In this document: piece by piece, positions 1 to 64,000 of the stretch | How positions within the stretch are numbered: the stretch's first letter is position 1 | How the letters are laid out: each line of letters starts with the position of its first letter | Source of the DNA: Girardia tigrina | Taxonomy: Eukaryota | Length of the DNA stretch: 64,000 bases | Direction of reading: 5' to 3' | Assembly (NCBI GenBank): GCA_001938485.1 | Contig: MQRK01178987.1 | Span: 3,053-67,052 of the forward strand | Notes under the pieces: generated by a model | Database searches by the model: none | The model's input: the letters and a program-made list of their open reading frames with translations, nothing else | Told to the model about the DNA's origin: nothing | Translations under genes and position numbers: made by a program

Positions 1-2425
1 TGATAGATCTTCACCTTTACCCATTACAATCTATTACTTATATTTATATGAATTATAAGCCAAATATAAATAATATTACTTACAGTTTCATAAATTTGCC
101 AAATAATTGAAAATTAAAAGAATAGTGGTAATTTAAACCTGATTTATAGAAAAAGTGATAATTATCTGACTCAGCCTAAAATGGTGAAAATAATGATTTT
201 GTGTTTTTTTTTCAATTATAGCTATCATATTAATTTCTTTNNTTTAAAATATTGTTATATAACATGAGTAATATATATATACTAAATTACAGAGATATAT
301 CTTAAATAATAGAAAAGATAGGGCTTTATTTAAAAAAGTGATAATTATATGACTCAGACTGTAGTCTCATTAATTCATACCATTAATCATGAATGTCTTC
401 ACAAATTTTAGTAGGTGCTGACATTTCGTCAGTTTCTTTGATATCCAATCTCTGATCGGGAATTCTTACATGATTATCTTCAAATGTCTTTATAAAATAA
501 TCCACATTAAAAATATAGTCAAACGGCAAAGTTATTTGTTCTTTTACATTAGACATTCAAATTCAGTTAATGAATATTTTTATTTAATGAAAAGAAATCG
601 TTATCGTTAGCAATAATTTTATTTGATATCAAAATCTAATACAAATTGATGCATTAAAACAAATGCATAAATTTACCATTTTACATAATTTTAACAATAA
701 TAATAATAACAGTTTTTTTTCTTTTTCTTTCAACAAATTTAACAAATTAATTCCAAATTATCGAAATTCAAAACATTTCAACATAAAAAAACATCGGAGG
801 CTCATGACAGAAAGAATTACAAGTTTTTGAAAGACGATATCAAATTGTTGTTATGATTCAATTCAATTTTTAATAACATATTATAAAAAAACAAAACGGT
901 TTGGTTGCGACGGAATTCCATTCTCGAACAATGCTGATCTCACTTTACCATTGCTCTTAGCGTGGAGTCTCGTAAAATGACATTCTCTTGAAAGCCATCA
1001 CTGGTATTAATTTTGCCACACTTACAATGTCGATCTCCAGTTTCATTAAGTTTCTACCTTTAGTTGTCTTTTGATCACATGATATCATTCAATCAGTCCA
1101 AAGTGGATACATATGGTTCTTAATGGCTTGTTCAACTAGACATGAGGTTACTTCTTAAACATGATATGAGTATAAGTCAACCCCACCCGAAAAAAATGGA
1201 TTTAATTAAGCCTAAATTGTTCGGCTTATTAAAAAGAATTCACGAAATATTACTACTTAATGTAACTATAATAGCCTGTTCAATTAGTTTAGTGGACACA
1301 TTTAAGGTTTAAACTGTACTTAGGTGCTAAATGCACTACTAAACTCCTAGGAGGTTTATCATTAAAATATCTACTCAATATATTGTAATAATAAAATTAA
1401 AACTATAATTAAATTAATAAAATTAAATTAAAATTATAATAATAAAATTATTCATTAGATAGACACGGGAAAGTATCTAACAATGCAAGAACTTCAATAC
1501 CATTCGATGAAGCTTTGCAGGGAACGTTAAAATGAAGGCAGATAATTGATTTATAAATAAAATAGCTTAAATAGAAATTATTTATTCAGTATTTTATATT
1601 TACTTGTTATTTATAAATTATACTTGAGTTTATGAGGTTTTCTCTCTTGTCTATTTGTAGTTGGCTCAATAAAAATGCAATTTTCCTTATTCAATGAAAT
1701 AAAATAATAATTTATGTATATAATTATTGCAACACATTTGCTTGAAGGACGTACTTGTTTTTACGTATAATTTTAATATTCGAATAAATTAAATTACCAA
1801 AAAATATTTTAAATAAATATATTTTAAAGATCAAATTTCTTTTCCATATTGTTTGCAAAATATTCTTCATCAAAATACATTATATATTATTTATATCCCA
1901 ACAAAAGAGATAATTAATAATTCATGCAACCATTTTATAATGTACATCAGAGTGTCGATATGAACAAATTGTTGTTTCATTGGATTTTTGCTTACAAAAA
2001 TAGATGAACACATTTTCTGAAGAAACTATATAAAAAGTATTTTTTTAATCTTATTATTCGTTTATTCACAGACGGTTTTATTATTCTTTTAGAAATTTTA
2101 AAATAATTAAATGATATTTTATCGTAAAATTTTATAAAATAAAATAAAATTTTTAAAAATATCGTAATAAATAATAATTTAAAAAATATATTAAAAATTA
2201 TATTATGGATATGTTGTAAGTTCTATAAGTACCCGACCTAAGTTTAAAAAAAATAATAGTGCGACGATTTTTTGGCAAACTCATAAATATTTAGAATTTT
2301 TAAAATTTAAGACTGTAAAATAAAAAAATAAAATAAAATAAAGATTGTATAATAATTTTTACATTTCAGGAAGTTATCAATATTTAAAGTTATCAATATC
2401 AATTGTGGCAGACTAATTACCGGAA

Positions 2426-3430
2426 TTGGAATTTACTATAAATGCATCAAAACAAAAGACGATTGGGTGCAGTCCAGCAGAAGTCGTGTTTGGGAAGAAA
2501 ATAGACAGACAAAAGTGGTATGATAACAGCAAAATAAACCGGGAGGATACCAGATTAAGATTAAAAGGAAAAAACAAGCCAGAGGAAAATGTGATGCGAA
2601 GAATTTATAAGTTTGGCAAAAAGGTCTGGATACAAAGGAGAATAGAACGAAAGGAGAAGACAGATTTGAGGACTCATATAAAATTATAGAAAAGATTCAC
2701 GAAAGAAGTTACAAGTTGGAAGACAAAAAGGGTAGATAAATTATTCTAAATGTTGAAAAAATCAAATATTTGAAAAACGAGGGGGTACATTAGGGGTTTT
2801 TGGTGAACTTTATATTTTTGCAATTTTTAAATTGAAAATCATATTTATAGTTAAGATAAGTTAAAATAATTTTACACTAGTTTTAGAAAATCAAATTAAA
2901 AAAATTGAAAGTCTAATTAAAATAAATTTGTATAATTTAAGTTCAAATCAAAATGAAAATAAATATTTTTACAAAAAAATTAATTTTCAGAAATATATAT
3001 TAAACAATATTTTATAAATAATGTTGAAGTTTATAAAATAAAAAAATCATAATGTTTTATGGAAATTAATTGTAAACTGGAAGTTATGTTAAAAAACTTA
3101 TAATTGAATGTTTTAAAAATTAAAGAAGAATAAAAATTATTTAGGACTCTAATTTTAACAGTAGATGTTCCATCAAAATATTTTAAAGATCTAAAATTAT
3201 ATTTAAGTTAATAAACATTGTAAAAATAAAACAAAAAATATGATTTATACAAAACTTAATAAAATAACATTTACATATATCGATATTATTATTTATATTT
3301 AGAATTTTAAAAATCTGGTTTATGTAAACTGAAATATTGTTCCTCAAAAATTTGTTTGGAAAATGTAATATATGATAGAAATAAAGTTTGCAAATTAATG
3401 GATTTTGATTTCAATCTCGAACCCAAAAAG
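2426..3430 (+). mobile_element. Ty3/Gypsy remnant: integrase C-terminal region, polypurine tract and AT-rich LTR
   Basis: ORF 2426-2689 (EFTINAS..TIGCSPAEVVFG) is typical of the post-catalytic integrase region. Purine tract AAAACGAGGGGG at about 2774-2785 is followed by an AT-rich segment (about 2790-3430) that recurs at 59493-59985/61047-61170 and 63742-63890. Confidence 0.7.
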
Positions 3431-3560
3431 CATGAAAACTGAAAAAGAAAAGAAGAGAAAAAAGAATGTAGATATATTGAGAATATAAATGTTTAACATA
3501 AATTATAAAGAATTGAAAAGACAACGGTATTGAATTTTGCATAAAAAATAAAAATGTACA

Positions 3561-3905
3561 GTGCCTATTGGACACAGGGACTCGAGTCAACGTATTAGAG
3601 CAGAAATAATCAGATATATGAGAGATTTCAAAATCAAAGAAACAAAAAAACATGTACACTGTGCAAATGATTCAGAACATATAAACTATGGAATTGTGCA
3701 ACTACAAGTGGTAATGGAAAAGATAGAGAAAGCGATTGATGTTTTTGTAGTCAAAGATCCGGAAATAATTGCAGGGGTAGGTTTTTTGGACAAATTTGGA
3801 ATAAAATTGAAGAAAGAACCATCTCCCATCGAGAAGGTACTAGTAATACGAGACAACTCCTCCGATGAGGATAGACTAAAAAATAAAACAGCTGTACGAA
3901 AATAA
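3561..3905 (+). pseudogene. Degenerate Gypsy gag/protease fragment
   Basis: IIAGVGFLDKFGI resembles the ILGxDFL C-terminal motif of retropepsins. It lies directly after the LTR-like segment. Confidence 0.4.
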
Positions 3906-4460
3906 AATAAACGACCAACTAATGGAACTTTTATCGGAATATATTGAATTGTAAATTAAATTTGTTTAAATAATAAGACGTTTAAAAATAAAATTAAATT
4001 TATCAATCAAGAACGAAGAAGTGTCGTAGTAGCAATTCAAGTTTTGATACAAATACATGTATTATAAATCCAATTAGTGTTCTTAATAATAATTATTGCA
4101 AAATAGCACCGTCGGTTGTAAGTTTCTTTGCGATTATATTCAGTGTATAATCGCAGAGGTAATTAACATGACATGGATATGATGTCAGCAAGCATGTACA
4201 TGGTATGGTAATTCTATTACATGTCTCGATGATTAATGAATAACGAGGTACACATCGCAGCATATCATTGAGCGAGATAAGCGCACAAACACATCCGTTC
4301 ACTCACAGACAGGCAGCCATCGTTTGACACTTATTTAAGAACTAAAAAGCGTTGACAGTAGCAGGCTTTTAACTTTTCGTATGTTGATAAAAGATAGGAA
4401 ATACTTGTGTCCTTGTTAATATGTTTGCATCTAAAAAGTAGTTATATCTAAAAATGATTA

Positions 4461-4914
4461 CAGGTAGTCGTCGACTTACGACCTATGCAACTTACGACCA
4501 CAATCGCTAGCCACGGCGTACGACAGTGCATACCAGGTTCCGGTAGCACTACCATATATGCGTGTACCATTTCAACTGTAATCCCATCTGTCTTAGATAT
4601 TTTTCATCAAATCCTTCCCAAGATGTCTACCAAGAGGAAGTTGTCTTTGTCTACGCCTGTCTTTATCTACACCAGCGACCAATAAAATGTTTCATACATG
4701 TCTATATATTTGTATATGTTATGTTTTGCAATTGGAAAAATGTTTCCTATTGTATTTTTTAAACCTGTATTTTGTAATTTTGTATGTTTTGCAAATATTA
4801 AACCAGTTGTACCAGTTGCACAGTACTGTACATATAGCCTACTCAACTTACGACCAAATCGTGTTACGACCGGTCTGTCGGAACCAATCGTGGTCGTAAG
4901 TCGACGACTACCTG
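4461..4914. mobile_element. Tc1/pogo (Tigger-like) MITE
   Basis: 23-bp perfect TIRs CAGGTAGTCGTCGACTTACGACC / GGTCGTAAGTCGACGACTACCTG flanked by TA on both sides; internal ACTTACGACC subrepeats; no coding capacity. Confidence 0.92.
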
Positions 4915-5450
4915 TATATCTAAAAAATACTGATCCTCTTCGATCTCACGAATTAGATAACACATATATAGATATTTAGTGAAAATATACTCGTAAACAT
5001 ATACTTAGGTAACATATGAGGTTATCAACACTCTAAGGTCTTTATGATTAAAACATATCTACAAAGCTGAAATTGCCTTCTCTGAAGTTTGTAAACGAAA
5101 GTTGAATTATGCCAATGATAACGATAGGTTCTTTCAAAAATTAATATTACCTGTTTATTACTTGAGCTACATTGTTTCAGTAAAAGTCAAGCAATTATGA
5201 TCACTAGCAAGATCTGTGTCTACTAAACTGAAGTACCAATATTAACTATCGGGACAATCTTTAATATACCAATCTTTGAAGTACCAATACTAACCTTTAA
5301 CTAAAACAAAATATGATAATATATATATTATTTAAAGCAATTAACACACGTAAATGAAACTCTGTTATAATATAAAAATGATCTTGTTTATTATAGAACA
5401 TTGTGCTGTGAACTAAAATGATTAAAAAGAATTTCAAAATTTTACAATAA

Positions 5451-5515
5451 ATATTATATTATATTATATTATATTATATTATATTATATTATATTATATT
5501 ATATTATAATATATT
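5451..5515. repeat. (ATATT)n microsatellite
   Basis: Direct reading. Confidence 0.95.
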
Positions 5516-6126
5516 GTATTATGTATATTTCAAAAGATATTCTAGTAGAGACATTCTAAAACATTATTTAATTCGTGGTTAATAAAATTGTTCAATCGAA
5601 ATGGTTTTAATATATTAAATTAAATTTTATGCTTCCTTGTTACCCATAAATAAAGTTATAAAAGTCATATAGTATTTCTTACTTAAAAATGAAAATCCCC
5701 ATTCATTCTCTTTCCACATTTAAGATGTGACTTGCAAAAGTAATTAATTTGGCTAAGAAATACGACCAGACATTTTCCTTTTGACAAAAAATTAAAGAAA
5801 ATAAATATTATTATATCATAAATATAATTGGTAATTTAAAAATTAAAATACTGAAAAACAAAATTTTTTGGTTGAAACTGAAAAGAAAAATCGTAAAAAA
5901 GGCAAATATTTTTAAACCCATAAAATCTTTATAATAAATAAAATATTTAAAAAAATATGTCGTTAAAAAAATTATTTTTAGAAAGTTATTCATTATAAAT
6001 TGTCATCACAGCAAAATATGCTAAATATAAATTTACAAAAAGATAAATTATCAAATGGAAATTTTTATCCATCGATGATATGAATAATAAGTTAAATATT
6101 TACGGAGAAAAAATAGTCGACTATTA

Positions 6127-6161
<35 letters not shown>

Positions 6162-7921
6162 GTTGTAGTTATGGTTTTTATAAAGTTAAAATTGTCAGAA
6201 ACGTTTTTGATTTTGCATTAGAGCAAAAATTTGAAGGAAAGTAAATACAAATTATCCACAATCAACTATCTCAATTTTTCAGTTCAAATAACTAATTATT
6301 TTTATTAAGAACACCAAAGTGACTGTTAATATTTTTATTAGTATAACAAGTTTGAATGTCCTCAAGACCATCTTTGTCCAAGCTTTCGTACATTTGCATC
6401 CTTCTAATTGATTTATGACTTTAATTTTATTATCTAAGTAAATTGAGATTAAATAATTCGTTAAACTATTTACTACAAATTTTATTGATTAAAAATTAAA
6501 ATAAATATTTATTATCAAAAAATATTAATTTAACTTATTTTGTTTAAAAAAATTACAATTATTTTAAATTAGAAAATGATTTAAATATTTCATAATTTCA
6601 GATAATAAGAATTCAAATATTGATCATCCATCTGATTAGGAGAGACACAATCCCAAATCAACACACAACATTCAAGAACGAAATATCAAACGTCCCAAGT
6701 ATTCCTCACAATTTTAGTCCTAACTTCCATGTAAAAGTGATCAAAATATTTTCATTGATTAACACATTTGTTGTTAAATTAGTGCATTAGATTGTTTACC
6801 AAGTAAATGGTTGCAAATTTGTTGTGATTAATGTTAAAAACACGGAGATATATAGCATATTTTAAAAATGTAACTTATTTTAATCATTATAATTATAAAA
6901 GATTTGTATGTTTTGATATTAATGTTAGTGTTCTTTGCAAAGTCTTTTGTCCAAAGTCAACGTAAAGATTACCAAAGTCCTTAATTTCATCTGTTAACAA
7001 AAATTTGTCCAGTTAAAAGATTTATAATAACTGTTTAAATATTATTAAAACTGATCATATAAATATTATTAAAACTCTTATAAAAAATGGTAAGTACATT
7101 GTTTGACAGAACCTTCATCAGGAATGTTCATTCTTGAAAACATATGTCTAACAACATCAAAGTAATATCCGAAAGCAACCAGAAAATGAACCTTCAATCT
7201 CTAAAAATTAGTACATCTTTAAATATTTATATAAAATCAAATATCCAACTTTATGTACAAAACTTATGACAAACAATATAAAAATATAATAAGTAAATCA
7301 TTGAAAGATTGTGAAAATTTGAGAGATAGTTAAATGGATTAAATGATATATATTTTGCTAAAACTTACTTTTAATTTAATAAAATCTTATGAAAACTCTT
7401 TTGAGTGTTTAAGAAATATTAATTGAATTAGTAGAAAATTGTTGTCCAAGCTTTTACAACAGTCAAATTTGATAATTGTCTCAGAAAATTCAATTTTCGC
7501 TTGCTGAGAATTTTTTTAACACTGATCACATATGGCCGATCGGTTTCTTTTGATTTGGATGAATTATATCAGTCTTAGTTTTCTGTCTCATTGAAATTCA
7601 TTTATCTTTGAATGTTGCAATCTTCATAATTATCGTATTTTCATGTATATGACCCATGGGTCATGTGTGATTTTATCTTCGTCTAACGCCACTCACTGGG
7701 TATGAATACCATGGCGGGGATCCCTTAAAATATTTTACATGAGAGAAACTAACATTTCATATTGACAAATAACGGGTAATGTATGATTTTAGTTACTCCA
7801 AATGTCCCTGAAGAGGATAAACTATGTTGGTTACATGCGTGAAAAAACGGTACTTAAAATTTAAAGTTTTAAATATTCTAAATATTCTCTTTTCCTAGTT
7901 CACTTTCATCAAAGTCTTTAA

Positions 7922-8057
7922 CACATTGAATGCTGAGTACGAGATATCTCGTACTTCAATATTCATTAGTTAGACGCTAAGTACGAGATATCTCGTACTT
8001 TGGCTTACATTACTAAGACGCTAAGTACGAGATATCTCGTACTCAGCATTCAATGTG
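7922..8057. mobile_element. piggyBac-type MITE
   Basis: TTAA on both sides; TIRs CACATTGAATGCTGAGTACGAGATATCTCGTACT; three copies of the palindrome AGTACGAGATATCTCGTACT. Confidence 0.85.
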
Positions 8058-9264
8058 TTAAATGCTAAAAAGGCAACAATGTTCGATCATATTTTTTACG
8101 CGTAGCGCGCGTAGCAGACGTTCGGTGCATGATGTCAACAGCAGTCAATGTGTTAATTACCGTATATTTCAGCGTATAAGACGACACTTCATCCCTAAAA
8201 AATGTCCCAAACAACAATCTAACAATAACACAAATGGAATCTTTGATCATGTGATCTTCAAATTAACGCTTAATCATTGAGCTTTCAGATTGAACTTAAA
8301 CATAAAAAAATTGTACAAAGTAAAAAAAAAGATTTGTTTCCAAATATCATTTACTGTTTCCTAAATAATGTTCTAATTTCAATTTGGTTCAAATAATGTT
8401 ACAACCCTTTGAATGCCTAAGGGTTGGATTGGGGATCAAATTGCAGAAGATGGTGTCGAAATTGTAAGCAAATAATGTAGTTAATTGGGAGTCAAGAAAT
8501 GTACAACCGTTCTGTCATGAATTCTGAAAACATTTCTTTCTTCTGGATTATATTTTAAATCGTTTAACTTAGAGAAATAAGAGTAATACCCTATAATAAA
8601 GACAAACTCAAAATGCAAGTCGATCATAGACATTGGAGTCAAAAATAAAAGCTTGTCAAATTCGGTATTAATATTTGAGCTTGGAGACGTACAAATATCT
8701 TAGAGCTGTTGGAAAATTTCAAAGGTTGAGGTTATTTTGATTTCGTGGCTAAATGCGTCTTTATATGAAAACCAGATTTGTGAATGGTTAAAATGCCTAA
8801 CAAATTTGAATTATCTCGATTATCTTGGAAGAAAAAAACCTGCACAAAGCCGCATTTAAATATATATCATTAAAGAAGCTTTAATCAAAGCCTTTTTTTA
8901 TGAATAGATTCAAAACTTGGTGAAAGATCATATATAACTTTACTATAAATATAAATAACAATAAATAATACGGCAGAGATAGAGATATTTATATATATAA
9001 AGTTTATTTTTCACAATTTTATTCAAAACACAATCTCCGCTTTCGGAATTCCTTCTTTTTATTTTTCTGATTGGAAATCAGACATTATTTAAAAAAATTA
9101 TTTAAAAATATTAACTTAGTGACTGCTCAAATAACCAGAGTAAATTTTCGTCCTTTTTGGAAGTCTCCACCGACAAAAAAACTAAAATATTTTAATACAA
9201 CTAAATATACTCACAATTATTATTATTTATTTATTATTACAAATTATTATTATTTATTTATTTA

Positions 9265-9269
<5 letters not shown>

Positions 9270-9308
<39 letters not shown>

Positions 9309-9410
9309 TGTAGAGGTATTTATCTCATTTGTTTGAATCGGTGATTCGTCACCGTAATTTTCGTTTTCGAAATAAATCTTGCTGCAACCGCATTGCCTTT
9401 TACTTTATTA

Positions 9411-9471
<61 letters not shown>

Positions 9472-9475
9472 GTTA
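9270..9475. repeat. (TTA)n microsatellites, two tracts
   Basis: Direct reading; explains the poly-Y, poly-L and poly-I ORFs in the track. Confidence 0.95.
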
Positions 9476-10252
9476 TTAATATTGTTACATTTTACTTTAT
9501 TTTATTCATTTTATTTTGGGACATTTTTATATTTTATATTTATTATCAATATAGGAAGTTAAGTCAGATTATCAAAAACCAGTTAACAAAGGGAACGCCG
9601 AAGAAATCTACGTTGCGGATTTTTCTCAATAAGAATATTCAACCGTATTAATTTGAACCACAAGTCGTTAAAAGTAAATAACTTGTCAGACTGAACTGAA
9701 AATATTTTCATTTTGAAAATAATAAGACCAGTTTCGAGAAGGAGTAAATAAACTAATAAACTCTGACAAACTGACATTAACGAAGTCCAAAAGCCTGTTT
9801 CATACTACGTTTATCTGAAAAATTGATTATTCTAGGCTTATCTGTGATAATTCATACGTAGTTTTATGATATATTCTAAAAATCATACTTTGATAATATT
9901 TTGACGTGTCAACTTATTTACCTGGATATCATATGCAAAAGACGAATAAATAATGTGTAAAAATAACTGTTTTCATTAAAATTAATTAGTAATTAGTCGT
10001 AATACTTAATAAATATTAATAAAATAGTGTTGTTAATAGAATACACATTTATTTCAACATTTATTACAATTATAAATTTGATCTTCTTTATGACAATCCG
10101 TAATATTGCCTTCACTGAAAATATTTGAAAATGATTATTTGAATTAATAATTTACAAATTAAAAAATAAACAATTAAAAATTGACAATCATAATAGATTG
10201 GGATAAAGAAAAGAAATAAAATTCATCTGTTTAAATTGATAATTTGAAGTAT

Positions 10253-11395
10253 TGTAGAATTATTTGAATAAATATTGTTCTCGTGTTTATTGTTCTGTTT
10301 TGCAGTAACTACAAGCTGTCGCGGCAATGAATAACCATAAATTCACGGACGCAGTGAGAACATTCAACAGATCCGGGAATTTGGGATATTGGTGCTAGAA
10401 GTTAGAGGCGTCCTCAGTCATTTACTGTTGGTCGCTCATTCGAACTGTTCTCGGGATTGCCAGTCAAAGAGTAAGACGATTTCGAGACAAACTAAGCAGC
10501 ATTGGTAGTTGCATTCGGACCAGATCCGAGAATCGCTTTACGAGGAATTTGAAAATTGGAGCCTTCGCCACGGCGAATCAATCAAAGAATTCGTGGCTGC
10601 ATTACGGCTTCTTGCAACTATTATATGCCAATTTTTTTATTAAACAAGCATTCTTAAAAGGTTCTCCTCTGGTTTGAAGAAAGAAGGTTTCTCCTTCTTC
10701 TCCCTGATGTGGTAAGGCATATCGCATCAGAGGCGGAAAAATCACAGTCTACTTTGCAAGAATTAATCCCAGTGGTGCATATGCTGCTCCAGGCCGGTAA
10801 ACCGGTGTAAACAGATGAAACCATTTCGACCGGAATGGCAAGTGCATCGGATCAGACGGCTGTAGCAGTTACCAGTGAAGCAAAATCCGCGGTAACCGAA
10901 AGATGTTTCAAATGCAGCAAAATAGGGCATACGAAGAACAAGTACGAGGTGAAATGGACTCAACCGAGTATCATATCAAATTTGGTCAGATGTTGCTACC
11001 TGTGTTGCAGCAGAAATCATCTTTCTGCAATCAGCACTCGACTCTACAGTAATGCAGGAAACGAGTAGCAGCCCACCACTGTTGTGCGGGTGGGACGTCT
11101 GCAAGGAGTAGTACGCAGTTTCCGATAGTCGAGGTAAGCATTGAAGTTAAAATTATGAGAGCACTAGTAGGCACGGGCAGTTCGACAACGATGGTGGAGT
11201 AGTGACTAATAAATCCAGAGCACGTGAAAAAAATTTCAGAATTTTCGCAAACAGTATGCGGGCCATCAGATGTGCGAAAAGTGGCGTAGACAAATATGGA
11301 GATGCGTGAACATCGAATACGGTATTCGACATGACTGCTGGACGACCTCAGTTGAATAGGAGTTGGTATTTTGCTTGGGATGGACTTCATAGCGA
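10253..11395 (+). mobile_element. Degenerate LTR retrotransposon 5' half (short LTR, non-canonical PBS, gag, zinc knuckles, protease), related to 40068-43875
   Basis: TGTAG...CTACA at 10253-10313, then AGCTGTCGCGGC and an ATG at 10327. Motifs RCFKCSKIGH, FPIVEVSIEVKIMRALVGTGSSTT and ILLGMDFI with stops and frameshifts. Confidence 0.75.
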
Positions 11396-11892
11396 TTTTT
11401 AAACTGCGTTTTCTATATCCTCATTGGCTAATTAAGACATTCAGTAAAGGACAAGAAAAATCATAGTATTTGTTCAATGTATTTTCTAGTTTAAGGAAGG
11501 TAAGGCAGCTTAAAGTATCATCCGAACATATGAGGTTTCAGCATGCCTTTATAATTAATTGTATGGTATACTTATCCCTTATGGTAAAAAGACTCAGTCT
11601 TCCAAGTTCTTTGGAAGTATGTAAGTATTTGTTAGAGAATGTCGAATTGGTTCCACAAACATTGTTTGTCTGATTTAATAATCAACACCACTCTTAAAAC
11701 AGCTATAATATTATTTTATGTCCATAATCTGTTATGGGTATTATAATTACGAAAACATATCTTTTACAATTCAATTTTACACAAATGAAAATCAATTTCA
11801 CATTATTGAAAATCAATTTCACATTAACAAAAATCAATTTCACGAAAATATAGATATGAAAACATAAATGAAAATAAATATCAAATGTAAAT

Positions 11893-13347
11893 ATTAAGTT
11901 GCGGAAAAAGAAATCCATTATTTTGGCGTGAAATCCAAAACTTTATTTAACATGTTTCGGATTGTCCTCTTGGAGTCAAATATGCACAGTTTTGTTGTAT
12001 AATTAGTTGCCATTTTTAAGGTAGTTTCATAGTGCCTCTCTCGTAGAAGTCTTGGTCCTTATTGACAAGAAACTGTAGTAATCGATTTTCACAATCTTAT
12101 ATTGATCCCAATTTCTTATCACTCAGGAAATTTTGCAATGCGAGAAAAAGGTATTAATCGCTTAGTGCCATGTCCGGACTATATGGTGGATGCATTAAAA
12201 CTTCACAATCAAGCTCCCTGAGTTTCTGGAGAGTCACTACAGATGTATGTGGTCTGGCGTTGTCGTGATGGAACACAAAACCTCATCTGTTGGCCAATTC
12301 TGGTCATTTCTCATTAATTGCTATCTTCAAACGGTCCAGTTGTTGACAGTACAGATCTGAATTTAGTGTTTGGCCATAAGGAAGCAACTCATAATAAATG
12401 ATTCCTTTCCAATCCCACCAAATACACAGTAGAACCTTCTTGGCCATTAGTCCTGGTTGGGCGACCTTTTTAGGTGCTTCACCGTGCTTTGATCATGATT
12501 GTTTTCATACAATATTGTCGTATGTGACCCATTTCTCATCAACAGTAACCATCTGTTTAAGAAATGGGTCGATTACATTTCCTTTGACCAAGGCTTCGCA
12601 GATGTAAATTCGATCCATCATGTTTTCTGGTGTTAATTGGTGTGGAACCCAAACATTAAGTTTCTTTTTGAATCCTGCTTTGCTCAAATGGTTTAAACCG
12701 TTTTGTGGTCGATCTCCTGTGCGATGCTACGACTACTAACATGCCGGTCAACTTCGATCATTTCCGAGATTTTATCGACATTTTCAACGATAGGCCAGCA
12801 TTTGCGAGGTGCATCTTTAACATCAAAAATGCCTCCACGGAATCAACGAAACCAAAATTGCGTGTAATTAGCTGTTACAGTATTGGCACCATAAGCTCCA
12901 TTCACAGTAACAGCCACCTGGCTTGCATTTTCGCCTTTATCAAATAAAAACTGTAAAATGTACCGATTTTTTTCTTTGTTGACTTCCATTTTTAACAATA
13001 TAAATATGAAAACATAAATGAAAATAAATATCAAATGTAAATATTAGGTTGGGGAAAAAGAAATCCATTATTTTGGCGCGAAATTCAAAACTTTATTTAA
13101 CATGTTTCGGATTGTCCTCGTGGAGTCAAATATGTACCGTTTTGTTGTATAATTAGTTGCCATTTTGAAGGTAGCTTCATAATGCCTCTCTCAAAACTCA
13201 GAACTGAATAAAAAAAAGCAAAAAAAATTGTGAAATAACTGTGAAATGTTACCTTGACAAAGAGCATAAATTTGAAATTGTTTGATCGATAAATAAAGTA
13301 TTAAAATAATGGATTAAAATAATGGATTACTTTTTCCCCAACCTAAT
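11893..13347 (-). mobile_element. mariner (DD34D, probably cecropia subfamily) element, degenerate, with internal duplication
   Basis: TIR TTARGTTGSGGAAAAAGAAATCCATTA at about 11894 and 13044, and its inverse at about 13320-13347. Transposase from ATG 12989 (MEVNKEK..ENASQ, WVPHQLT, VTVDEKW, HHDNARPH, HPPYSPD). Confidence 0.92.
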
Positions 13348-13421
13348 ATTTCATGAATTATAATATATTAGAATATTATAAAAGAATTTCTTGAATTTCA
13401 TTTTTTGCACTTTTGATGCAG

Positions 13422-13471
<50 letters not shown>

Positions 13472-13853
13472 AACATTTAATCAATTTATAAAAAATATCA
13501 ATCATCATGCTACGCGGAAAATATAATAAACATGACAGAAGTACCCGACGAAAAATTTTAGAACTCTATGAGAATGGAGGTGATTGGAAGTCAGCGTGCA
13601 AGCTCAATAAAATAAATACAAGAACAGCTTACGACTGGATTCGCAACAATCAAAATGAGCCACTTGCAAAAGGAGGGTGCAGAAAAACTAAAAAGGCACA
13701 AGAAGTTGTCGACACTCTGATACAGTAGATTGAGGAAGACTGTCAAATAACTTCAAAACACTGTGTCGATCGTCTGGTAGAGGAATTCGGTATTAGAGTG
13801 TGCATCAACACAGTCAAAAACTGGTTAGATTGTGAGTTAATTTCAGTTAAGGA

Positions 13854-14288
13854 TATTAAGAACATTATTCGAGTTTTCATTTCATTTATTTGCATCACAA
13901 TTAGAATTGCTACTACAATAATTCTCCGTAAAACTTGCGTAGCTCGTCATCGTTCTTGATTCATAATTTTTAACTAATATTCTTTAACCTCTTATTATTC
14001 GAACAAATTTAAATTACAATTTAATTATTACAAAAATAATTTATACTTTAAATTAAAAATAAATTTCATTTATTTTAAGAAAATTATTATTAAAATTATT
14101 AAATTATTATTTATGAAATATTAATTTAATTTTAAAATTGGTTATCTAAATTTTAATAATTGATTAAATAATCCGACGTTTTAAATTTTTTAAAATATCA
14201 ATCTTCGATCTAGGTGGGAGAACAAAACAAAAATAAAACAAAATACCAAACAACGCACAATAAACTACATTCAAAAATATTCCTCACA
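13854..14288 (-). mobile_element. Solo LTR inserted in the Tc1-like transposase
   Basis: 5-bp TSD AAGGA (13849-13853 and 14289-14293). End ATTCCTCACA is the reverse complement of TGTGAGGAAT, also seen at about 6701 and 56370. The transposase reading resumes after it. Confidence 0.75.
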
Positions 14289-15310
14289 AAGGATGGTCGA
14301 CCTGCAGTTGCTAACATAAACTTTGAAGAAAACAAAATGAAGAATTCTCAATATATTACCTCACTGTTGTCTGCTTGATATCTAAATAGGACATTTATTT
14401 GGATTGTTGAATCAAATTTTAACTTGTTTTGTCGCCGTAAACAAGGCCGCTCAAAAATTGGCTCCCGGTTTTGCGTTGTAAGATACAAAGGAAGTAACTT
14501 GCATTGTATTGCAGCCATATCGTCTACTCAGTTGATTCATTTCCAGTGTCGACGGGGGTTCTTAAAGAAAAAAGATTATCAGCAGTGGTTTCTATAACTC
14601 ATCGAGTTTTGTATCGATTATGGTGTTAAATCCGCAACTTTTGTGATCTACAATGCCTTCGTTCATTTTGGTGTGGAAAAGATAATTGAAGAGTTATGAG
14701 TTACTTCGTCTGGCTCCATATTCTTACTTAATAAACCCCATTGAACTTGTGTGGAGCTCATTCAAAACCACCGTAAACGATAGTTTGAGGAATGAAATTC
14801 CGAAAATTTAAATTATGTCAGAAGAGACGGAGGTCTAACTATTGCGAATATAGAATGCAAGTTCTGAAGAAAATCGCTTTGGAAACAAAAAATGTTTTAA
14901 CTCCGCAAAAACTAATTCATTTTGTGAATCATGTTGAACGACACTATGCCGGTATTCTCAAAATGGATGATTTAAACTAGTAAAGATTTTAGAAAAATCT
15001 TAAGTAAGGTGATCTTAATGCAATGATATGGTATTAAAAGTTTTTATCATTTCAGAGTATTAAATTCAGTGTTCAATCGAAAGGTGCCTTCCTCCCATTT
15101 TGATTATAATATAATTATTGGAATGTTGGATTGTTTGATGCGTTTTATGACAATATATTTATGACAATTTATTAAAAGTACAAAACATAAGGTTCAACAA
15201 ATTCCATGTATATGTTAGTCAAGAAATTGATTTTCATGATTGTGAAATTGATTTCCATGATTGTGAAATTGATTTCCATTAATGTGAAATTGTTTTTCAT
15301 TTGTGTGTTT

Positions 15311-15500
15311 TATGTGGTCTGGCGTTGTCGTGATGGAACACAAAACCTCATCTATTGGCCAATTCTGGTCGTTTCTCATTAATTGCTATCTTCAAACGGT
15401 CCAGTTGTTGACAGTACAGATCTGAATTTAGTGTTTGGCCATACGGAAGCAACTCATAATAAATGATTCCTTTCCAATCCCACCAAATACACAGTAGAAC
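15311..15500 (-). mobile_element. Second mariner transposase fragment
   Basis: Near-identical to 12247-12435. Confidence 0.9.
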
Positions 15501-15594
15501 ACAGTATTTGTATCACAAATGTAAAATGTGTATCACATGTGATACAAATACTGATGATACAATTTAAAATATTTGATTTAAGATATAAATAGTT

Positions 15595-16130
15595 AATACG
15601 TAGCAGATAAAAATAGTAAAAATGCATGTTGTACGGACGCATAAATAAGAATAGGAATACGCGTAAAAACAAGAATATTATAAATTTAAATGTTCACCAA
15701 GCAATGAAAATCAAAACCTCAAAAATACAATAGCCAAATAATTTTTATACACTGCGGAGGACCTCTTCTTACGACAATAAAACAATTCTTCTTCTCAGCG
15801 AAATTACAATGAACAAATCCTCGGAATACAGTAACTGAAGCAGATAACTTCGGACAATTTGAAAACAATAATCAATTCTTCTCCTCAACGCATTAACAAT
15901 GAATAATTTCGGATAATTCTGAATTATGTGGCTTAATCTATCAGGAGATTTTTACTGTGCTGGCTCTTTTATACGAAACAGAAATGTGTAGCAGCCACAA
16001 AAATACGTAGCAGATAAAAATAGTAAAAATGCATGTTGTACGGACGCATAAATAAGAATAGGAATACGCGTAAAAACAAGAATAAAAATAAGAATAGGAA
16101 TACGCATAAAAACAAGAATGCGCTAAAACT
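15595..16130 (-). mobile_element. LTR-like repeat with ACGCGT-rich modules
   Basis: ~80-bp direct repeat 15595-15675 / 16002-16083; minus-strand TATA (TATAAAAG, about 15965-15972); shares TTTTGTGG.(T/G)GC.ACAC with 35973-35989. Confidence 0.5.
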
Positions 16131-17511
16131 TAACTTTTAGATATAAATATTTAATTTAAATACATTGTAAATAATATTTTTTTTAAATAAATATATATAA
16201 TAATATACATTGTAAATAATAACCTCATATTATTTACGAAATACACAAAAATAAAAAAATAAAACAAATAAAATAAAATTGCTAATTATTAATAATATTT
16301 ATTTATCTCAAAAAAAATTATCAGTGGTCTGCAAACGAAGTTTGGTGACCATTCTAATTCCCTACATTACAAACGTAGGTTATTTTGCTTATATATCGAT
16401 TTTCCTAAAGAAAAAGTACATTGTAATGTTGTAAATATATTTTATAAAAAGGAATTATGTTGTTTTACGTTGATTGATTAAAATTTTTATTATACATTCC
16501 ATTTATCTTATCCATCTTATCTATTTATTTATCTTATCCATCTTATTTCTAATATCAAATAAGCATCGAATTTTATTAAATACAAACTCAACTATTTATA
16601 AAGCGGTTAGAAGATCCATTTAAATTGAGTCTTCCTTTGTTGATCTGGAAAGCGAGGTTGAATACATAATTATTTTAATCAACCCCCTGAAGCTCAACAC
16701 ATCAGTTTGTTGGGTTTGACAAGTAAACACATTTTCTATGGCTAGTCGAGAGAGAAAACAGCCAATGACAGATCATTAGGGTTAGCGGTGTCAGTGACGT
16801 ATCAAGGCTGTGGTTTGATTATGAGATTTTGATAAATGGAAGTTATTGTTTACGCCGATTTGTTGCACATCGAAATTTGTCCAAATGTGAAATGTAAATC
16901 ATTGCATTGAATGATGAATATTTATCCGGATTTTGTTGATAAATTTTATTCTTACTTATTTAGACAAATTTTTTGGCTGTTTCAAAACATCGAAAGAGAT
17001 ATTGCTGAACCAGTATTCAAATTCAGAATTCAAAGATTGTTGTACTTACACTGTTAATGTCTTATACAATCAACTGCTGTTAGTTCCTCAATCAATAATT
17101 TTTTTAAAAAGGACAGCCACAAATAGTCAATCGGACACAGTTGTTGACTCACGTTGTTAAATAAACAGATCACTCATTCGATAATATTCAAAGGAACCTA
17201 AATACATTCTTCCCATTGAAAAAATAACTTTCACTTTCAAATCGTTCACAAAAACAATTCAAATTCAAACGAATATTCAATGATGACAGAACAAAAGTAT
17301 CGATCGACCTCCGTGTATCACTGGCAACATGCCGACTCCATAATCAAGACAATCGATAAGTAAACAAATGAATGGAGAATGAGCAACACCAAATTTATTA
17401 TTCCAATAAAACTCTGAAACTAAACTTGTACACACACACACACACGAACATCGATCGATCAATCAATGCCAGATCTCAATCTCCACGTCAGCACGCGCTC
17501 AACAGCACCGG

Positions 17512-20500
17512 TCACTGTTGTTTACACTCGGGCTTCTGCTGGTTGGAGACGGCGTTGCTATTTCCCTGCAACAGATCGATAATCAATAAATGCTGCTCCA
17601 TTGATCGACCGACCTACTCTCTGGTAATCCGCGCTGCCGTCCGAATCGTCGTCGTCGTCATCGTCATCATCGTCTCCTTCCTCGTCGAACTAAATCACAC
17701 GACACATCAATCAATCGATCACGTGCTCAATCGATCGCTCACCTCCTCCTCGATGCCCTCGCCCGTGTAGTAGAGCACCGCGCGCGGGATGATCCTCTCC
17801 CGGATGTACTGGCCCATCTCGAAGTCGGCCTCCAGGAGACTCTCGATCTCTGACGGCTGCACGAATCGATCAATCAATCAATCAATCGATAATCAATCAA
17901 TCAATCGATTACAATGTCCTCCTCTCCGTCCAGCGAATCTGTTGGCGGCTCGAAGAAATTGAAGAACGAATCGTTCTTGACGACCTTGGTCACGGTCCTC
18001 TTCTCCGATCGATTCTTGCACTTCTGGACCTTCTTGACCAGCTTGACCGTGATGTTCTTGCCCGGGCACCAGTGGATGTGGCAGCTGCGCGAGTGGCGAC
18101 ACAAGATAATCGATAACCATTGACAGTCGATTATAACTCACCCGACCGTGCGCACGATCTCCGGGCCCTCGTACTCGAACGGACAGTCGGCCGGCGCGTT
18201 CACGTGCACGAAGTACTCCTTGGTGAGCTTCTCGTCCGTGAAGTACTCGTTCTTGGAGAAGTGGAACTCGAGCACGAACCCGTGCGCCTCCCCGGTCTTG
18301 AGCGCGCACTTGATGTCGACCAGGTGGCGCAAGATCGGCACGTCGTGCTCCTGGATGTTGTAGCGGATGATCTCGCTGTTCTGCAGCACCGTCAGCCAGA
18401 AGTCGGGCACGCCGCTCGGCACTGCGATCACGATCATAGACGGCCATCGACCCAATCAATGCACTCACCTTCCGCGCCCCCGACGGGCACCAGAGCGACC
18501 TGGTCGTCGCCGGCCGGGTCGCTGGCGATCTTCTGCTGGCCCAGATCCTCGGCCAACTCGTCCACCGCCGACTCAGAATCGTACTCGCATTCCGCATCGC
18601 ACGGCTCTCGCTTGCCGGTCACGATCTCCGATCTCTGTAACGAGTCCATCGATCAATCAAAACGATTCATTTGATCGATAATCAAATAAATTCCAGCAAT
18701 CAATTAAAAGAGATTTTAATGTCATTTCATAACGGAATTGGAACTTATTGGCGCCGGATTTTTTCATAATAAATTGATATTAAAACGTCCTCCTCGGTGA
18801 CCAGACGAATTGTAAGTGTATTTGTAAAACATTTGTTCTGTGAGCGATAATTTGCTTGTAAGTCCGTTGTTCAGAACAATTAGAGATGCTCTTAATATCA
18901 GAATAAAGGATGGAGCGCATGGACATTGGACGGACGTATTGTCACAAATAGAATTTATTCAAGCCACGACATTCAATCTCACCAGCAGAAAATAATATAT
19001 GGAAGGAAATTAAGACATTGGTGGAAAAATAAAGAAGATAAAGGAAACCAAATTGGAAAAGAAAAAGCTCCAGAAACGAGAAGAATTTTCAAAATTGGAG
19101 GCCAGGTATTGATAAAGAGAGAGAATGCATCAAAAGAAGACGACCGATATATTGGCCCTGCAATGATAATAAGACGGAGACATTAAAGAAGTTACGAATT
19201 GCAACTGCACTGTTGTTTGTATGCTGTTTAGATTTGTGACTCTCCTACTCAGATTGGATTGATGTTTATTGATTGATTATTTGAATCTAATGAAATTAAT
19301 TTAATGATATTAATTTTAAGTGCAAATTAATTAAAGTTTGATAATTATGAATTTTAATAATATTTTCAGTAAATGATTTTAACTTATTAAATTTAATATA
19401 TTTTAAAAATTAATGTTTATTTAAAAATTATGTAATGACTTTTATCCAATAAAAATTATGAGAAATTAAAATTATTATTAATCTTTCCGATTCTTTGTTT
19501 TTTTTAGATTTGAATACTGTGAAGGACTCATGTGAAAAGTTCATCCTTTAAATTTTTGAATAAATAATTTTTATAAATAATATTTGAAATAAGTAAATAT
19601 TTAAAATCAAAAGTTTTTCTAATAATGTAAAAAATATCGTAATTAATTTTAAAAATTTATTTTCGAGAATAATCGAATTTTATTTGTAGTGTAAAAAAAC
19701 TTAAAATGAAATTAATTGGGAAATAATGGATTTTTAAATAATTGATTAAAAAAATATATACAGGGTGGCCCAATGGGTACGCAGCCTCTAATTTCTGCAT
19801 ATTCTAAATCTACTCGTCAAGACGAGTATTTTGATATGTGTGATTTTTATAATTTATAATATATTTTTTACACCTCATTAAACTTTACAACATGAAACTA
19901 ATTCTAAAATAATAAAATATCATTATGGTTAATTTAGTAAAAATATGACTACAAAATTGTGTTGGTTTTTAATTTAAAAATAAGGATGTAAATTGTCAAT
20001 TTTAATATAACTTATCAGTTATTTATATTTATAATTTCATATTTTTATATAAGAATCTGGTCATAAAGAAAACGATAGAAAGTTCCTCTACAAAATTACG
20101 TAATGTCTTTTATCCAATAGAATTATGAGAAATTAAAATGTAATATGAATGATAATTCGGTACATTTTTATAAGAAATTAATGAGAAGATTGTATAAATC
20201 ATGGAAGCACGTAGCCGCTCACAATGTACAACAGCTCATGGAATAATCTGCACTGATCTGCGCTCTTTTGTGAATTGCTTTACAAAGACTGACAAACTAC
20301 TTCAACTAGTAAATCAAAAAACATTTTGAGACTCTGCTTTGTCCTGAGAATTCGGTTCGTAGAAGGGAAAATTTCATACAAAAACTTACTAATCACAAAG
20401 TTAAAGTTCCTAATCACATCATACATTATTACAAAGCATGGAAGATAAAGATCCGAAATATTTCTACTCGACACAGTTCAGAAATCGTTTAGAACGCACA

Positions 20501-22004
20501 GTGCATTTCAAACAATAATGATAATGCTCGGAAATTGTAACCATTGCCGTTACTTTTAACTGTGTTTTCGATCTCGCAGTGTGATCAAATCTACTCAGAT
20601 ATTCAGTTATAATTTTATTTTCGATAAATTCCTGTTCAATTTTATCGATCGGTAGAATAATATCAACTAAAAATAATACGTTTTACTGCCATATTTGAAG
20701 CACAAAAATCACATCGTCTTGGAAGTCTTTTAAGAAACACTCGACAAATTATCAACACTAAGAAGAGTTTCGTCCAATTGCCCGAACATTTAATAATCAT
20801 TAAATAGCATAAAATCGATAATTGTAAATATCATATAAATAGCGATGCTCCATTAGATATTTTTAATTGAAATGATTCACAAATTATTAAGAGTTAATTA
20901 ATCCTGAAATCTCTACCATTAAACTAATGATAACCGATGACCAAATACTCGTCTGATTACACCGAATTTCGGGGGAAATAATAAATAGTAAATAACATAA
21001 AGAAGCGATAAATTGGCCCGCATATAAAATGTCACTCGCCCGTCCATTCTTTACTTATTCCTATTCCTAATGAGGGAACATATTTTATTGTTTCCTTGTT
21101 TGAAGATTATACATTTGAGAGTACTTCCGCGCGGGACACGCAGGCAGGCTTGCATGACAATATAGGTACTGCACAAGCGAAAATACCCAAATAGGTTACG
21201 TAATCAATTGTCTTATTTAAATTATTTTTTTATCATTTTGCACAAAAAAATAACTGAAAGTAATTCTAAAAATCAGAGGAAAATCCAAAAAAATATTTTA
21301 AATGTAAAAAAATATTAAAATTATTTAATAAATGAAATATATGACACAAATGTGACGACAGATGGGATAAAATGTCTAATGACTCATTTAATTATATTAA
21401 TTTATTATTTAATTAATAATTTTCCCCGGATTACTAATAATTTATATTTGCTTGGACCCATGCGGAACTGCACTCATTTTAACGAGTCAATTGCAAATGT
21501 ATAAATATAATCGATAATCACTCACCTTGTCGTACACGAGCTGGTAGATATCGGCGAATTTGGCCTCGAGCACGCTCAGTTCCTTGAAGAACGACTCCTC
21601 GATCTTGATCGTGTCCATCTGGAGCTTCTTGAGCGCGCGAACTCGCTTCTTGATCGTCTCCGGCAGTCTGAATATCGATCAATATCACATGGAATGAGAG
21701 CAAATCGATCACAGACTGCTCGTAATTCTTGATGGCCTTGAGGCGCAGTCCGACTTCGTCCTGGAGCGAGGCGAGGATCTCGGGATTGTTCATCACGTCC
21801 TCGGACACGCCTAACGACACAGCGACCAGAAAATCAATTAATCGCTATATCGAGAAATCAAAGAAAAATAAAACCACTGGAATCGTGTTTTTCTTTGTGT
21901 GAAGAATGTGAATGTCTGGTATAATCGAGGCGAAAGAAAAAGAAATCAATATTCAAAAAACGTGGAAATTTTTCAAAAATTCATTACTTTGATCCTTTGT
22001 TCAT
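17512..22004 (-). CDS. NAP1: Nucleosome assembly protein 1 (NAP1L1/NAP1L4-like), 10 exons, 383 aa
   Basis: Exons 22004-21988, 21915-21875, 21810-21717, 21667-21526, 18634-18469, 18421-18142, 18084-17913, 17856-17743, 17689-17618, 17565-17512. All introns are GT-AG with consistent phases (1152 nt total). Motifs LPETIKKRVRALKKLQ, GVPDFWLTVL, FSKNEYF, DSFFNFF, DFEMGQYIRERIIPRAVLYYTGE, an acidic tail and terminal ECKQQ. Exons 1-2 are less certain. Confidence 0.95.
18790..19205 (+). mobile_element. Gypsy integrase C-terminal fragment within NAP1 intron 4
   Basis: FRTIRD..., RRIFKIGGQVLIKRE...RYIGP; similar to 2426-2740. Confidence 0.6.
20150..21390 (-). mobile_element. Probable MULE transposon remnant within NAP1 intron 4
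   Basis: Degenerate coding-like sequence with a KAIH motif near 20270 and a TIR-like end near 21340-21390; weak. Confidence 0.35.
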
Positions 22005-22452
22005 TTTTTCTGATTGCTGATAGAAAATCCGAAGAGAATTAGAAAAATTAAAAATCAAAATCGTTTTTTCTTTATATTGGGAAAAAAGAAATAAAAATCA
22101 ATCACCATTTTAACTTACAGAAATTTCAATTCGGTTAAATCAAATGGAATATTCACTTTAATTATGCAAACAATCTATTAAAACAAATTTGCTTTTTCTT
22201 GTTTTTTTTTCTTTATTAAATAATATTTAATTTTTTAATTTCTTTTTGAGTGTGAAAAAAAATAAAAAAAATAATCGGAAATTAATTTTTGATGTTTTTT
22301 ATTTTGTGTTATGATCGAAAAAAAATTTTTAATTGGATTTTACTATTTTTGTAGATTGTATTTTGAATATAACAAATCGTTAAATAATAATTAAAGTTGA
22401 ATTTGATATTGTAAATTATATTTTGATTAACAAAAATTTTAATTTCATTTTC

Positions 22453-23784
22453 GTAAATTGCATTTAAAAAATTTTTTAATGGTTTTCAAATAATAAAAGA
22501 ACCATTTAATTATTGATAGAATTTCTGTTTTACATTTCATTTCAATTTTTCAAAATTGGATTTTTTTTACAAATTTAAAATGGTTTTCTAAAACACAGAA
22601 ATGGGTGGTTAATGATGGGACAACAAACATTTTAACCGTTTCCCTAATCATGTTGGTCCAGAATCCATTTCATTGGAATCATAATTACAAATGCAGTTTT
22701 TGTATTTATTCTGTACACTGTTTTGATGAGAGATTGCGTGATGTCGAATTTGAAAAGATAATCAACATTGTATCAATTGTCGAACAAAAGTTGTATTACA
22801 AATACAAAAAGAGTTTAAACATGCATTTTTACCACGTTTTTATTAGCTTGCTTTTTTGTCTGGAACAAATCTTGCGATTGATTTTTCGACCACTTTCAGT
22901 CATCCAATTGAGCTGAATTTTTTTATACAGGCTTGCTTCCGATGACAATACAATATTTTAAAACATTTACGGCTCTACATAAACCGCATATGCTATAATT
23001 TAACTTTATGAAAAAAATCAATAATATTAATTAATACGTGCAAAAAAATTATTTTGAAATAAAACTTGCTTTTATTAAAATAAAACTTTGTTATTTTGGT
23101 TTTATTATCAATTCTGTTATTCGAAATCAATCGAAAGATTTGAATGCACTAAAAAGAGGAAAATAATTTTTTTCTAGACATGTGCGAAATTTTATTACCT
23201 AACCATTTTAGTAACCATAGAAATTATCGATTGTTACTAAAAAGCAGTAAAGAGGAAATAGCAGTAATTCAGAAATCCGCCCCACGTTTTTGGTTAGGTA
23301 TAAAATTTCGCACATGTCTAGAAAAAAAATTATTTTCCTCTTTTTAGTGCATTGGTAATGCTGGAAAAACGTGGTTGTTTTTATAAAAAAATTTTTTTAT
23401 TAATAATATTATTTGTAAATTGCATTTTAAAAATTTTAAATGGTTTTCAAATAATAAAAAAACCATTTAATTATTGATAGAATTTTTGCTTTACAAAAAT
23501 TTCAATTTTTCAAACTTGGATTTTTTTTACAAATTTAAAATGGTTTTCTAAAACACAGAAATGGGTGGTTAATGATGGGACAACAAACATTTTAACCCTA
23601 ATCATATGGGTCCAGAATCCATTTCATTGGAATCATAATTACAAATGCAGTTTTTGTATTTATTCTGTACGCTGTTTTCATGAGAGATTGTTTGATGTCG
23701 AATTTGAAAAGATAATCAACATTGTATCAATTGTCGAACAATAGTTGTATAACAAATACAAAAAGAGTTTAAACATGCATTTTT
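22453..23784. repeat. ~375-bp direct repeats (22453-22830 and 23415-23784) flanking a HINE-like element
   Basis: Directly alignable at high identity. Confidence 0.9.
22826..23412 (+). mobile_element. Non-autonomous Helentron/HINE-like element, copy without the gene cassette
   Basis: T-run followed by subterminal inverted repeats ACCACGTTTTT (22831) / AAAAACGTGGT (23365); CATCCAATTGAGCTGAATTT core; fold-back 3' region; inverted paralog at 31753-33877. Family assignment is inferred. Confidence 0.6.
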
Positions 23785-24589
23785 AATTTTTCTTTCTTCT
23801 TAAACGGATTCATATATAAACATTTTAAACATTAAATACAACGAAATATATTTGGGGTCTGTCGAAATACAATAATGAAATACAACTTTTTGAAATACAA
23901 TTTTTATTATTTTAAATATAATTTTAATCTTTTGAAATATATGTTGTATTTTTTGAAAAACAATTTATGAACATGAAATACAATTATTATTTGTAATCCA
24001 ATTGTTATGCTTTGGAACACGTGTTTAAATAGTTTACAAAATTAAAGGAATAAAATTAGCTTTGTGAATTTCTAGTAACTTATCATTTTAACATATATTT
24101 GTTAAATTATCGTCGTACATCCGATGTCATATTTATCAGTTATAAAATCTTCTTAATTTTTTTTACAATATCTATCATCCTTGTTTTATCTGCAATTTTC
24201 ATAATTTCCTTGGCTCATTTGAATCTTTCCTCGTTTGTAACCTTACGTCTAAATTTTACTTCTAAGTTACATACTTGATAAAATTGTACATTTATACCAT
24301 TTCCTTTCTTTTCTCAATGTAACTCGATTCCGAAGGTCATCTACAATTCTCTACATCCTATTATGTCTAGTTACACGTCGTTTACTACAATGATTGCAAC
24401 GTCTCTTGTCTCCTCGTGGAGCAATTCTTGGTACTAGGTGGGGTTAATCACTGTCATTCGGCTAAATTAAGAGACCTGTTAAATTGGGCCAGCACATCTA
24501 TTAACATAATTACCGCTACTACAACTCAACAAAGGAGTTTGGTAGGACTCGAAGTCATTAATCTCCCGAGATGTGGGCCACTCGAGAAG

Positions 24590-25175
24590 GGCTCCAATGT
24601 CAGACTGAAGCTAATTAATTGGAACGTCAGAGGTCTTAGTGACGAAAAGATAGTAAACCTATAATAAAAATACAGAAACCTCATCAAAGGCAGAAGCTCT
24701 TTTGTCTGCTATAGAAAGAAGTTCCTTCGTCATATAATTAATTGTTGCCAAAGATGTCGTCTCATTAACTCTTCCACTTGCAAAAGCCTTATGTCGTGCT
24801 CCCCTTCAAAACAAAATTTTCGTTGGCTCTGAGCCCCCATCCGCTTTTAGAGTTAAACAGTAACTCTAACTTTTACTACCTCTCTGCATAGACGTTAACT
24901 ACACTTGGGGAGCAGACGCGCCACCTTTGCTTACATAAACAAGTTGTGTAAACATTAGAGCGCCTTCGGCTTCTTGACCAGTATCGAGGATGACCCTACT
25001 GGTAACTCAGTTTCTTGAGGGGATGACTTTAACTTTGCTCACACAATTCATCAAGTTCGATTTTATTTATTTACTCCGGACAAGGATACCTTCGAGAAAC
25101 AAGTGACGGTCAGCCCACGTGCCCTTGTGCACGCTATGGTCTGCCTGCACCGTCTCTCTAAGATTTACCCAGACG
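24590..25175 (+). mobile_element. Internally deleted APE-type LINE with structured 3' region (copy A)
   Basis: LKLINWNVRGL (APE endonuclease N-terminus), a FLRHIIN thumb-like piece, C-terminal CRAPLQ..SEPP, then the conserved non-coding motif. Confidence 0.65.
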
Positions 25176-26459
25176 AAGTTCGATTAGTATTCATAAGCAT
25201 CTTTCGATTATACATATATTATATTTTACCTCGATTATATTTTAGTGACATTGTTTCGGAATTCAATTTACTCTTATAGTAGTTACAGGTAATTTTAGCG
25301 ATAGCAAGGGCAAGCAATAAGAGAACGAGAGTTGATCTTTATGATTTTGTAGGTGTGTAATAACAATTTTATTTTAAATTTATAATGATGCCTCGATGTT
25401 TAAAAACTTCAGGGGACATTTGCGACTCACAGTTAAAAGTCAAACAACTCCATATGATGTAGGATTCATTGAAAATCTAATCACCTTTCACTACGGTTAT
25501 CAACTCGGCAAAAGAGATTACATTTTAAGTTGAAGAAAAATTTGTGTAATTACGAACGTCTTAGCATCTGCCACAATGTATTCTTTCGCGATATTCATAC
25601 CTTATTATTTTGCTGATACTTTTCAATTCAAGATTCTAAAGACGACATATATCACTGAGGACTCCGACAAATATATATTTTTCATAAGATCTCGGTTATT
25701 TAAAGGCTCAATCGTATAACCTTAATCATTGCATGAGATCCTCCATCTCGGTTTCCTCACCAACATTTTTATTTTACTTATCAATCAATTAATGTAGCCC
25801 TGAAGAGGACTGTTTCACACATTTCTCATCTCTGATTGTGGCTGATTTAAGAATCCGCAGTTCAATTTACTCCAAGCATTTATTTCATTTTAAGTTCATT
25901 TTAAATAAATAATTTTAAAATAATTTTTAAATAAATGGTTTATAAATCAACTTTCCAAATAATACCTTTTAATTATTTTAAATATTTTAAATGAATAATT
26001 TTTTAAATTACATTTCAAATTATTAAATTTAAATACATTTTTAAATTTCCTTTACTGAGTGAAAGTCAGTTCAAAGTTATTACCAGCCTTTTATATAGTT
26101 ACAAGAATTAATATTCCGAAAATAAAATTAAGGAAATAATTAAAATAATTACAAGAAATTAAATATAAAATGAAAAGTATTAAATTGGAAATATTTAATT
26201 GGAAAACTCTCTTTAAAACTCAATTAAATTATATTCAATTAAAAATGATTAAAATAATTGAAAATAATTACGCAAGACAGAAACGGGTTAAATTAATTAT
26301 AAAATTATTATTAAATTACATTATTAAATTAAATTATTATTAAATTATTAAATTAAATTATTATTAAATTATTAAATTAAGTGTAAAATATTACAGGGTA
26401 AAGTTAACAAGATAAATTGAATAATTAAAGAAAACCGAAATTTAACATTAAAATTATTA

Positions 26460-27825
26460 TCGCCGTAAATTAAAGACATTCCCTGGTTGATTATCGTTTC
26501 ATTTTTATATACAGTTATTTACACGAACATTGCGACATGGTTACGCATCCGAATCCAAGGACCACCACACTCGATCCATTGGATGCGAAAGCGAACCACA
26601 ATCGCAATTCTGATTCTCAGACTCAAATAGCTCCTCTTCACAAAGGCATTTACTTTTTAGATATTTCAACATAGTGTTAGAGCAAGAATAGCAAAATAGT
26701 AAGTTATTAACTCAATTATTTTTCAAAGAATAATGGCAAATAAAATCAAACTTTCAATTAATGATATCATAATAAAGAGACATAAGATGTTTTAAATACA
26801 TATATTCAATGATGAAATATTAATAAAATAAATTAACTTTCTAAATAATTAACGATACCAAATTACAATATAATATTTATCAAAGACCACACGTAATGCA
26901 TAAATATACCTCCGAATTATTATCGTAAACCGTAATCGAGATTGTCCAAGAGTTTATCAAGCCTTTTCTCCCAAAATTCTCAATTAAAGATATTAGTTAA
27001 ATTTGCGTTGAAATTAATGTTCAAATAGTGTACTGTTGGAAATTAAATTAAAATTTTTCAAATAGAGTTGAAATTAAATCAAAATTTTTCAAAATGCGTG
27101 CCGTTCTCAAAATTGTGCTAAGTGTGTGAAGTATTCGAACCGATTCGGGCATTTATACCCTACCGGATACACGCAAACATTGATGGCTCGGCATCCTGTA
27201 TGCCGGTTACTGCGAGACAGGATGCGACAAAAGATGTCGTGATATCCTGGCAATTCGAATCAACAGATAAACAACTGTTGTTCTACGGCAGATTGCGAGG
27301 GGGAAGGGTATTATTGTTTTGTAAATTTCATTTTGTAAATTTTGTAATTTTCAGAACGATGTTTATGTTAGCTGTCCTTGCGGTCCTGACTACTGCAACC
27401 GACGAAAACTGGGCATCTGCGTATCGTGTGTCAACCGGTATCGTAGGTAATCGTTTATCATTCGGATTTTTCATGCTGACTGTTTATCGTTGTTTTAGCT
27501 TACTGCCGAGCTACCGCAGACACAGACAGTTGGAGGATGCCGTGATTCAGACTGAAATCAGGGTAAAAATTTTAATTAATCGAAAACTCTTAATTAATTT
27601 TCTCGGTTTCTCTTTTTAGGATTTCTACATTGTTTTGGCTGAACTGGTACTCATTCCCAAGGATCCTTCACTTTATTCTCCGTCCAGCACGCATGAAACC
27701 ATTTAAAACTAACGGGGATAGCCGAGCTTGACTATCCCCACAACTCTGACAAACTTTCATTCGCGCGGGATAATGTAATGGGTGAAATGGGTCTAGGTTT
27801 GTTGTACAAAATGTGGAACGTAACA
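26460..27825 (-). mobile_element. Long LTR-like element carrying an antisense spliced gene (left boundary uncertain)
   Basis: Minus strand starts TGTTACG at 27825; TATA GGGTATAAATGCCC at 27160-27147; shares promoter, hairpin and terminus with 53122-54679. Confidence 0.55.
27200..27706 (+). CDS. Hypothetical 116-aa Cys-rich protein, 4 exons
   Basis: Exons 27200-27307, 27355-27446, 27499-27562, 27620-27706; GT-AG introns of 47, 52 and 57 nt; spliced frame open throughout; CPCGPDYC..CVSC motif. Alternative start at ATG 27183 via a possible 23-nt intron. Confidence 0.6.
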
Positions 27826-30800
27826 CTTACAATCCAACCCTCTCCGTGAAGATCTCAAGAAGAACAATCGCTGTGTGGGGCCCTTGAAGAGATCGCCCCA
27901 TCCCGTGCAAAATACAAAAAGAAATTAATTAAATATAATAAATTAATAAACAAACCCGCTGTGACTCAAAAACAGACAAAGACTTTCATGACTAATCATG
28001 AATAATCAAGTCATATTTCTTAACCCAAACACACTTGGAGGGTAACTAGAAACCACCAATAGCAGGAACAGGTGGAGGCTTGTGATTGGCAGATGGAAGT
28101 ATTACAGGAGAGACAAACACATACCCAAGGAATTATAAATATATCATATTTTTTTCACTACAAGCAGAACATTTTGGATAAGACATAATTTTGTTAACTC
28201 CATTCTTAAACGCGATTTTAAACGACGAAATTTTAACGGCAAAACCTACGACGAAATTTTCGACACAATTTCATTCGAAGATACGTTGCGGACACAGTTG
28301 CCCGATTCCGAACATACTCGCGAACGAAGATTTTGAAGATCGTTTTAACAGCCAGATCCGAACAGTGATAGACGAATCCCACTGCAACCGCACATTGCGC
28401 CGGATACCAGAAGATAAAAATAAAAATGTGGATATTTTATTTCTTTAATTATTATGGTGCTTGTACTTTTATATTCAATATATTTTACTTCACAAAATTA
28501 CTTTGTTTTAATTTTCTCTTAATAATTTCGTGACATATTATTAATTGATATTTAGCTTTTGGGTCCGTCGTTGTCGTTGTTCTTCACCCATGTCATATGA
28601 TACTGTAGTTGTTAATAACCCTGGTTTTAAACGTTGCGAGCATTGTTGTCAAGACAGTCAGTTCGTGATTTTCGGAAGGGTTCCAGCCGAATTATTGGAT
28701 GACGATCGCTTCACTGAGTCAAGACTTTGTCCAGAGCCCGTTAGAAAAGGGTTTAGGAGTAAGCAACCCACACTTGATGATGTTCTAATAGCATACCGTA
28801 GAGTATGAAATCAAGTGCGAGCTAGACCCTTCAAGGGGATGATCATGCGCACGAAGATGCGGAAAATATGGGAGGTGTAATCTCTGTAGATAAAGCCTTC
28901 TCAGCTGTAAGAAGCGGATAGAAAATCAAATAGATATCCTTGTATAAAGATGTACATAAGTCACAAAAGAATCGATCGGGGAATTTAATGTGACACGATC
29001 TCATTCATTGAGAAATAATGCATTTTTTTATTTTCTTTTTTTTTAAATATTTTGAAGCAATTTAATTTAATATAATTTTATATTTAGTGAGTTTCAGATA
29101 TATGGATCTAGATTAATTCGACGTAGTTAAAAACGATTTTCTTAGAATGTCGGCTTTACTGAGTTTCATAGTGTTATTTAATCTTTTAATTTATTTTACA
29201 ATTTGTTTTATTATTTTACCCATTCTTTTTATTAATTTTATTTAATTGTTTTGGAAATTTTATTTGGTTGTCAAATTTTGTTTGTCAATCTTATTTTTCC
29301 AACAAAAATTATCGAATGAAATTTCAATGATATTTGTAGTAGTATCATGATTAGTATTCGAGACATAGAAAGTTCTAAATTATATCGTTCTGGTTAAAAT
29401 TTCCTTGCCTAATTTATTTTACTCAGCTCGTTCAATTTACTTTTAACGATAAATTCTATACATCTGTTTATATGATAATCTGTTTATATTGAAATTACTG
29501 TTGGGTTGTTGATCAAAATTATAACTCAAATTTAATTTTTACACCAAATTTTATTTTTTAGAATAACTTTTAAAATTAGTACAAATATAATTATCTTTGT
29601 CTTTATATATTTCTTTTAAATCAATTATTTAAAAATCCAATATTTCCCAATTAATTTCATTTTAAGTTTTTACTCTACAATTAAAATTTGATTATTTCCG
29701 AATTTAACTTTTTAAAATTAATTAAGATGCATTTTTTAATTATAATTGCTTAAAAACTTTGATTTTAAATATTTCCTTATTTAGAAATTCTTTATAAAAA
29801 TTAATGGTTTCAAAAATTTTAAGAGTGTGCCAGTCCTTCACAATTACCCCTTATGTTTATTTAAATAATAATAATATTTGACATGTTAATACAGTTTAGT
29901 ACTGATTATTTATGAATATGATCATTCATAATATTTGATTACTAACAATTATAATATGATTTATGAACTAGCTATCTCTAGAATTACTTTGAATAGATAA
30001 AATGATTTTATTATTGATATAAAAATAACAGATTCACTCCTCAAATTTTCGAGTATGTGGATCTGCTATTTTTATTGTCAATAACTAAAAAGGAAACTAA
30101 TCAAGTTAACTTAACTAGTATAGTTCGATAAACCTGTTTAGTATGTTACAAATAAAATAAAAATTAACCAATGTCAAAATAAAGTAACTGTTTTGTTTAA
30201 AAAATATAATTTGATAATTCTAACAGGTACAAAAAAATATCAACGGTATTTTTGGATCGTCAAATACATATGGAACAGAAATTCAAAGTCTGATGTCGTT
30301 GGCGATAAAATATTGTTGTTGGTAATAAAATATTGTTGTTGGCGATAAAATATTCTAGATTGTCAAATACAGATAGAATAAAAACTCGTAATCAAATGTT
30401 GTCGATGGTAATTTTTAATTCGTATTATCAGTTAATTGTAATTTCTGAATTTTTTTGTCGGACTATAAACAACAAATAATACTAACGTATAATTAATTTC
30501 TGACTAATGAATCTATGTAATATTGATTTCATTTTTGGATTATTATTTTAAAATTCAAATACCCCCCATTACCATGGGTTATTTGAATTATAATACTTTA
30601 TAGGTAAGTTGATTAATCGGTGAGCTTTCTTACATCATATGGATAGACTCTTTTCCTCGACTGCCTTCTTCGATCTTTTTCATGATGACGATAAAAATAA
30701 CAAAAAATGATAAAAATAATAAAAATAACAAAAGAAACAATACAAGTAAAAAATATCATATACAAAGGCAGATATTACAGATAAAAGAAAATAAATAAAG

Positions 30801-31019
30801 GAATAAAAATAATAATAACTTCGCAAACAGATCACAAACATCTGACACCCATCTCCAATAAAAAAATATTACACTGATAATAAAAAAAACGTGATAAAGA
30901 AATGGCAAGTGAAGGAGTGTGAGAAACTCGCTCTACAATTGACATAATAAATATTTGAATTTAGCAGCAGTGTAACTACAAGGGGAAAGATTTTAATAAA
31001 ACTGTAAATAAGGACGATT

Positions 31020-31498
31020 AACGCGGATAGTTTAATACATGCATGAGAGAGAGCACGCTCTGAGATTCCAATTACATTGCTAGAGAATTCCAAACTGCAG
31101 AAATATTTCCACCAGTAACACATCATCCCCGAACGACGTGTTCCAGCTGGGGGCTACACGCCCGTCCTGGTCTTCAGAATCCGAGGGCGCTCCAGACCCA
31201 GCACTATATGGTAGATGTGGGGCGAGGGAGACACGTCCGGCCGTCCGACATAGTTAGAACGGGTTGAGGTTAAACCCATAAAAACCTCTGGGGGCTCTGA
31301 GCAACCAAGAATGTTCCGAACAATGAACGGTCGTGACAAATGGCAGTGGATAAAAATGAAATGCGACGAATTGAAATCAGAATTGTTGTTGATAAATTGT
31401 CTCACATTTATGTCACAAGAAATGTATAAAAATCCAATGATGACAGTTGTATAATTCCATGGCACGAGACAGAAACGACAGAAATTTGTTAAATTCAA
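31020..31498 (-). mobile_element. LINE 3' end with degenerate CCHC-like motif and structured 3' region (copy D)
   Basis: CRFCLVPWNYTTVIIGF, SEPPEVF, then GGAGCGCCCTCGG, GGGGATGA and GCGTGC..GCATG blocks. Confidence 0.65.
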
Positions 31499-31752
31499 TT
31501 CAGTTTGGTAAATTTATCGGATTAATTCAACAAATTATTAAATCGATATTTATTAATTAATATAATATTAATAAAAGTATTGTTTTAAATAGCGAGTAAA
31601 ACAAAATTATTTACTCTTTTATTATATTAAATATTAAATATATATAAATAATAAGAATAAATTAGAAATTTAAATAAAAGATTTATGTTAAAAGTAAACA
31701 AGTGTATAAAATTTGTAAATAGAGATAAATTATATGGAGAAAATGAATTTAA

Positions 31753-33877
31753 AATATTATTAATAAAAATTTTTTTATAAAAACAACCACGTTTTTCAAG
31801 CATTACCAATACACTAAAAAGAGGAAAATAATTTTTTTTCGAGACATGTACGAAATTTTATACCTAACCCAAAAACGTGGGGCGGATTTCTGAACTACTG
31901 CTATTAGTAACTGCTATTTCCTCTTTACTGCTTTTTAGTAACAATCGATCATTTCTATGCCCCACGTTTTTGATTATGTATAAAATTTCGCACATGTCTA
32001 GAAAAAAATTATTTTCCTCTTTTTAGTGTATTGGTAATGCTTGAAAAACGTGGTTGTTTTTATAAAAAAAATTTTTATTAATAATATTATTTAACTATTT
32101 TTAGTTATCATTTAGGAATTCAAATCTTTCAATTGATTTCGAATAACAGAAATGATAATAAAACTAAAATAACAAATTTTTATTTTAATAAAAGCAAGTT
32201 TAGATGTCTCTCCGATCGCGTCGGACTTGGGACACAGACTGTCCTCCCAGTTGCGGTTGGCGTCGTTCTTGTTCCACGCGCGCTCGATCACCATGGTGAC
32301 GCAATCGACCGGTAATATCGCCTCTATTGACCGTCTGACGTGTTCTGGGAGCTCGAACGATAAATCGTAACACGATTCGACTTTCCGTTTTTTCGATTTG
32401 GATTTCGCGTTCGGAGAAATCGAACAATTGCTCGCATGGGTCGATGTCGCTTCGTTGTAATTCGAGGTCGATTTGATGCGCTTAGTGGTCGGCCGGAGTG
32501 ATTTCTTTATGTCGCACACTGGTGGCGGCTCCGAGGACGAATCGTTGTTGATACTGCTGGATTTCGTGTCTTTCTTGGCGTTGCTGGTGCCGGAGGAGAT
32601 GTAGTTTTCTTGGGACGGTAATTTTTCGAGTTTCGAGTTGAAGATGTTCTCGAGCGTCAGAGTCATGCTGATCAGATCGATTTCCGGAGGATTGAAGATG
32701 TAGCAATTCTGGAACACGAGTCNNNNNNNNNNNNNNNNNNNNNNNNNNNNNNNNNNNNNNNNNNNNNNNNNNTGAAGATGTTCTCGAGCGTCAGAGTCAT
32801 GCTGATCAGATCGATTTCCGGAGGATTGAAGATGTAGCAATTCTGGAACACGAGTCTCACATCGGTGATGCACTCGTCGGCGTTGTAATAGGGTTTCTTG
32901 ATCAATCGATTTTTTATGGTGGTAAAATCCATTGGACAATGCACGATTTTCGGATAATCTGGNATATTGAGCGCCGTATGATCGACCGGATGGAGAAACG
33001 GAAAGGAATATCTGTGTCGCATTAGTTGCGGAAGAATTTTCTTTTTGATGAATTGAAGTCGATTGGTGAGAACACTGGCTGGACGAGGCAGACCGGAATT
33101 TCGATTGCGGAAATTATTTATTTATCGTTTTTGTTGTCGTTATTGACGAGTTCGAGTGAATGGGAACTCATTCGACCAAAATGGGAAATTATCAACCATT
33201 CAATTATCAGACGAAAAGCATAATTAATTTTCAAAAAATGTATTTTGTAAATGTTCCATATTTAAACAATGTACAATATTTAAACAATCTTTTCATTATA
33301 AAAAAAACCAAATTTACATGAAAATTTTTTACTCAAAAAAGTCAGACCGTTCACTAGAATTACAAAAAAATTTTAATCCATTGAAAGAAAACATCGAATT
33401 AATTAAGATAAAATTATTAAGTTCGATATGTTAAATCAAGAAGTTTTATTATAAATGGGCTTTATAATCACTTGAAGAAAATAATATGCAATTTTAATTA
33501 AGAGTGTCTCAATTTCGAGGAAATTGTAATAATAAATAAGAAATATAGGATTTTATGTATATATATTTAATATTTATAAATACTGATAAAAATTTGTGTC
33601 ACTACATCAAGTTTTATTTCAAAATAATGTTTTTGTACGTATTAATTAATATTATTGATTTTTTTTCATAAAGTTAAAATTTTCATAAAGTTAAATTATA
33701 GCATATGCGGTTTATGTAGAGCCGTAAATGTTTTAAAATATTTTATTGTCATCGGAAGCAAGCCTGTATAAAAAAAATTCAGCTCAATTGGATGACTGAA
33801 AGTGGTCGAAAAATCAATCGCAAGATTTGTTCCAGACAGACAGACAAGAAACCAAGCTAAGTAAAACGTGGTAAAAA
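31753..33877 (-). mobile_element. Helentron/HINE-like element, copy containing the bromodomain cassette
   Basis: Inverted paralog of 22826-23412; ~125-bp fold-back arms 31753-31882 / 31959-32088; (CAGA)n at 33832-33845; cassette 32202-33607 bounded by CAAGTTT repeats. Confidence 0.7.
32112..33171 (-). pseudogene. Intronless, truncated BET-family (BRD2/3/4-like) single-bromodomain gene copy
   Basis: LTNRLQFIKK..LMRHRYSFPFLHPVD..PDY..IVHCPMDFTTIKNRL..NCYIFNPP matches BET bromodomain 1. There is a 1-nt frameshift near 33120 after ATG 33171, and the C-terminus runs into repeat DNA. Confidence 0.85.
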
Positions 33878-34969
33878 GGAAGGAAATTTTAAGAAGAGGA
33901 ACACAAGTATTGTAAATAAAATATATAATAAATAGAAAGATCATCTTTACTTATCTGTTGTCGTGTAAAACTACATTTTCATTCACATAAATAAGGAGAA
34001 AAAGATCTAAATTACCCCATCAAAGAAATCTCACAAACGATAAATTTAATATATCCGTAACGAAAATAACAATTTATTTAAATTCCAAAATTAGTATTAT
34101 ATATATTTTTTCTCTGTTAGAATTTCTGATCTGTATACAAATTCCTTTTTTTAATTAAAGATTTGTTTGATATATAAACACTTTGGTTTTGTTTTAATAA
34201 ATCATTATCGTTGGAAATTTTTTTGAATTCAACTCATCGACAGAATTTTAACCATGTATTTCGATCACAACAATGGAAGGTTTTCTTTTCCGCCGAACTT
34301 AAATTATGGATCGAGTGCGGTGCACAAGAATCCACATCTGGATGTGGAACGATCGACCCGGCGATCAAATCAACCAACCAATGTATCGGTTGTCACAATC
34401 TGCGACGACTCATGTCGAGTCGATGTTCAAATTAATTAATTTGCGCGATCTTCTAGACACAATGCGCAATATCTGCCTTTAAAGGGATAAAAGATAAAAG
34501 TAAAAGAAAGGTCATCCTTAATTATTTATTGTTTAAAAGAGCAAAAAAGAAAAACAGAAACTCCTTTAATCTTTGGACAATTATAAATTAATTTCCGGAC
34601 TCGGGATTGCCAGCAATTAGATAGCGAGTATATAAAGTAACAATTGGAGTGAGAGAACTCACTGGAAAAAAATTGAACTGAGAATTGAACTGATAAAATG
34701 TACGGAAATATATAATCTATATATTTCATTTAACTATATTTTTATGTACCTAAAATCACTTATAGTAAGTAGAATCTACTTTCCTAACTATTCAAAATAT
34801 AAATTCAGAAAGTAAGGTTTAGACTTTTAATCTTCTTTGTAAAATTGTAATTATAAACTGTGAATAATAAATACAAATTTGGAAATAATATCACGTTTCA
34901 TTTTCTTTTTATTCAAAAAGTATATCAATCACCTAGATACGCCAATAATATAATTATATTATATACATA

Positions 34970-35016
<47 letters not shown>

Positions 35017-35212
35017 TAGCGTCTGTAGGTGACTACAATAACAATTTGATATAGCCGACAATTTGATATAAGCTAGCGTGGAGCCCGTACCGGGCCGGGC
35101 GTTCTTTTCGGGCGGCTGCATTTCTTTATAGGCCACGGGTCACAAATCAATGGTCTACGGGCCATTTCATCAAATCCTCATATAACAGTATATGAAAAGT
35201 ATTTGAAGTGCC

Positions 35213-35520
35213 GTTTTTTTGCTGGTTGTACTCGAATGTCGTTTATGATGTTTCTCGCCCCAGGTACTAACTGCTCTCACGCCGGCCATTTCTTTCTTTA
35301 CATAGTGCTGGGCTCCATCTCGACAGTCCCACATTCATATAAAGCATGAGTACTTCGTGAACCCGGGGTGGCCAAGTAGAAAGTTCAACATCTTTAAGTC
35401 GACCCAGATCATCCCTTGGTGCTACTCATATTGGATTTTGTCGAGCAAGTACTTCACTGCTTCATATTTCTCTTTGAGAGTTGTTGAGTGCGCAAGATGG
35501 ATTGAGGCGAACTGGTTCCT
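35213..35520 (-). mobile_element. Chapaev3-like (CMC) transposase fragment
   Basis: LAHSTTLKEKYEAVKYLLDKIQY..VDLKMLNFLLG..GFTKYSCF..WDCRD..QHYVKK with stops. Family assignment is from recall. Confidence 0.6.
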
Positions 35521-35707
35521 ATTGTGGAGGATATATTTTATATATATAATTATATATAGGCCAAGTAGGCCTATGGATGTATCTCAAAACGTTGAGCTGA
35601 TAGGGCAAAATCTATGTCATATTCGGACTCAGAACACCAAAATTAGTCTAAATCAACTGAGAAACCCCTGACAAATTTTTGGCTGTTACAAAGATAATTA
35701 TCTATAT

Positions 35708-36760
35708 TGTTGGGGTTTATGTAAATACAATGGTTTTATGAATTTTATTTTTATTATAATTATAAACATTATGTTTGCTGTGTGAAGTTTATTTTTGATC
35801 TTGATGAATTTATTTGAATTATTTGTATGAGTTATATTTTTCTTTATTTATATTTATAATTTTACGTAAAATAAAATTTAAACTTATATATGTTATTTAT
35901 TTATTTTATTAAAAATATCATTATTACATCGTCATGCACCATGCACTTTCGTTATGCATGGCGCGTCTTTGCTTTTGTGGTGGCCACACGCGTATTTCAT
36001 TCATACGTTCTTTTTGTGTGACCACGCGCATTTTTCAAGCTACGCGTATTCTATTTTGTATACGCTTAAATTACGTTCTCAGGCCACGCGTATTTTATTC
36101 CTTTGTATACGCACTCTATATAAAGACAAGAAAATAACAATAAGGTACCATTTTTTATATTTATAACCAGGTAAGCTAAGCGTAATTGTTGACACCATTT
36201 TTATATTTATAACCAGGCTCCTCGAAAGCTGATTCCAGAATTCTGAGTGATTTGAAGATTAATTCCGATTTTACTTGACGATTAATTTGTTTCGAATTTA
36301 CTTGAAGATTAATTCCGAGTTTAATTGAAGATTTGTTTCGAATTTACTTGAAGATTAATCCCAATTTTTGACTTGACTAATTCTATTTTTTTGGCTCGTT
36401 CGGTGCTATCAACCTTGAAATTTGAAGGAGAATTTAATTCACATATCGGTGAGGGTTACCAATTATTGATTTTACTTTTTAAATTAACATATTTTAAATT
36501 TAATAAGCTTAATCGTATTATAATAAATTAATAATTTTTATTTATAACTTTTTCAAAATCTTTAGTAACTGGAGAACGGTGATTCCCAGTATTTTCTGTA
36601 ACAAATTGTATTTTTGTAAAGGATTTTTATAAATATTTTAATAAACATTTTATAAAAGAAAGTCTTACGTTATTTATTTTGTCGATTAATTTTATAAATT
36701 CTAAATTTACATAAGTCGATTGACTGGAGAATTATTTTATTATAAGTTCTCCTTTTGTTA
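35708..36760 (+). mobile_element. LTR-like element with ACGCGT repeats
   Basis: TGTTGGGG start; repeated ACGCGTATT; CTATATAAAG at about 36115; splice donor CAG/GTAAGC at about 36170; short GAAGATTAATT tandem units. Right boundary uncertain. Confidence 0.45.
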
Positions 36761-37255
36761 CGACAGTCGGGAAATATCTATTTGATCCCTTGTACGTAAC
36801 AATATAACAGTTTTAATAAAATTTTAAATTCAAAACATTTTAATAAAATTATTTTGGATGTCTTTTAATATATTTTTATATATTGTAAGAAAAAAGAAAA
36901 CACGCCATTTTATTAATTTTTTAATAATAATTTAATAATATTAATTTAATAATAATAATAATAAAATTTATTAAAATGGTGTGTTTTCTTTATATTTTTT
37001 TATTGGATAAATTGTTTTTAATATATGTAGTTTAATATTTTTGAAAATATATGTTCTTTTATACAAAGAAAAATTATGAATAATGAAATTATGAAATTAT
37101 AATATAATTATGAAATAGCCCGAAAAAACTTATAATTAAAGTAGTAAATAAAGTATATATTAATTTTCAAAATAAATTGTTAAAATTTAAGGTATATTAT
37201 ATTATTTACATCCATTTAGAATACTAAAAATTTTCTGTGATTTAATACAGACTAC

Positions 37256-39984
37256 CAGTGGCGTAGCGACTGTTTTTGGTGCCCGGGGCGGTCCTAAGAT
37301 TTATCGCCCCCCTAACCCTAACCCCTGATTCGGAACCATTAATTACTGTTTTTACTAAAAATTAAAGAGAGTCAGAAAATATTTACTTTAATTTCATATT
37401 TTTCTTGCAATACTCTTATTCTCATACTAAAAATTACCAAGTAACGAAGTCATTTAAAAATTTACAATTTTATTTACAATTTACAAGCGAACTTTTCGCA
37501 CTTTCAATTCTGCAAATTTATTGATAACAGTATCAAAATTCAGTTCAGCAGAAAACTCCCTCTCAATGTAGAGGACTACCAAGTCTGTAAGCCTTGATTG
37601 GCTCATTGTAGATCGGAGATAGTTCTTAATGAGCTTTAATTTAGAAAACGAGCGTTCGCAGCTGGCAACGCTAATAGCCCGGGTAAGAAAGATGCGCAGC
37701 AAAATCACAATATTATGGACGGAGTCTCCAAGGTAATATCTCTGTGTGAAGCTCAAAAGTTCTAAAGGTCCGTCAATTCTGTTATTTCCTGAAGCTCGGA
37801 CAAAATACTGCAGTCTTATTCTTTCGGCTAAGAATTCCTCTTTCTCCACCTCGTCTTCTATTTCACCAAGTTGGCAATCGTAATTATCATCATAGAGATT
37901 CGATGGTGCAATAACAGCATATCTGTTTGCAAGATCATGAACTTGTTGAAATCTTGAATATATTTCGTCTATCAACCTGTCTATGACAGACAGCATTTCC
38001 CGTCTCAACTCAGCATCAAATGTCATCGCTACATTAGTCGATCCCTCGCCATCCATTCTTTTTTTTTTGCGAATACGACGCTCCATACTAATCCCCATTT
38101 CAAAGCAGAGCTTTTTGGATTCGTCCATTGCACAGTCCACCATCTTTTCTCTATTCTTAAAAATGTTATCTCTCAGTGATATGAGCTAGACAGAACTTTG
38201 ATGCAGATCGAGCCCTTTTGTTTGAAGATACTTCTGGGCATCATTTATCTCTGGTAGAATGGAATTCCAAAGGTTCAAAAGCGATAGAAACGGAAATGAC
38301 AGTACTGATGATAGGAATAAAGATGCATCTGATCTTGTCATTAAATTTCTCTTTCCTTAATGAGCTTCTCTAGAGCAGTCATGACTTGTGATAATTTTTC
38401 CACCAACACATTTACAGCATATTCTTTCCCAGTTTAACTTTTACCAAATGTTCACGGAGCACAGGGTCATACTTGGCCAACAAATGAACCAATTCCAAAA
38501 AGTTTCCTCTATTTTCCTGGTCTCCATCTTCGTGGATGTCTTCTCGATGGCCCCTTAGTGCCAGGTTTTGCGAGAAGAGAAATCTGATGATGTCCAGTAA
38601 TCTAGCTAGACTTTCTCGCCATTTCTTAGTCTCCTTCTCAATTAATTCTTCCTCTACTTTGTTTATTGCCTTTCCATTAGCGAGCCGGATCTTAAGCTCC
38701 TTCCACTTGAGGAATGCCTGCGCATGCGATGCGCTAACTTCGTGCTCATGAACTTTAGGATTTAATTTCCACCAGTTCTTAAAGCCTTCTTCAGTAGAAA
38801 AACTAGACAGCCTAACTGAAAACAGTCTGCTGCAAAAGTAGAACAGGGACTCCTTTGAAGGAGAATACACCATCCATGTTCTCATACTTTTCTCTCCATT
38901 CCGTAGATCACGAAAAACCATTTTTGGTTAGCTTTCTAGTGTTACCTTTTGTCCTTGTGCCTGGTCGTGGTACTTCTTTGAATTAACAATGAAGGTGCTG
39001 CATAGAAGTATATCCTTGACGAACAAGCATAGCGCGAATTTCATGGCTAATCTTAACTGACCAAAGACGTAAAAAATCACTGTAAAATCACTTATAAAGT
39101 ATGTTTTCAGAGTGATTAATTGGTGCATTTCTTGTGCTTCAATTTCCCTCTCATAAACTTCTGCATCAATGCCAACTTCACCTTCCACAGTAACAGTATC
39201 GACTTCAATTGTAGCATTAGCAATATCAAATTTATCCACAGTCTCTATTGGATTATCGTCCTTTTAAACGACGAATTGGTTTTACCGTATTAAATAAGAA
39301 TAAATACAATGCAATATCCAAATTTTTTTAACAAAATCGATTTTTTTAATTTTCAATTCTTTTCAGCTTCATAAAAAAATCAAATTTATTTGCTAAAAAA
39401 GTAATTATTTAAAAAAAAATCAAAAATTTAAAATTAAAAAAAATGACGATTTTTTTACGGTAAGTATTGCTTACGTATTTTTTTCTTATGTACTTTTTTA
39501 TAAATTAGTGGGTACAAGTTGTGCTGAACAACAATTACAATACTTTGACAGCGGATATTAAGTATTAATTAATCAATTAATTGTTTTTTTTAACGATTAA
39601 AATGTTTTAGCTTAATCAAAATTATAACCACATACTTTATACATGCTTTTGAAATTAAGCACTAATTTACAGACATACAAAGTAAGAAAATGCAATCAAA
39701 TAAAATCTAATAACCGGAAGTATTTAACTGAAATACAAAAATCAAAACATTGTCATGTAACGGTAAAGAATTTGTGCATATCTGGTAAGAGACAAATCTT
39801 CCAACCCATTGGCAGTTTTCATTAAATTAGTTCAGTTTAACATTCTGTTATGTCCAGCATTTATGGTCAGATTTTTCTTCGTTTTATTTTATACATAATA
39901 TTTCTCCCATTCACAAATGCCGCCACCAACAGTCGTGCCGCCCGGGGCAGATCGCCCCCTCCGCCCCCCTACGCTACGCCACTG
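37256..39984 (-). mobile_element. hAT transposon (Tip100/ZMYM1-like), degenerate transposase
   Basis: TIRs CAGTGGCGTAGCG / CGCTACGCCACTG; 8-bp TSD CAGACTAC; ORFs 38412-38921 (LALRGHRE..NRGNFLEL) and 37481-38143 (SVASCERSFSKLKLIKNYLRSTM). Confidence 0.95.
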
Positions 39985-40067
39985 CAGACTACACATTTAT
40001 TGTTTTTAATTAAATAAATTTTTTTGTCATTATTATCCATTAATATTTTAATTAATTATCATTTTCA

Positions 40068-43000
40068 TGTAACAACGAATCACAAATCTATAAAATTTAT
40101 TTTTCACTAACAAATGCTTTTTAAATAGATATTATTTAAACAAATAATTATCTATATTTTTTCATGTTAAATATTTCTTTTAAGAAATAAATTTAACATG
40201 TAACACTCCCACCATATTCTTCGTCACAAGAATCTATATCTACCACATACTCGTTCAAATATTTCGGTTTTCGTCTTTCTCTTTGGGGTCTGTTACTGAT
40301 TCCCGATTCACTTTGCTTAACACTCGGAGCTGGTTCGTTGTTATTTTCCAACATGTAATCCGAGTAAGAGTTTCGCGGCAGATCTGGTTGTCTTGGTCGA
40401 ATATCTCCTATATGCCGTGGACCGCAAAAACCATCACAATTTATTAAGTACTTTCTTTGATCCAATTTTCTAACGACAACGCCTCTTGTCCATTGCTTTG
40501 TACATGGCATATTATTTTCAGGCTTTGCCCAGACTAACTGTTGCTCTTTATCTTATTGTAAACCGGCTCTTTTTCAATTCTTTCGATTACCTCCAAACCC
40601 ACTGAAATGTACTTGTAAAGTCCTGATCTAGGTGTCTCCTTTCCGTCGGATGGTGTATTTTTATACCACCATAATGCTTCCATGATACTGATATTTGATC
40701 GAGATGCAATTCTCTTGATTGTCTTATGATTTCTCTCTATTATTCCGTTGCAATTTGGTCGATTAATAGCGCGGTATAGGACTTGTACATTCCACTTTTC
40801 CATCAACTTTCTGAATTCGGCTGAATGAAATGTCGTATAATTGTCAATAATCAACTCCTTTGGAGATCCACGCTCGCAGAACAAATTTGAAAACTCTGTA
40901 ACAATCGACTTGACATCCTCAGCAAGTCTTGTCCAGTTTTCATTGACAGCTAATTTTCCAGTTTCCCATTTTATTGGTGCCGGATCAATAGATTGACAAC
41001 TTTGACACTTCGAGATCAAATCCTTTATATCCGCATTTGACACATTTATTTCCAACTTATCGCACAGATATCGCATTCTCTTTACACCTAAATGACATCT
41101 GTCATGAAGTTTCTGTAGTTTGAATATGTCATCTGTTACAGACAAAAGGCAACTGCTTCGTTTTAATTGTTTGGGCATTCTTGTCAGTTCAACAGCCTTG
41201 TTGTCTTCACTATTAACAAACTCAATTTTCAAAGTTATTTCGTATTCCTGGCACAACTCCTTAATCATTGACAATCGGTGCTTTATCAAAAGCTCGGAAG
41301 AGGCATTCGTGTGTAATTTATTTCGCTCTGATAGTGCCTCAGTTATCAAAGAAACAACTGATTTGTTATCTGATTTTACTACAACATTCGTTAGTCCCCA
41401 TTTAATACACAGATTTAGACCCTTTACAACTGCTTCTAGTTCTGCTACGTTTATGTGCCTAGAATCATCAGTTTTCATTAACCATGATGCGTTTTCTATA
41501 ATATTTCCTTTAACTTCCAATGCTGCCCCAATGGCTATCGAACTGGCATCACACCATATGATGCCGTCTTTACAATCACCAATACTCCATATCCCTCTAC
41601 AAGGATCTTCCGCCTTAACTTTTTTCAAAACAAATTTGATCTTCTCGAATAATTCGACATCTATTTTCTCATCCCATTTTCCTTCACTGAGCCTTTTCAT
41701 GTAGGAGCATGATGAACGTAGCCAACCTGCAACAGGGTGGATTCCTACTAATTGGCCACACAGCGAATATAACTCGCGACGCGATATTGATTCGGCAACT
41801 ATCTCGTCCTTGAAATGATTCTCTCTCATCCATCTCACCGAATTCTTATCTCTAAAGACTTTAACTCCCAACACTCGCACCTCTTTATCCATTGAGAGTT
41901 TCTGGTTTTTTGCATTTTAGACTAAATTTCTCGAACAGCATTCTAATTTCGTCAACTATGATTTCAGATTCGTCAACGTAAATGTCATTGATGTACGAGT
42001 CGGTGTTTTCACGTGCTCTAGGATCAGAATTTAAAATCCACTTGACAATTTCAGTCATAATGGTCGGAGCGATATTTATGCCAAAGCTCATCCTGGTTAG
42101 AGCGTACTTTTTTCCATTAATGACACATGATTGATAACGCCACATTTCCTTGTGAACGCGAATCTGCATATACGCCTCTGATAAATCAAGCATGGAAAAT
42201 CTTGATCNNNNNNNNNNNNNNNNNNNNNNNNNNNNNNNNNNNNNNNNNNNNNNNNNNNNNNNNNNNNNNNNNNNNNNNNNNNNNNNNNNNNNNNNNNNNN
42301 NNNNNNNNNNNNNNNNNNNNNNNNNNNNNNNNNNNNNNNNNNNNGGTATAGATCCTATCGATTTACCCATTTCCTTCTCGTCATAATCGATTAAATAACC
42401 CTTCTTCATCCACTCCTCAAGGATTTTCATTGTAGCTATGTCTTTCGATTTGTCATCCTTAAAGATCGAATGTCGAATTGGTAGATAACTCGGCGCTTCA
42501 TCTTTCCACTTCCATTTAACCATCCAATTATCCTTAAATTCAATCTCATAATTGTGTTTGTTCAGGCTAACTCTTGGCACAACACCCGTGACACAACTCA
42601 TATTGTCACCAGCCTTCTTTAGTCCTTCTCCTACACACACACACCAAATTCGATAACACCCTTATTAATTTTCACACCCCAAGTTCACTTATAACATCCA
42701 TACCAATTAAAATTCCCAAATCATAGGGTAAGTATTTCATGACAGAACATTCNNNNNNNNNNNNNNNNNNNNNNNNNNNNNNNNNNNNNNNNNNNNNNNN
42801 NNNNNNNNNNNNNNNNNNNNNNNNNNNNNNNNNNNNNNNNNNNNNNNNNNNNNNNNNNNNNNNNNNNNNNNNNNNNNNNNNNNNNGTTTTTGAGCAACCC
42901 GAATCTATTAACGCTGTAACCGACTTGTTGTTAACAATGACAGTCATGGTTGGCAGCGCCGGAAATGTCAGAGGGAGAGAGCCGGCGCCTACAAACTCCC

Positions 43001-43875
43001 CTGTACTTTTTTCGACTTGCAATATTTTGCAATATGTCCAACTTGCTTACATTCATAGCAAATTATTTGTCCATTCGATTGCCGCTGAAAATTTTCATTA
43101 CGGTTTACCCTTGTTTGTACCAGATTTCCGTCATGTGGCACACGGGGTTTTGTAAAGGAACTCCTTCTACCGCCGCTGACCTCACCTCGTTCTTTAGAAA
43201 CGATCTTTCCATCACCAACGTTTTGTACCGCTGACATTGAACTTTGTGTGACACATTTTTTTAATTCCTAAATACCTACGACTATATTCAACCATTTCGG
43301 TTAAATCTTGATCGCCGACCTGCTCTAAATTCAATTGCAACTCGAACGGCAATCCAGTCATAAAAGCCGCCTTGGTCAGATCGTCAATTTTTGATGCCAA
43401 CATCTTTACTTGAGAAACGTAATCGTCAATAATTTGTCCTTCGTAATATTTCAAATTAAGCAGTTGGCTGTACGCAGATCGTCTGGTTAATCCGAATGAA
43501 TTGTCCAAGATTTGCAGTACTTCTTCACAGTTGCTCTGTTTCTTTTCATNNNNNNNNNNNNNNNNNNNNNNNNNNNNNNNNNNNNNNNNNNNNNNNNNNN
43601 NNNNNNNNNNNNNNNNNNNNNNNNNNNNNNNNNNNNNNNNNNNNNNNNNNNNNNNNNNNNNNNNNNTGCCGTTTCCATTAAATTTCTCCAAATGATCGAG
43701 TATAATTTTTAAATCGCTTATCATTGCCCGGATAGCTTGTAACAACGAATCACAAATCTATAAAATTTATTTTTCACTAACAAATGCTTTTTAAATAGAT
43801 ATTATTTAAACAAATAATTATCTATATTTTTTCATGTTAAATATTTCGTTTAAGAAATAAATTTAACATGTAACA
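40068..43875 (-). mobile_element. LTR retrotransposon (Troyka-like): gag-PR-RT-RH-IN between 138-bp LTRs
   Basis: LTRs 40068-40205 and 43738-43875 (TG..CA, one mismatch seen); 4-bp TSD TTCA. Motifs CYECKQVGHIAKYC, ALIDSGCS, LDLSEAYMQI, YINDI, CDASSIAIG..HINVAELEAV, HDRCHLG..CQSC and NGIIERNHKTIK. Frameshifts and gaps present. Confidence 0.95.
43726..43737 (-). promoter_or_regulatory. Primer-binding site complementary to tRNA-Lys(UUU) nt 1-12
   Basis: AGCTATCCGGGC abuts the 5' LTR; its complement GCCCGGATAGCT is the 5' end of metazoan tRNA-Lys(UUU). Confidence 0.8.
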
Positions 43876-43963
43876 TTCATATAAATTTTAACATTTCAAA
43901 ACAGTTTTTATAAAATATTCAAATCAAATATTAAAATTATTGACGATGATGTATGATATTTCT

Positions 43964-44007
<44 letters not shown>

Positions 44008-44485
44008 CTGGTCTGTTATGTATATATAATGTGAAATGTTAAAGCAGTTATTTATATTGGGCCCGTTCTCGAACCGGGCACCAAAGAACGGGTGTTAAAA
44101 TTCCTTACGGGCTACGGGCTCGGGAGCGGGCAGGGCCCCACCCTAAGATATAAGCGATTTTGAGATATGCAGAAGTGACTGTAGTATAAAAATATTCTAA
44201 AAAAATAAAATTACGTAAGTTCTGATTTTTATATTCGTATAATCGCTGTTCATCACGTTTCCAATTCATTTTTTAAAATTACAAAGCAGCACAGTTTAAT
44301 ATTTTTCAGCGTTTCTTGATAAATTTCAAAATTCTTCAAAATTTATATTCAATATGTTAAAATTTTTCAAATTTAATATTAATGATATTGATCTGAAACT
44401 TGCAATATTTTAAACTAAGATTAAAGTAATATTTTTGTAATTCTCTTTTAAAAACAACACTCATCCATTAAAAAATATATTTATA

Positions 44486-44524
44486 GATAATATTTTTCGA
44501 CGGATCTACCGTCATCTTCAGGTC
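44486..44524 (-). ncRNA. Minimal hammerhead ribozyme in a Penelope pseudo-LTR remnant
   Basis: CTGAAGA-T-GACGG(TAGAT)CCGTC-GAAA; upstream ATCG.TTACATAATCA is shared with the pLTR at about 63595. Confidence 0.65.
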
Positions 44525-44836
44525 ACTAATTAATAATCAATTCACCTGTATATAATACAAAAAATGATGATTATGTAACCGATTACATGAAATCATGCTA
44601 ATCAAAAATTCTCAATAAGCTGGTTGAGACTGCCGATAGAACATTGATTTGTAGGGCAACGTGACCTAATCAACAATGCTTCACACGACACTCCCAATAA
44701 CTGTCAAAATGATTACACAGAATTTTGAAATTATCAAAATTAACATCACATTTTCACTTTTTCCTATGTTCTGCAATATTACTCTTACTCTCTTTTCGAC
44801 CATGTTCTTGAATTCATTTACAGAGATGACGGATAT

Positions 44837-47643
44837 GTTGCGTTAGAATCAAAATTTAGTAAAAACATATAAAATTTAAGTATCGATTTAAACAAAATAA
44901 TCAGAAATATCGTAAAACATAAAAAACAAGAGAAATCACACAATAAACATAAGAATCGTAACAAATCAGCAACAAAAAGTGTTAAAATGTATATAAATGA
45001 GATAAAAAGTGTAAATATTGGCGGAAAAGTAAATAATTACAGATAAATAATTGATAAAATCAGAATAACGCGCGCAAATGAATAGATAAAAATCCGCAAA
45101 AATAATGACAAATTCCCAAATAATTTTACGAGCAAAATAAAACAAAAATTACGAAATTCCGTTAGGAATTCGCAGAAAAATAGCAAAATTGAAGTAAAAA
45201 TAATAAATAAATAATCGATAAATAACGATTAATTAACGGATTTGAATGAAATAAACAAATAAAATAGTCGGAAAAATCATGAAAATACTCGTAAAATACC
45301 AACAGATAATAAAAGATCATAATTACACCGAAAAACGAGAGAAAATAGCGAATTAATACAAATAGTATAAATTGGAACATCGCCAAATAAAGAAATAACG
45401 ATGAAAATCTCACAAAATGAAGACGAAAAATTCATAAAATAATCGGAAAAATCGTAGAAAAATCAACAAGATGTGAAAACGTTATAATCAACACTAATCG
45501 ATCAAGATTTCGAATGAAAATAATTGAAAATTAATAAAATTGTATTTTACTGCAATATTGTGACCAAAAAACGTAAATATGAATGAAAATCGATCGATCA
45601 GAGCGGAAAAAATTCGTAAAAATTATGATAAAAATTATGCGATATAAATCATGAAAAAATACGCAGTGAAAATAGAAAAATACGAAAAGAAACATAAAAA
45701 AATCAATTAAATCGAAAATCATTCAAAATAATCAATCAATGAGTCCAATACTATGCGGACGCCACTGAAACAGATTCCAAGCGATGTAGAACAATGTAAA
45801 AAGCTGCAAAAATGTAATAATGATAAATATCCATCGAAGCCGCAATAAATTATAAATTGGAAATATATCAAACGGAATGAATTAGATGCGGGAAAAATCT
45901 AAAAAATTATTCAAAAAATCAGAAATAAATAGATTAACGGAAATCATNNNNNNNNNNNNNNNNNNNNNNNNNNNNNNNNNNNNNNNNNNNNNNNNNNNNN
46001 NNNNNNNNNNNNNNNNNNNNNNNNNNNNNNNNNNNNNNNNNNNNNNNNNNNNNNNNNNNNNNNNNNNNNNNNNNNNNNNNNNNNNNNNNNNNNNNNNNNN
46101 NNNNNNNNNNNNNNNNNNNNNNNNNNNNNNNNNNNNNNNNNNNNNNNNNNNNNNNNNNNNNNNNNNNNNNNNNNNNNNNNNNNNNNNNNNNNNNNNNNNN
46201 NNNNNNNNNNNNNNNNNNNNNNNNNNNNNNNNNNNNNNNNNNNNNNNNNNNNNNNNNNNNNNNNNNNNNNNNNNNNNNNNNNNNNNNNNNNNNNNNNNNN
46301 NNNNNNNCCGTTGGAATCCGGAAACGCGGTTTGAAATGCGCGCGCAGGACGTCGTCACCGATGAGATACATTTGGTTTGGTTAAACAATCATCATCCGAA
46401 GGTCCGGAAAAAGGCTGAAAAGATTAATAAAATTAGTAAAATTAAAACAAAACAAATGTACATACCGGATTAATCATCGATCCAAAATTTTCTAATTCTA
46501 GAAAGTCCAAAAATGGAACTGACGTGTTCCAATCGAAATTGGTCGTACGATTCCAAAACGTACGTGGACCAATTAAGATTCAACACGCGACAATTTTAGA
46601 CTGAAATCTTGGTATAAATACCGAGCAGTTTTTGACANNNNNNNNNNNNNNNNNNNNNNNNNNNNNNNNNNNNNNNNNNNNNNNNNNNNNNNNNNNNNNN
46701 NNNNNNNNNNNNNNNNNNNNNNNNNNNNNNNNNNNNNNCTAGGTTGGTATTGTTAGAATTTTCGCGTCCGAGAGGGAAAGTAATGGATTACTCTCTCTCT
46801 CGGGTCCCGAACATTTAAATTTATTTTACCGAGCGGTCGGTCCCCCGAATATTAATTATGTTTATTTTGTTATTGTTAATTATGCCTATGCTAAATAGGT
46901 CATTTTATTATCCAATTATATTTTATAATCATTATTTTATTTTAAATATTTCTTATGGTCAATTTCAGCTCGAATACTCTCGGGTAGGGCAACCCTTAAA
47001 ATTATTTTATTAAAATTCTTGAAGGCTGGTTCCGGAATGCATTTTTGCGCGGCCAGAATAAGTCCCCGGTTTATGAAGTCTCTGAGTGACAACAAAGCTC
47101 AAGAATTCATACCGGAAGGCAGTTTCGGAATCCGACTGCTATCTTTCATGACCGCTTACGTAGAATAAGGCTTAAATAATAAATCATCAACTCCTATTTT
47201 AACCGTTGTAATTTTAGATGATGATACAAGAAATAGAATTACGAGAAGCTAAGAAAACCATTGAGAGATTGCAGCAAGAAAACAAAGTGTTAAGAAAAGC
47301 CAGGGCGACAGATCGCCAAGAGATATTGAATCTACGAGATAGCGTGGAGATCTTATCGATGAAGTTAAAAGTGACTAAGGAAGCCTCCATCAAGCCTGAT
47401 GAATACGCTCGCGTAGTAAGACGAGGCGTAGCAATGGAAAGTCGCATTCGAGAGCTCGAGCGATTATACTCCGAGCAGTTGCGGCTCCGCATGAGGGAAA
47501 AGTTAAGGGCCGACGAAGGGAAAGAGTCGCGCACCTTAGGCACTCAATGGTGTATAACAGATTATCGCGGAGAGGATTATGTCAATAGATGAAAACGACA
47601 AAGGCTCCGTAAGAGCATAGACAATGTAGTTAAGTGTTTTACA
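44837..47643 (+). mobile_element. Long LTR-like element with TATA box, antisense intron and sense ORF (boundaries uncertain, gapped)
   Basis: GGTATAAATACC at 46611; minus-strand 51-nt intron 46465-46415 (GTATGT..TACTAAT..TTTTCAG); sense ORF 47218-47592. Confidence 0.45.
47218..47592 (+). CDS. Hypothetical 124-aa coiled-coil protein
   Basis: Intact E/R/K/L-rich ORF with heptad-like pattern; ATG directly follows TTTTAG, a splice-acceptor-like site. Confidence 0.5.
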   Translation: MMIQEIELREAKKTIERLQQENKVLRKARATDRQEILNLRDSVEILSMKLKVTKEASIKPDEYARVVRRGVAMESRIRELERLYSEQLRLRMREKLRADEGKESRTLGTQWCITDYRGEDYVNR

Positions 47644-47984
47644 AAATAAAATTTTGATATGAGTTTTATATGAGTTGTTGATGTATTATTTATAAAATAT
47701 TTCATGCACTGATTAGTTAAAATTTTGTTAGCATTTCTTTCTTTTTCTATAACTCTTTATTTTGACACCAAAATCACATACATGAATGGAGGATTCGCGT
47801 CAGGGTATTCGAGCCCCATACTTTTGTAAATAGTTTTATAATGATAAAAATATTAAAAGATGAAATGTTGTCATAGCTCTTATACCAGTTAAGGGGGTTC
47901 AACATAGTAAAATATAACATACAGTAATTGGGGTTGACACAACACATCATGGGGTTACTGTATCAATGAAATTGTTTTAATCTA

Positions 47985-48216
47985 ACATCACATCATACCC
48001 ATTAGGGCTGATCTGGTCTATCTGGTCTTAAACCTGTGTAGATCTGGAACCTGGAAGGTCCTCATCACTTATCACTGCGTGCAGATGGTATGCTGGGTGA
48101 GAGGCAAGTTGTGGTCATAGATATTGAGAGAGGAGGAATTAAAATGTACATGCAGAGGTTGTATTAGTATGATAGTGTTTTTGGTTGGTTACCGATAACC
48201 TGGGGGCTCAAAGCCA
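47985..48216 (-). mobile_element. LINE 3' structured region (copy E, most diverged)
   Basis: GGCTTTGAGCCCCCAG, CCATCTGCACGCAGTG..GAGGACCTTCC and GGGTATGATG blocks. Confidence 0.55.
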
Positions 48217-48280
48217 AACGACTCAGTTACCCAAGATATGTTCATATGTTTTTAAACACCACACAACCACAACAGATAGT

Positions 48281-48586
48281 CTATCCAATATATATGGCAT
48301 CGCACCCATTACATTTATATTCATAAACAATATTAGAACAAAGGTTTAAAGGTGTAATAGATTTATTACTGAATATATTTTGAATTTTATGAGATCGTGA
48401 TATAATTTTTAAATTTAATTCATTGTTAGTTGCTTTTAACAATGCATTTTTAAAGTTTTTAAATCCTTCAGAATAAGGTACAATTAAACAAAATTTAGGC
48501 ATATTATTAATATCTAATGATCCTTCAATTTCTTTCTTAGATCCATCAGGAGAATCCAAACTCTGATTTTTCGAAAAATCTTTCAA
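48281..48586 (-). mobile_element. Penelope-like element GIY-YIG fragment
   Basis: IVYEYKCNGCDAIYIG; paralogous to 63177-63566. Confidence 0.85.
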
Positions 48587-49959
48587 AAGTATTTTATCTA
48601 CTGTTTCCTTTATTAATTTAATAAAGGAAAAAATAAATTTTTTGCGATATTATTTACTTGATGAGAACCACAAATACATAATAATCAATAAGACGAACTA
48701 AATTTCAAAATTTATTCTTATTTAAAAAGTGCCCACTTTTTGTTTCTTTACACAAAAAACCTCAGGAGATCTTATTCAGAATATTTTGGATCCATTATTA
48801 TAATATTGTAGATGTTATCGGAGTATAGTAAAAATAATGTAGATATATAGTTATTTATCCTTATACACAGAAAACCGTGAAAAAGCTGTCGACCTTGTGA
48901 TACGAACAGACTTTGAAGTGCAGTTTCCGCTTTTAATAAAGCATCCATATCGATTTCCGACGCAAGAATTAACGTTTAGCCGTCTCAGTAATTGTGTACA
49001 TGAACTGTCTCTATATCTTTTGACATTCAACCAAACCGTCCAATCCAAAACCAATAAAAAAATTTTCCACTTTTAAAAACGTTTTCACCCTTTTTTACTC
49101 AACAAACTAATAAGATCTCAGTCACGCCTACAATTTTTATTGTATATTTTTTTACACTTTTTCCCGCAATAACAATCAAAATTCAATTAATCCGTTGAAA
49201 CAATGAAAATTAAAAATACAATTACCAGTCATACAAAAAAATTTTTTAAATACATATTATAACATAATTATGAAGGTTGTGGGGGATTCTTTTTTCTTTG
49301 GATATCTCTACTTTTAGTAAAAAATTCCACAGAACAATAATAAATATTTATTCCAAATAAACTGTAATTACAATTATAAAAACAATCTATATTTAAATCG
49401 ATTTTTTAAATCTTTTATATTTAATTTTCATATTTATATAATATAAAAAGGTCACTACAAAGGCCATAGACCTATTTTATTCTTTTTTAATTTCAAAATT
49501 TCAACTTTATAGATTAGATTATTATTTCATTTATTTTTTATTTTACATGACCTTTTTTATATTTTTGATTGAAGTTAAAGTTGACATTAAAATCAGTCGA
49601 AAGAAAAAAGTCATTTAACTGAATGTTTCAATAAGTGGTTGACTTTGAATTGTAGTTTAAAGTTGTTAGGAATTTGTGTCTATTGAATTATTAAAGCAAA
49701 CGTTTCTTATTGAATGCTTTATTGATTTTTATTGTCGGTAGTGACTCCAGATTCGTTTGTCTTTTTTTGTGTTTGATTTAGAAATTCAATTTGTCTTTCT
49801 TCTTTATATAAATGTTCATTTGTATTTTCGTAAATCTACATCTTATTTTCTCATACGATCTCTAATCGTATCGAAATCTTGTTCGTTTGGTTTACTTACT
49901 TTTTCAATAGTATCGATCGGCACAAAAGAATTCATATATATTTGGTTGATAATTGCATC

Positions 49960-50345
49960 AATATGTCGTGCTCCCCTTCAAAACAACATTATTGATGACT
50001 CTGAGCCCCCATCCGTTTTCCATTAGAGTTCAACGGCTACTCTATCAAACTAAGCTAATTACATTTCAATGGGGAACAGACGCGACTACTTTGCTTGCAT
50101 CAACGAATTGTGCAAACATTAGAGCGCCTTCGGGTTCTTAACCAGTAACGAGGATGACCCGACTGGTGGCTGAGCTTCTAGAGGGGATGATAATAATTCT
50201 ATGCTACGATTATAACCTTATCGACGCGCTAACACTTGAAACTACAGGAAACGAAGAGAGCCTCAAGAAAGAAAATGACGAGCGGTCCGCGTGCCCCTTG
50301 CATGCTGCAGCCGGTCGGCATCACCCTCCCAAGGTTCCTCGCCCA
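49960..50345 (+). mobile_element. LINE 3' end with structured region (copy B)
   Basis: Aligns with 24792-25175 with compensatory changes. Confidence 0.7.
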
Positions 50346-53121
50346 AAAAATTGAAATTCATCATATTATTTAGGTTCGATCTCTAAACTAATCTATTAAA
50401 ATAATAATCAAGGTTCTCACAAAAGAAATTACTAAATTAAAATTATAAGTAAGTAAACTAATGTCCACTTTTCTCTAAATACTCGACGATCTTCATCCTA
50501 AGGCAATCGGATTCAGGTCATTTACAAGACTAAAGTTAACAATAATTCTATTTTTAACAGATAAAAGATTTTAAACAATAATTTTGACACTTAATTATGG
50601 GACCTAGAACCTCTTTTCAATGTTGTGGGGAGTTGCTTGTTGTCCACTCCTGTATGAAGGTATACAAATACTTACTAATGACTGTCGAAAATAGAAAACA
50701 TAATATCCCCAAATATATAAAATGTTTCTTTTTCATTTATTTATACGCTGGGTTCACCAAGATCAAAACAAGTAATTGTCGAATTTAACAATGAGACGAT
50801 TAAGTTAATATGATAAATCATTATTTATACTGCAATAAAAGTATAATTGAATTAATCATTATTCATAAAAGTTTACTAAAACTCAGAAGAGTTTGAACAG
50901 CTAAATAACAAATTCTAACAACTACATATTATGTCTTCGAATATAAGAGTATATATTTTTGTTAGGGTTCTGAAAAAATACATGTGAACACTTTTGAAAA
51001 AATTTTATATAGGAAATTTTTAAATAATTCTTTTAGTAAAATTAGTAACTTCAAATAAAATAATATTTAGTCTAACAAAACTTGGAATTAAAATTANNNN
51101 NNNNNNNNNNNNNNNNNNNNNNNNNNNNNNNNNNNNNNNNNNTGTTTTATCTCATCAATTTTCAAGGCTGAGGAAAATTACTATATAAACAACATCAAAT
51201 TCAGTCTTAGTTTGCCCAAAAATATTTGCAAGAAATTTTAACTGAAGAGAATTGTTCGTAAGTAGAGTAATTATTAATATTTACTTTATATTTTTCAAAG
51301 TTGAATAAAACCTGTAGTACCCTGTATGGGAGAACAAGGTTTATAGAAAAGTTTTAAGTTTAAATCAAAGCATCGTTCGTTTTGGGAGNNNNNNNNNNNN
51401 NNNNNNNNNNNNNNNNNNNNNNNNNNNNNNNNNNNNNNNNNNNNNNNNNNNNNNNNNNNNNNNNNNNNNNNNNNNNNNNNNNNNNNNNNNNNNNNNNNNN
51501 NNNNNNNNNNNNNNNNNNNNNNNNNNNNNNNNNNNNNNNNNNNNNNNNNNNNNNNNNNNNNNNNNNNNNNNNNNNNNNNNNNNNNNNNAAGATAAAAGAT
51601 TATTGATTAAAGAATAAAGAAAAGAGATTTACGATTAAAGATAGAGATTTAAGATTTGTATTTTAAAAAGTGAATAATCGATTTAAAGATAATTTTTAAT
51701 AATTAAAACCCCAACATTTTGAATTCAATCGTATAGATAAAACAAATAGATTTAAAACTAGATTATAATTAGAACCAACGAGGAAATGAGACCTAAAGAC
51801 ATAAGTCGAAAACATTCTATCGTTAAAATGATCAATACTATTCAAATCTATTTTGTTAATAACAAGTTTTACGAATATATAAAGGTTAGGATACTCATTG
51901 CTAATGTCATTTTGCGTTGAATAAACGAAGCTATCTAACATAAAATTGAGTTATTATACACTTGACTTATACTTCTTAATAAACTAAATGAGGATAAAAT
52001 TTTTACACTCATAACTCATTGAACTTTGCAACTTCAACGATTGAATATATACATTTATTCGAATTCCACACTAACATTTGTAACATAAAAGACAATGCTA
52101 ATATATAAATTTGTTATAACAAAACTATTTAAAGTTAGACGAATTGCATAAAAATTTATTAAAATTAAAATTTCATTAAATAAAATATGTATAAAAAAAT
52201 TAATAAGTCAAAACAAAATAATTATTAAAAGAGGGTTGGATGTCCGCATATTGTTAGGGTTTCGTGAATTACATCGTCGGTGATTGATACGTCGGTCTCA
52301 GATGATTATTCAAGGAGTTTGTGTTTATCTAATGATTTATTCTAGTACGATATCTCGTAAATTCCGATAAACCTCTGTTTTGAATATTGTTCGATAATCC
52401 GTAAGTCTCTGTTCTAGTTTTTTGTTTAAATTTTCATTTCTCTTTTTGGTGGCGCTTCTAATTGAAATTATTCTGTCTTTTAAAGAAGTTTTGACTACTA
52501 GACAGACAGGTGTATCTGAACTTGCATATACAATGTATTTGGTGATTATTTGGTGAATGCTCTGTCACTCTGTGGTTAGGTGAGTGCATGTCAGAATTCT
52601 GTAGGCTGTTGTTAGATTCTATAAAATCTCTGAATTGAATAGTTGACTTTTGCGATTGTCTGTATGTATGCGTTTGATTAATTTTGTTCATTTTCAGGTT
52701 ATTCATCAGCTGACCTCGTTTTGGAAAATCACAAGTTACTTATCAGAGGATTTCTTATTTTCGTTATATACGCGTCATTGATTATTTTGTCCGATTATTA
52801 TAAATCTTTATTATCTTTTATTATCTTTTTCAAATAGTGATTTTCAAGTGATGTAGTAATGCTAAAGGATTTACGGTAAACAACATTAATTTTAGAGTTA
52901 TTTTAAAATTATCAATAATAGAAATATAATATCGATGTGATAATAATCATATCCTGTCTCCGAATGTGGACAAGTTAATTCCATAAACCTCATGTGATGT
53001 ATTTAAACTGAAATATTGTCAATGTTTATAACATAGAAATAAAACCATAATGAAACGAAATAAATTAAGCCTTAATACGCGCCATTGGCATTACAATTTG
53101 TGTAACAGATTTATTTAAAGG

Positions 53122-54679
53122 TGTAAGACATTTTAAACACAAAATTATTTATTCATCGTCATACACTAAAATCAACGAAAATCAAAATTAGGCTTTTGAC
53201 CAACTTTACTAAATTTTAATAACGAAATATTATCATTAATAGGTATAAAATCTGGTCAATGAACTCATTCATACTAGTATACATATTAATACCAACACAA
53301 CGCTTTAATCCACCTTCTATGTACATAGCTACACTTTCCGACACTCTCCACACTTCCTACTTTGCTACAACTTCAACACTGATAACTTTCACCTTTATTC
53401 GCTTTCTCGATCCACACTTCCTCCATCTTTCTATCGTCGCATCACATCTACTCCTCTCGCATTTCTCTCTCACTCCTCTACAACTACGACGGCACCAAAT
53501 CGTCCTCTCAACCCTCCTCGACATCTACAGAGCTCGTATGGTGGTATTAAATGATAGTAGGTGAGAGTGACCAGATAAAAATCATATATCAAATCAATAA
53601 GTCAAATAAGTTATTAAATATCGTATATTGAATCGTAATATAGAGTTAATGAGTCAAAATAAATCGTTACAATGGTTAAAATGATAATAAAAAAAACAAA
53701 ACGAAATCAATTACAATGGTTAAAGTGATAATAATAATAAAAAAACAAAACGAAATCAATAGACTGAGGTATGAACTAAGATAGGGTTACCTTTTCGATA
53801 ATTCGACAAGTACTGCTAGCAATAATTGATTGGTAATCAAAATTTATAAGGTTTTCCTCTTCTCCGCAAATCGGTAAATTAAATTGAAATATGATTTAAA
53901 TGTAATTGGCTCGATCCAATCAAAGTTTATAAAATCTTCTTCTTCTCCCAAATTCAAGGTTTATAATATCTTCTCCTTTTCCCAAATTTAATTATCAAAA
54001 TTAAAGTATATCGTCAAAATTACAGATAATACTGTGCACTGGCTTTTGGTGCGAGCCGGTTCGGGTATTTATACCCTACAGGGAATTCGAAGCGTCCTGT
54101 TTATGAATCGAGTTAAGGATAGTGTCAACATCCGTAAGTTGGTCTTCAAAATGTCGGTTCGGCGAATTCGTAGGGCGTCCTGTTTATAGGAAGGTTAAAG
54201 AAGACAATGTCGATCGTTACCTTCGTAACATCCTGCTTAGCGGTGGCAGCATCTATGTCGGCGCGTGGACCAACGATGTTTATCGTTTCGACAAACTTGG
54301 CAAGGTAAACTATTAGTATGCGTTTCCTAATTGTTTATACTTATTCAAGGTCTACTATAATGATGTCGAGACAGCGATTTCGCTTTGGATTAGGTGAATT
54401 TAATTCTAGTAATTAAGATTTTTTAATTAAGAAATTTTTAACTTTTCAGATTATTCAAGCAAGCCAAAAAGAACGAAATCTCATACCGACTCGGCATTTC
54501 AACAAGCTGAGAGTCAATTTAAAAACATTTGAGGATAGTCGAGTTTGACTATCCTCAAACACTCGGAACACGGGCTCTCATACGTAAGGGGTGTTGGGTT
54601 TGGGACAAGATTTATATGGTGATATCTCGGGAGATATAGTACAGGAAAGGGTCTGTATAATTGTTTCTTTGTCGTAACA
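53122..54679 (-). mobile_element. Long LTR-like element carrying an antisense spliced gene
   Basis: Ends TGTAAGACA..TGTCGTAACA; TATA GGGTATAAATACCC at 54076-54063; degenerate minus-strand ORF from ATG 53524 directly after CTGTAG. No TSD found. Confidence 0.55.
54103..54532 (+). CDS. Hypothetical 90-aa protein, 4 exons
   Basis: Exons 54103-54133, 54190-54304, 54350-54393, 54450-54532; GT-AG introns of 56, 45 and 56 nt; spliced frame open. A second frame is also open over exons 2-4. Confidence 0.5.
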
Positions 54680-54835
54680 AATATTCAGTCTTCATACATT
54701 TACCCATGTATCTGTTTATCTTAATTCTTATTCGACACTCTTCAGAACAATTATTGATAGCTCCCGGGCGAATCGAACAATCAATTTTCCTTTCTTAAAT
54801 GTTTTAATTTCAATATTTTATTCAATACAAGACGG

Positions 54836-54953
54836 TAGGACGCGCTTCCACCTTATCCATCTGCAAGCAGTGCATAATTTGGAGCGCCTTCGAGTCCATC
54901 TTGACTAGGAAAGGCGATGAACCTCCCAGTCGAGTCAGTATCGATAGGGGTAT
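54836..54953 (+). mobile_element. 5'-truncated LINE structured region (copy C)
   Basis: GGACGCGC..GGAGCGCCTTCGAGTCC, a GACT..AGTC hairpin and a GGGG block. Confidence 0.6.
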
Positions 54954-55379
54954 CTATGGGTTTGATAACATTTAATCACTAGAAATTTAATCATTAGATA
55001 TTTAAACACTAGATACTTATACAATTATTACTTAATAAAATTATTCATTAAGACACTTCATCACCTAGGTACTTAATCACTGAAAGCTGAACGTTAAAAA
55101 TGTAATCACTTAAAATATAATCTATAGAAATTTAATTAATTGAAAAAAGTGATTAAAATAAATTTTTTATTGAAGAACAGAGTTTATTTAAGCACACAAC
55201 TTACATCATCATAAACCCACTTTTCCGTCTTTCACGTCGTTTTTTCCCACCACCTACCCAAATAGATTTCTTATTTTTTATTAAAAAAACATTTTTGTAA
55301 CTAAAAATCGAATTTTAATTAATTAGTGGATAAATGTGCAACACCACCAAACATAATAAGCTTTAGTTTGAAGAATAAC

Positions 55380-55740
55380 GACAAATATCATCAATAAATC
55401 TGTTTAAAAATTCGATATTTTTTGGTAAATATAGTGAATTCCCAAAAATTCCGTGATGATAACTTGTTTTCTGTATTTATAAATCTTTCTTCAGTCCTAT
55501 TAAAAGTTTCCACAATTACGGATGATAGCACTGAACGAGAGATTGAAGACTATTATATCATCCCTCAATACTATTTGTAGTTCATGCAATTCCCTCGAAG
55601 ATAGATTCAAAATGATTCCATGTTTCGATAGGGAATAAACCTGGGTTATAAACTTCAATTCTGCCAACACACCTTCTACCTCTGATATATGTATACTCGA
55701 AAAATGATTGAAGTGTATTCACGTCTCTAAATTATTAAGG
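55380..55740 (-). mobile_element. MULE transposase C-terminal fragment
   Basis: FFEYTYIRG..LFPIETWN..TTNSIEG*YN..HP*LWK; ~15-bp TTTAATCACTAGA subrepeats at 54970-55085. Confidence 0.75.
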
Positions 55741-57564
55741 GAAGGAGATACGGGTAATTATTAACTTGACCTTTAACGGTGACATACCACCGTGGGATCG
55801 GTCTTTATAGAGGTGGCCACTGTCTCTGTTGAAAATTGATCGAAGTGGACGACGCTCGACGATCCACCGATAAATCAAAACGACGGTCGATTTGAGCGCT
55901 GATCATTGGGATGTTCTCATGTACATATTATTGTCACAAAAATCATACAATTGCCTTTTAACAGTCTATCAAAGGAAAAGGAAATATCCATTTTATTGAG
56001 AGTAGTAAATGAGATTTTATTCGATCCATTTCTTGGCATCTTGATTTTGCCCATCGAAGAATGAAACTTTTGGTTCCAATACTTCCTTGAGGACGCTTCA
56101 AAAAAATCTTTCTTCCATTTTAGAAACTTCACAAACTTCACTGTTCGAAGTAAAAACATCAATTTGTTGATATTAAAATTTATTAAAAAAAGAATTAATG
56201 AAAATAAGGATGACCGGACATTTGCCAACAGTTGACTTTTATCTGTTATCCCGAATTTGTATAATTTCCAAATATACGAAATTGGTCAAAATATTTTTGA
56301 AATTAAACTAAATAATTTGGTATGAAGTAGCATTTTTGTGAATAAAAAATTATTTAATAAATTAGGATTTGTGAGGAATATATTAATTTTTTTGAATGTG
56401 TAAATGTATGGATACGGTATGTTGATTTAAGTATGTTTAATTTAGAATGGTGATTCTCCCACCCAGACGGAAATTGGTATTTTTTATTTAAATTTAGAGT
56501 GATTAACTATTCGAACACAATTAAAATTAAATTTAATATTTTTTGATAAAATTTAAATTAAATGCATTTTTAATAATTTGATGACATTTTTATTATTTTA
56601 AGATTTATTGAAAAATGGTAAAAATTATTATTTTTTTAATTAATATTTTTAGAGGCTAAATATTGTAAAAAATAATTTAGAAAAATTGTTCAAATAATCA
56701 TGATTAAAACAGAAATAAGAAAACCAATTAGAAGTATGACAAACGACGAAAGACTCTAAATAATAATGACTCTAAATAATGACTCTAAATGTGATTGTAA
56801 TAAACATTGAAACGAGACTTGTTTAAATGTTCTTAATAGGATTAATAGACATAAAATGCAATAAAATTTTTATATTTGAATGATCTATAACTTTTCTTTC
56901 TTCTGGAGTACCAAATAATTTACTTTCAGAAATTTTGTGTAGAAAACTTGTTTTTTAGAAATTATAGATGAGAAATTCTACTTTTAGAAAATGTAGTTTT
57001 AGAAGTTCTCTAATATTATTGATCCTCCGGCGTATAAATAAAAATTGATATATTTTAATAAAAATTCAATTAATTTTATTCCCAAAAATTGTAATTTATG
57101 AAATTGTTTTTCATTTTGTCTATTAATCCTAATTTAAAAATATTTTTAGTTTAATCCTAAAAAATCCCAATTTATAAAAATTTTAATAAAAATTAATTTT
57201 TGTTTATTTAAAATTTTTAATTTATAAAAATTTTAAATTATTAAATTTTTATTTATTAGAATTAAGTAAAAAATTAAATAAAATAGAAACTTGAATTTAT
57301 TATAACTTAAATTTCCAAAAAGTGCGTTGCCAAAAAGTCTTGAGCCAAAACGGCGTCACCATAGTCCAGAACCCGCAAAATTTTGTTTGATATTTTTTAA
57401 TTATTAAATTGAGAATTTTCAATATTAATTTTAACTAATTTAATTTTTTGAAAATATTCTATGAAAATAATTTGGTCAATTTGGTGAATTCGGAAATTAT
57501 ACAAATTCAGGATAACACCTAAAAGCCAACTGTGGGCAAATGTCCTCGAATTAAAAAAAATATG

Positions 57565-58781
57565 TTAGGGTTCCGACCCCTTTTTCTTTTCGCCAAAAGC
57601 TTTTTCTGCTAGGGTAGATAAATGAAAAGCGAATTCACTAACTGATTCATTGCTATTTTGCACTCTTGTATAGAATTTCTTTCGTAAAATTCGTCCGATA
57701 TCTCCACTAATTAATTTTTCAGCAAGAGCATCCTTTATTCTTGACCACTCAACCACTGTACGTTTATCAATTTGATTAAAAGCTTCACGAGCTGCACCTT
57801 TCAGATACAAAGGTAATCTTTGAATCATTATTTTGTCTGACCAGCCATAGGCCGATGCGTACATATAGTAATCAGTCATAAAATCAACAAAATCGACTGG
57901 ATCTCCTCCATATTGATTCAAAGATAATCTTTAGAAGCTTGCCAAATCGTTATTTACTTCTCTATTTTCCTCAATCATGATTTTATTTCCAAGTTTTTTA
58001 TTCCTTAAATAATATCTCGACACTTAAATATTTTCTTTAATAATTCAACCAATACTCAGCAAAATAATCTTTAATATATTCTTCCTAAAGAATTTTTCGC
58101 AAGGGTTGTGCTTCAATCGATTCAGAAATATATTTTTCAATTAAATAGTGGGCTCACCAAATATATTATGTTGGGTATTACAATTAAATCTCGTTTCTAT
58201 CTTTATTTATATTAAACTACTAATCTGACTCCAAATCGACCAAAAGGTTTCCTCCAACAATAATATATAAAGAATGAACAAAACCTTTTAATAATAATTT
58301 ATTCTGCAAACAACAATTGAAGTACAAATATAAATTCAACTCTAATCAGTACACTACAATTCAAAGATCACACTTCGATCAAACAGTTACAACTTCTTAA
58401 TTCGAGCGATGCTAGATTGATTTATTTAAAACTTCTCCTTTACAGGATACTAAAAACTTTTCTTATTATTTCTTTAGTTTAAAAAAAACGATAATAAAAG
58501 AAATTAACAAACAAGTTTACCGCACATATAATTCAAAGCTAATTTTCTTTTGAGTGATCAATTGAGTGTCTGTAACTGAAATAACTATTGCTTATATACT
58601 AGTTTTTCCTAACCTTGAAAATTGAATAACTAAAACAAATCTCAAAATTTTTACAAATATTTTATAAATTTTATTAAAATACTATTATAATAATCAAAAA
58701 ATTATTAATTTTAACCAGCGAATTATTTTAAAATTTTTATTAGATTTTAAAATTTAATCTATATTTTTCGGAACCCCAACA
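57565..58781 (-). mobile_element. Gypsy 5' remnant: LTR, canonical PBS and gag capsid fragment
   Basis: LTR-like 58169-58781 (TGTTGGG..CCCAACA); TGGTGAGCCCAC at 58159-58148; gag ORF YASAYGWSD..LPLYLKGAAR..RVQNSNESVSEFA. Confidence 0.75.
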
Positions 58782-58972
58782 AATATAATGAATTTCTAAA
58801 CAAATATTTTACATCATTATGAAAATTTGAATTATTCAGAATATCGAGATTGGTAAAATAATTAATAAAATAAGTCCCTTTTGTGGTTTAATTGAAATGT
58901 AATAATGTCAGAAATATCGACTATCGCAACACAATATAACTCTAAGTAAATATTTATTCAATACTGATAAAA

Positions 58973-59290
58973 TCAATTTATTTGTGAAATCAAAGTTTTG
59001 TCAGTCTGATTGCAAAGAGCCTCAATTTCCAAACGTGAACGCACCAAATTATCACTCAAACACTCAACGGTGCCGCTTTCTGTCATAAAAAAGTCGTCTT
59101 CCAAACGCATTCCGATTCCTCTGAATCGAGGATCAACTTGTTCGTCATTCTCAGAGAAATATATGCCGGGTTCGAGAGGGAATACCATGCCCGATTGGAG
59201 TGGCTGACTAGTGGACACAGTCGGGGTGTCGTGAATGTCTAGTCCGAGATAATGACCGATATGGTGTGGACAATATTTCCGGATATTCTG
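58973..59290 (-). CDS. XPNPEP3: Xaa-Pro aminopeptidase 3-like (peptidase M24), terminal exon
   Basis: RKYCPHHIGHYLGLDIHD, LEPGIY and FRGIGMRLEDD metal-ligand motifs. Splice acceptor near 59288 or 59306; upstream exons not identified in this window. Confidence 0.88.
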   Translation of the reverse strand, partial: QNIRKYCPHHIGHYLGLDIHDTPTVSTSQPLQSGMVFPLEPGIYFSENDEQVDPRFRGIGMRLEDDFFMTESGTVECLSDNLVRSRLEIEALCNQTDKTLISQIN

Positions 59291-59492
59291 AGCATTTTTT
59301 ATTAACTTCCAATCAGTAAATAATATGCAATAATAAAGAATAATGAAATAAAATGTTTTTATCATATTTTTAATAATTTTGTGAAAATTAGTTATTATGA
59401 TCGATTTCCATAGATTTACCATAATCTTCAGACAAAACTAACAATGTCATTCACATTTATACACTTGTATTATACAGTTGTATTTATGTCAT

Positions 59493-60996
59493 TGTTAGAG
59501 GTTCTTTTTGGTGAACTTTAAATTTTTTATATTTTTAAAATAAAAATCATAATTATATTTGAGATAAATTAAAAAAATATTATTTTACTAATTAAAATGA
59601 AATAAGTTTTATAAAAAATTATAGTGTAATGATAATATTTTATTAATTAAATTGAAAGAACTTTTATAAAATTAGGCTTAAAAAATCACAATTAAAATAA
59701 GAATTTCGGAGTAAAAGAATATTGTAAAGAAGATTTTGATATATCTTGTAACACTTTTTAAAATAAAAATCATAATGTTTTATTGAATTTAATTGTCAAT
59801 GGAAATTCTCATTAAAAATAATTTATAATTGAATTTTAAAATTAAAAAATTATTTAGGAATTGAATTTTTACAGGACATGTCCATTAAAATAATTTTAAA
59901 GATCTAAATTTATATTTCAATTAATAAACATTGTAAAAATTAATAACACAAAATATGATTTATGCAAAATTGAACAAATTAACACACACACACACATATA
60001 CAGGGTGCGGCAACTATTTGAGAACACGTAATATAGACACCATATCTTTGTGTTATAATTACATAATTTTATTTTTGCTGGTAGACATGGCAGAAGCTAC
60101 TCTTACGAATGAAATGAAAAGGCATGCAGTTATTGTGTCATTAGCTGCAGGACACACCGAATCAAAAATTGCTACATTTTTGAAAGTCGCCCGGTCGTTT
60201 GTTTTTAAAGTTCGTACAGAATTAGGAGCTGCGAAGGGTGATGGGGCTGAAGCTTCGCAACGGAAACAAGTTTGTAGACGNNNNNNNNNNNNNNNNNNNN
60301 NNNNNNNNNNNNNNNNNNNNNNNNNNNNNNNNNNNNNNNNNNNNNNNNNNNNNNNNNNNNNNNNNNNNNNNNNNNNNNNNNNNNNNNNNNNNNNNNNNNN
60401 NNNNNNNNNNNNNNNNNNNNNNNNNNNNNNNNNNNNNNNNNNNNNNNNNNNNNNNNNNNNNNNNNNNNNNNNNNNNNNNNNNNNNNNNNNNNNNNNNNNN
60501 NNNNNNNNNNNNNNNNNNNNNNNNNNNNNNNNNNNNNNNNNNNNNNNNNNNNNNNNNNNNNNNNNNNNNNNNNNNNNNNNNNNNNNNNNNNNNNNNNNNN
60601 NNNNNNNNNNNNNNNNNNNNNNNNNNNNNNNNNNNNNNNNNNNNNNNNNNNNNNNNNNNNNNNNNNNNNNNNNNNNNNNNNNNNNNNNNNNNNNNNNNNN
60701 NNNNNNNNNNNNNNNNNNNNNNNNNNNNNNNNNNNNNNNNNNNNNNNNNNNNNNNNNNNNNNNNNNNNNNNNNNNNNNNNNNNNNNNNNNNNNNNNNNNN
60801 NNNNNNNNNNNNNNNNNNNNNNNNNNNNNNNNNNNNNNNNNNNNNNNNNNNNNNNNNNNNNNNNNNNNNNNNNNNNNNNNNNNNNNNNNNNNNNNNNNNN
60901 NNNNNNNNNNNNNNNNNNNNNNNNNNNNNNNNNNNNNNNNNNNNNNNNNNNNNNNNNNNNNNNNNNNNNNNNNNNNNNNNNNNNNNNNNNNNNNNN

Positions 60997-61048
<52 letters not shown>

Positions 61049-61170
61049 GAATTTGAAAATCTGGTTTATGTAACTGAAATATTGTTCCTCATAAATTTGT
61101 TTGAATAATAAAAGTTGTATAAGAAATAAAGTTTGCGAATAATGACTTTGGATTTTAATCACGAACCCAA
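59493..61170 (+). mobile_element. AT-rich LTR (same family as 2790-3430) interrupted by a maT-like transposon and a gap
   Basis: Sequence similarity to 2790-3430 on both sides of the insertion. Confidence 0.65.
60001..60280 (+). mobile_element. maT/DD37D-like Tc1-mariner 5' end
   Basis: TA|CAGGGTG terminus; MKRHAVIVSLAAGHTESKIATFLKVARSFVFKVR HTH; remainder lies in an N gap. Confidence 0.7.
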
Positions 61171-61741
61171 TAGTCATCATTGTGTAATTTCTATGAAGTT
61201 GAAAAATGGTACAGTCAATTCTCCTATAGCACGATTCCATAGAACGCGGTGTTTTTATTAGTAAATTCCAATAACTTAAATGGTTTTGAAATTCGTCTAT
61301 AAAAGTTCGTCTATATATATATCCGTTAATTTATAGAATTATATTGAGATCTTCGGACTGAGTCACGAAGCGAATAGGAAAAAATTAGGTCCTTTGGTTA
61401 TCAATCTTGACAAGGTAGCTCTTGTTTAATTTGTAATTATTTTCTTTTGTCAATTTTTAATATATAATTAAATATTAATATTATTAATTAAATATTACTA
61501 TATAAATAAATTATTATATATAAATAATTATATAAACTGATGAGGTAAAAAATGTAGAAGGATTTCTACAATATATATTTTAGCTAATACCTATTAATTT
61601 GTACTTTATGAAAACAATTTATTTAAATCAACAATGCAAATATATAATTATAATAATTAGGCTGATTTACGAACATTTTTTATTTATTTGTTTTAACGGC
61701 CAAGTTTGCTAGTATAACTTAACCGCTATCAGACAATTCTC

Positions 61742-61990
61742 GTGAATTATTATTTGGGCATTGTATATAAGATGGTCATGACAATCAGCTGTACACAGGT
61801 CAGTTGTGAACGTTCATTTAGTAAATTGAAAATAATAAAAAGTCGATTGCGCTCAACGATTGGACAACCACACCTAGAAGCACTAATGTTGATTGCTTTA
61901 GAAGAGAAGAATTTCCCCATAGATCATGATGTCATCATAGACCACCTTGCAGAAAGTTCTACCGAATTAAAACGTGCTTTACTGTACTAA
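61742..61990 (+). mobile_element. hAT dimerization-domain fragment
   Basis: TQVSCERSFSKLKIIKSRLRSTI. Confidence 0.85.
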
Positions 61991-62193
61991 CATTTTCTCC
62001 TGTTTATTTCTGCCTGTTACTTGCTCCACATACTGTACGTGTTGTTTTCTGGTGGCAAATGAGCCTATCTAATCATTGCCTTTTTAATAGGTATTCAAGT
62101 GAGGTTATTCCCGAATACAGCGAAAGAAATTTTTTATTTTAAAATGAGATTTTTGTCATTTAAATTGGAGAATTTTTTTATTAATAAAAAAAT

Positions 62194-62480
62194 TGGAATA
62201 TGTATGGCATCAGACGGCGCACTAACAAGGATGTTGAAGGGTGGCACAACCGTTTCAATAATTTCGTTGTTAAGCATCATCCGAATATTTATGATTTAAT
62301 ATCATGCATATTAAAAGAACAAGGATTTACAGATGCATTGGTGACACAAATTAATGCCGGGCAACAAAACAAATAAAAATTATAATTTAATGAGTCAACG
62401 TGTTTCAAACTTGCAACTGCGTTTTGATAATGGTGAAATCGGTGTCATGGAGTTTATTCGTGCAATTTCTTTCAGTGTAA
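62194..62480 (+). mobile_element. MULE transposase C-terminal fragment
   Basis: WNMYGIRRRTNKDVEGWHNRFN..HHPNIY..LKEQ. Confidence 0.8.
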
Positions 62481-62490
62481 GCACATCAAA

Positions 62491-62548
<58 letters not shown>

Positions 62549-62636
62549 AGTCTTGTGAACGCAAGTTTAGTATTTCGAAAATATANNNNNNNNNNNNNNN
62601 NNNNNNNNNNNNNNNNNNNNNNNNNNNNNNNNNNNT

Positions 62637-63045
62637 TGATTAAAGCTTTTTTATACAACTATTGGACATGTTTCGATGTTTATATACATCATCATCAGCA
62701 ATTTTCTATTGAATTGTTTGAATAATACAATTTTTCACAATTTTAATAAATAAAGTAACGAAAAAATTAAACATTTTTATTTATGAAAATATTATTGGGT
62801 AGTAATGACATAGATATTTTAATTAAAAATTTTAAGTATTTTTAATTAAAATATCTGTCATTATTACCCAATAATATTTTCATAAATAAAAATGTTTAAT
62901 TTTTTCGTTACTTTTTAAAGTAAATTATATTTATTAAAATTGTGAAAAATTGTATTATTCAAACAATTCTATAGAAAATTGCTGATGATGATGTATATAA
63001 ACATCGAAACATGTCCAATAGTTGTATAAAAAAAGCTTTAATCAA
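62637..63045. repeat. ~410-bp near-perfect palindrome (tail-to-tail or head-to-head pseudo-LTRs)
   Basis: Arms are reverse complements around a ~7-nt centre near 62834; followed by a (TA)n tract. Confidence 0.9.
62979..63018 (+). ncRNA. Minimal type I hammerhead ribozyme (mirror copy on minus strand at 62662-62701)
   Basis: TTG-CTGATGA-T-GATG(TATATAAA)CATC-GAAAC-AT-GTC-CAA: intact core, palindromic stem III ACATGT and a GUC cleavage triplet. Confidence 0.85.
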
Positions 63046-63073
63046 ATTATATATATATATATATATATTTAAT

Positions 63074-63726
63074 ATTAAAAAGTGAACGCCATTTTCACAA
63101 TTTATTTTCGTAATTAATTTCGGCGGATTACCCGCCATCTTCAGACTAAATTAACACAAATTTAAAATCATCAATTTTGAAAAGTTTGATCCCAAATACC
63201 ATGAATCTAAAAATTATTTCCCAATCATATAAAATTCGTGATATGTTCAGTAATAAATCTCCCACTCCTCTCGGTTTGTGCTCCGATCTTGTTTATAAAT
63301 ATACATGTAATGGGTGTAACTCCACATACATTGGAGAGACATCTCGTCATCTCTGCAAACGGATCAAAGAGCATAGTCGGTTGGACAATGGGAGCAATAT
63401 TGCCGAACATAATTTAAAATGTAAAAAGAAAATCGGAGAAAATGATTTTNAAATTCTGTGTAATCGATTTAAAAATTACTGGGAGAGAGTAACGTGTGAG
63501 GCCTTATTAATAAGATCCATGGATCCAAAATTAATATTCAAGCTTCACACTCAACTTCTCTGTTAAACATTTTCAAATAGAGCCTTTATTACATGATCGA
63601 TTACATAATCACCTTTCTCATATATAAGCTGCAAAAAGCCAGTGTTAATTTAGTCTGAAGATGGCGGGTAATCCGCCGATATTAATTACAAAAATAAATT
63701 GTGAAAAATGGCGTTCACTTTTTAAT
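63074..63726 (+). mobile_element. 5'-truncated Penelope-like element: GIY-YIG ORF between inverted pseudo-LTRs with hammerheads
   Basis: LVYKYTCNGCNSTYIGETSRHLCKRIKEH..EALLIR; inverted repeats 63074-63157 / 63642-63726 each containing CTGAAGATGGCGGGTAATCCGCCGA(A/T)A. Confidence 0.9.
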
Positions 63727-63886
63727 AATGAATATAAATTGCCATTATTTTTTAAATTCCTTAATATATATTTAAAATTAAAGAAAATTTATTTAGGAAT
63801 TGAATTTTTACAGGGCATGTCCATTAAAATAATTTTAAAGATCTAAATTTATATTTCAAATTAATAAACATTGTAAAAATTAATAA

Positions 63887-63922
<36 letters not shown>

Positions 63923-64000
63923 ATGGAATTTAGAAACCTGTTTTTGAAGGCCTTCTACTCAATCAATTTTCTTCAATCTTTGCACACTCACTCATTCTCG

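Follow-up and report, generated by a model that had tools for sequence, protein, structure and literature searches.

A conserved RNA domain in the U5 end of Ty3/Gypsy long terminal repeats of Girardia tigrina with complementarity to the primer tRNA-Pro

What element carries the five diverged copies of an ordered, structured repeat found in a 64,000-nucleotide stretch of Girardia tigrina DNA (contig MQRK01178987.1, positions 3,053 to 67,052; hereafter the window), on which strand does the repeat act, and what might it do? An initial annotation had read it as a folded RNA in the 3′ untranslated region of a LINE family. The ordered blocks were present at each of the five places named there, so that the five-copy repeat itself was borne out; the full set of blocks was not common to all, since copy 5 is without several and copy 3 is a fragment that retains only the central hairpins (H2 and H3), the T-arm box and the D-arm box described below. 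In the AT-rich, fragmented 1.43-Gb assembly of the same genome, the pattern GACGYG-N30-60-GAGCGCCYTCG, which represents one family alone, gave 1,598 matches against 0 for the reversed control, and the repeat is therefore far beyond chance; the DNA search of the genome yielded 2,720 first-look candidates. Viral contigs gave at least 120 pattern matches, which we treated as chance, the second primer-binding site (see below) being present in 0 and the T-arm box in 1 of the 80 examined. Two short contigs retrieved with a U5 query, from a source run guessed to be RNA, span H2/H3 and H4 of related copies; since neither strand nor ends can be read from them, they carry no weight as evidence here. Similarity among the copies breaks off sharply at TGTYG, about 40 nt before GAGCCCCC, with unrelated flanks upstream of that boundary; within subfamilies it extends for kilobases.

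The extended alignments identify the five copies as the U5 ends (the last ~380 nt) of Ty3/Gypsy long terminal repeats (LTRs). Seven elements of 1,291-4,716 bp, three of them in the window, could be delimited as solo LTRs with TG...CA ends, and all seven end in CG(T/C)AACA followed by a 4-bp duplication of the bases that precede TG; we take the terminal motif to be typical of Gypsy elements. Read in the sense opposite to that of the initial annotation, a purine tract and a common internal flank precede the LTR start, and a primer-binding site (PBS) lies 1-6 nt past the LTR end. The polypurine tract (PPT) and its shared flank are common across subfamilies, and the PBS-LTR junction pattern has 228 matches genome-wide and 0 for its control. 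The PBS is an exact 18-nt complement of host tRNA-Pro genes, five of whose seven loci were confirmed by ARAGORN. Internal regions (loci L201 and L210) encode gag (CCHC), reverse transcriptase (PF00078, 9e-35), RNase H and integrase in Gypsy order, with protease assigned by position only, and the Gypsy open reading frames (ORFs) beside the PPT lie on the strand opposite to the one first read. From the junctions and ORFs together, the motif forms the final ~380 nt of the LTR and, in genomic RNA, immediately precedes the PBS. A TATA-like box stands 565-741 nt from the LTR start in four of the seven LTRs, and the U5 domain is presumably transcribed. No fetched stretch runs from PBS to PPT in this fragmented assembly. 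The copies and the box of copy 1 are placed in the window as follows.

24792..27825, minus strand: copy 1, solo LTR of 3,034 bp with TG...CA ends and target duplication CTTA; orientation from the PBS/PPT junctions of sister copies
27148..27159, minus strand: TATA-like box of copy 1, ~670 nt from the LTR 5′ end; putative promoter element
31030..31338, plus strand: copy 4, U5 end of a diverged LTR; other end not found
44836..48274, plus strand: copy 5, solo LTR of 3,439 bp including gaps, target duplication TATC; motif at ~47985-48274
49964..54679, minus strand: copy 2, solo LTR of 4,716 bp including gaps, target duplication AATA; motif at 49964-50340
54836..54953, minus strand: copy 3, fragment of a diverged LTR end with H2, T-arm box, H3 and D-arm box

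Several of the earlier readings fall with this assignment. The one point in favour of a LINE 3′ UTR structure was an endonuclease-like fragment, WNVRGL (presumably an APE start motif), ~170 nt from copy 1, but this N-terminal piece occurs in the flank of copy 1 and in no other fetched locus. Against a LINE stand the sharp TG boundary, the 4-bp duplications, the PBS, the PPT and the Gypsy pol, together with the want of a poly(A) tail; flanks are unrelated except on the PBS side, and the element runs for kilobases to its CA end, contrary to a non-LTR 3′ UTR. This junction evidence refutes the LINE reading, which retains virtually no probability. Nor did we find support for a coding frame ending in SEPP with a CCHC-like motif, as the element starts at TG and the flanks upstream are unrelated; the proposed pairing of CCCC in those codons with a distal GGGG was not confirmed either. 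The strand first proposed is contradicted by the PBS, PPT and gag-pol, which appear only in the opposite sense: read as annotated, just four matches had a purine tract before the TG end, and after the CA end no common flank was seen in 30 loci or in 30 of the 35 matches selected for TGG. A DNA transposon was also considered and rejected, terminal inverted repeats being absent in all seven elements.

Other features of these LTRs and of the window were noted along the way. The WNVRGL piece (24560-24650, plus strand) belongs to a decayed non-LTR element unrelated to the motif. Copy 5 sits inside, and splits, a Penelope GIY-YIG frame, one of two such Penelope-like fragments (48275-48649 with 44476-44835, minus strand, and 63150-63700, plus strand). 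The window also holds a different, short-LTR retroelement (40193-43878, minus strand) with 141-bp direct repeats 98.6% identical, reverse transcriptase, RNase H and an integrase zinc domain; a decayed hAT transposase (37481-39263, minus strand); and pieces of host genes of the NAP family, peptidase M24 and bromodomain types (17893-21844, 58973-59437, 32672-33121). Within the LTRs, GT-AG intron-like stretches of ~45-60 nt occur on the plus strand at 27300-27355, 27560-27620, 54305-54350 and 54390-54448, and also at L075 and L079; several LTRs have one or two of them at the same place, on the strand antisense to the element, in the interval from the LTR start to the TATA-like box, which points to a bidirectional promoter with a spliced transcript in the antisense direction. 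Every family A LTR examined has a conserved hairpin, GATAG...CTATC (27732-27745 and 54533-54555), at a distance of 80-120 nt from its 5′ end. Between integrase and PPT, extra ORFs (L205:1430-2197 and 4773-7070; L204:431-2457; L201:7573-9551) have signal- or membrane-like stretches and differ among subfamilies, one of them with a sub-threshold match to a viral fusion glycoprotein, and L150, L151 and L166 have coiled-coil-like ORFs of 150-160 aa directly after the PBS, before any recognisable gag.

On the sense strand the domain reads, 5′ to 3′, hairpin H4, D-arm box, hairpin H3, T-arm box, hairpin H2, the 5′ strand of a helix P1 and a variable spacer, followed by a pseudoknot, a second PBS, the 3′ strand of P1 at the LTR end, and the PBS itself. 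In copy 1 these elements lie as follows, in sense order.

25105..25154, minus strand: hairpin H4, family A only
25019..25026, minus strand: D-arm box, complementary to tRNA-Pro nt 15-25 with one bulge
24977..25003, minus strand: hairpin H3, between the T-arm and D-arm boxes
24967..24973, minus strand: T-arm box, complementary to tRNA-Pro nt 49-55, resembling a primer activation signal (PAS); one mismatch in copy 1
24918..24964, minus strand: hairpin H2, with a conserved bulged A near its apex and significant covariation
24907..24917, minus strand: predicted P1 5′ strand, pairing with the LTR terminus
24841..24867, minus strand: predicted H-type pseudoknot, adjoining the 5′ side of the second PBS
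24831..24839, minus strand: second PBS-like 9-mer, complementary to the tRNA-Pro 3′ end including CCA and overlapping a short palindrome
24792..24804, minus strand: LTR 3′ terminus, the integrase attachment end; predicted P1 3′ strand

This predicted fold is conserved across lineages. The pseudoknot was predicted in 70 of 81 copies on the sense strand, in 3 of 81 on the antisense strand and in 36 of 435 shuffles (by family, 47/55 in A, 23/26 in B and 0/5 in C); with relaxed rules and 50 diverse representatives it was found in 32 on the sense and 10 on the antisense strand, against 49 of 400 shuffles, and was undetected in the remaining 18. Its stem sequences differ wholesale among lineages, yet remain paired. 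H-type pseudoknots obey rules of loop length, and loops of this type (~1 nt, 0-1 nt and an A-rich 2-7 nt) form on the sense strand only. Of the 42 representatives with an identifiable end (9 others were dropped), 29 had a P1 more stable than its shuffles by a margin exceeding 3 kcal/mol; P1 also accounts for the conserved R-GACG block of the initial annotation, which pairs with the attachment end. The GGAGC/GCTTC-type stem offered there as an example of compensatory change did not hold, only 177 of 392 cells being Watson-Crick and 300 of 392 paired when wobbles on that strand are allowed; the GGARC strand pairs instead with the LTR terminus.

For H2 and H3, 87-92% of cells were paired in a set of 79 copies, obtained from 111 segments after removal of near-duplicates, with 223 G-U against 82 A-C combinations on the sense strand, whose registers were chosen from the same data as the strand test. 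Taken singly, the hairpins show only a slight preference for that strand (lower z on sense in 49/79 and 47/78). RNAalifold energies favour the sense strand in family A (n = 55) and family B (n = 26), and H4 gave -8.8 sense against -3.7 antisense in 47 copies; in family A the many decayed copies make the absolute consensus energies weak. When all pairs of columns in 79 diverse copies were tested for covariation against a tree-simulated null, two pairs at the H2 apex were significant (E ~0 and 0.01), and most of the next-ranked pairs fall in H2 or H3, whereas a narrower two-clade set of 77 copies (families A and B) gave none. Covariation, claimed for the stems in general, is thus upheld for the central hairpin in the diverse set and absent from the narrower one. 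The wobble pairs and the predicted pseudoknot geometry favour the strand opposite to that first read, and a folded element of 200-380 nt, conserved across lineages of a retroelement, is supported. An Rfam covariance-model search with E up to 1 returned three weak miRNA matches elsewhere in the window and none in eight diverse loci, with no match to the motif itself. The domain is a real, conserved and previously unannotated cis-acting RNA domain.

Three unpaired blocks of the predicted fold are complementary to tRNA-Pro, the one primer tRNA, in one genome, to which all our comparisons refer. The sequence GAGCCCCCA equals the tRNA-Pro 3′ end, so that on the sense RNA a second PBS, of 9 nt, stands ~40 nt short of the LTR end; its signal in the tRNA scan (z -8.2) is partly built in, as copies were anchored on this block. 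With the second PBS removed, a scan of 33 tRNA-Pro windows over 50 representatives gave z-scores of -3.1 and -4.1 for the T arm (nt 47-59) and of -2.5 to -2.8 for the D arm (nt 11-25); these scores are modest and are the strongest among the 33 windows. Both peaks correspond to the parts of the tRNA that are freed once its 3′ 18 nt anneal. Complementarity to the T and D arms near the PBS, a PAS-type feature, is thus present with moderate statistics. In 35 of 47 representatives the T-arm and D-arm boxes were both found, at a distance of ~55-61 nt from each other; in the other 12 the D-arm box was unrecognisable. Among the 100 matches listed of 1,234, a hand count of the variable D-box dinucleotide gave AT 31, TT 35, TA 22, TC 11 and AC 1, all within the 8 of 16 dinucleotides that keep the one-bulge duplex; each of the five corresponds to the tRNA sequence with one base left out, or to a wobble version of it. 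Variants of the T-arm box are mostly transitions, 43 of 72 being wobble-compatible, as neutral decay would also give. Longer unbroken matches to tRNA-Pro occur in more diverged lineages, window copies 3 and 5 included.

On balance, we think that the U5 domain probably serves as a multipartite primer-loading and initiation platform for tRNA-Pro, just upstream of the PBS; the earlier suggestion of a link to reverse transcription is likewise probable. In such a scheme, the tRNA-Pro 3′ end would anneal first at the PBS, and the freed 5′ strand of the T arm and the D arm could then pair with their boxes, which H3 would hold apart, as with the HIV PAS and the Ty1 boxes. The role of P1 would be to keep the domain close against the true PBS, and contact with Gag/NC may fall to H2 and its bulged A. 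A tRNA docked at the second PBS would have its 3′ end stacked on the pseudoknot, making extension impossible. Because reverse transcriptase at that site would face the pseudoknot, and integrated LTR ends fit priming at the true PBS only, the second site would be one of staging or bridging. More tentatively, it may act as a pseudoknot-capped decoy that, with the T-arm and D-arm boxes, catches and unfolds tRNA-Pro and then hands it to the true PBS or bridges two genomes. The window copies, being solo LTRs or fragments without a PBS, would be relics of selection on the full-length element.

The main rival, which we regard as unlikely on its own and which is compatible with primer loading rather than exclusive of it, is a packaging and dimerisation signal, in which H2 would bind Gag, the palindrome would pair two genomes and the tRNA-like matches would pair within or between genomes. 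The nearly invariant bulged-A motif of H2 is in keeping with packaging; the palindrome that overlaps the second PBS is conserved, with a variable centre (0-2 nt) too short for a normal hairpin loop, and 5′ palindromes serve dimerisation in Ty1 and Ty3 according to the available text of PMC3592414 and PMC11381356. Such a signal leaves unexplained the D-box variants and the conserved GAA of the T-arm box, both of which fit tRNA-Pro better than the PBS.

A role on the strand first read, in minus-strand strong-stop DNA or an antisense transcript that aids strand transfer or mimics a tRNA, appears improbable. Watson-Crick stems are strand-symmetric, some columns prefer G-T on that strand, and the two short intron-like stretches at the far end of several LTRs hint at antisense transcription; yet the pseudoknot loops fit the sense strand only, alifold energies favour it in every segment that folds, and wobble counts do so by ~3 to 1. 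Least credible of the three is a new self-cleaving or processing ribozyme borne in the LTR as in retrozymes, which we consider very improbable. The compact multi-helix fold with its pseudoknot and invariant unpaired bases might invite that reading, and LTR-borne hammerheads exist (PMC4918200), but Rfam gave no relevant match on either strand, the tRNA matches, the integrase end and the H2 apex between them account for most invariant bases, and a cut anywhere from the transcription start to the PBS would sever the template for minus-strand synthesis. The catalytic role raised in the initial annotation thus finds no support, with no sign of a known ribozyme.

Selection and opening of the primer tRNA have been worked out in few models (HIV-1, MLV, Ty1, Ty3 and Drosophila gypsy), and the LTRs described here add thousands of natural variants of a compact 250-380-nt domain with testable tRNA contacts and an unusual layout in which a duplicated PBS is set against a pseudoknot. 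If primer staging is correct, an entire radiation of retroelements would have kept a tRNA chaperone encoded in RNA. In a fragmented, repeat-rich genome the motif is also a marker of LTR ends and their orientation, and each solo LTR scatters through that genome a 9-nt site complementary to tRNA-Pro 3′ fragments.

By every feature that could be tested the element is a member of Ty3/Gypsy; the best 120 matches to its reverse transcriptase are 45-54% identical and mostly unnamed. No description of the layout was found in the literature searched; subscription journals lay outside that search, as did Burro supplements and Repbase-type entries, which may describe these LTRs. Burro, as characterised in the available part of PMC6431247, is likewise an abundant planarian Gypsy element, whose LTRs are large and whose env-like sequence is related to the fusion proteins of mononegaviruses, and one internal ORF here matches PF24664 at 4.6e-6, below the cut-off, in a locus with nested insertions. 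Burro has an internal region of >25 kb with a giant polyprotein, whereas here, in a comparison by description only and with incomplete regions, gag to PPT spans ~9-10 kb with an extra ORF after integrase; the accessible passages of PMC11410931 and PMC8532177 touch on Burro without LTR detail. Helenus TRIMs share a tRNA-like sequence in the LTR and 4-bp target duplications but are, in the portion of PMC10886601 at hand, short elements whose colinear A-box/B-box tRNA-like promoter is unrelated to their PBS, whereas the present LTRs are multi-kb and their short antisense tRNA pieces, in permuted order, match the primer tRNA itself; the element is not Helenus- or TRIMp3-like.

Extended primer contacts are established for several retroelements, and the excerpts available to us permit a closer comparison. 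The HIV-1 PBS segment, with its PAS, likewise has a structured U5 beside an 18-nt PBS, a box farther upstream with complementarity to the tRNA T arm and an attachment end embedded in a helix (available text of PMC11181671), while the domain described here also has a predicted D-arm box, a copy within U5 of the 5′ half of the PBS, an abutting predicted pseudoknot and a multi-kb LTR. Ty1, for which extended primer boxes and a pseudoknot near the priming site are likewise established, uses a 10-nt PBS for tRNA-iMet, boxes 0, 1 and 2.1 beside the PBS in the GAG region and a long-range pseudoknot, to judge from the parts of PMC3592414 that were accessible; the present elements have a full-length PBS of 18 nt, boxes placed in U5, 170-240 nt upstream, and a predicted pseudoknot that is local and of H-type. 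Of the same superfamily are the bipartite PBS of Ty3 and the 5′ and 3′ PBSs of Drosophila gypsy, with extra sites for the T and D arms; as far as the available sections of PMC5371799 and PMC11381356 (Ty3) and PMC1635307 (gypsy) describe them, those second sites stand at the 3′ end of the genome and bind other regions of the tRNA, whereas in the G. tigrina elements all sites cluster in U5 and one of them repeats the site for the tRNA 3′ end.

What the first reader, a model, noticed from the sequence alone, without database searches (positions are those of the whole stretch)
27135..27825. LTR-like elements with a two-way TATA box that carry their own spliced antisense mini-genes
Seen: 27135-27825 and 54050-54679 share three landmarks with dissimilar sequence between them. 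These are CGARCCGRTTCGGGYATTTATACCCTAC (near-palindrome; TATAAAT on minus, ATTTATA on plus), a hairpin at the stop codon, and the terminus CGTAACA (TGTTACG, an LTR-type start, on minus). Between promoter and hairpin each has a 4-exon plus-strand gene with 45-57 nt GT-AG introns that splices into an open frame (116 and 90 aa). A third element has GGTATAAATACC at 46611 and a clear antisense intron at 46465-46415. Inference: a U3-like region hosts intron-containing accessory genes transcribed opposite to the genomic RNA, so their introns would survive reverse transcription. This would be a variable cargo slot in a conserved LTR frame.
Basis: partly seen in the sequence, partly recalled or inferred. 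Interest (0 to 1): 0.8.

Follow-up and report, generated by a model that had tools for sequence, protein, structure and literature searches.

The report
Retroelement ends with conserved backward introns
These are leftover end-repeats of a retrovirus-like jumping gene whose control region keeps short intron signals on the reverse strand in most lineages examined; they likely make a spliced reverse RNA that regulates the element rather than the small proteins first proposed.

Summary
The landmarks are real, but the flagged 630-690 bp pieces are only the U3 parts of two solo LTRs (24792-27825, 49964-54679; 4-bp TSDs) of a high-copy Gypsy/Metaviridae family, probably in a planarian. Antisense GT-AG intron signals (median 52 nt) occur in 39 of 44 U3 types, against 1 of 44 on the sense strand. 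The coding claim fails most tests. The 116-aa frame is private to this copy (dN/dS 0.95; controls 0.24 and 0.13). Several loci of another subfamily share frameshifts but keep their splice sites. The last exon has no fixed frame or stop. U3 middles are mosaics of repeated short motifs. Best reading: a spliced non-coding antisense RNA across the U3 enhancer, like Drosophila HeT-A/TART or BLV AS RNAs. No RNA evidence was obtained, and the two-way TATA is untested. The third element is a solo LTR of a separate Burro-like family; it lacks the hairpin but holds a sense coiled-coil exon under purifying selection.

The parts
24792..27825 (-). Solo LTR 1 (3034 bp), TGT...ACA, TSD CTTA; sense strand is minus
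   Evidence: orientation
27130..27825 (-). U3 of LTR 1 (boundary near 27130 inferred from the TATA box)
   Evidence: PPT precedes this end in other copies; homology blocks break near 27129
27147..27160 (.). Promoter palindrome holding the sense TATA box (TATAAAT on minus); antisense use untested
27308..27354 (+). Predicted antisense intron 1 (47 nt); donor sits 1 nt earlier in 7 of 12 copies
27447..27498 (+). Predicted antisense intron 2 (52 nt)
27563..27619 (+). Predicted antisense last intron (57 nt) with TTAATTAA pair; the family-wide conserved intron
27200..27706 (+). 116-aa spliced frame, private to this copy, no sign of selection
27716..27737 (.). Conserved hairpin about 100 nt inside the LTR start, with compensatory stem changes across types; acting strand and role unknown
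   Evidence: no Rfam match
49964..54679 (-). Solo LTR 2 (4716 bp, longer than sister copies through extra sequence in R/U5), TSD AATA
54063..54076 (.). Promoter palindrome / sense TATA box of LTR 2
54134..54189 (+). Doubtful antisense intron 1 of LTR 2 (56 nt, not AT-rich, not called by the blind scorer)
54305..54349 (+). Predicted antisense intron 2 of LTR 2 (45 nt); acceptor lost in 2 of 7 copies
54394..54449 (+). Predicted antisense last intron of LTR 2 (56 nt)
54533..54554 (.). Conserved hairpin of LTR 2
53357..53524 (-). 55-codon sense frame after an AG in R/U5 of LTR 2; selection not shown (dN/dS 0.67, another frame lower)
44836..48274 (+). Third element: solo LTR (3439 bp, TSD GATA) of a separate, Burro-like family with the same PBS and TATA context
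46415..46465 (-). Predicted antisense intron (51 nt) in U3 of the third element
47218..47592 (+). Sense coding exon in R/U5 of the third element, 124 aa, predicted coiled coil, dN/dS 0.13

Best explanation
The two flagged pieces are the U3 regions of solo LTRs of a high-copy Gypsy/Metaviridae retroelement family, and their reverse-strand intron signals likely belong to a spliced, non-coding antisense RNA that probably acts in cis to keep the U3 promoter/enhancer active. Shown: LTR ends, TSDs, PBS, PPT, pol domains, strand-specific conserved intron signals, lack of a conserved reading frame, motif-rich mosaic middles. Inferred: RNA polymerase II transcribes U3 backwards from at or upstream of the TATA box; the host spliceosome removes one to three introns of about 52 nt; because these introns are antisense, the genomic RNA keeps them and reverse transcription copies them; the variable 'exons' are enhancer modules that recombine freely, so only splice signals, hairpin and promoter are held by selection. 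The benefit is inferred to be splicing-coupled support of the promoter or protection from silencing.
For: LTR identity: 4-bp TSDs in 8 of 13 automatically ended LTRs, plus element 1 by direct reading; one miss is a 5' LTR followed by the PBS. PBS after the far end in 7 of 30 loci. PPT before TGTTACG, 149 hits vs 43 control, with shared internal sequence upstream. RT, RNase H and integrase in that order on one stretch ending in PPT and LTR (L217). Introns: 54 antisense calls in 39 of 44 U3 types, 1 sense call, 3-8 in shuffles. Symmetric test anchored on the palindromic TTAATTAA block: donor plus acceptor in 22 of 38 types antisense, 0 of 38 sense; 6 types had no anchor. Same arrangement in a second family. 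Non-coding: last-exon length mod 3 is 0/1/2 in 14/10/13 of 37 rows called, of 50 rows. Element 1 family: frame 12-133 aa over 12 copies, pairwise dN/dS 0.95 vs 0.24 for the post-integrase ORF and 0.13 for the third element's exon; by exon, the most open frames give 0.82-1.87. L204 subfamily: an 8-nt exon deletion shared by 5 loci and a 2-nt insertion shared by 3 loci give three different frames while both introns keep GT-AG in all 26 rows. Enhancer-like content: CAGGAT 79 vs 9.5 expected, TGTTTA 111 vs 19.8, TAATTA 120 vs 11.2. Precedent: non-coding multi-intron antisense RNAs of HeT-A and TART (PMC2615633, passages), spliced BLV AS RNAs from the 3' LTR (PMC4855707, abstract and section 5), splicing linked to enhancer activity (PMC7035876, one-sentence abstract and section titles only).
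Against: No spliced RNA was seen. Long spliced frames are somewhat in excess: 7 of 44 types at p<0.05, combined p 0.0008, although this includes element 1 itself and the types are mosaics of each other. Element 2's 90-aa frame is open in 5 of 7 copies with dN/dS 0.58 on few changes. Most copies are decayed, which weakens any test of selection. The intron scorer was hand-tuned on these sequences. The last intron carries a TTAATTAA pair that could be kept as a DNA-binding site. No poly(A) signal follows the hairpin (AATAAA in 1 of 182). The cis benefit rests on analogy only.
Confidence: 0.6

Rival explanations
1. One reading: U3 is a cargo slot for small antisense protein genes that differ between subfamilies.
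For: 116- and 90-aa frames each beat 99.3% of shuffles with introns fixed; 7 of 44 types have long spliced frames; the 90-aa frame is open in 5 of 7 copies; LTRs of this kind can hold real coding exons (third element).
Against: Element 1's frame depends on indels private to that copy and donor 1 is shifted by 1 nt in 7 of 12 copies; dN/dS 0.95; shared frameshifts in the L204 subfamily; a 10-nt last-exon indel between element 2's family and its sister; no fixed stop; no Pfam match for single exons.
Confidence: 0.13
2. The spliced antisense RNA works in trans as a source of piRNA/siRNA or as an antisense partner that limits the element's own copying.
For: HeT-A and TART antisense RNAs are tied to the rasiRNA pathway (PMC2615633, passages); planarian transposon piRNAs are mostly antisense and LTR elements are PIWI targets (PMC8532177, passages).
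Against: No small-RNA data here; selection for self-silencing in about 40 lineages is harder to explain than a cis benefit (inference).
Confidence: 0.15
3. The AT-rich blocks are DNA elements (homeodomain-type sites, nucleosome-excluding tracts) that only look like introns; nothing is spliced.
For: TTAATTAA palindromes sit inside the last intron in most types; no junction evidence is in hand.
Against: GT donor, T-rich AG acceptor and 43-75 nt spacing are strand-specific around a strand-symmetric anchor (22 of 38 vs 0 of 38); extra introns without TTAATTAA occur; a second family shows the same.
Confidence: 0.1
4. The U3 exons are 5' leader exons of an HBZ-like antisense mRNA that continues from the 3' LTR into an ORF in the internal region.
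For: HTLV-1 and BLV antisense RNAs start in the LTR and splice into the internal region (PMC10186651 passages, PMC4855707); two loci hold antisense ankyrin and exonuclease ORFs next to family sequence (L166, L219).
Against: No antisense ORF of 140 aa or more recurs next to the PPT in 19 loci listed; the L166/L219 cassette continues on both sides of the LTR piece in L219, which suggests nesting.
Confidence: 0.05

Closest known systems
Drosophila HeT-A and TART antisense RNAs (PMC2615633, passages read)
   Same: Retroelement with close sense and antisense promoters; antisense RNA non-coding and multi-intron; introns vary between copies; role unresolved.
   Different: Those are non-LTR telomeric elements and their RNAs are shown by RACE. 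Here the introns lie inside an LTR U3, one intron position is held across about 40 diverged types, and the RNA is only predicted.
BLV AS1/AS2 and HTLV-1 hbz (PMC4855707 abstract and section 5; PMC10186651 passages)
   Same: Spliced antisense transcripts from the LTR; the BLV ones are probably non-coding.
   Different: They start in R/U5 from TATA-less promoters and splice out of the LTR into the internal region; here whole short introns lie within U3, in a Metaviridae element.
Burro / GYPSM1 giant Gypsy elements of planarians (PMC6431247, section 7 read; the original paper was not held)
   Same: Gypsy-type, long LTRs, accessory ORFs. The third element's PBS is followed by a zf-TRAF plus MATH ORF, like the upstream MATH_TRAF accessory ORF described for a Dugesia tigrina Burro; it shares PBS and TATA context with the main family.
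   Different: The main family has no MATH ORF after the PBS, and its membrane-protein-like ORF follows the integrase, whereas Burro has env between gag and protease. The section read says nothing of antisense introns in the LTR.
Plant antisense additional ORFs (Grande gene23, RIRE2, Retand; PMC7264820, passages read)
   Same: Extra antisense information in Gypsy elements.
   Different: Those are long conserved ORFs between pol and the 3' LTR, not in U3; the word intron does not occur in that review.

Membership tests
Gypsy/Metaviridae LTR retroelement (main family) | TG...CA termini with short TSD | tested here: met
   4-bp TSDs at both window elements and 7 other loci
Gypsy/Metaviridae LTR retroelement (main family) | PBS after the 5' LTR and PPT before the 3' LTR | tested here: met
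   PBS in 7 of 30 loci; its likeness to a tRNA-Pro 3' end is recalled, not tested; PPT
Gypsy/Metaviridae LTR retroelement (main family) | pol order PR-RT-RH-IN | tested here: met
   RT E 1e-30, RNase H, integrase in order in L217; protease hit weak (E 0.005, below cut-off) in L220; nearest RT relatives 42-53% identical, nearly all unnamed
Gypsy/Metaviridae LTR retroelement (main family) | Two LTRs flanking one complete internal region | tested here: inconclusive
   5' and 3' junctions found on separate contigs only; assembly of 255,254 contigs
env-bearing Metaviridae | Envelope ORF homologous to a known fusogen | tested here: inconclusive
   Post-integrase ORF with hydrophobic segments and a basic tail, dN/dS 0.24; no Pfam hit, no longer homolog, 4 unnamed relatives, fold pLDDT 29.5
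Burro (main family) | env between gag and protease in one giant polyprotein; MATH/BIR/BCL2 cargo | tested here: not met
   Membrane-like ORF follows integrase; ORFs after the PBS have no such Pfam hits
Burro (third element) | MATH_TRAF accessory ORF upstream of the polyprotein | tested here: met
   455-aa ORF after the PBS: MATH E 2.8e-32, zf-TRAF E 5.6e-06; similar ORF in 4 of 5 PBS loci
Burro (third element) | Giant polyprotein and >30 kb length | not testable with these tools
   Contigs end or are gapped within a few kb of the PBS
HBZ-type antisense accessory gene | Conserved antisense ORF under purifying selection | tested here: not met
HeT-A/TART/BLV-type spliced non-coding antisense RNA | Splice-consensus introns on the antisense strand without a conserved ORF | tested here: met
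HeT-A/TART/BLV-type spliced non-coding antisense RNA | Antisense transcript, start site and junctions shown in RNA | not testable with these tools
   No run on record as RNA holds the stretch; only contigs could be laid

The most novel reading that the evidence does not exclude
U3 of these planarian-type retroelements is a spliced antisense transcription unit in which enhancer modules double as exons and are shuffled between lineages, with some lineages turning the slot into translated micro-proteins; together with the sense coding exon in the Burro-like LTR, the LTR would be a two-way gene cassette.
Probability: 0.15. Interest if true: 0.8.

Novelty: new variant of a known kind. Interest (0 to 1): 0.5.

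Why it matters
Introns in antisense RNAs of retroelements were called enigmatic in the HeT-A paper (PMC2615633). Here one intron position persists across about 40 diverged U3 types and appears in a second family while the exon sequence is shuffled. That natural series could separate a role of splicing itself from a role of the RNA sequence. It would also show LTRs carrying exon-intron structure through reverse transcription, and that hundreds of solo LTRs may seed spliced transcripts into neighbouring host DNA. The sense coding exon inside a Burro-like LTR is a separate lead on LTR-borne accessory genes.

Tried and rejected
RNA evidence: no RNA holder listed. Contigs of X1 (RNA status a guess) laid on 49900-54800 showed no joint at the predicted introns and one unspliced contig over 54227-54447; X2 laid nothing. 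Sense RNA or DNA would look the same, so this is no evidence. Helitron or DNA-transposon end: rejected by TG...CA ends, TSDs, PBS and PPT. Host paralogs with shared UTRs: rejected, flanks diverge exactly at the LTR ends. Frameshift cassette (slippery site plus hairpin): rejected, the heptamer is not conserved. Histone-type or other known RNA: no Rfam match at the hairpin. Strand of the hairpin: not resolved. Post-integrase ORF: fold failed, no named homolog, Atlas gave no answer. Short sense frames in R/U5 of the main family: dN/dS 0.67 and 0.84, other frames lower, not accepted as genes. Host intron control: only one usable example, 47 nt, too little to count. Full-length element: not found on one contig. 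The coiled-coil model was not sent to a fold search. Literature: searches listed no paper on antisense introns inside U3 of a Gypsy element; the library lacks most subscription papers, and the original Burro paper and its supplements, which may describe LTR transcripts, were not held. Factor names for the motifs (ETS-, forkhead-, homeodomain-like) are recalled, not tested. Coordinates in notebook entries 1 and 3 were off by 1-7 nt and are corrected.

Full report
Observation. The promoter palindrome, hairpin and CGTAACA end are at the stated places in both elements. The introns are GT-AG and splice to 116 and 90 codons. The motifs are not chance: the exact hairpin pattern has 921 matches and the promoter pattern 448 in the 1.43-Gb genome, with 0 for the reversed controls. 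Of 67 promoter hits followed up, 36 had the hairpin within 1100 nt, 8 were cut off or gapped, and 23 had none within 4 mismatches; a more diverged hairpin variant exists.

What the elements are. Homology runs far left of the flagged pieces to a shared end beginning TGTCGTG. The elements are 24792-27825 and 49964-54679, flanked by CTTA and AATA duplications. An automatic tally found 4-bp TSDs in 8 of 13 complete LTRs; element 1 was mis-ended by the script, and one miss is a 5' LTR. On the strand that starts TGTTACG, the far end is followed by a shared PBS in 7 of 30 loci picked by a CCA pattern. The TGTTACG end is preceded by a recurrent purine tract (149 matches vs 43 control) and by shared internal sequence. 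That internal region encodes RT, RNase H and integrase in Gypsy order, then a long ORF with hydrophobic segments and no named homolog. No contig held a whole element. The host is probably a planarian: the sister family looks like Burro (below) and earlier scan notes on this genome say flatworm.

The introns. I collected 79 U3 regions in 46 types. A scorer blind to reading frames called 54 antisense introns in 39 of 44 gap-free types, median 52 nt, against 1 on the sense strand and 3-8 in shuffles. The scorer was tuned by hand, so I added a symmetric test anchored on the palindromic TTAATTAA block: donor plus acceptor in 22 of 38 types antisense and 0 of 38 sense; 6 types lacked the anchor. The last intron, some 75-165 nt before the hairpin, is the conserved one. 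The hairpin shows compensatory stem changes and no Rfam match. No RNA data could confirm splicing or a two-way TATA box.

Are they genes? Mostly no. In element 1's family the frame from the same ATG is 12-133 codons over 12 copies, the window copy differs by private indels, and 7 copies have donor 1 shifted by one base, which also voids the 133 value. Pairwise dN/dS in the window frame is 0.95, against 0.24 for the post-integrase ORF. By exon, the most open frames give 0.82-1.87 and frames with low values hold stops in 11-12 of 12 copies. Last-exon length mod 3 is 0, 1, 2 in 14, 10, 13 of 37 rows called, of 50. In a compact subfamily with two textbook introns, an 8-nt deletion shared by 5 loci and a 2-nt insertion shared by 3 loci give three different frames while GT-AG is kept in all 26 rows, two pairs of which are the same locus. 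Against this: both window frames beat 99.3% of shuffles with introns fixed; 7 of 44 types have long frames (combined p 0.0008, types not independent); element 2's frame is open in 5 of 7 close copies with dN/dS 0.58 on few changes. Its first intron is doubtful and a sister subfamily differs by 10 nt in the last exon.

What the variable middle is. The middles are mosaics of modules swapped between types, rich in CAGGAT (79 vs 9.5 expected, 38 of 44 types), TGTTTA (111 vs 19.8, 37 types) and TAATTA (120 vs 11.2, 41 types). From recall these resemble ETS, forkhead and homeodomain sites. This fits an enhancer array; planarian Gypsy elements are expressed tissue-specifically (PMC8532177, passages).

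Mechanism. Shown: anatomy, orientation, strand-specific intron signals, no conserved frame. Inferred: the U3 promoter also transcribes backwards, the RNA is spliced, the antisense introns survive reverse transcription, and selection keeps splicing because it supports the promoter or shields it from silencing. I put this at 0.6. Rivals: small-RNA source 0.15, coding mini-genes 0.13, intron look-alikes 0.1, HBZ-like leader 0.05.

Third element. It is a solo LTR at 44836-48274 with TSD GATA. It has no hairpin match in 24 copies but the same TATA context and an antisense intron. Five of 8 hits for its end plus TGG carry the same PBS as the main family, followed by a zf-TRAF plus MATH ORF, which matches the upstream accessory ORF described for a Burro element (PMC6431247, section 7). 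Its R/U5 holds a sense exon (47218-47592) with dN/dS 0.13 over 11 copies, 8 relatives at 72-95% identity and a predicted two-helix coiled coil. This is the one LTR-borne protein exon that passed the tests, and it is sense, not antisense.

Comparison. The closest working analogues are the non-coding multi-intron antisense RNAs of HeT-A and TART (PMC2615633, passages) and BLV AS1/AS2 (PMC4855707, abstract and section 5; PMC10186651, passages). Plant antisense ORFs lie between pol and the LTR (PMC7264820, passages). ORFs and antisense starts in retroviral LTRs are known (PMC2664473, passages). Nine searches listed nothing on antisense introns within U3 of a Gypsy element, but the original Burro paper was not available. 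The scan's index had no look-alike.

Verdict. Observation partly confirmed; interpretation right on LTR, U3 and antisense introns, probably wrong on mini-genes. New variant of a known kind; interest 0.5, limited by the lack of RNA evidence.

Noticed in passing
window 47218-47592 (+): Sense coiled-coil exon inside R/U5 of a Burro-like solo LTR, after an AG, under purifying selection (dN/dS 0.13), with metagenome relatives of up to 147 aa and no Pfam hit above cut-off. Upstream exon not found.
   Followed up: partly
L405:871-2238 (G000:C235068): RING-like/zf-TRAF/MATH ORF of 455 aa directly after the PBS of the third element's family.
   Followed up: partly
window 40068-43878 (-): Separate small LTR element with 141-bp LTRs 99% alike, TSD TTCA, RT, DUF7047, RNase H and integrase zinc-binding pieces.
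   Followed up: partly
L166:24-4653 and L219:4801-8467: Ankyrin plus RNase T-type exonuclease cassette lying antisense to family sequence at two loci; probably a nested element.
   Followed up: partly
window 53357-53524 (-) and 26540-26672 (-); L230: Short sense frames in R/U5 of the main family, some after an AG with a donor-like site upstream, hinting at a sense intron in R; selection not shown.
   Followed up: partly
L210:3171-8500: The integrase frame runs on into a hydrophobic segment and a long, broken, membrane-protein-like ORF with only four unnamed relatives.
   Followed up: partly
about 15-30 nt upstream of the PPT in L181-L227: A second conserved inverted repeat just before the PPT in most 3' junctions.
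   Followed up: no
window 37481-38927 (-): hAT transposase pieces.
   Followed up: no
window 58973-59280 (-): Last exon of a host M24 (aminopeptidase P-like) gene.
   Followed up: no
L111 (R/U5 of one LTR copy): Insert with a frame resembling a ribosomal protein fragment (likeness recalled, not tested) inside an LTR copy.
   Followed up: no
G000: Dozens of loci match only positions 1-82 of Cpn60_TCP1, as if a chaperonin fragment were carried by a repeat.
   Followed up: no

Follow-up and report, generated by a model that had tools for sequence, protein, structure and literature searches.

A retrotransposon lineage in Girardia tigrina and in metagenomic sequences, with a candidate primer-binding site for the first 12 nucleotides of a host tRNA

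The question raised by this locus of the flatworm Girardia tigrina is how an LTR retrotransposon could start minus-strand synthesis when its 5' LTR is followed directly by the complement of the 5' end of a tRNA. The window, that is, the whole stretch of DNA analysed, comprises 64,000 nucleotides of contig MQRK01178987.1. Three types of LTR primer, namely the whole tRNA, the half tRNA and the self-primer, are distinguished in the accessible part of a review (PMC6317226). No primer of the present kind is added by the ICTV profile of Metaviridae or by the accessible parts of the profiles of Pseudoviridae and Belpaoviridae and of PMC10886601.

The element lies on the minus strand of the window, spans 43875 to 40068 and comprises the following features:

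43876..43879, no strand: target site duplication (TSD) TTCA, outer copy at the 5' LTR
43738..43875, minus strand: 5' LTR, 138 bp, TG..CA, very A+T-rich, a direct repeat with 40068-40205 with 1 mismatch
43726..43737, minus strand: candidate primer-binding site (PBS) AGCTATCCGGGC, complement of host tRNA-Lys(UUU) nt 1-12, spacer to the LTR 0
43212..43724, minus strand: first gag reading frame, ATG one base past the PBS, partly masked, no Pfam match
42672..43046, minus strand: gag end and aspartyl protease piece, partly masked, RVP E 0.009
41885..42661, minus strand: reverse transcriptase (RT) piece, partly masked, RVT_1 E 1.8e-5
40534..41916, minus strand: DUF7047, RNase H, H2C2 zinc domain and DDE integrase core, Pfam matches
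40193..40552, minus strand: integrase C-terminal piece in a different frame, resembling the end of relative P0001
40206..40221, minus strand: polypurine tract (PPT), abutting the 3' LTR
40068..40205, minus strand: 3' LTR, 138 bp, TG..CA
40064..40067, no strand: TSD TTCA, copy at the 3' LTR

The insertion is young, since its two LTRs differ at one base, and the copy is broken: its coding pieces (protease, RT, DUF7047, RNase H, H2C2 and integrase core) are spread over several frames, stretches of it are masked, and its integrase core is 30 residues shorter than that of P0001. The latter relative is 88% identical to the window element and gives clear protease matches. In the window copy the first gag frame reaches a stop codon ahead of the zinc-knuckle region and the RT catalytic motif is YIND; its PPT has a lower G content than those of sister copies. 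The RNase H motifs DASS and HINVAELEAV, followed by an integrase, are present as had been described. The 4-bp TSD described earlier (TTCA) holds for the window copy but not as the norm: 20 sister copies were fetched, 9 of them with two LTRs, and 7 of these 9 have an exact 5-bp duplication. The duplication in the window can alternatively be read as one of 5 bp minus one A at the 3' LTR junction. A hAT transposase remnant (Dimer_Tnp_hAT, DUF4371) adjoins the element at 37481-38927 on the minus strand.

The interval singled out by the original prediction takes in the PBS and the 5' LTR, and its description of the junction was accurate. The 12-mer AGCTATCCGGGC at 43737-43726 abuts the terminal CA of the LTR and is followed by one A and by the gag ATG at 43724-43722; no TGG is present at the LTR-gag junction of the window, and canonical priming from a tRNA 3' CCA end was rejected on this ground. 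The prediction identified the 12-mer with nt 1-12 of tRNA-Lys(UUU), and its exact complement starts four host tRNA-Lys(TTT) genes, so a host tRNA with this start, on which that identification depended, does exist. The match covers nt 1-12 exactly, stopping before nt 13 at one end and before the 5' leader of the gene at the other. It is the longest match of any host tRNA to the junction, the next isotype reaching 8 nt, within a partial set of host tRNAs. A single occurrence of the 12-mer is found in the window, against none in 100 shuffles. The 12-bp duplex of PBS and tRNA has a predicted energy of -23.5 kcal/mol versus -10.6 kcal/mol for the acceptor stem, and annealing of the PBS to the folded unmodified tRNA is predicted at -6.2 kcal/mol, all of these being values that ignore tRNA modifications and tertiary structure. 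The host tRNA-Lys(TTT) genes form a tandem array with units of about 520-550 bp (contig C249670); the Ala, Thr and Ile tRNA genes are likewise found several per contig.

A primer encoded by the element itself was also considered and rejected, as no full complement of the PBS was found in the LTR or in the unmasked part of the element. The best self-complement in the window LTR is 8/12 with G-U pairs allowed; among 44 relatives no LTR contains the full complement (12/12) of its own site, the best value being 11, in 2 of them.

The site is kept beside the LTR in the rest of the family, as the prediction required, and also in distant relatives. The exact LTR-PBS junction of the window family was identified 1,019 times in the genome (reversed control, 0). 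The best 30 loci of the family comprise 23 with the exact 12-mer and 7 with one substitution, a selected set because the query contained the site. The Lys 12-mer after CA, with the gag start of the window family excluded, gave 301 more matches (control, 0); the 40 loci fetched from these comprise at least 7 further types of LTR end and gag start, making at least 8 host types with the Lys 12-mer in all, and their Pol pieces are 38-67% identical to P0001. Of four contigs from public runs, three, one of them from an RNA library, span the junction and list no difference in the site, and they are silent on transcription and on primer ends.

A second site is present in the same genome. A pattern excluding the Lys type gave 1,416 genome matches versus 346 in the control. 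Among the first 100 matches listed, 62 read AGCTATCGCGGC and most of the others differ by a CpG-type change from AGCTATCGCGGC or from the Lys type; the TTTC and TCTA types, common elsewhere, were not found among these 100 (hand counts). The 20 fetched loci with AGCTATCGCGGC represent about 11 types of LTR end and gag start and have no DNA similarity to the window element, and 10 of them match proteins of the lineage. The complement of AGCTATCGCGGC is the start (nt 1-12) of a host tRNA-Phe, pieced together from a 5' piece and an overlapping 3' piece; the latter contains the arm with the GAA anticodon and an acceptor strand that matches. The identity of this tRNA rests on that overlap, since pattern search found no contiguous host tRNA-Phe gene and neither piece is called by ARAGORN or Rfam.

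Parts of tRNA-Phe(GAA), those of the 5' side covering about nt 1-31 and those of the 3' side running from the D loop on, are located in copies of one repeated unit on contigs C56195, C181207, C241992, C187162 and C250656, more than 1 kb apart in C181207; they may represent a decayed array, an assembly artefact or a split gene. Five tRNA-Phe copies with the same start as the host tRNA-Phe were identified, spaced by 3,738 bp, in a contig of a bacterial metagenome-assembled genome, and this array is probably explained by eukaryotic contamination.

The distant relatives were obtained with the RNase H-integrase frame of the window element as query, 209 long proteins being found at E <= 1e-20. DUF7047 is present in all of the 120 proteins that were listed of these 209, and one relative protein cluster carries a crab name. 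An alignment of 60 relatives led to 62 metagenomic loci at 33-41% identity, and the 5' end of gag is available in 45 metagenomic relatives. The motif AGCTA-N4-GGC is exact in 40 of these, its eight fixed positions being invariant among the exact matches by construction because the motif was defined from these data; four more carry a one-edit form and one (L058) has none. CA directly precedes the site in 42 of 44 relatives. The 36 distinct junctions present no conservation past position 12 or upstream of the last 3-4 bases of the LTR, so that conservation of the site ends at tRNA nt 1, and 246 kb of reverse strand contain no AGCTA-N4-GGC. Three relatives (L054, L066 and L091) have one G missing from the final GGC, which could be decay or the use of another tRNA. 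No relatives were found in the viral contig collection. For many of the metagenomic ones (L033-L094) the assembly is a circularly permuted contig of ~4 kb that has a single LTR; these contigs may be collapsed repeats or real LTR circles.

The variable part of the motif maps to tRNA positions 4-7. Its variants are TCGC (12), TTTC (12), TCTA (7), TCAC (6), CCTC (2) and TCCC (1), and the Lys type is found in 0/62 metagenomic loci. Nucleotides 1-12 of Drosophila tRNA-Phe(GAA) are complementary to the TTTC type (PMC7038984). Among 168 matches in viral and prokaryotic collections, four of the six variants start GAA tRNAs, one starts a CAT tRNA and one was not found, a weak indication, since those collections are not the hosts of the elements. 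One TCGC element nests among TTTC elements with an RT identity of 79-80%; the site thus changes between tRNA variants while the RT barely changes. Agreement of the site with the tRNA variant of its host was observed in a single genome, that of Girardia tigrina.

The position of the site, its length of 12 nt, its exact end at tRNA nt 1 and its conservation across families are all read directly from the DNA. Two different host tRNAs (Lys and Phe) are matched by the sites of one genome, and the candidate site sits where minus-strand synthesis must start. From these data the most probable reading, to which we give a probability of about 0.72, is that a 5' piece of a host tRNA, 12 nt long, primes minus-strand DNA synthesis, the tRNA being tRNA-Lys(UUU) in the window family and tRNA-Phe(GAA) in most relatives. 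The central claim of the original prediction, priming by a 12-nt 5' tRNA fragment, is well supported, as something deduced from sequence. In the proposed mechanism the PBS would invade the acceptor stem and pair through tRNA nt 12, and the tRNA would then be cut behind this nucleotide, within the D stem (5' strand), leaving a free 3'-OH that faces the CA with which the LTR ends. A cut there is likely because nt 12 must offer a free hydroxyl if synthesis is to proceed toward the LTR. Plus-strand synthesis would then copy the primer to its 5' end and run off, and this copying would rewrite the site from the tRNA; such rewriting would account for the abrupt end of the site at nt 1 and for its agreement with the tRNA variant of the host. 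Primer copying of this kind takes place in retroviruses but reportedly not in Ty1 and Ty3 (PMC7472051).

Two known systems resemble the proposed one. Priming of the Hemivirus type also uses a 5' piece of a host tRNA and not the CCA end; it is described for Drosophila copia, yeast Ty5, the plant elements Osser, Bryco, Gymco-II and Bianca, and rust-fungus Copia and Helenus (PMC6317226, PMC10886601, PMC8515867). Those elements, however, belong to Copia and their site pairs with the anticodon arm of the half tRNA, whereas the present lineage has the order PR-RT-RH-IN and its site pairs with tRNA nt 1-12, so that the whole primer would be paired. The second system is that of Tf1/sushi (Schizosaccharomyces Tf1 and Tj1), in which, as may be the case here, the PBS is paired with a short segment of 5'-terminal RNA. 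To judge by a title of Levin from 1996, the RNase H of Tf1 reportedly cuts the RNA duplex. The segment in Tf1 is the 5' end of the element's own RNA, which is cut free after pairing (PMC4600332). Tf1 thus uses its own transcript, whereas the LTR of the present lineage contains no complement and the partner would be a host tRNA acting in trans.

By analogy with Tf1, which likewise primes from a short RNA piece of 5'-terminal origin, the RNase H of the element is favoured as the cutter, at slightly better than even chances if priming is by a fragment. A host nuclease could instead make the 12-nt 5' fragment, or shorten a larger D-loop fragment, ahead of packaging, and capture alone would be left to the element, an account that differs from the favoured one in the cutting step only. 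This is possible but we hold it doubtful. The listed primer types include half tRNAs that are cleaved within the anticodon stem (PMC6317226), and 5' tRNA fragments are a known class (PMC7472051), but tRNA fragments are given as 16-35 nt in the abstract of a review (PMC7515703), and a single 12-nt register is kept across two tRNA species and deep RT divergence, which we infer to fit a ruler set by the element better than host processing. The register, the position and the lack of a known 12-nt fragment would be explained equally well if the intact tRNA annealed by nt 1-12 and RT started, as in retrons, at the internal 2'-OH of nt 12 on an uncut, branched molecule; the predicted annealing to the whole tRNA is favourable. 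Work on Ty5 is said to have left such a start open, but we know of no LTR element with proven 2'-OH priming. As all three listed primer types use a cleaved or natural 3' end (PMC6317226), this route is unlikely.

Slightly less likely still is a primer that stops at tRNA nt 10, in which case the AG beside CA would be the dinucleotide trimmed by integrase, and nt 11-12 would pair for annealing only. Retroviral and many Gypsy integrases do trim two bases after CA, and the PPT side likewise has AG before TG in most copies. Nevertheless AG is found in 44/44 sites as the exact complement of tRNA nt 11-12, which trimming would not need. The site might also serve to bind tRNA for packaging, to dimerise RNA through the palindrome AGCT or to control the start of gag, whose ATG usually lies within about 25 nt, while another primer is used. 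Such a role is very improbable, for no other candidate primer site was found (no TGG, no self-complement in the LTR, 8 nt for the next-best host tRNA) and the site lies exactly at the minus-strand start, whereas its distance to the ATG ranges from 0 to 43 nt. Twelve nucleotides are few, and a chance match or a single captured scrap of tRNA might be suspected; it is hardly credible and was refuted by the junction counts in the genome (controls 0), the multiple host families, the 0/100 shuffles, the two host tRNAs matched and the conservation in 44/45 relatives.

The classification of the lineage is less settled. The original prediction assigned the element to Troyka (Kuafuorterviridae), and this assignment did not survive comparison. 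Troyka elements have CG..CG ends, 3-bp TSDs and a knuckle of the form CX2CX8-10HX4C (PMC12440569), with the RT motif IADD, VADD or LADD (PMC11673190). In the present lineage the LTR ends are TG..CA in the window, sister copies and relatives; the TSD is of 5 bp, exact in 7/9 two-LTR copies, and of 4 bp in the window copy; the knuckle is CX2CX3HX4C plus CX2CX3-4HX4C in 12/12 full-length relatives; and the RT motif is YIDD in 41, YVDD in 12, YLDD in 5 and FVDD in 2 of 60 relatives. The precedent claimed for 5' tRNA fragments in Troyka was not found either: the 2025 Troyka paper lacks the words 'tRNA', 'primer' and 'PBS', and no primer is described for Troyka in the accessible parts of PMC12440569 and PMC11673190. 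Both groups are nonetheless animal LTR elements with short LTRs and the order PR-RT-RH-IN, separate from Gypsy in RT trees. A GPF/Y motif past the integrase core is present in 1/60 relatives, an absence shared with Troyka and with several other lineages and hence not diagnostic.

The features of Metaviridae (Ty3/Gypsy) that were identified are the LTRs, the PPT and gag followed by PR-RT-RH-IN. The PBS of that family pairs with the 3' end of a tRNA (ICTV Metaviridae profile), whereas here 12 nt are complementary to the 5' end and TGG is lacking. Three full-length relatives give a weak RVT_1 match and neither RT_RNaseH nor RT_RNaseH_2, while the host Gypsy controls have them (4/4). In quick RT trees a branch separates the lineage from the RTs of host Gypsy (18), BEL (3) and LINE (3). 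The SH-aLRT support of this branch is 92 in a tree that left out 13 lineage rows without an exact PBS label and six out-of-frame BEL translations, and 88 with a mixture model on 38 of 76 rows; the Gypsy sample comes from one genome only, and the deep branching order is unsure because long branches meet in these trees. Elements of the Lys type fall outside a clade of the Phe type (SH-aLRT 97-98), which gives no support to a recent switch from Phe to Lys; the trees give the change no direction.

Defining features of the following other groups are absent: Belpaoviridae (BEL/Pao), since PF05380 is not matched and the RT is separate from 3 host BEL RTs; Hemivirus (Pseudoviridae), since the integrase is last and not upstream of RT, and since its half-tRNA primer is cut in the anticodon stem while the match here is to tRNA nt 1-12; Tf1/sushi self-priming, since the element's own 5' LTR has no full PBS complement; and DIRS/Ngaro/VIPER, since rve and Integrase_H2C2 matches, direct LTRs and TSDs are present and no tyrosine recombinase takes the place of the integrase. 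The description of the RNase H as DIRS-like has only loose backing, from the Atlas: ahead of Gypsy-type and BEL clusters (0.90), the nearest ones there are hepadnavirus P and RT clusters without a name from euglenozoans and molluscs (0.92-0.95), a proximity that is a lead only. A tyrosine-recombinase search of the host genome gave 8 loci (L207-L214), perhaps of Crypton type, with no RT within the fetched flanks, and therefore no DIRS outgroup from the host. The PDB search gave generic integrase and RT matches only.

The lineage is like Cigr-1 in size and ORF layout, a likeness by description and not by sequence. Cigr-1 is about 4.2 kb long with one long ORF. The Cigr-1 clade (RepeatMasker LTR/Gypsy-Cigr) is reported from Ciona, molluscs and annelids, and neither PBS nor tRNA is mentioned for it in the accessible parts of those reports (PMC6238403, PMC8556966). 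No Cigr-1 sequence was found in the available supplements of PMC6238403, PMC8556966 and PMC3670739. The reference set of 418 RTs of PMC11673190 contains no RT motif strings of the lineage, which alignment gaps could hide, and no Cigr.

The site is real and lineage-wide, it seems to have no description in the literature open to search, and it probably represents a variant form of priming by tRNA fragments in an LTR lineage whose classification is poor. No retrotransposon with this site was found in the literature searched, PBS strings included; Repbase Reports, GyDB and subscription journals were outside that search, and there is a substantial minority chance that the site is already noted in one of them. 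A bolder reading, which we regard as tentative and rather improbable as a whole, is that of an unclassified animal lineage at the superfamily level (DUF7047, a DIRS/hepadnavirus-like RT-RNase H and a DDE integrase) with a fourth primer type, in which the element's RNase H cuts the annealed tRNA after nt 12 and plus-strand run-off rewrites the site from the tRNA-Phe or tRNA-Lys of each new host. If true, this would be the shortest tRNA primer described and a bridge between tRNA priming and self-priming of the Tf1 type, and silencing by 3' tRNA fragments would not reach the lineage.

A site for tRNA nt 1-12 kept across a whole lineage would raise the types of LTR primer from three to four. The group is present at thousands of copies in the host genome and is missed by PBS finders that seek tRNA 3' ends. 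It offers a sharp test of how tRNA fragments become primers, whether by the RNase H of the element, by a host nuclease or by a 2'-OH, the route from fragment to primer not being known to be settled for copia and Ty5. It also predicts escape from silencing by 3' tRNA fragments together with exposure to 5' ones. Finally, CA|AGCTA-N4-GGC is a simple sequence marker for a lineage whose place among the LTR superfamilies is unsettled.
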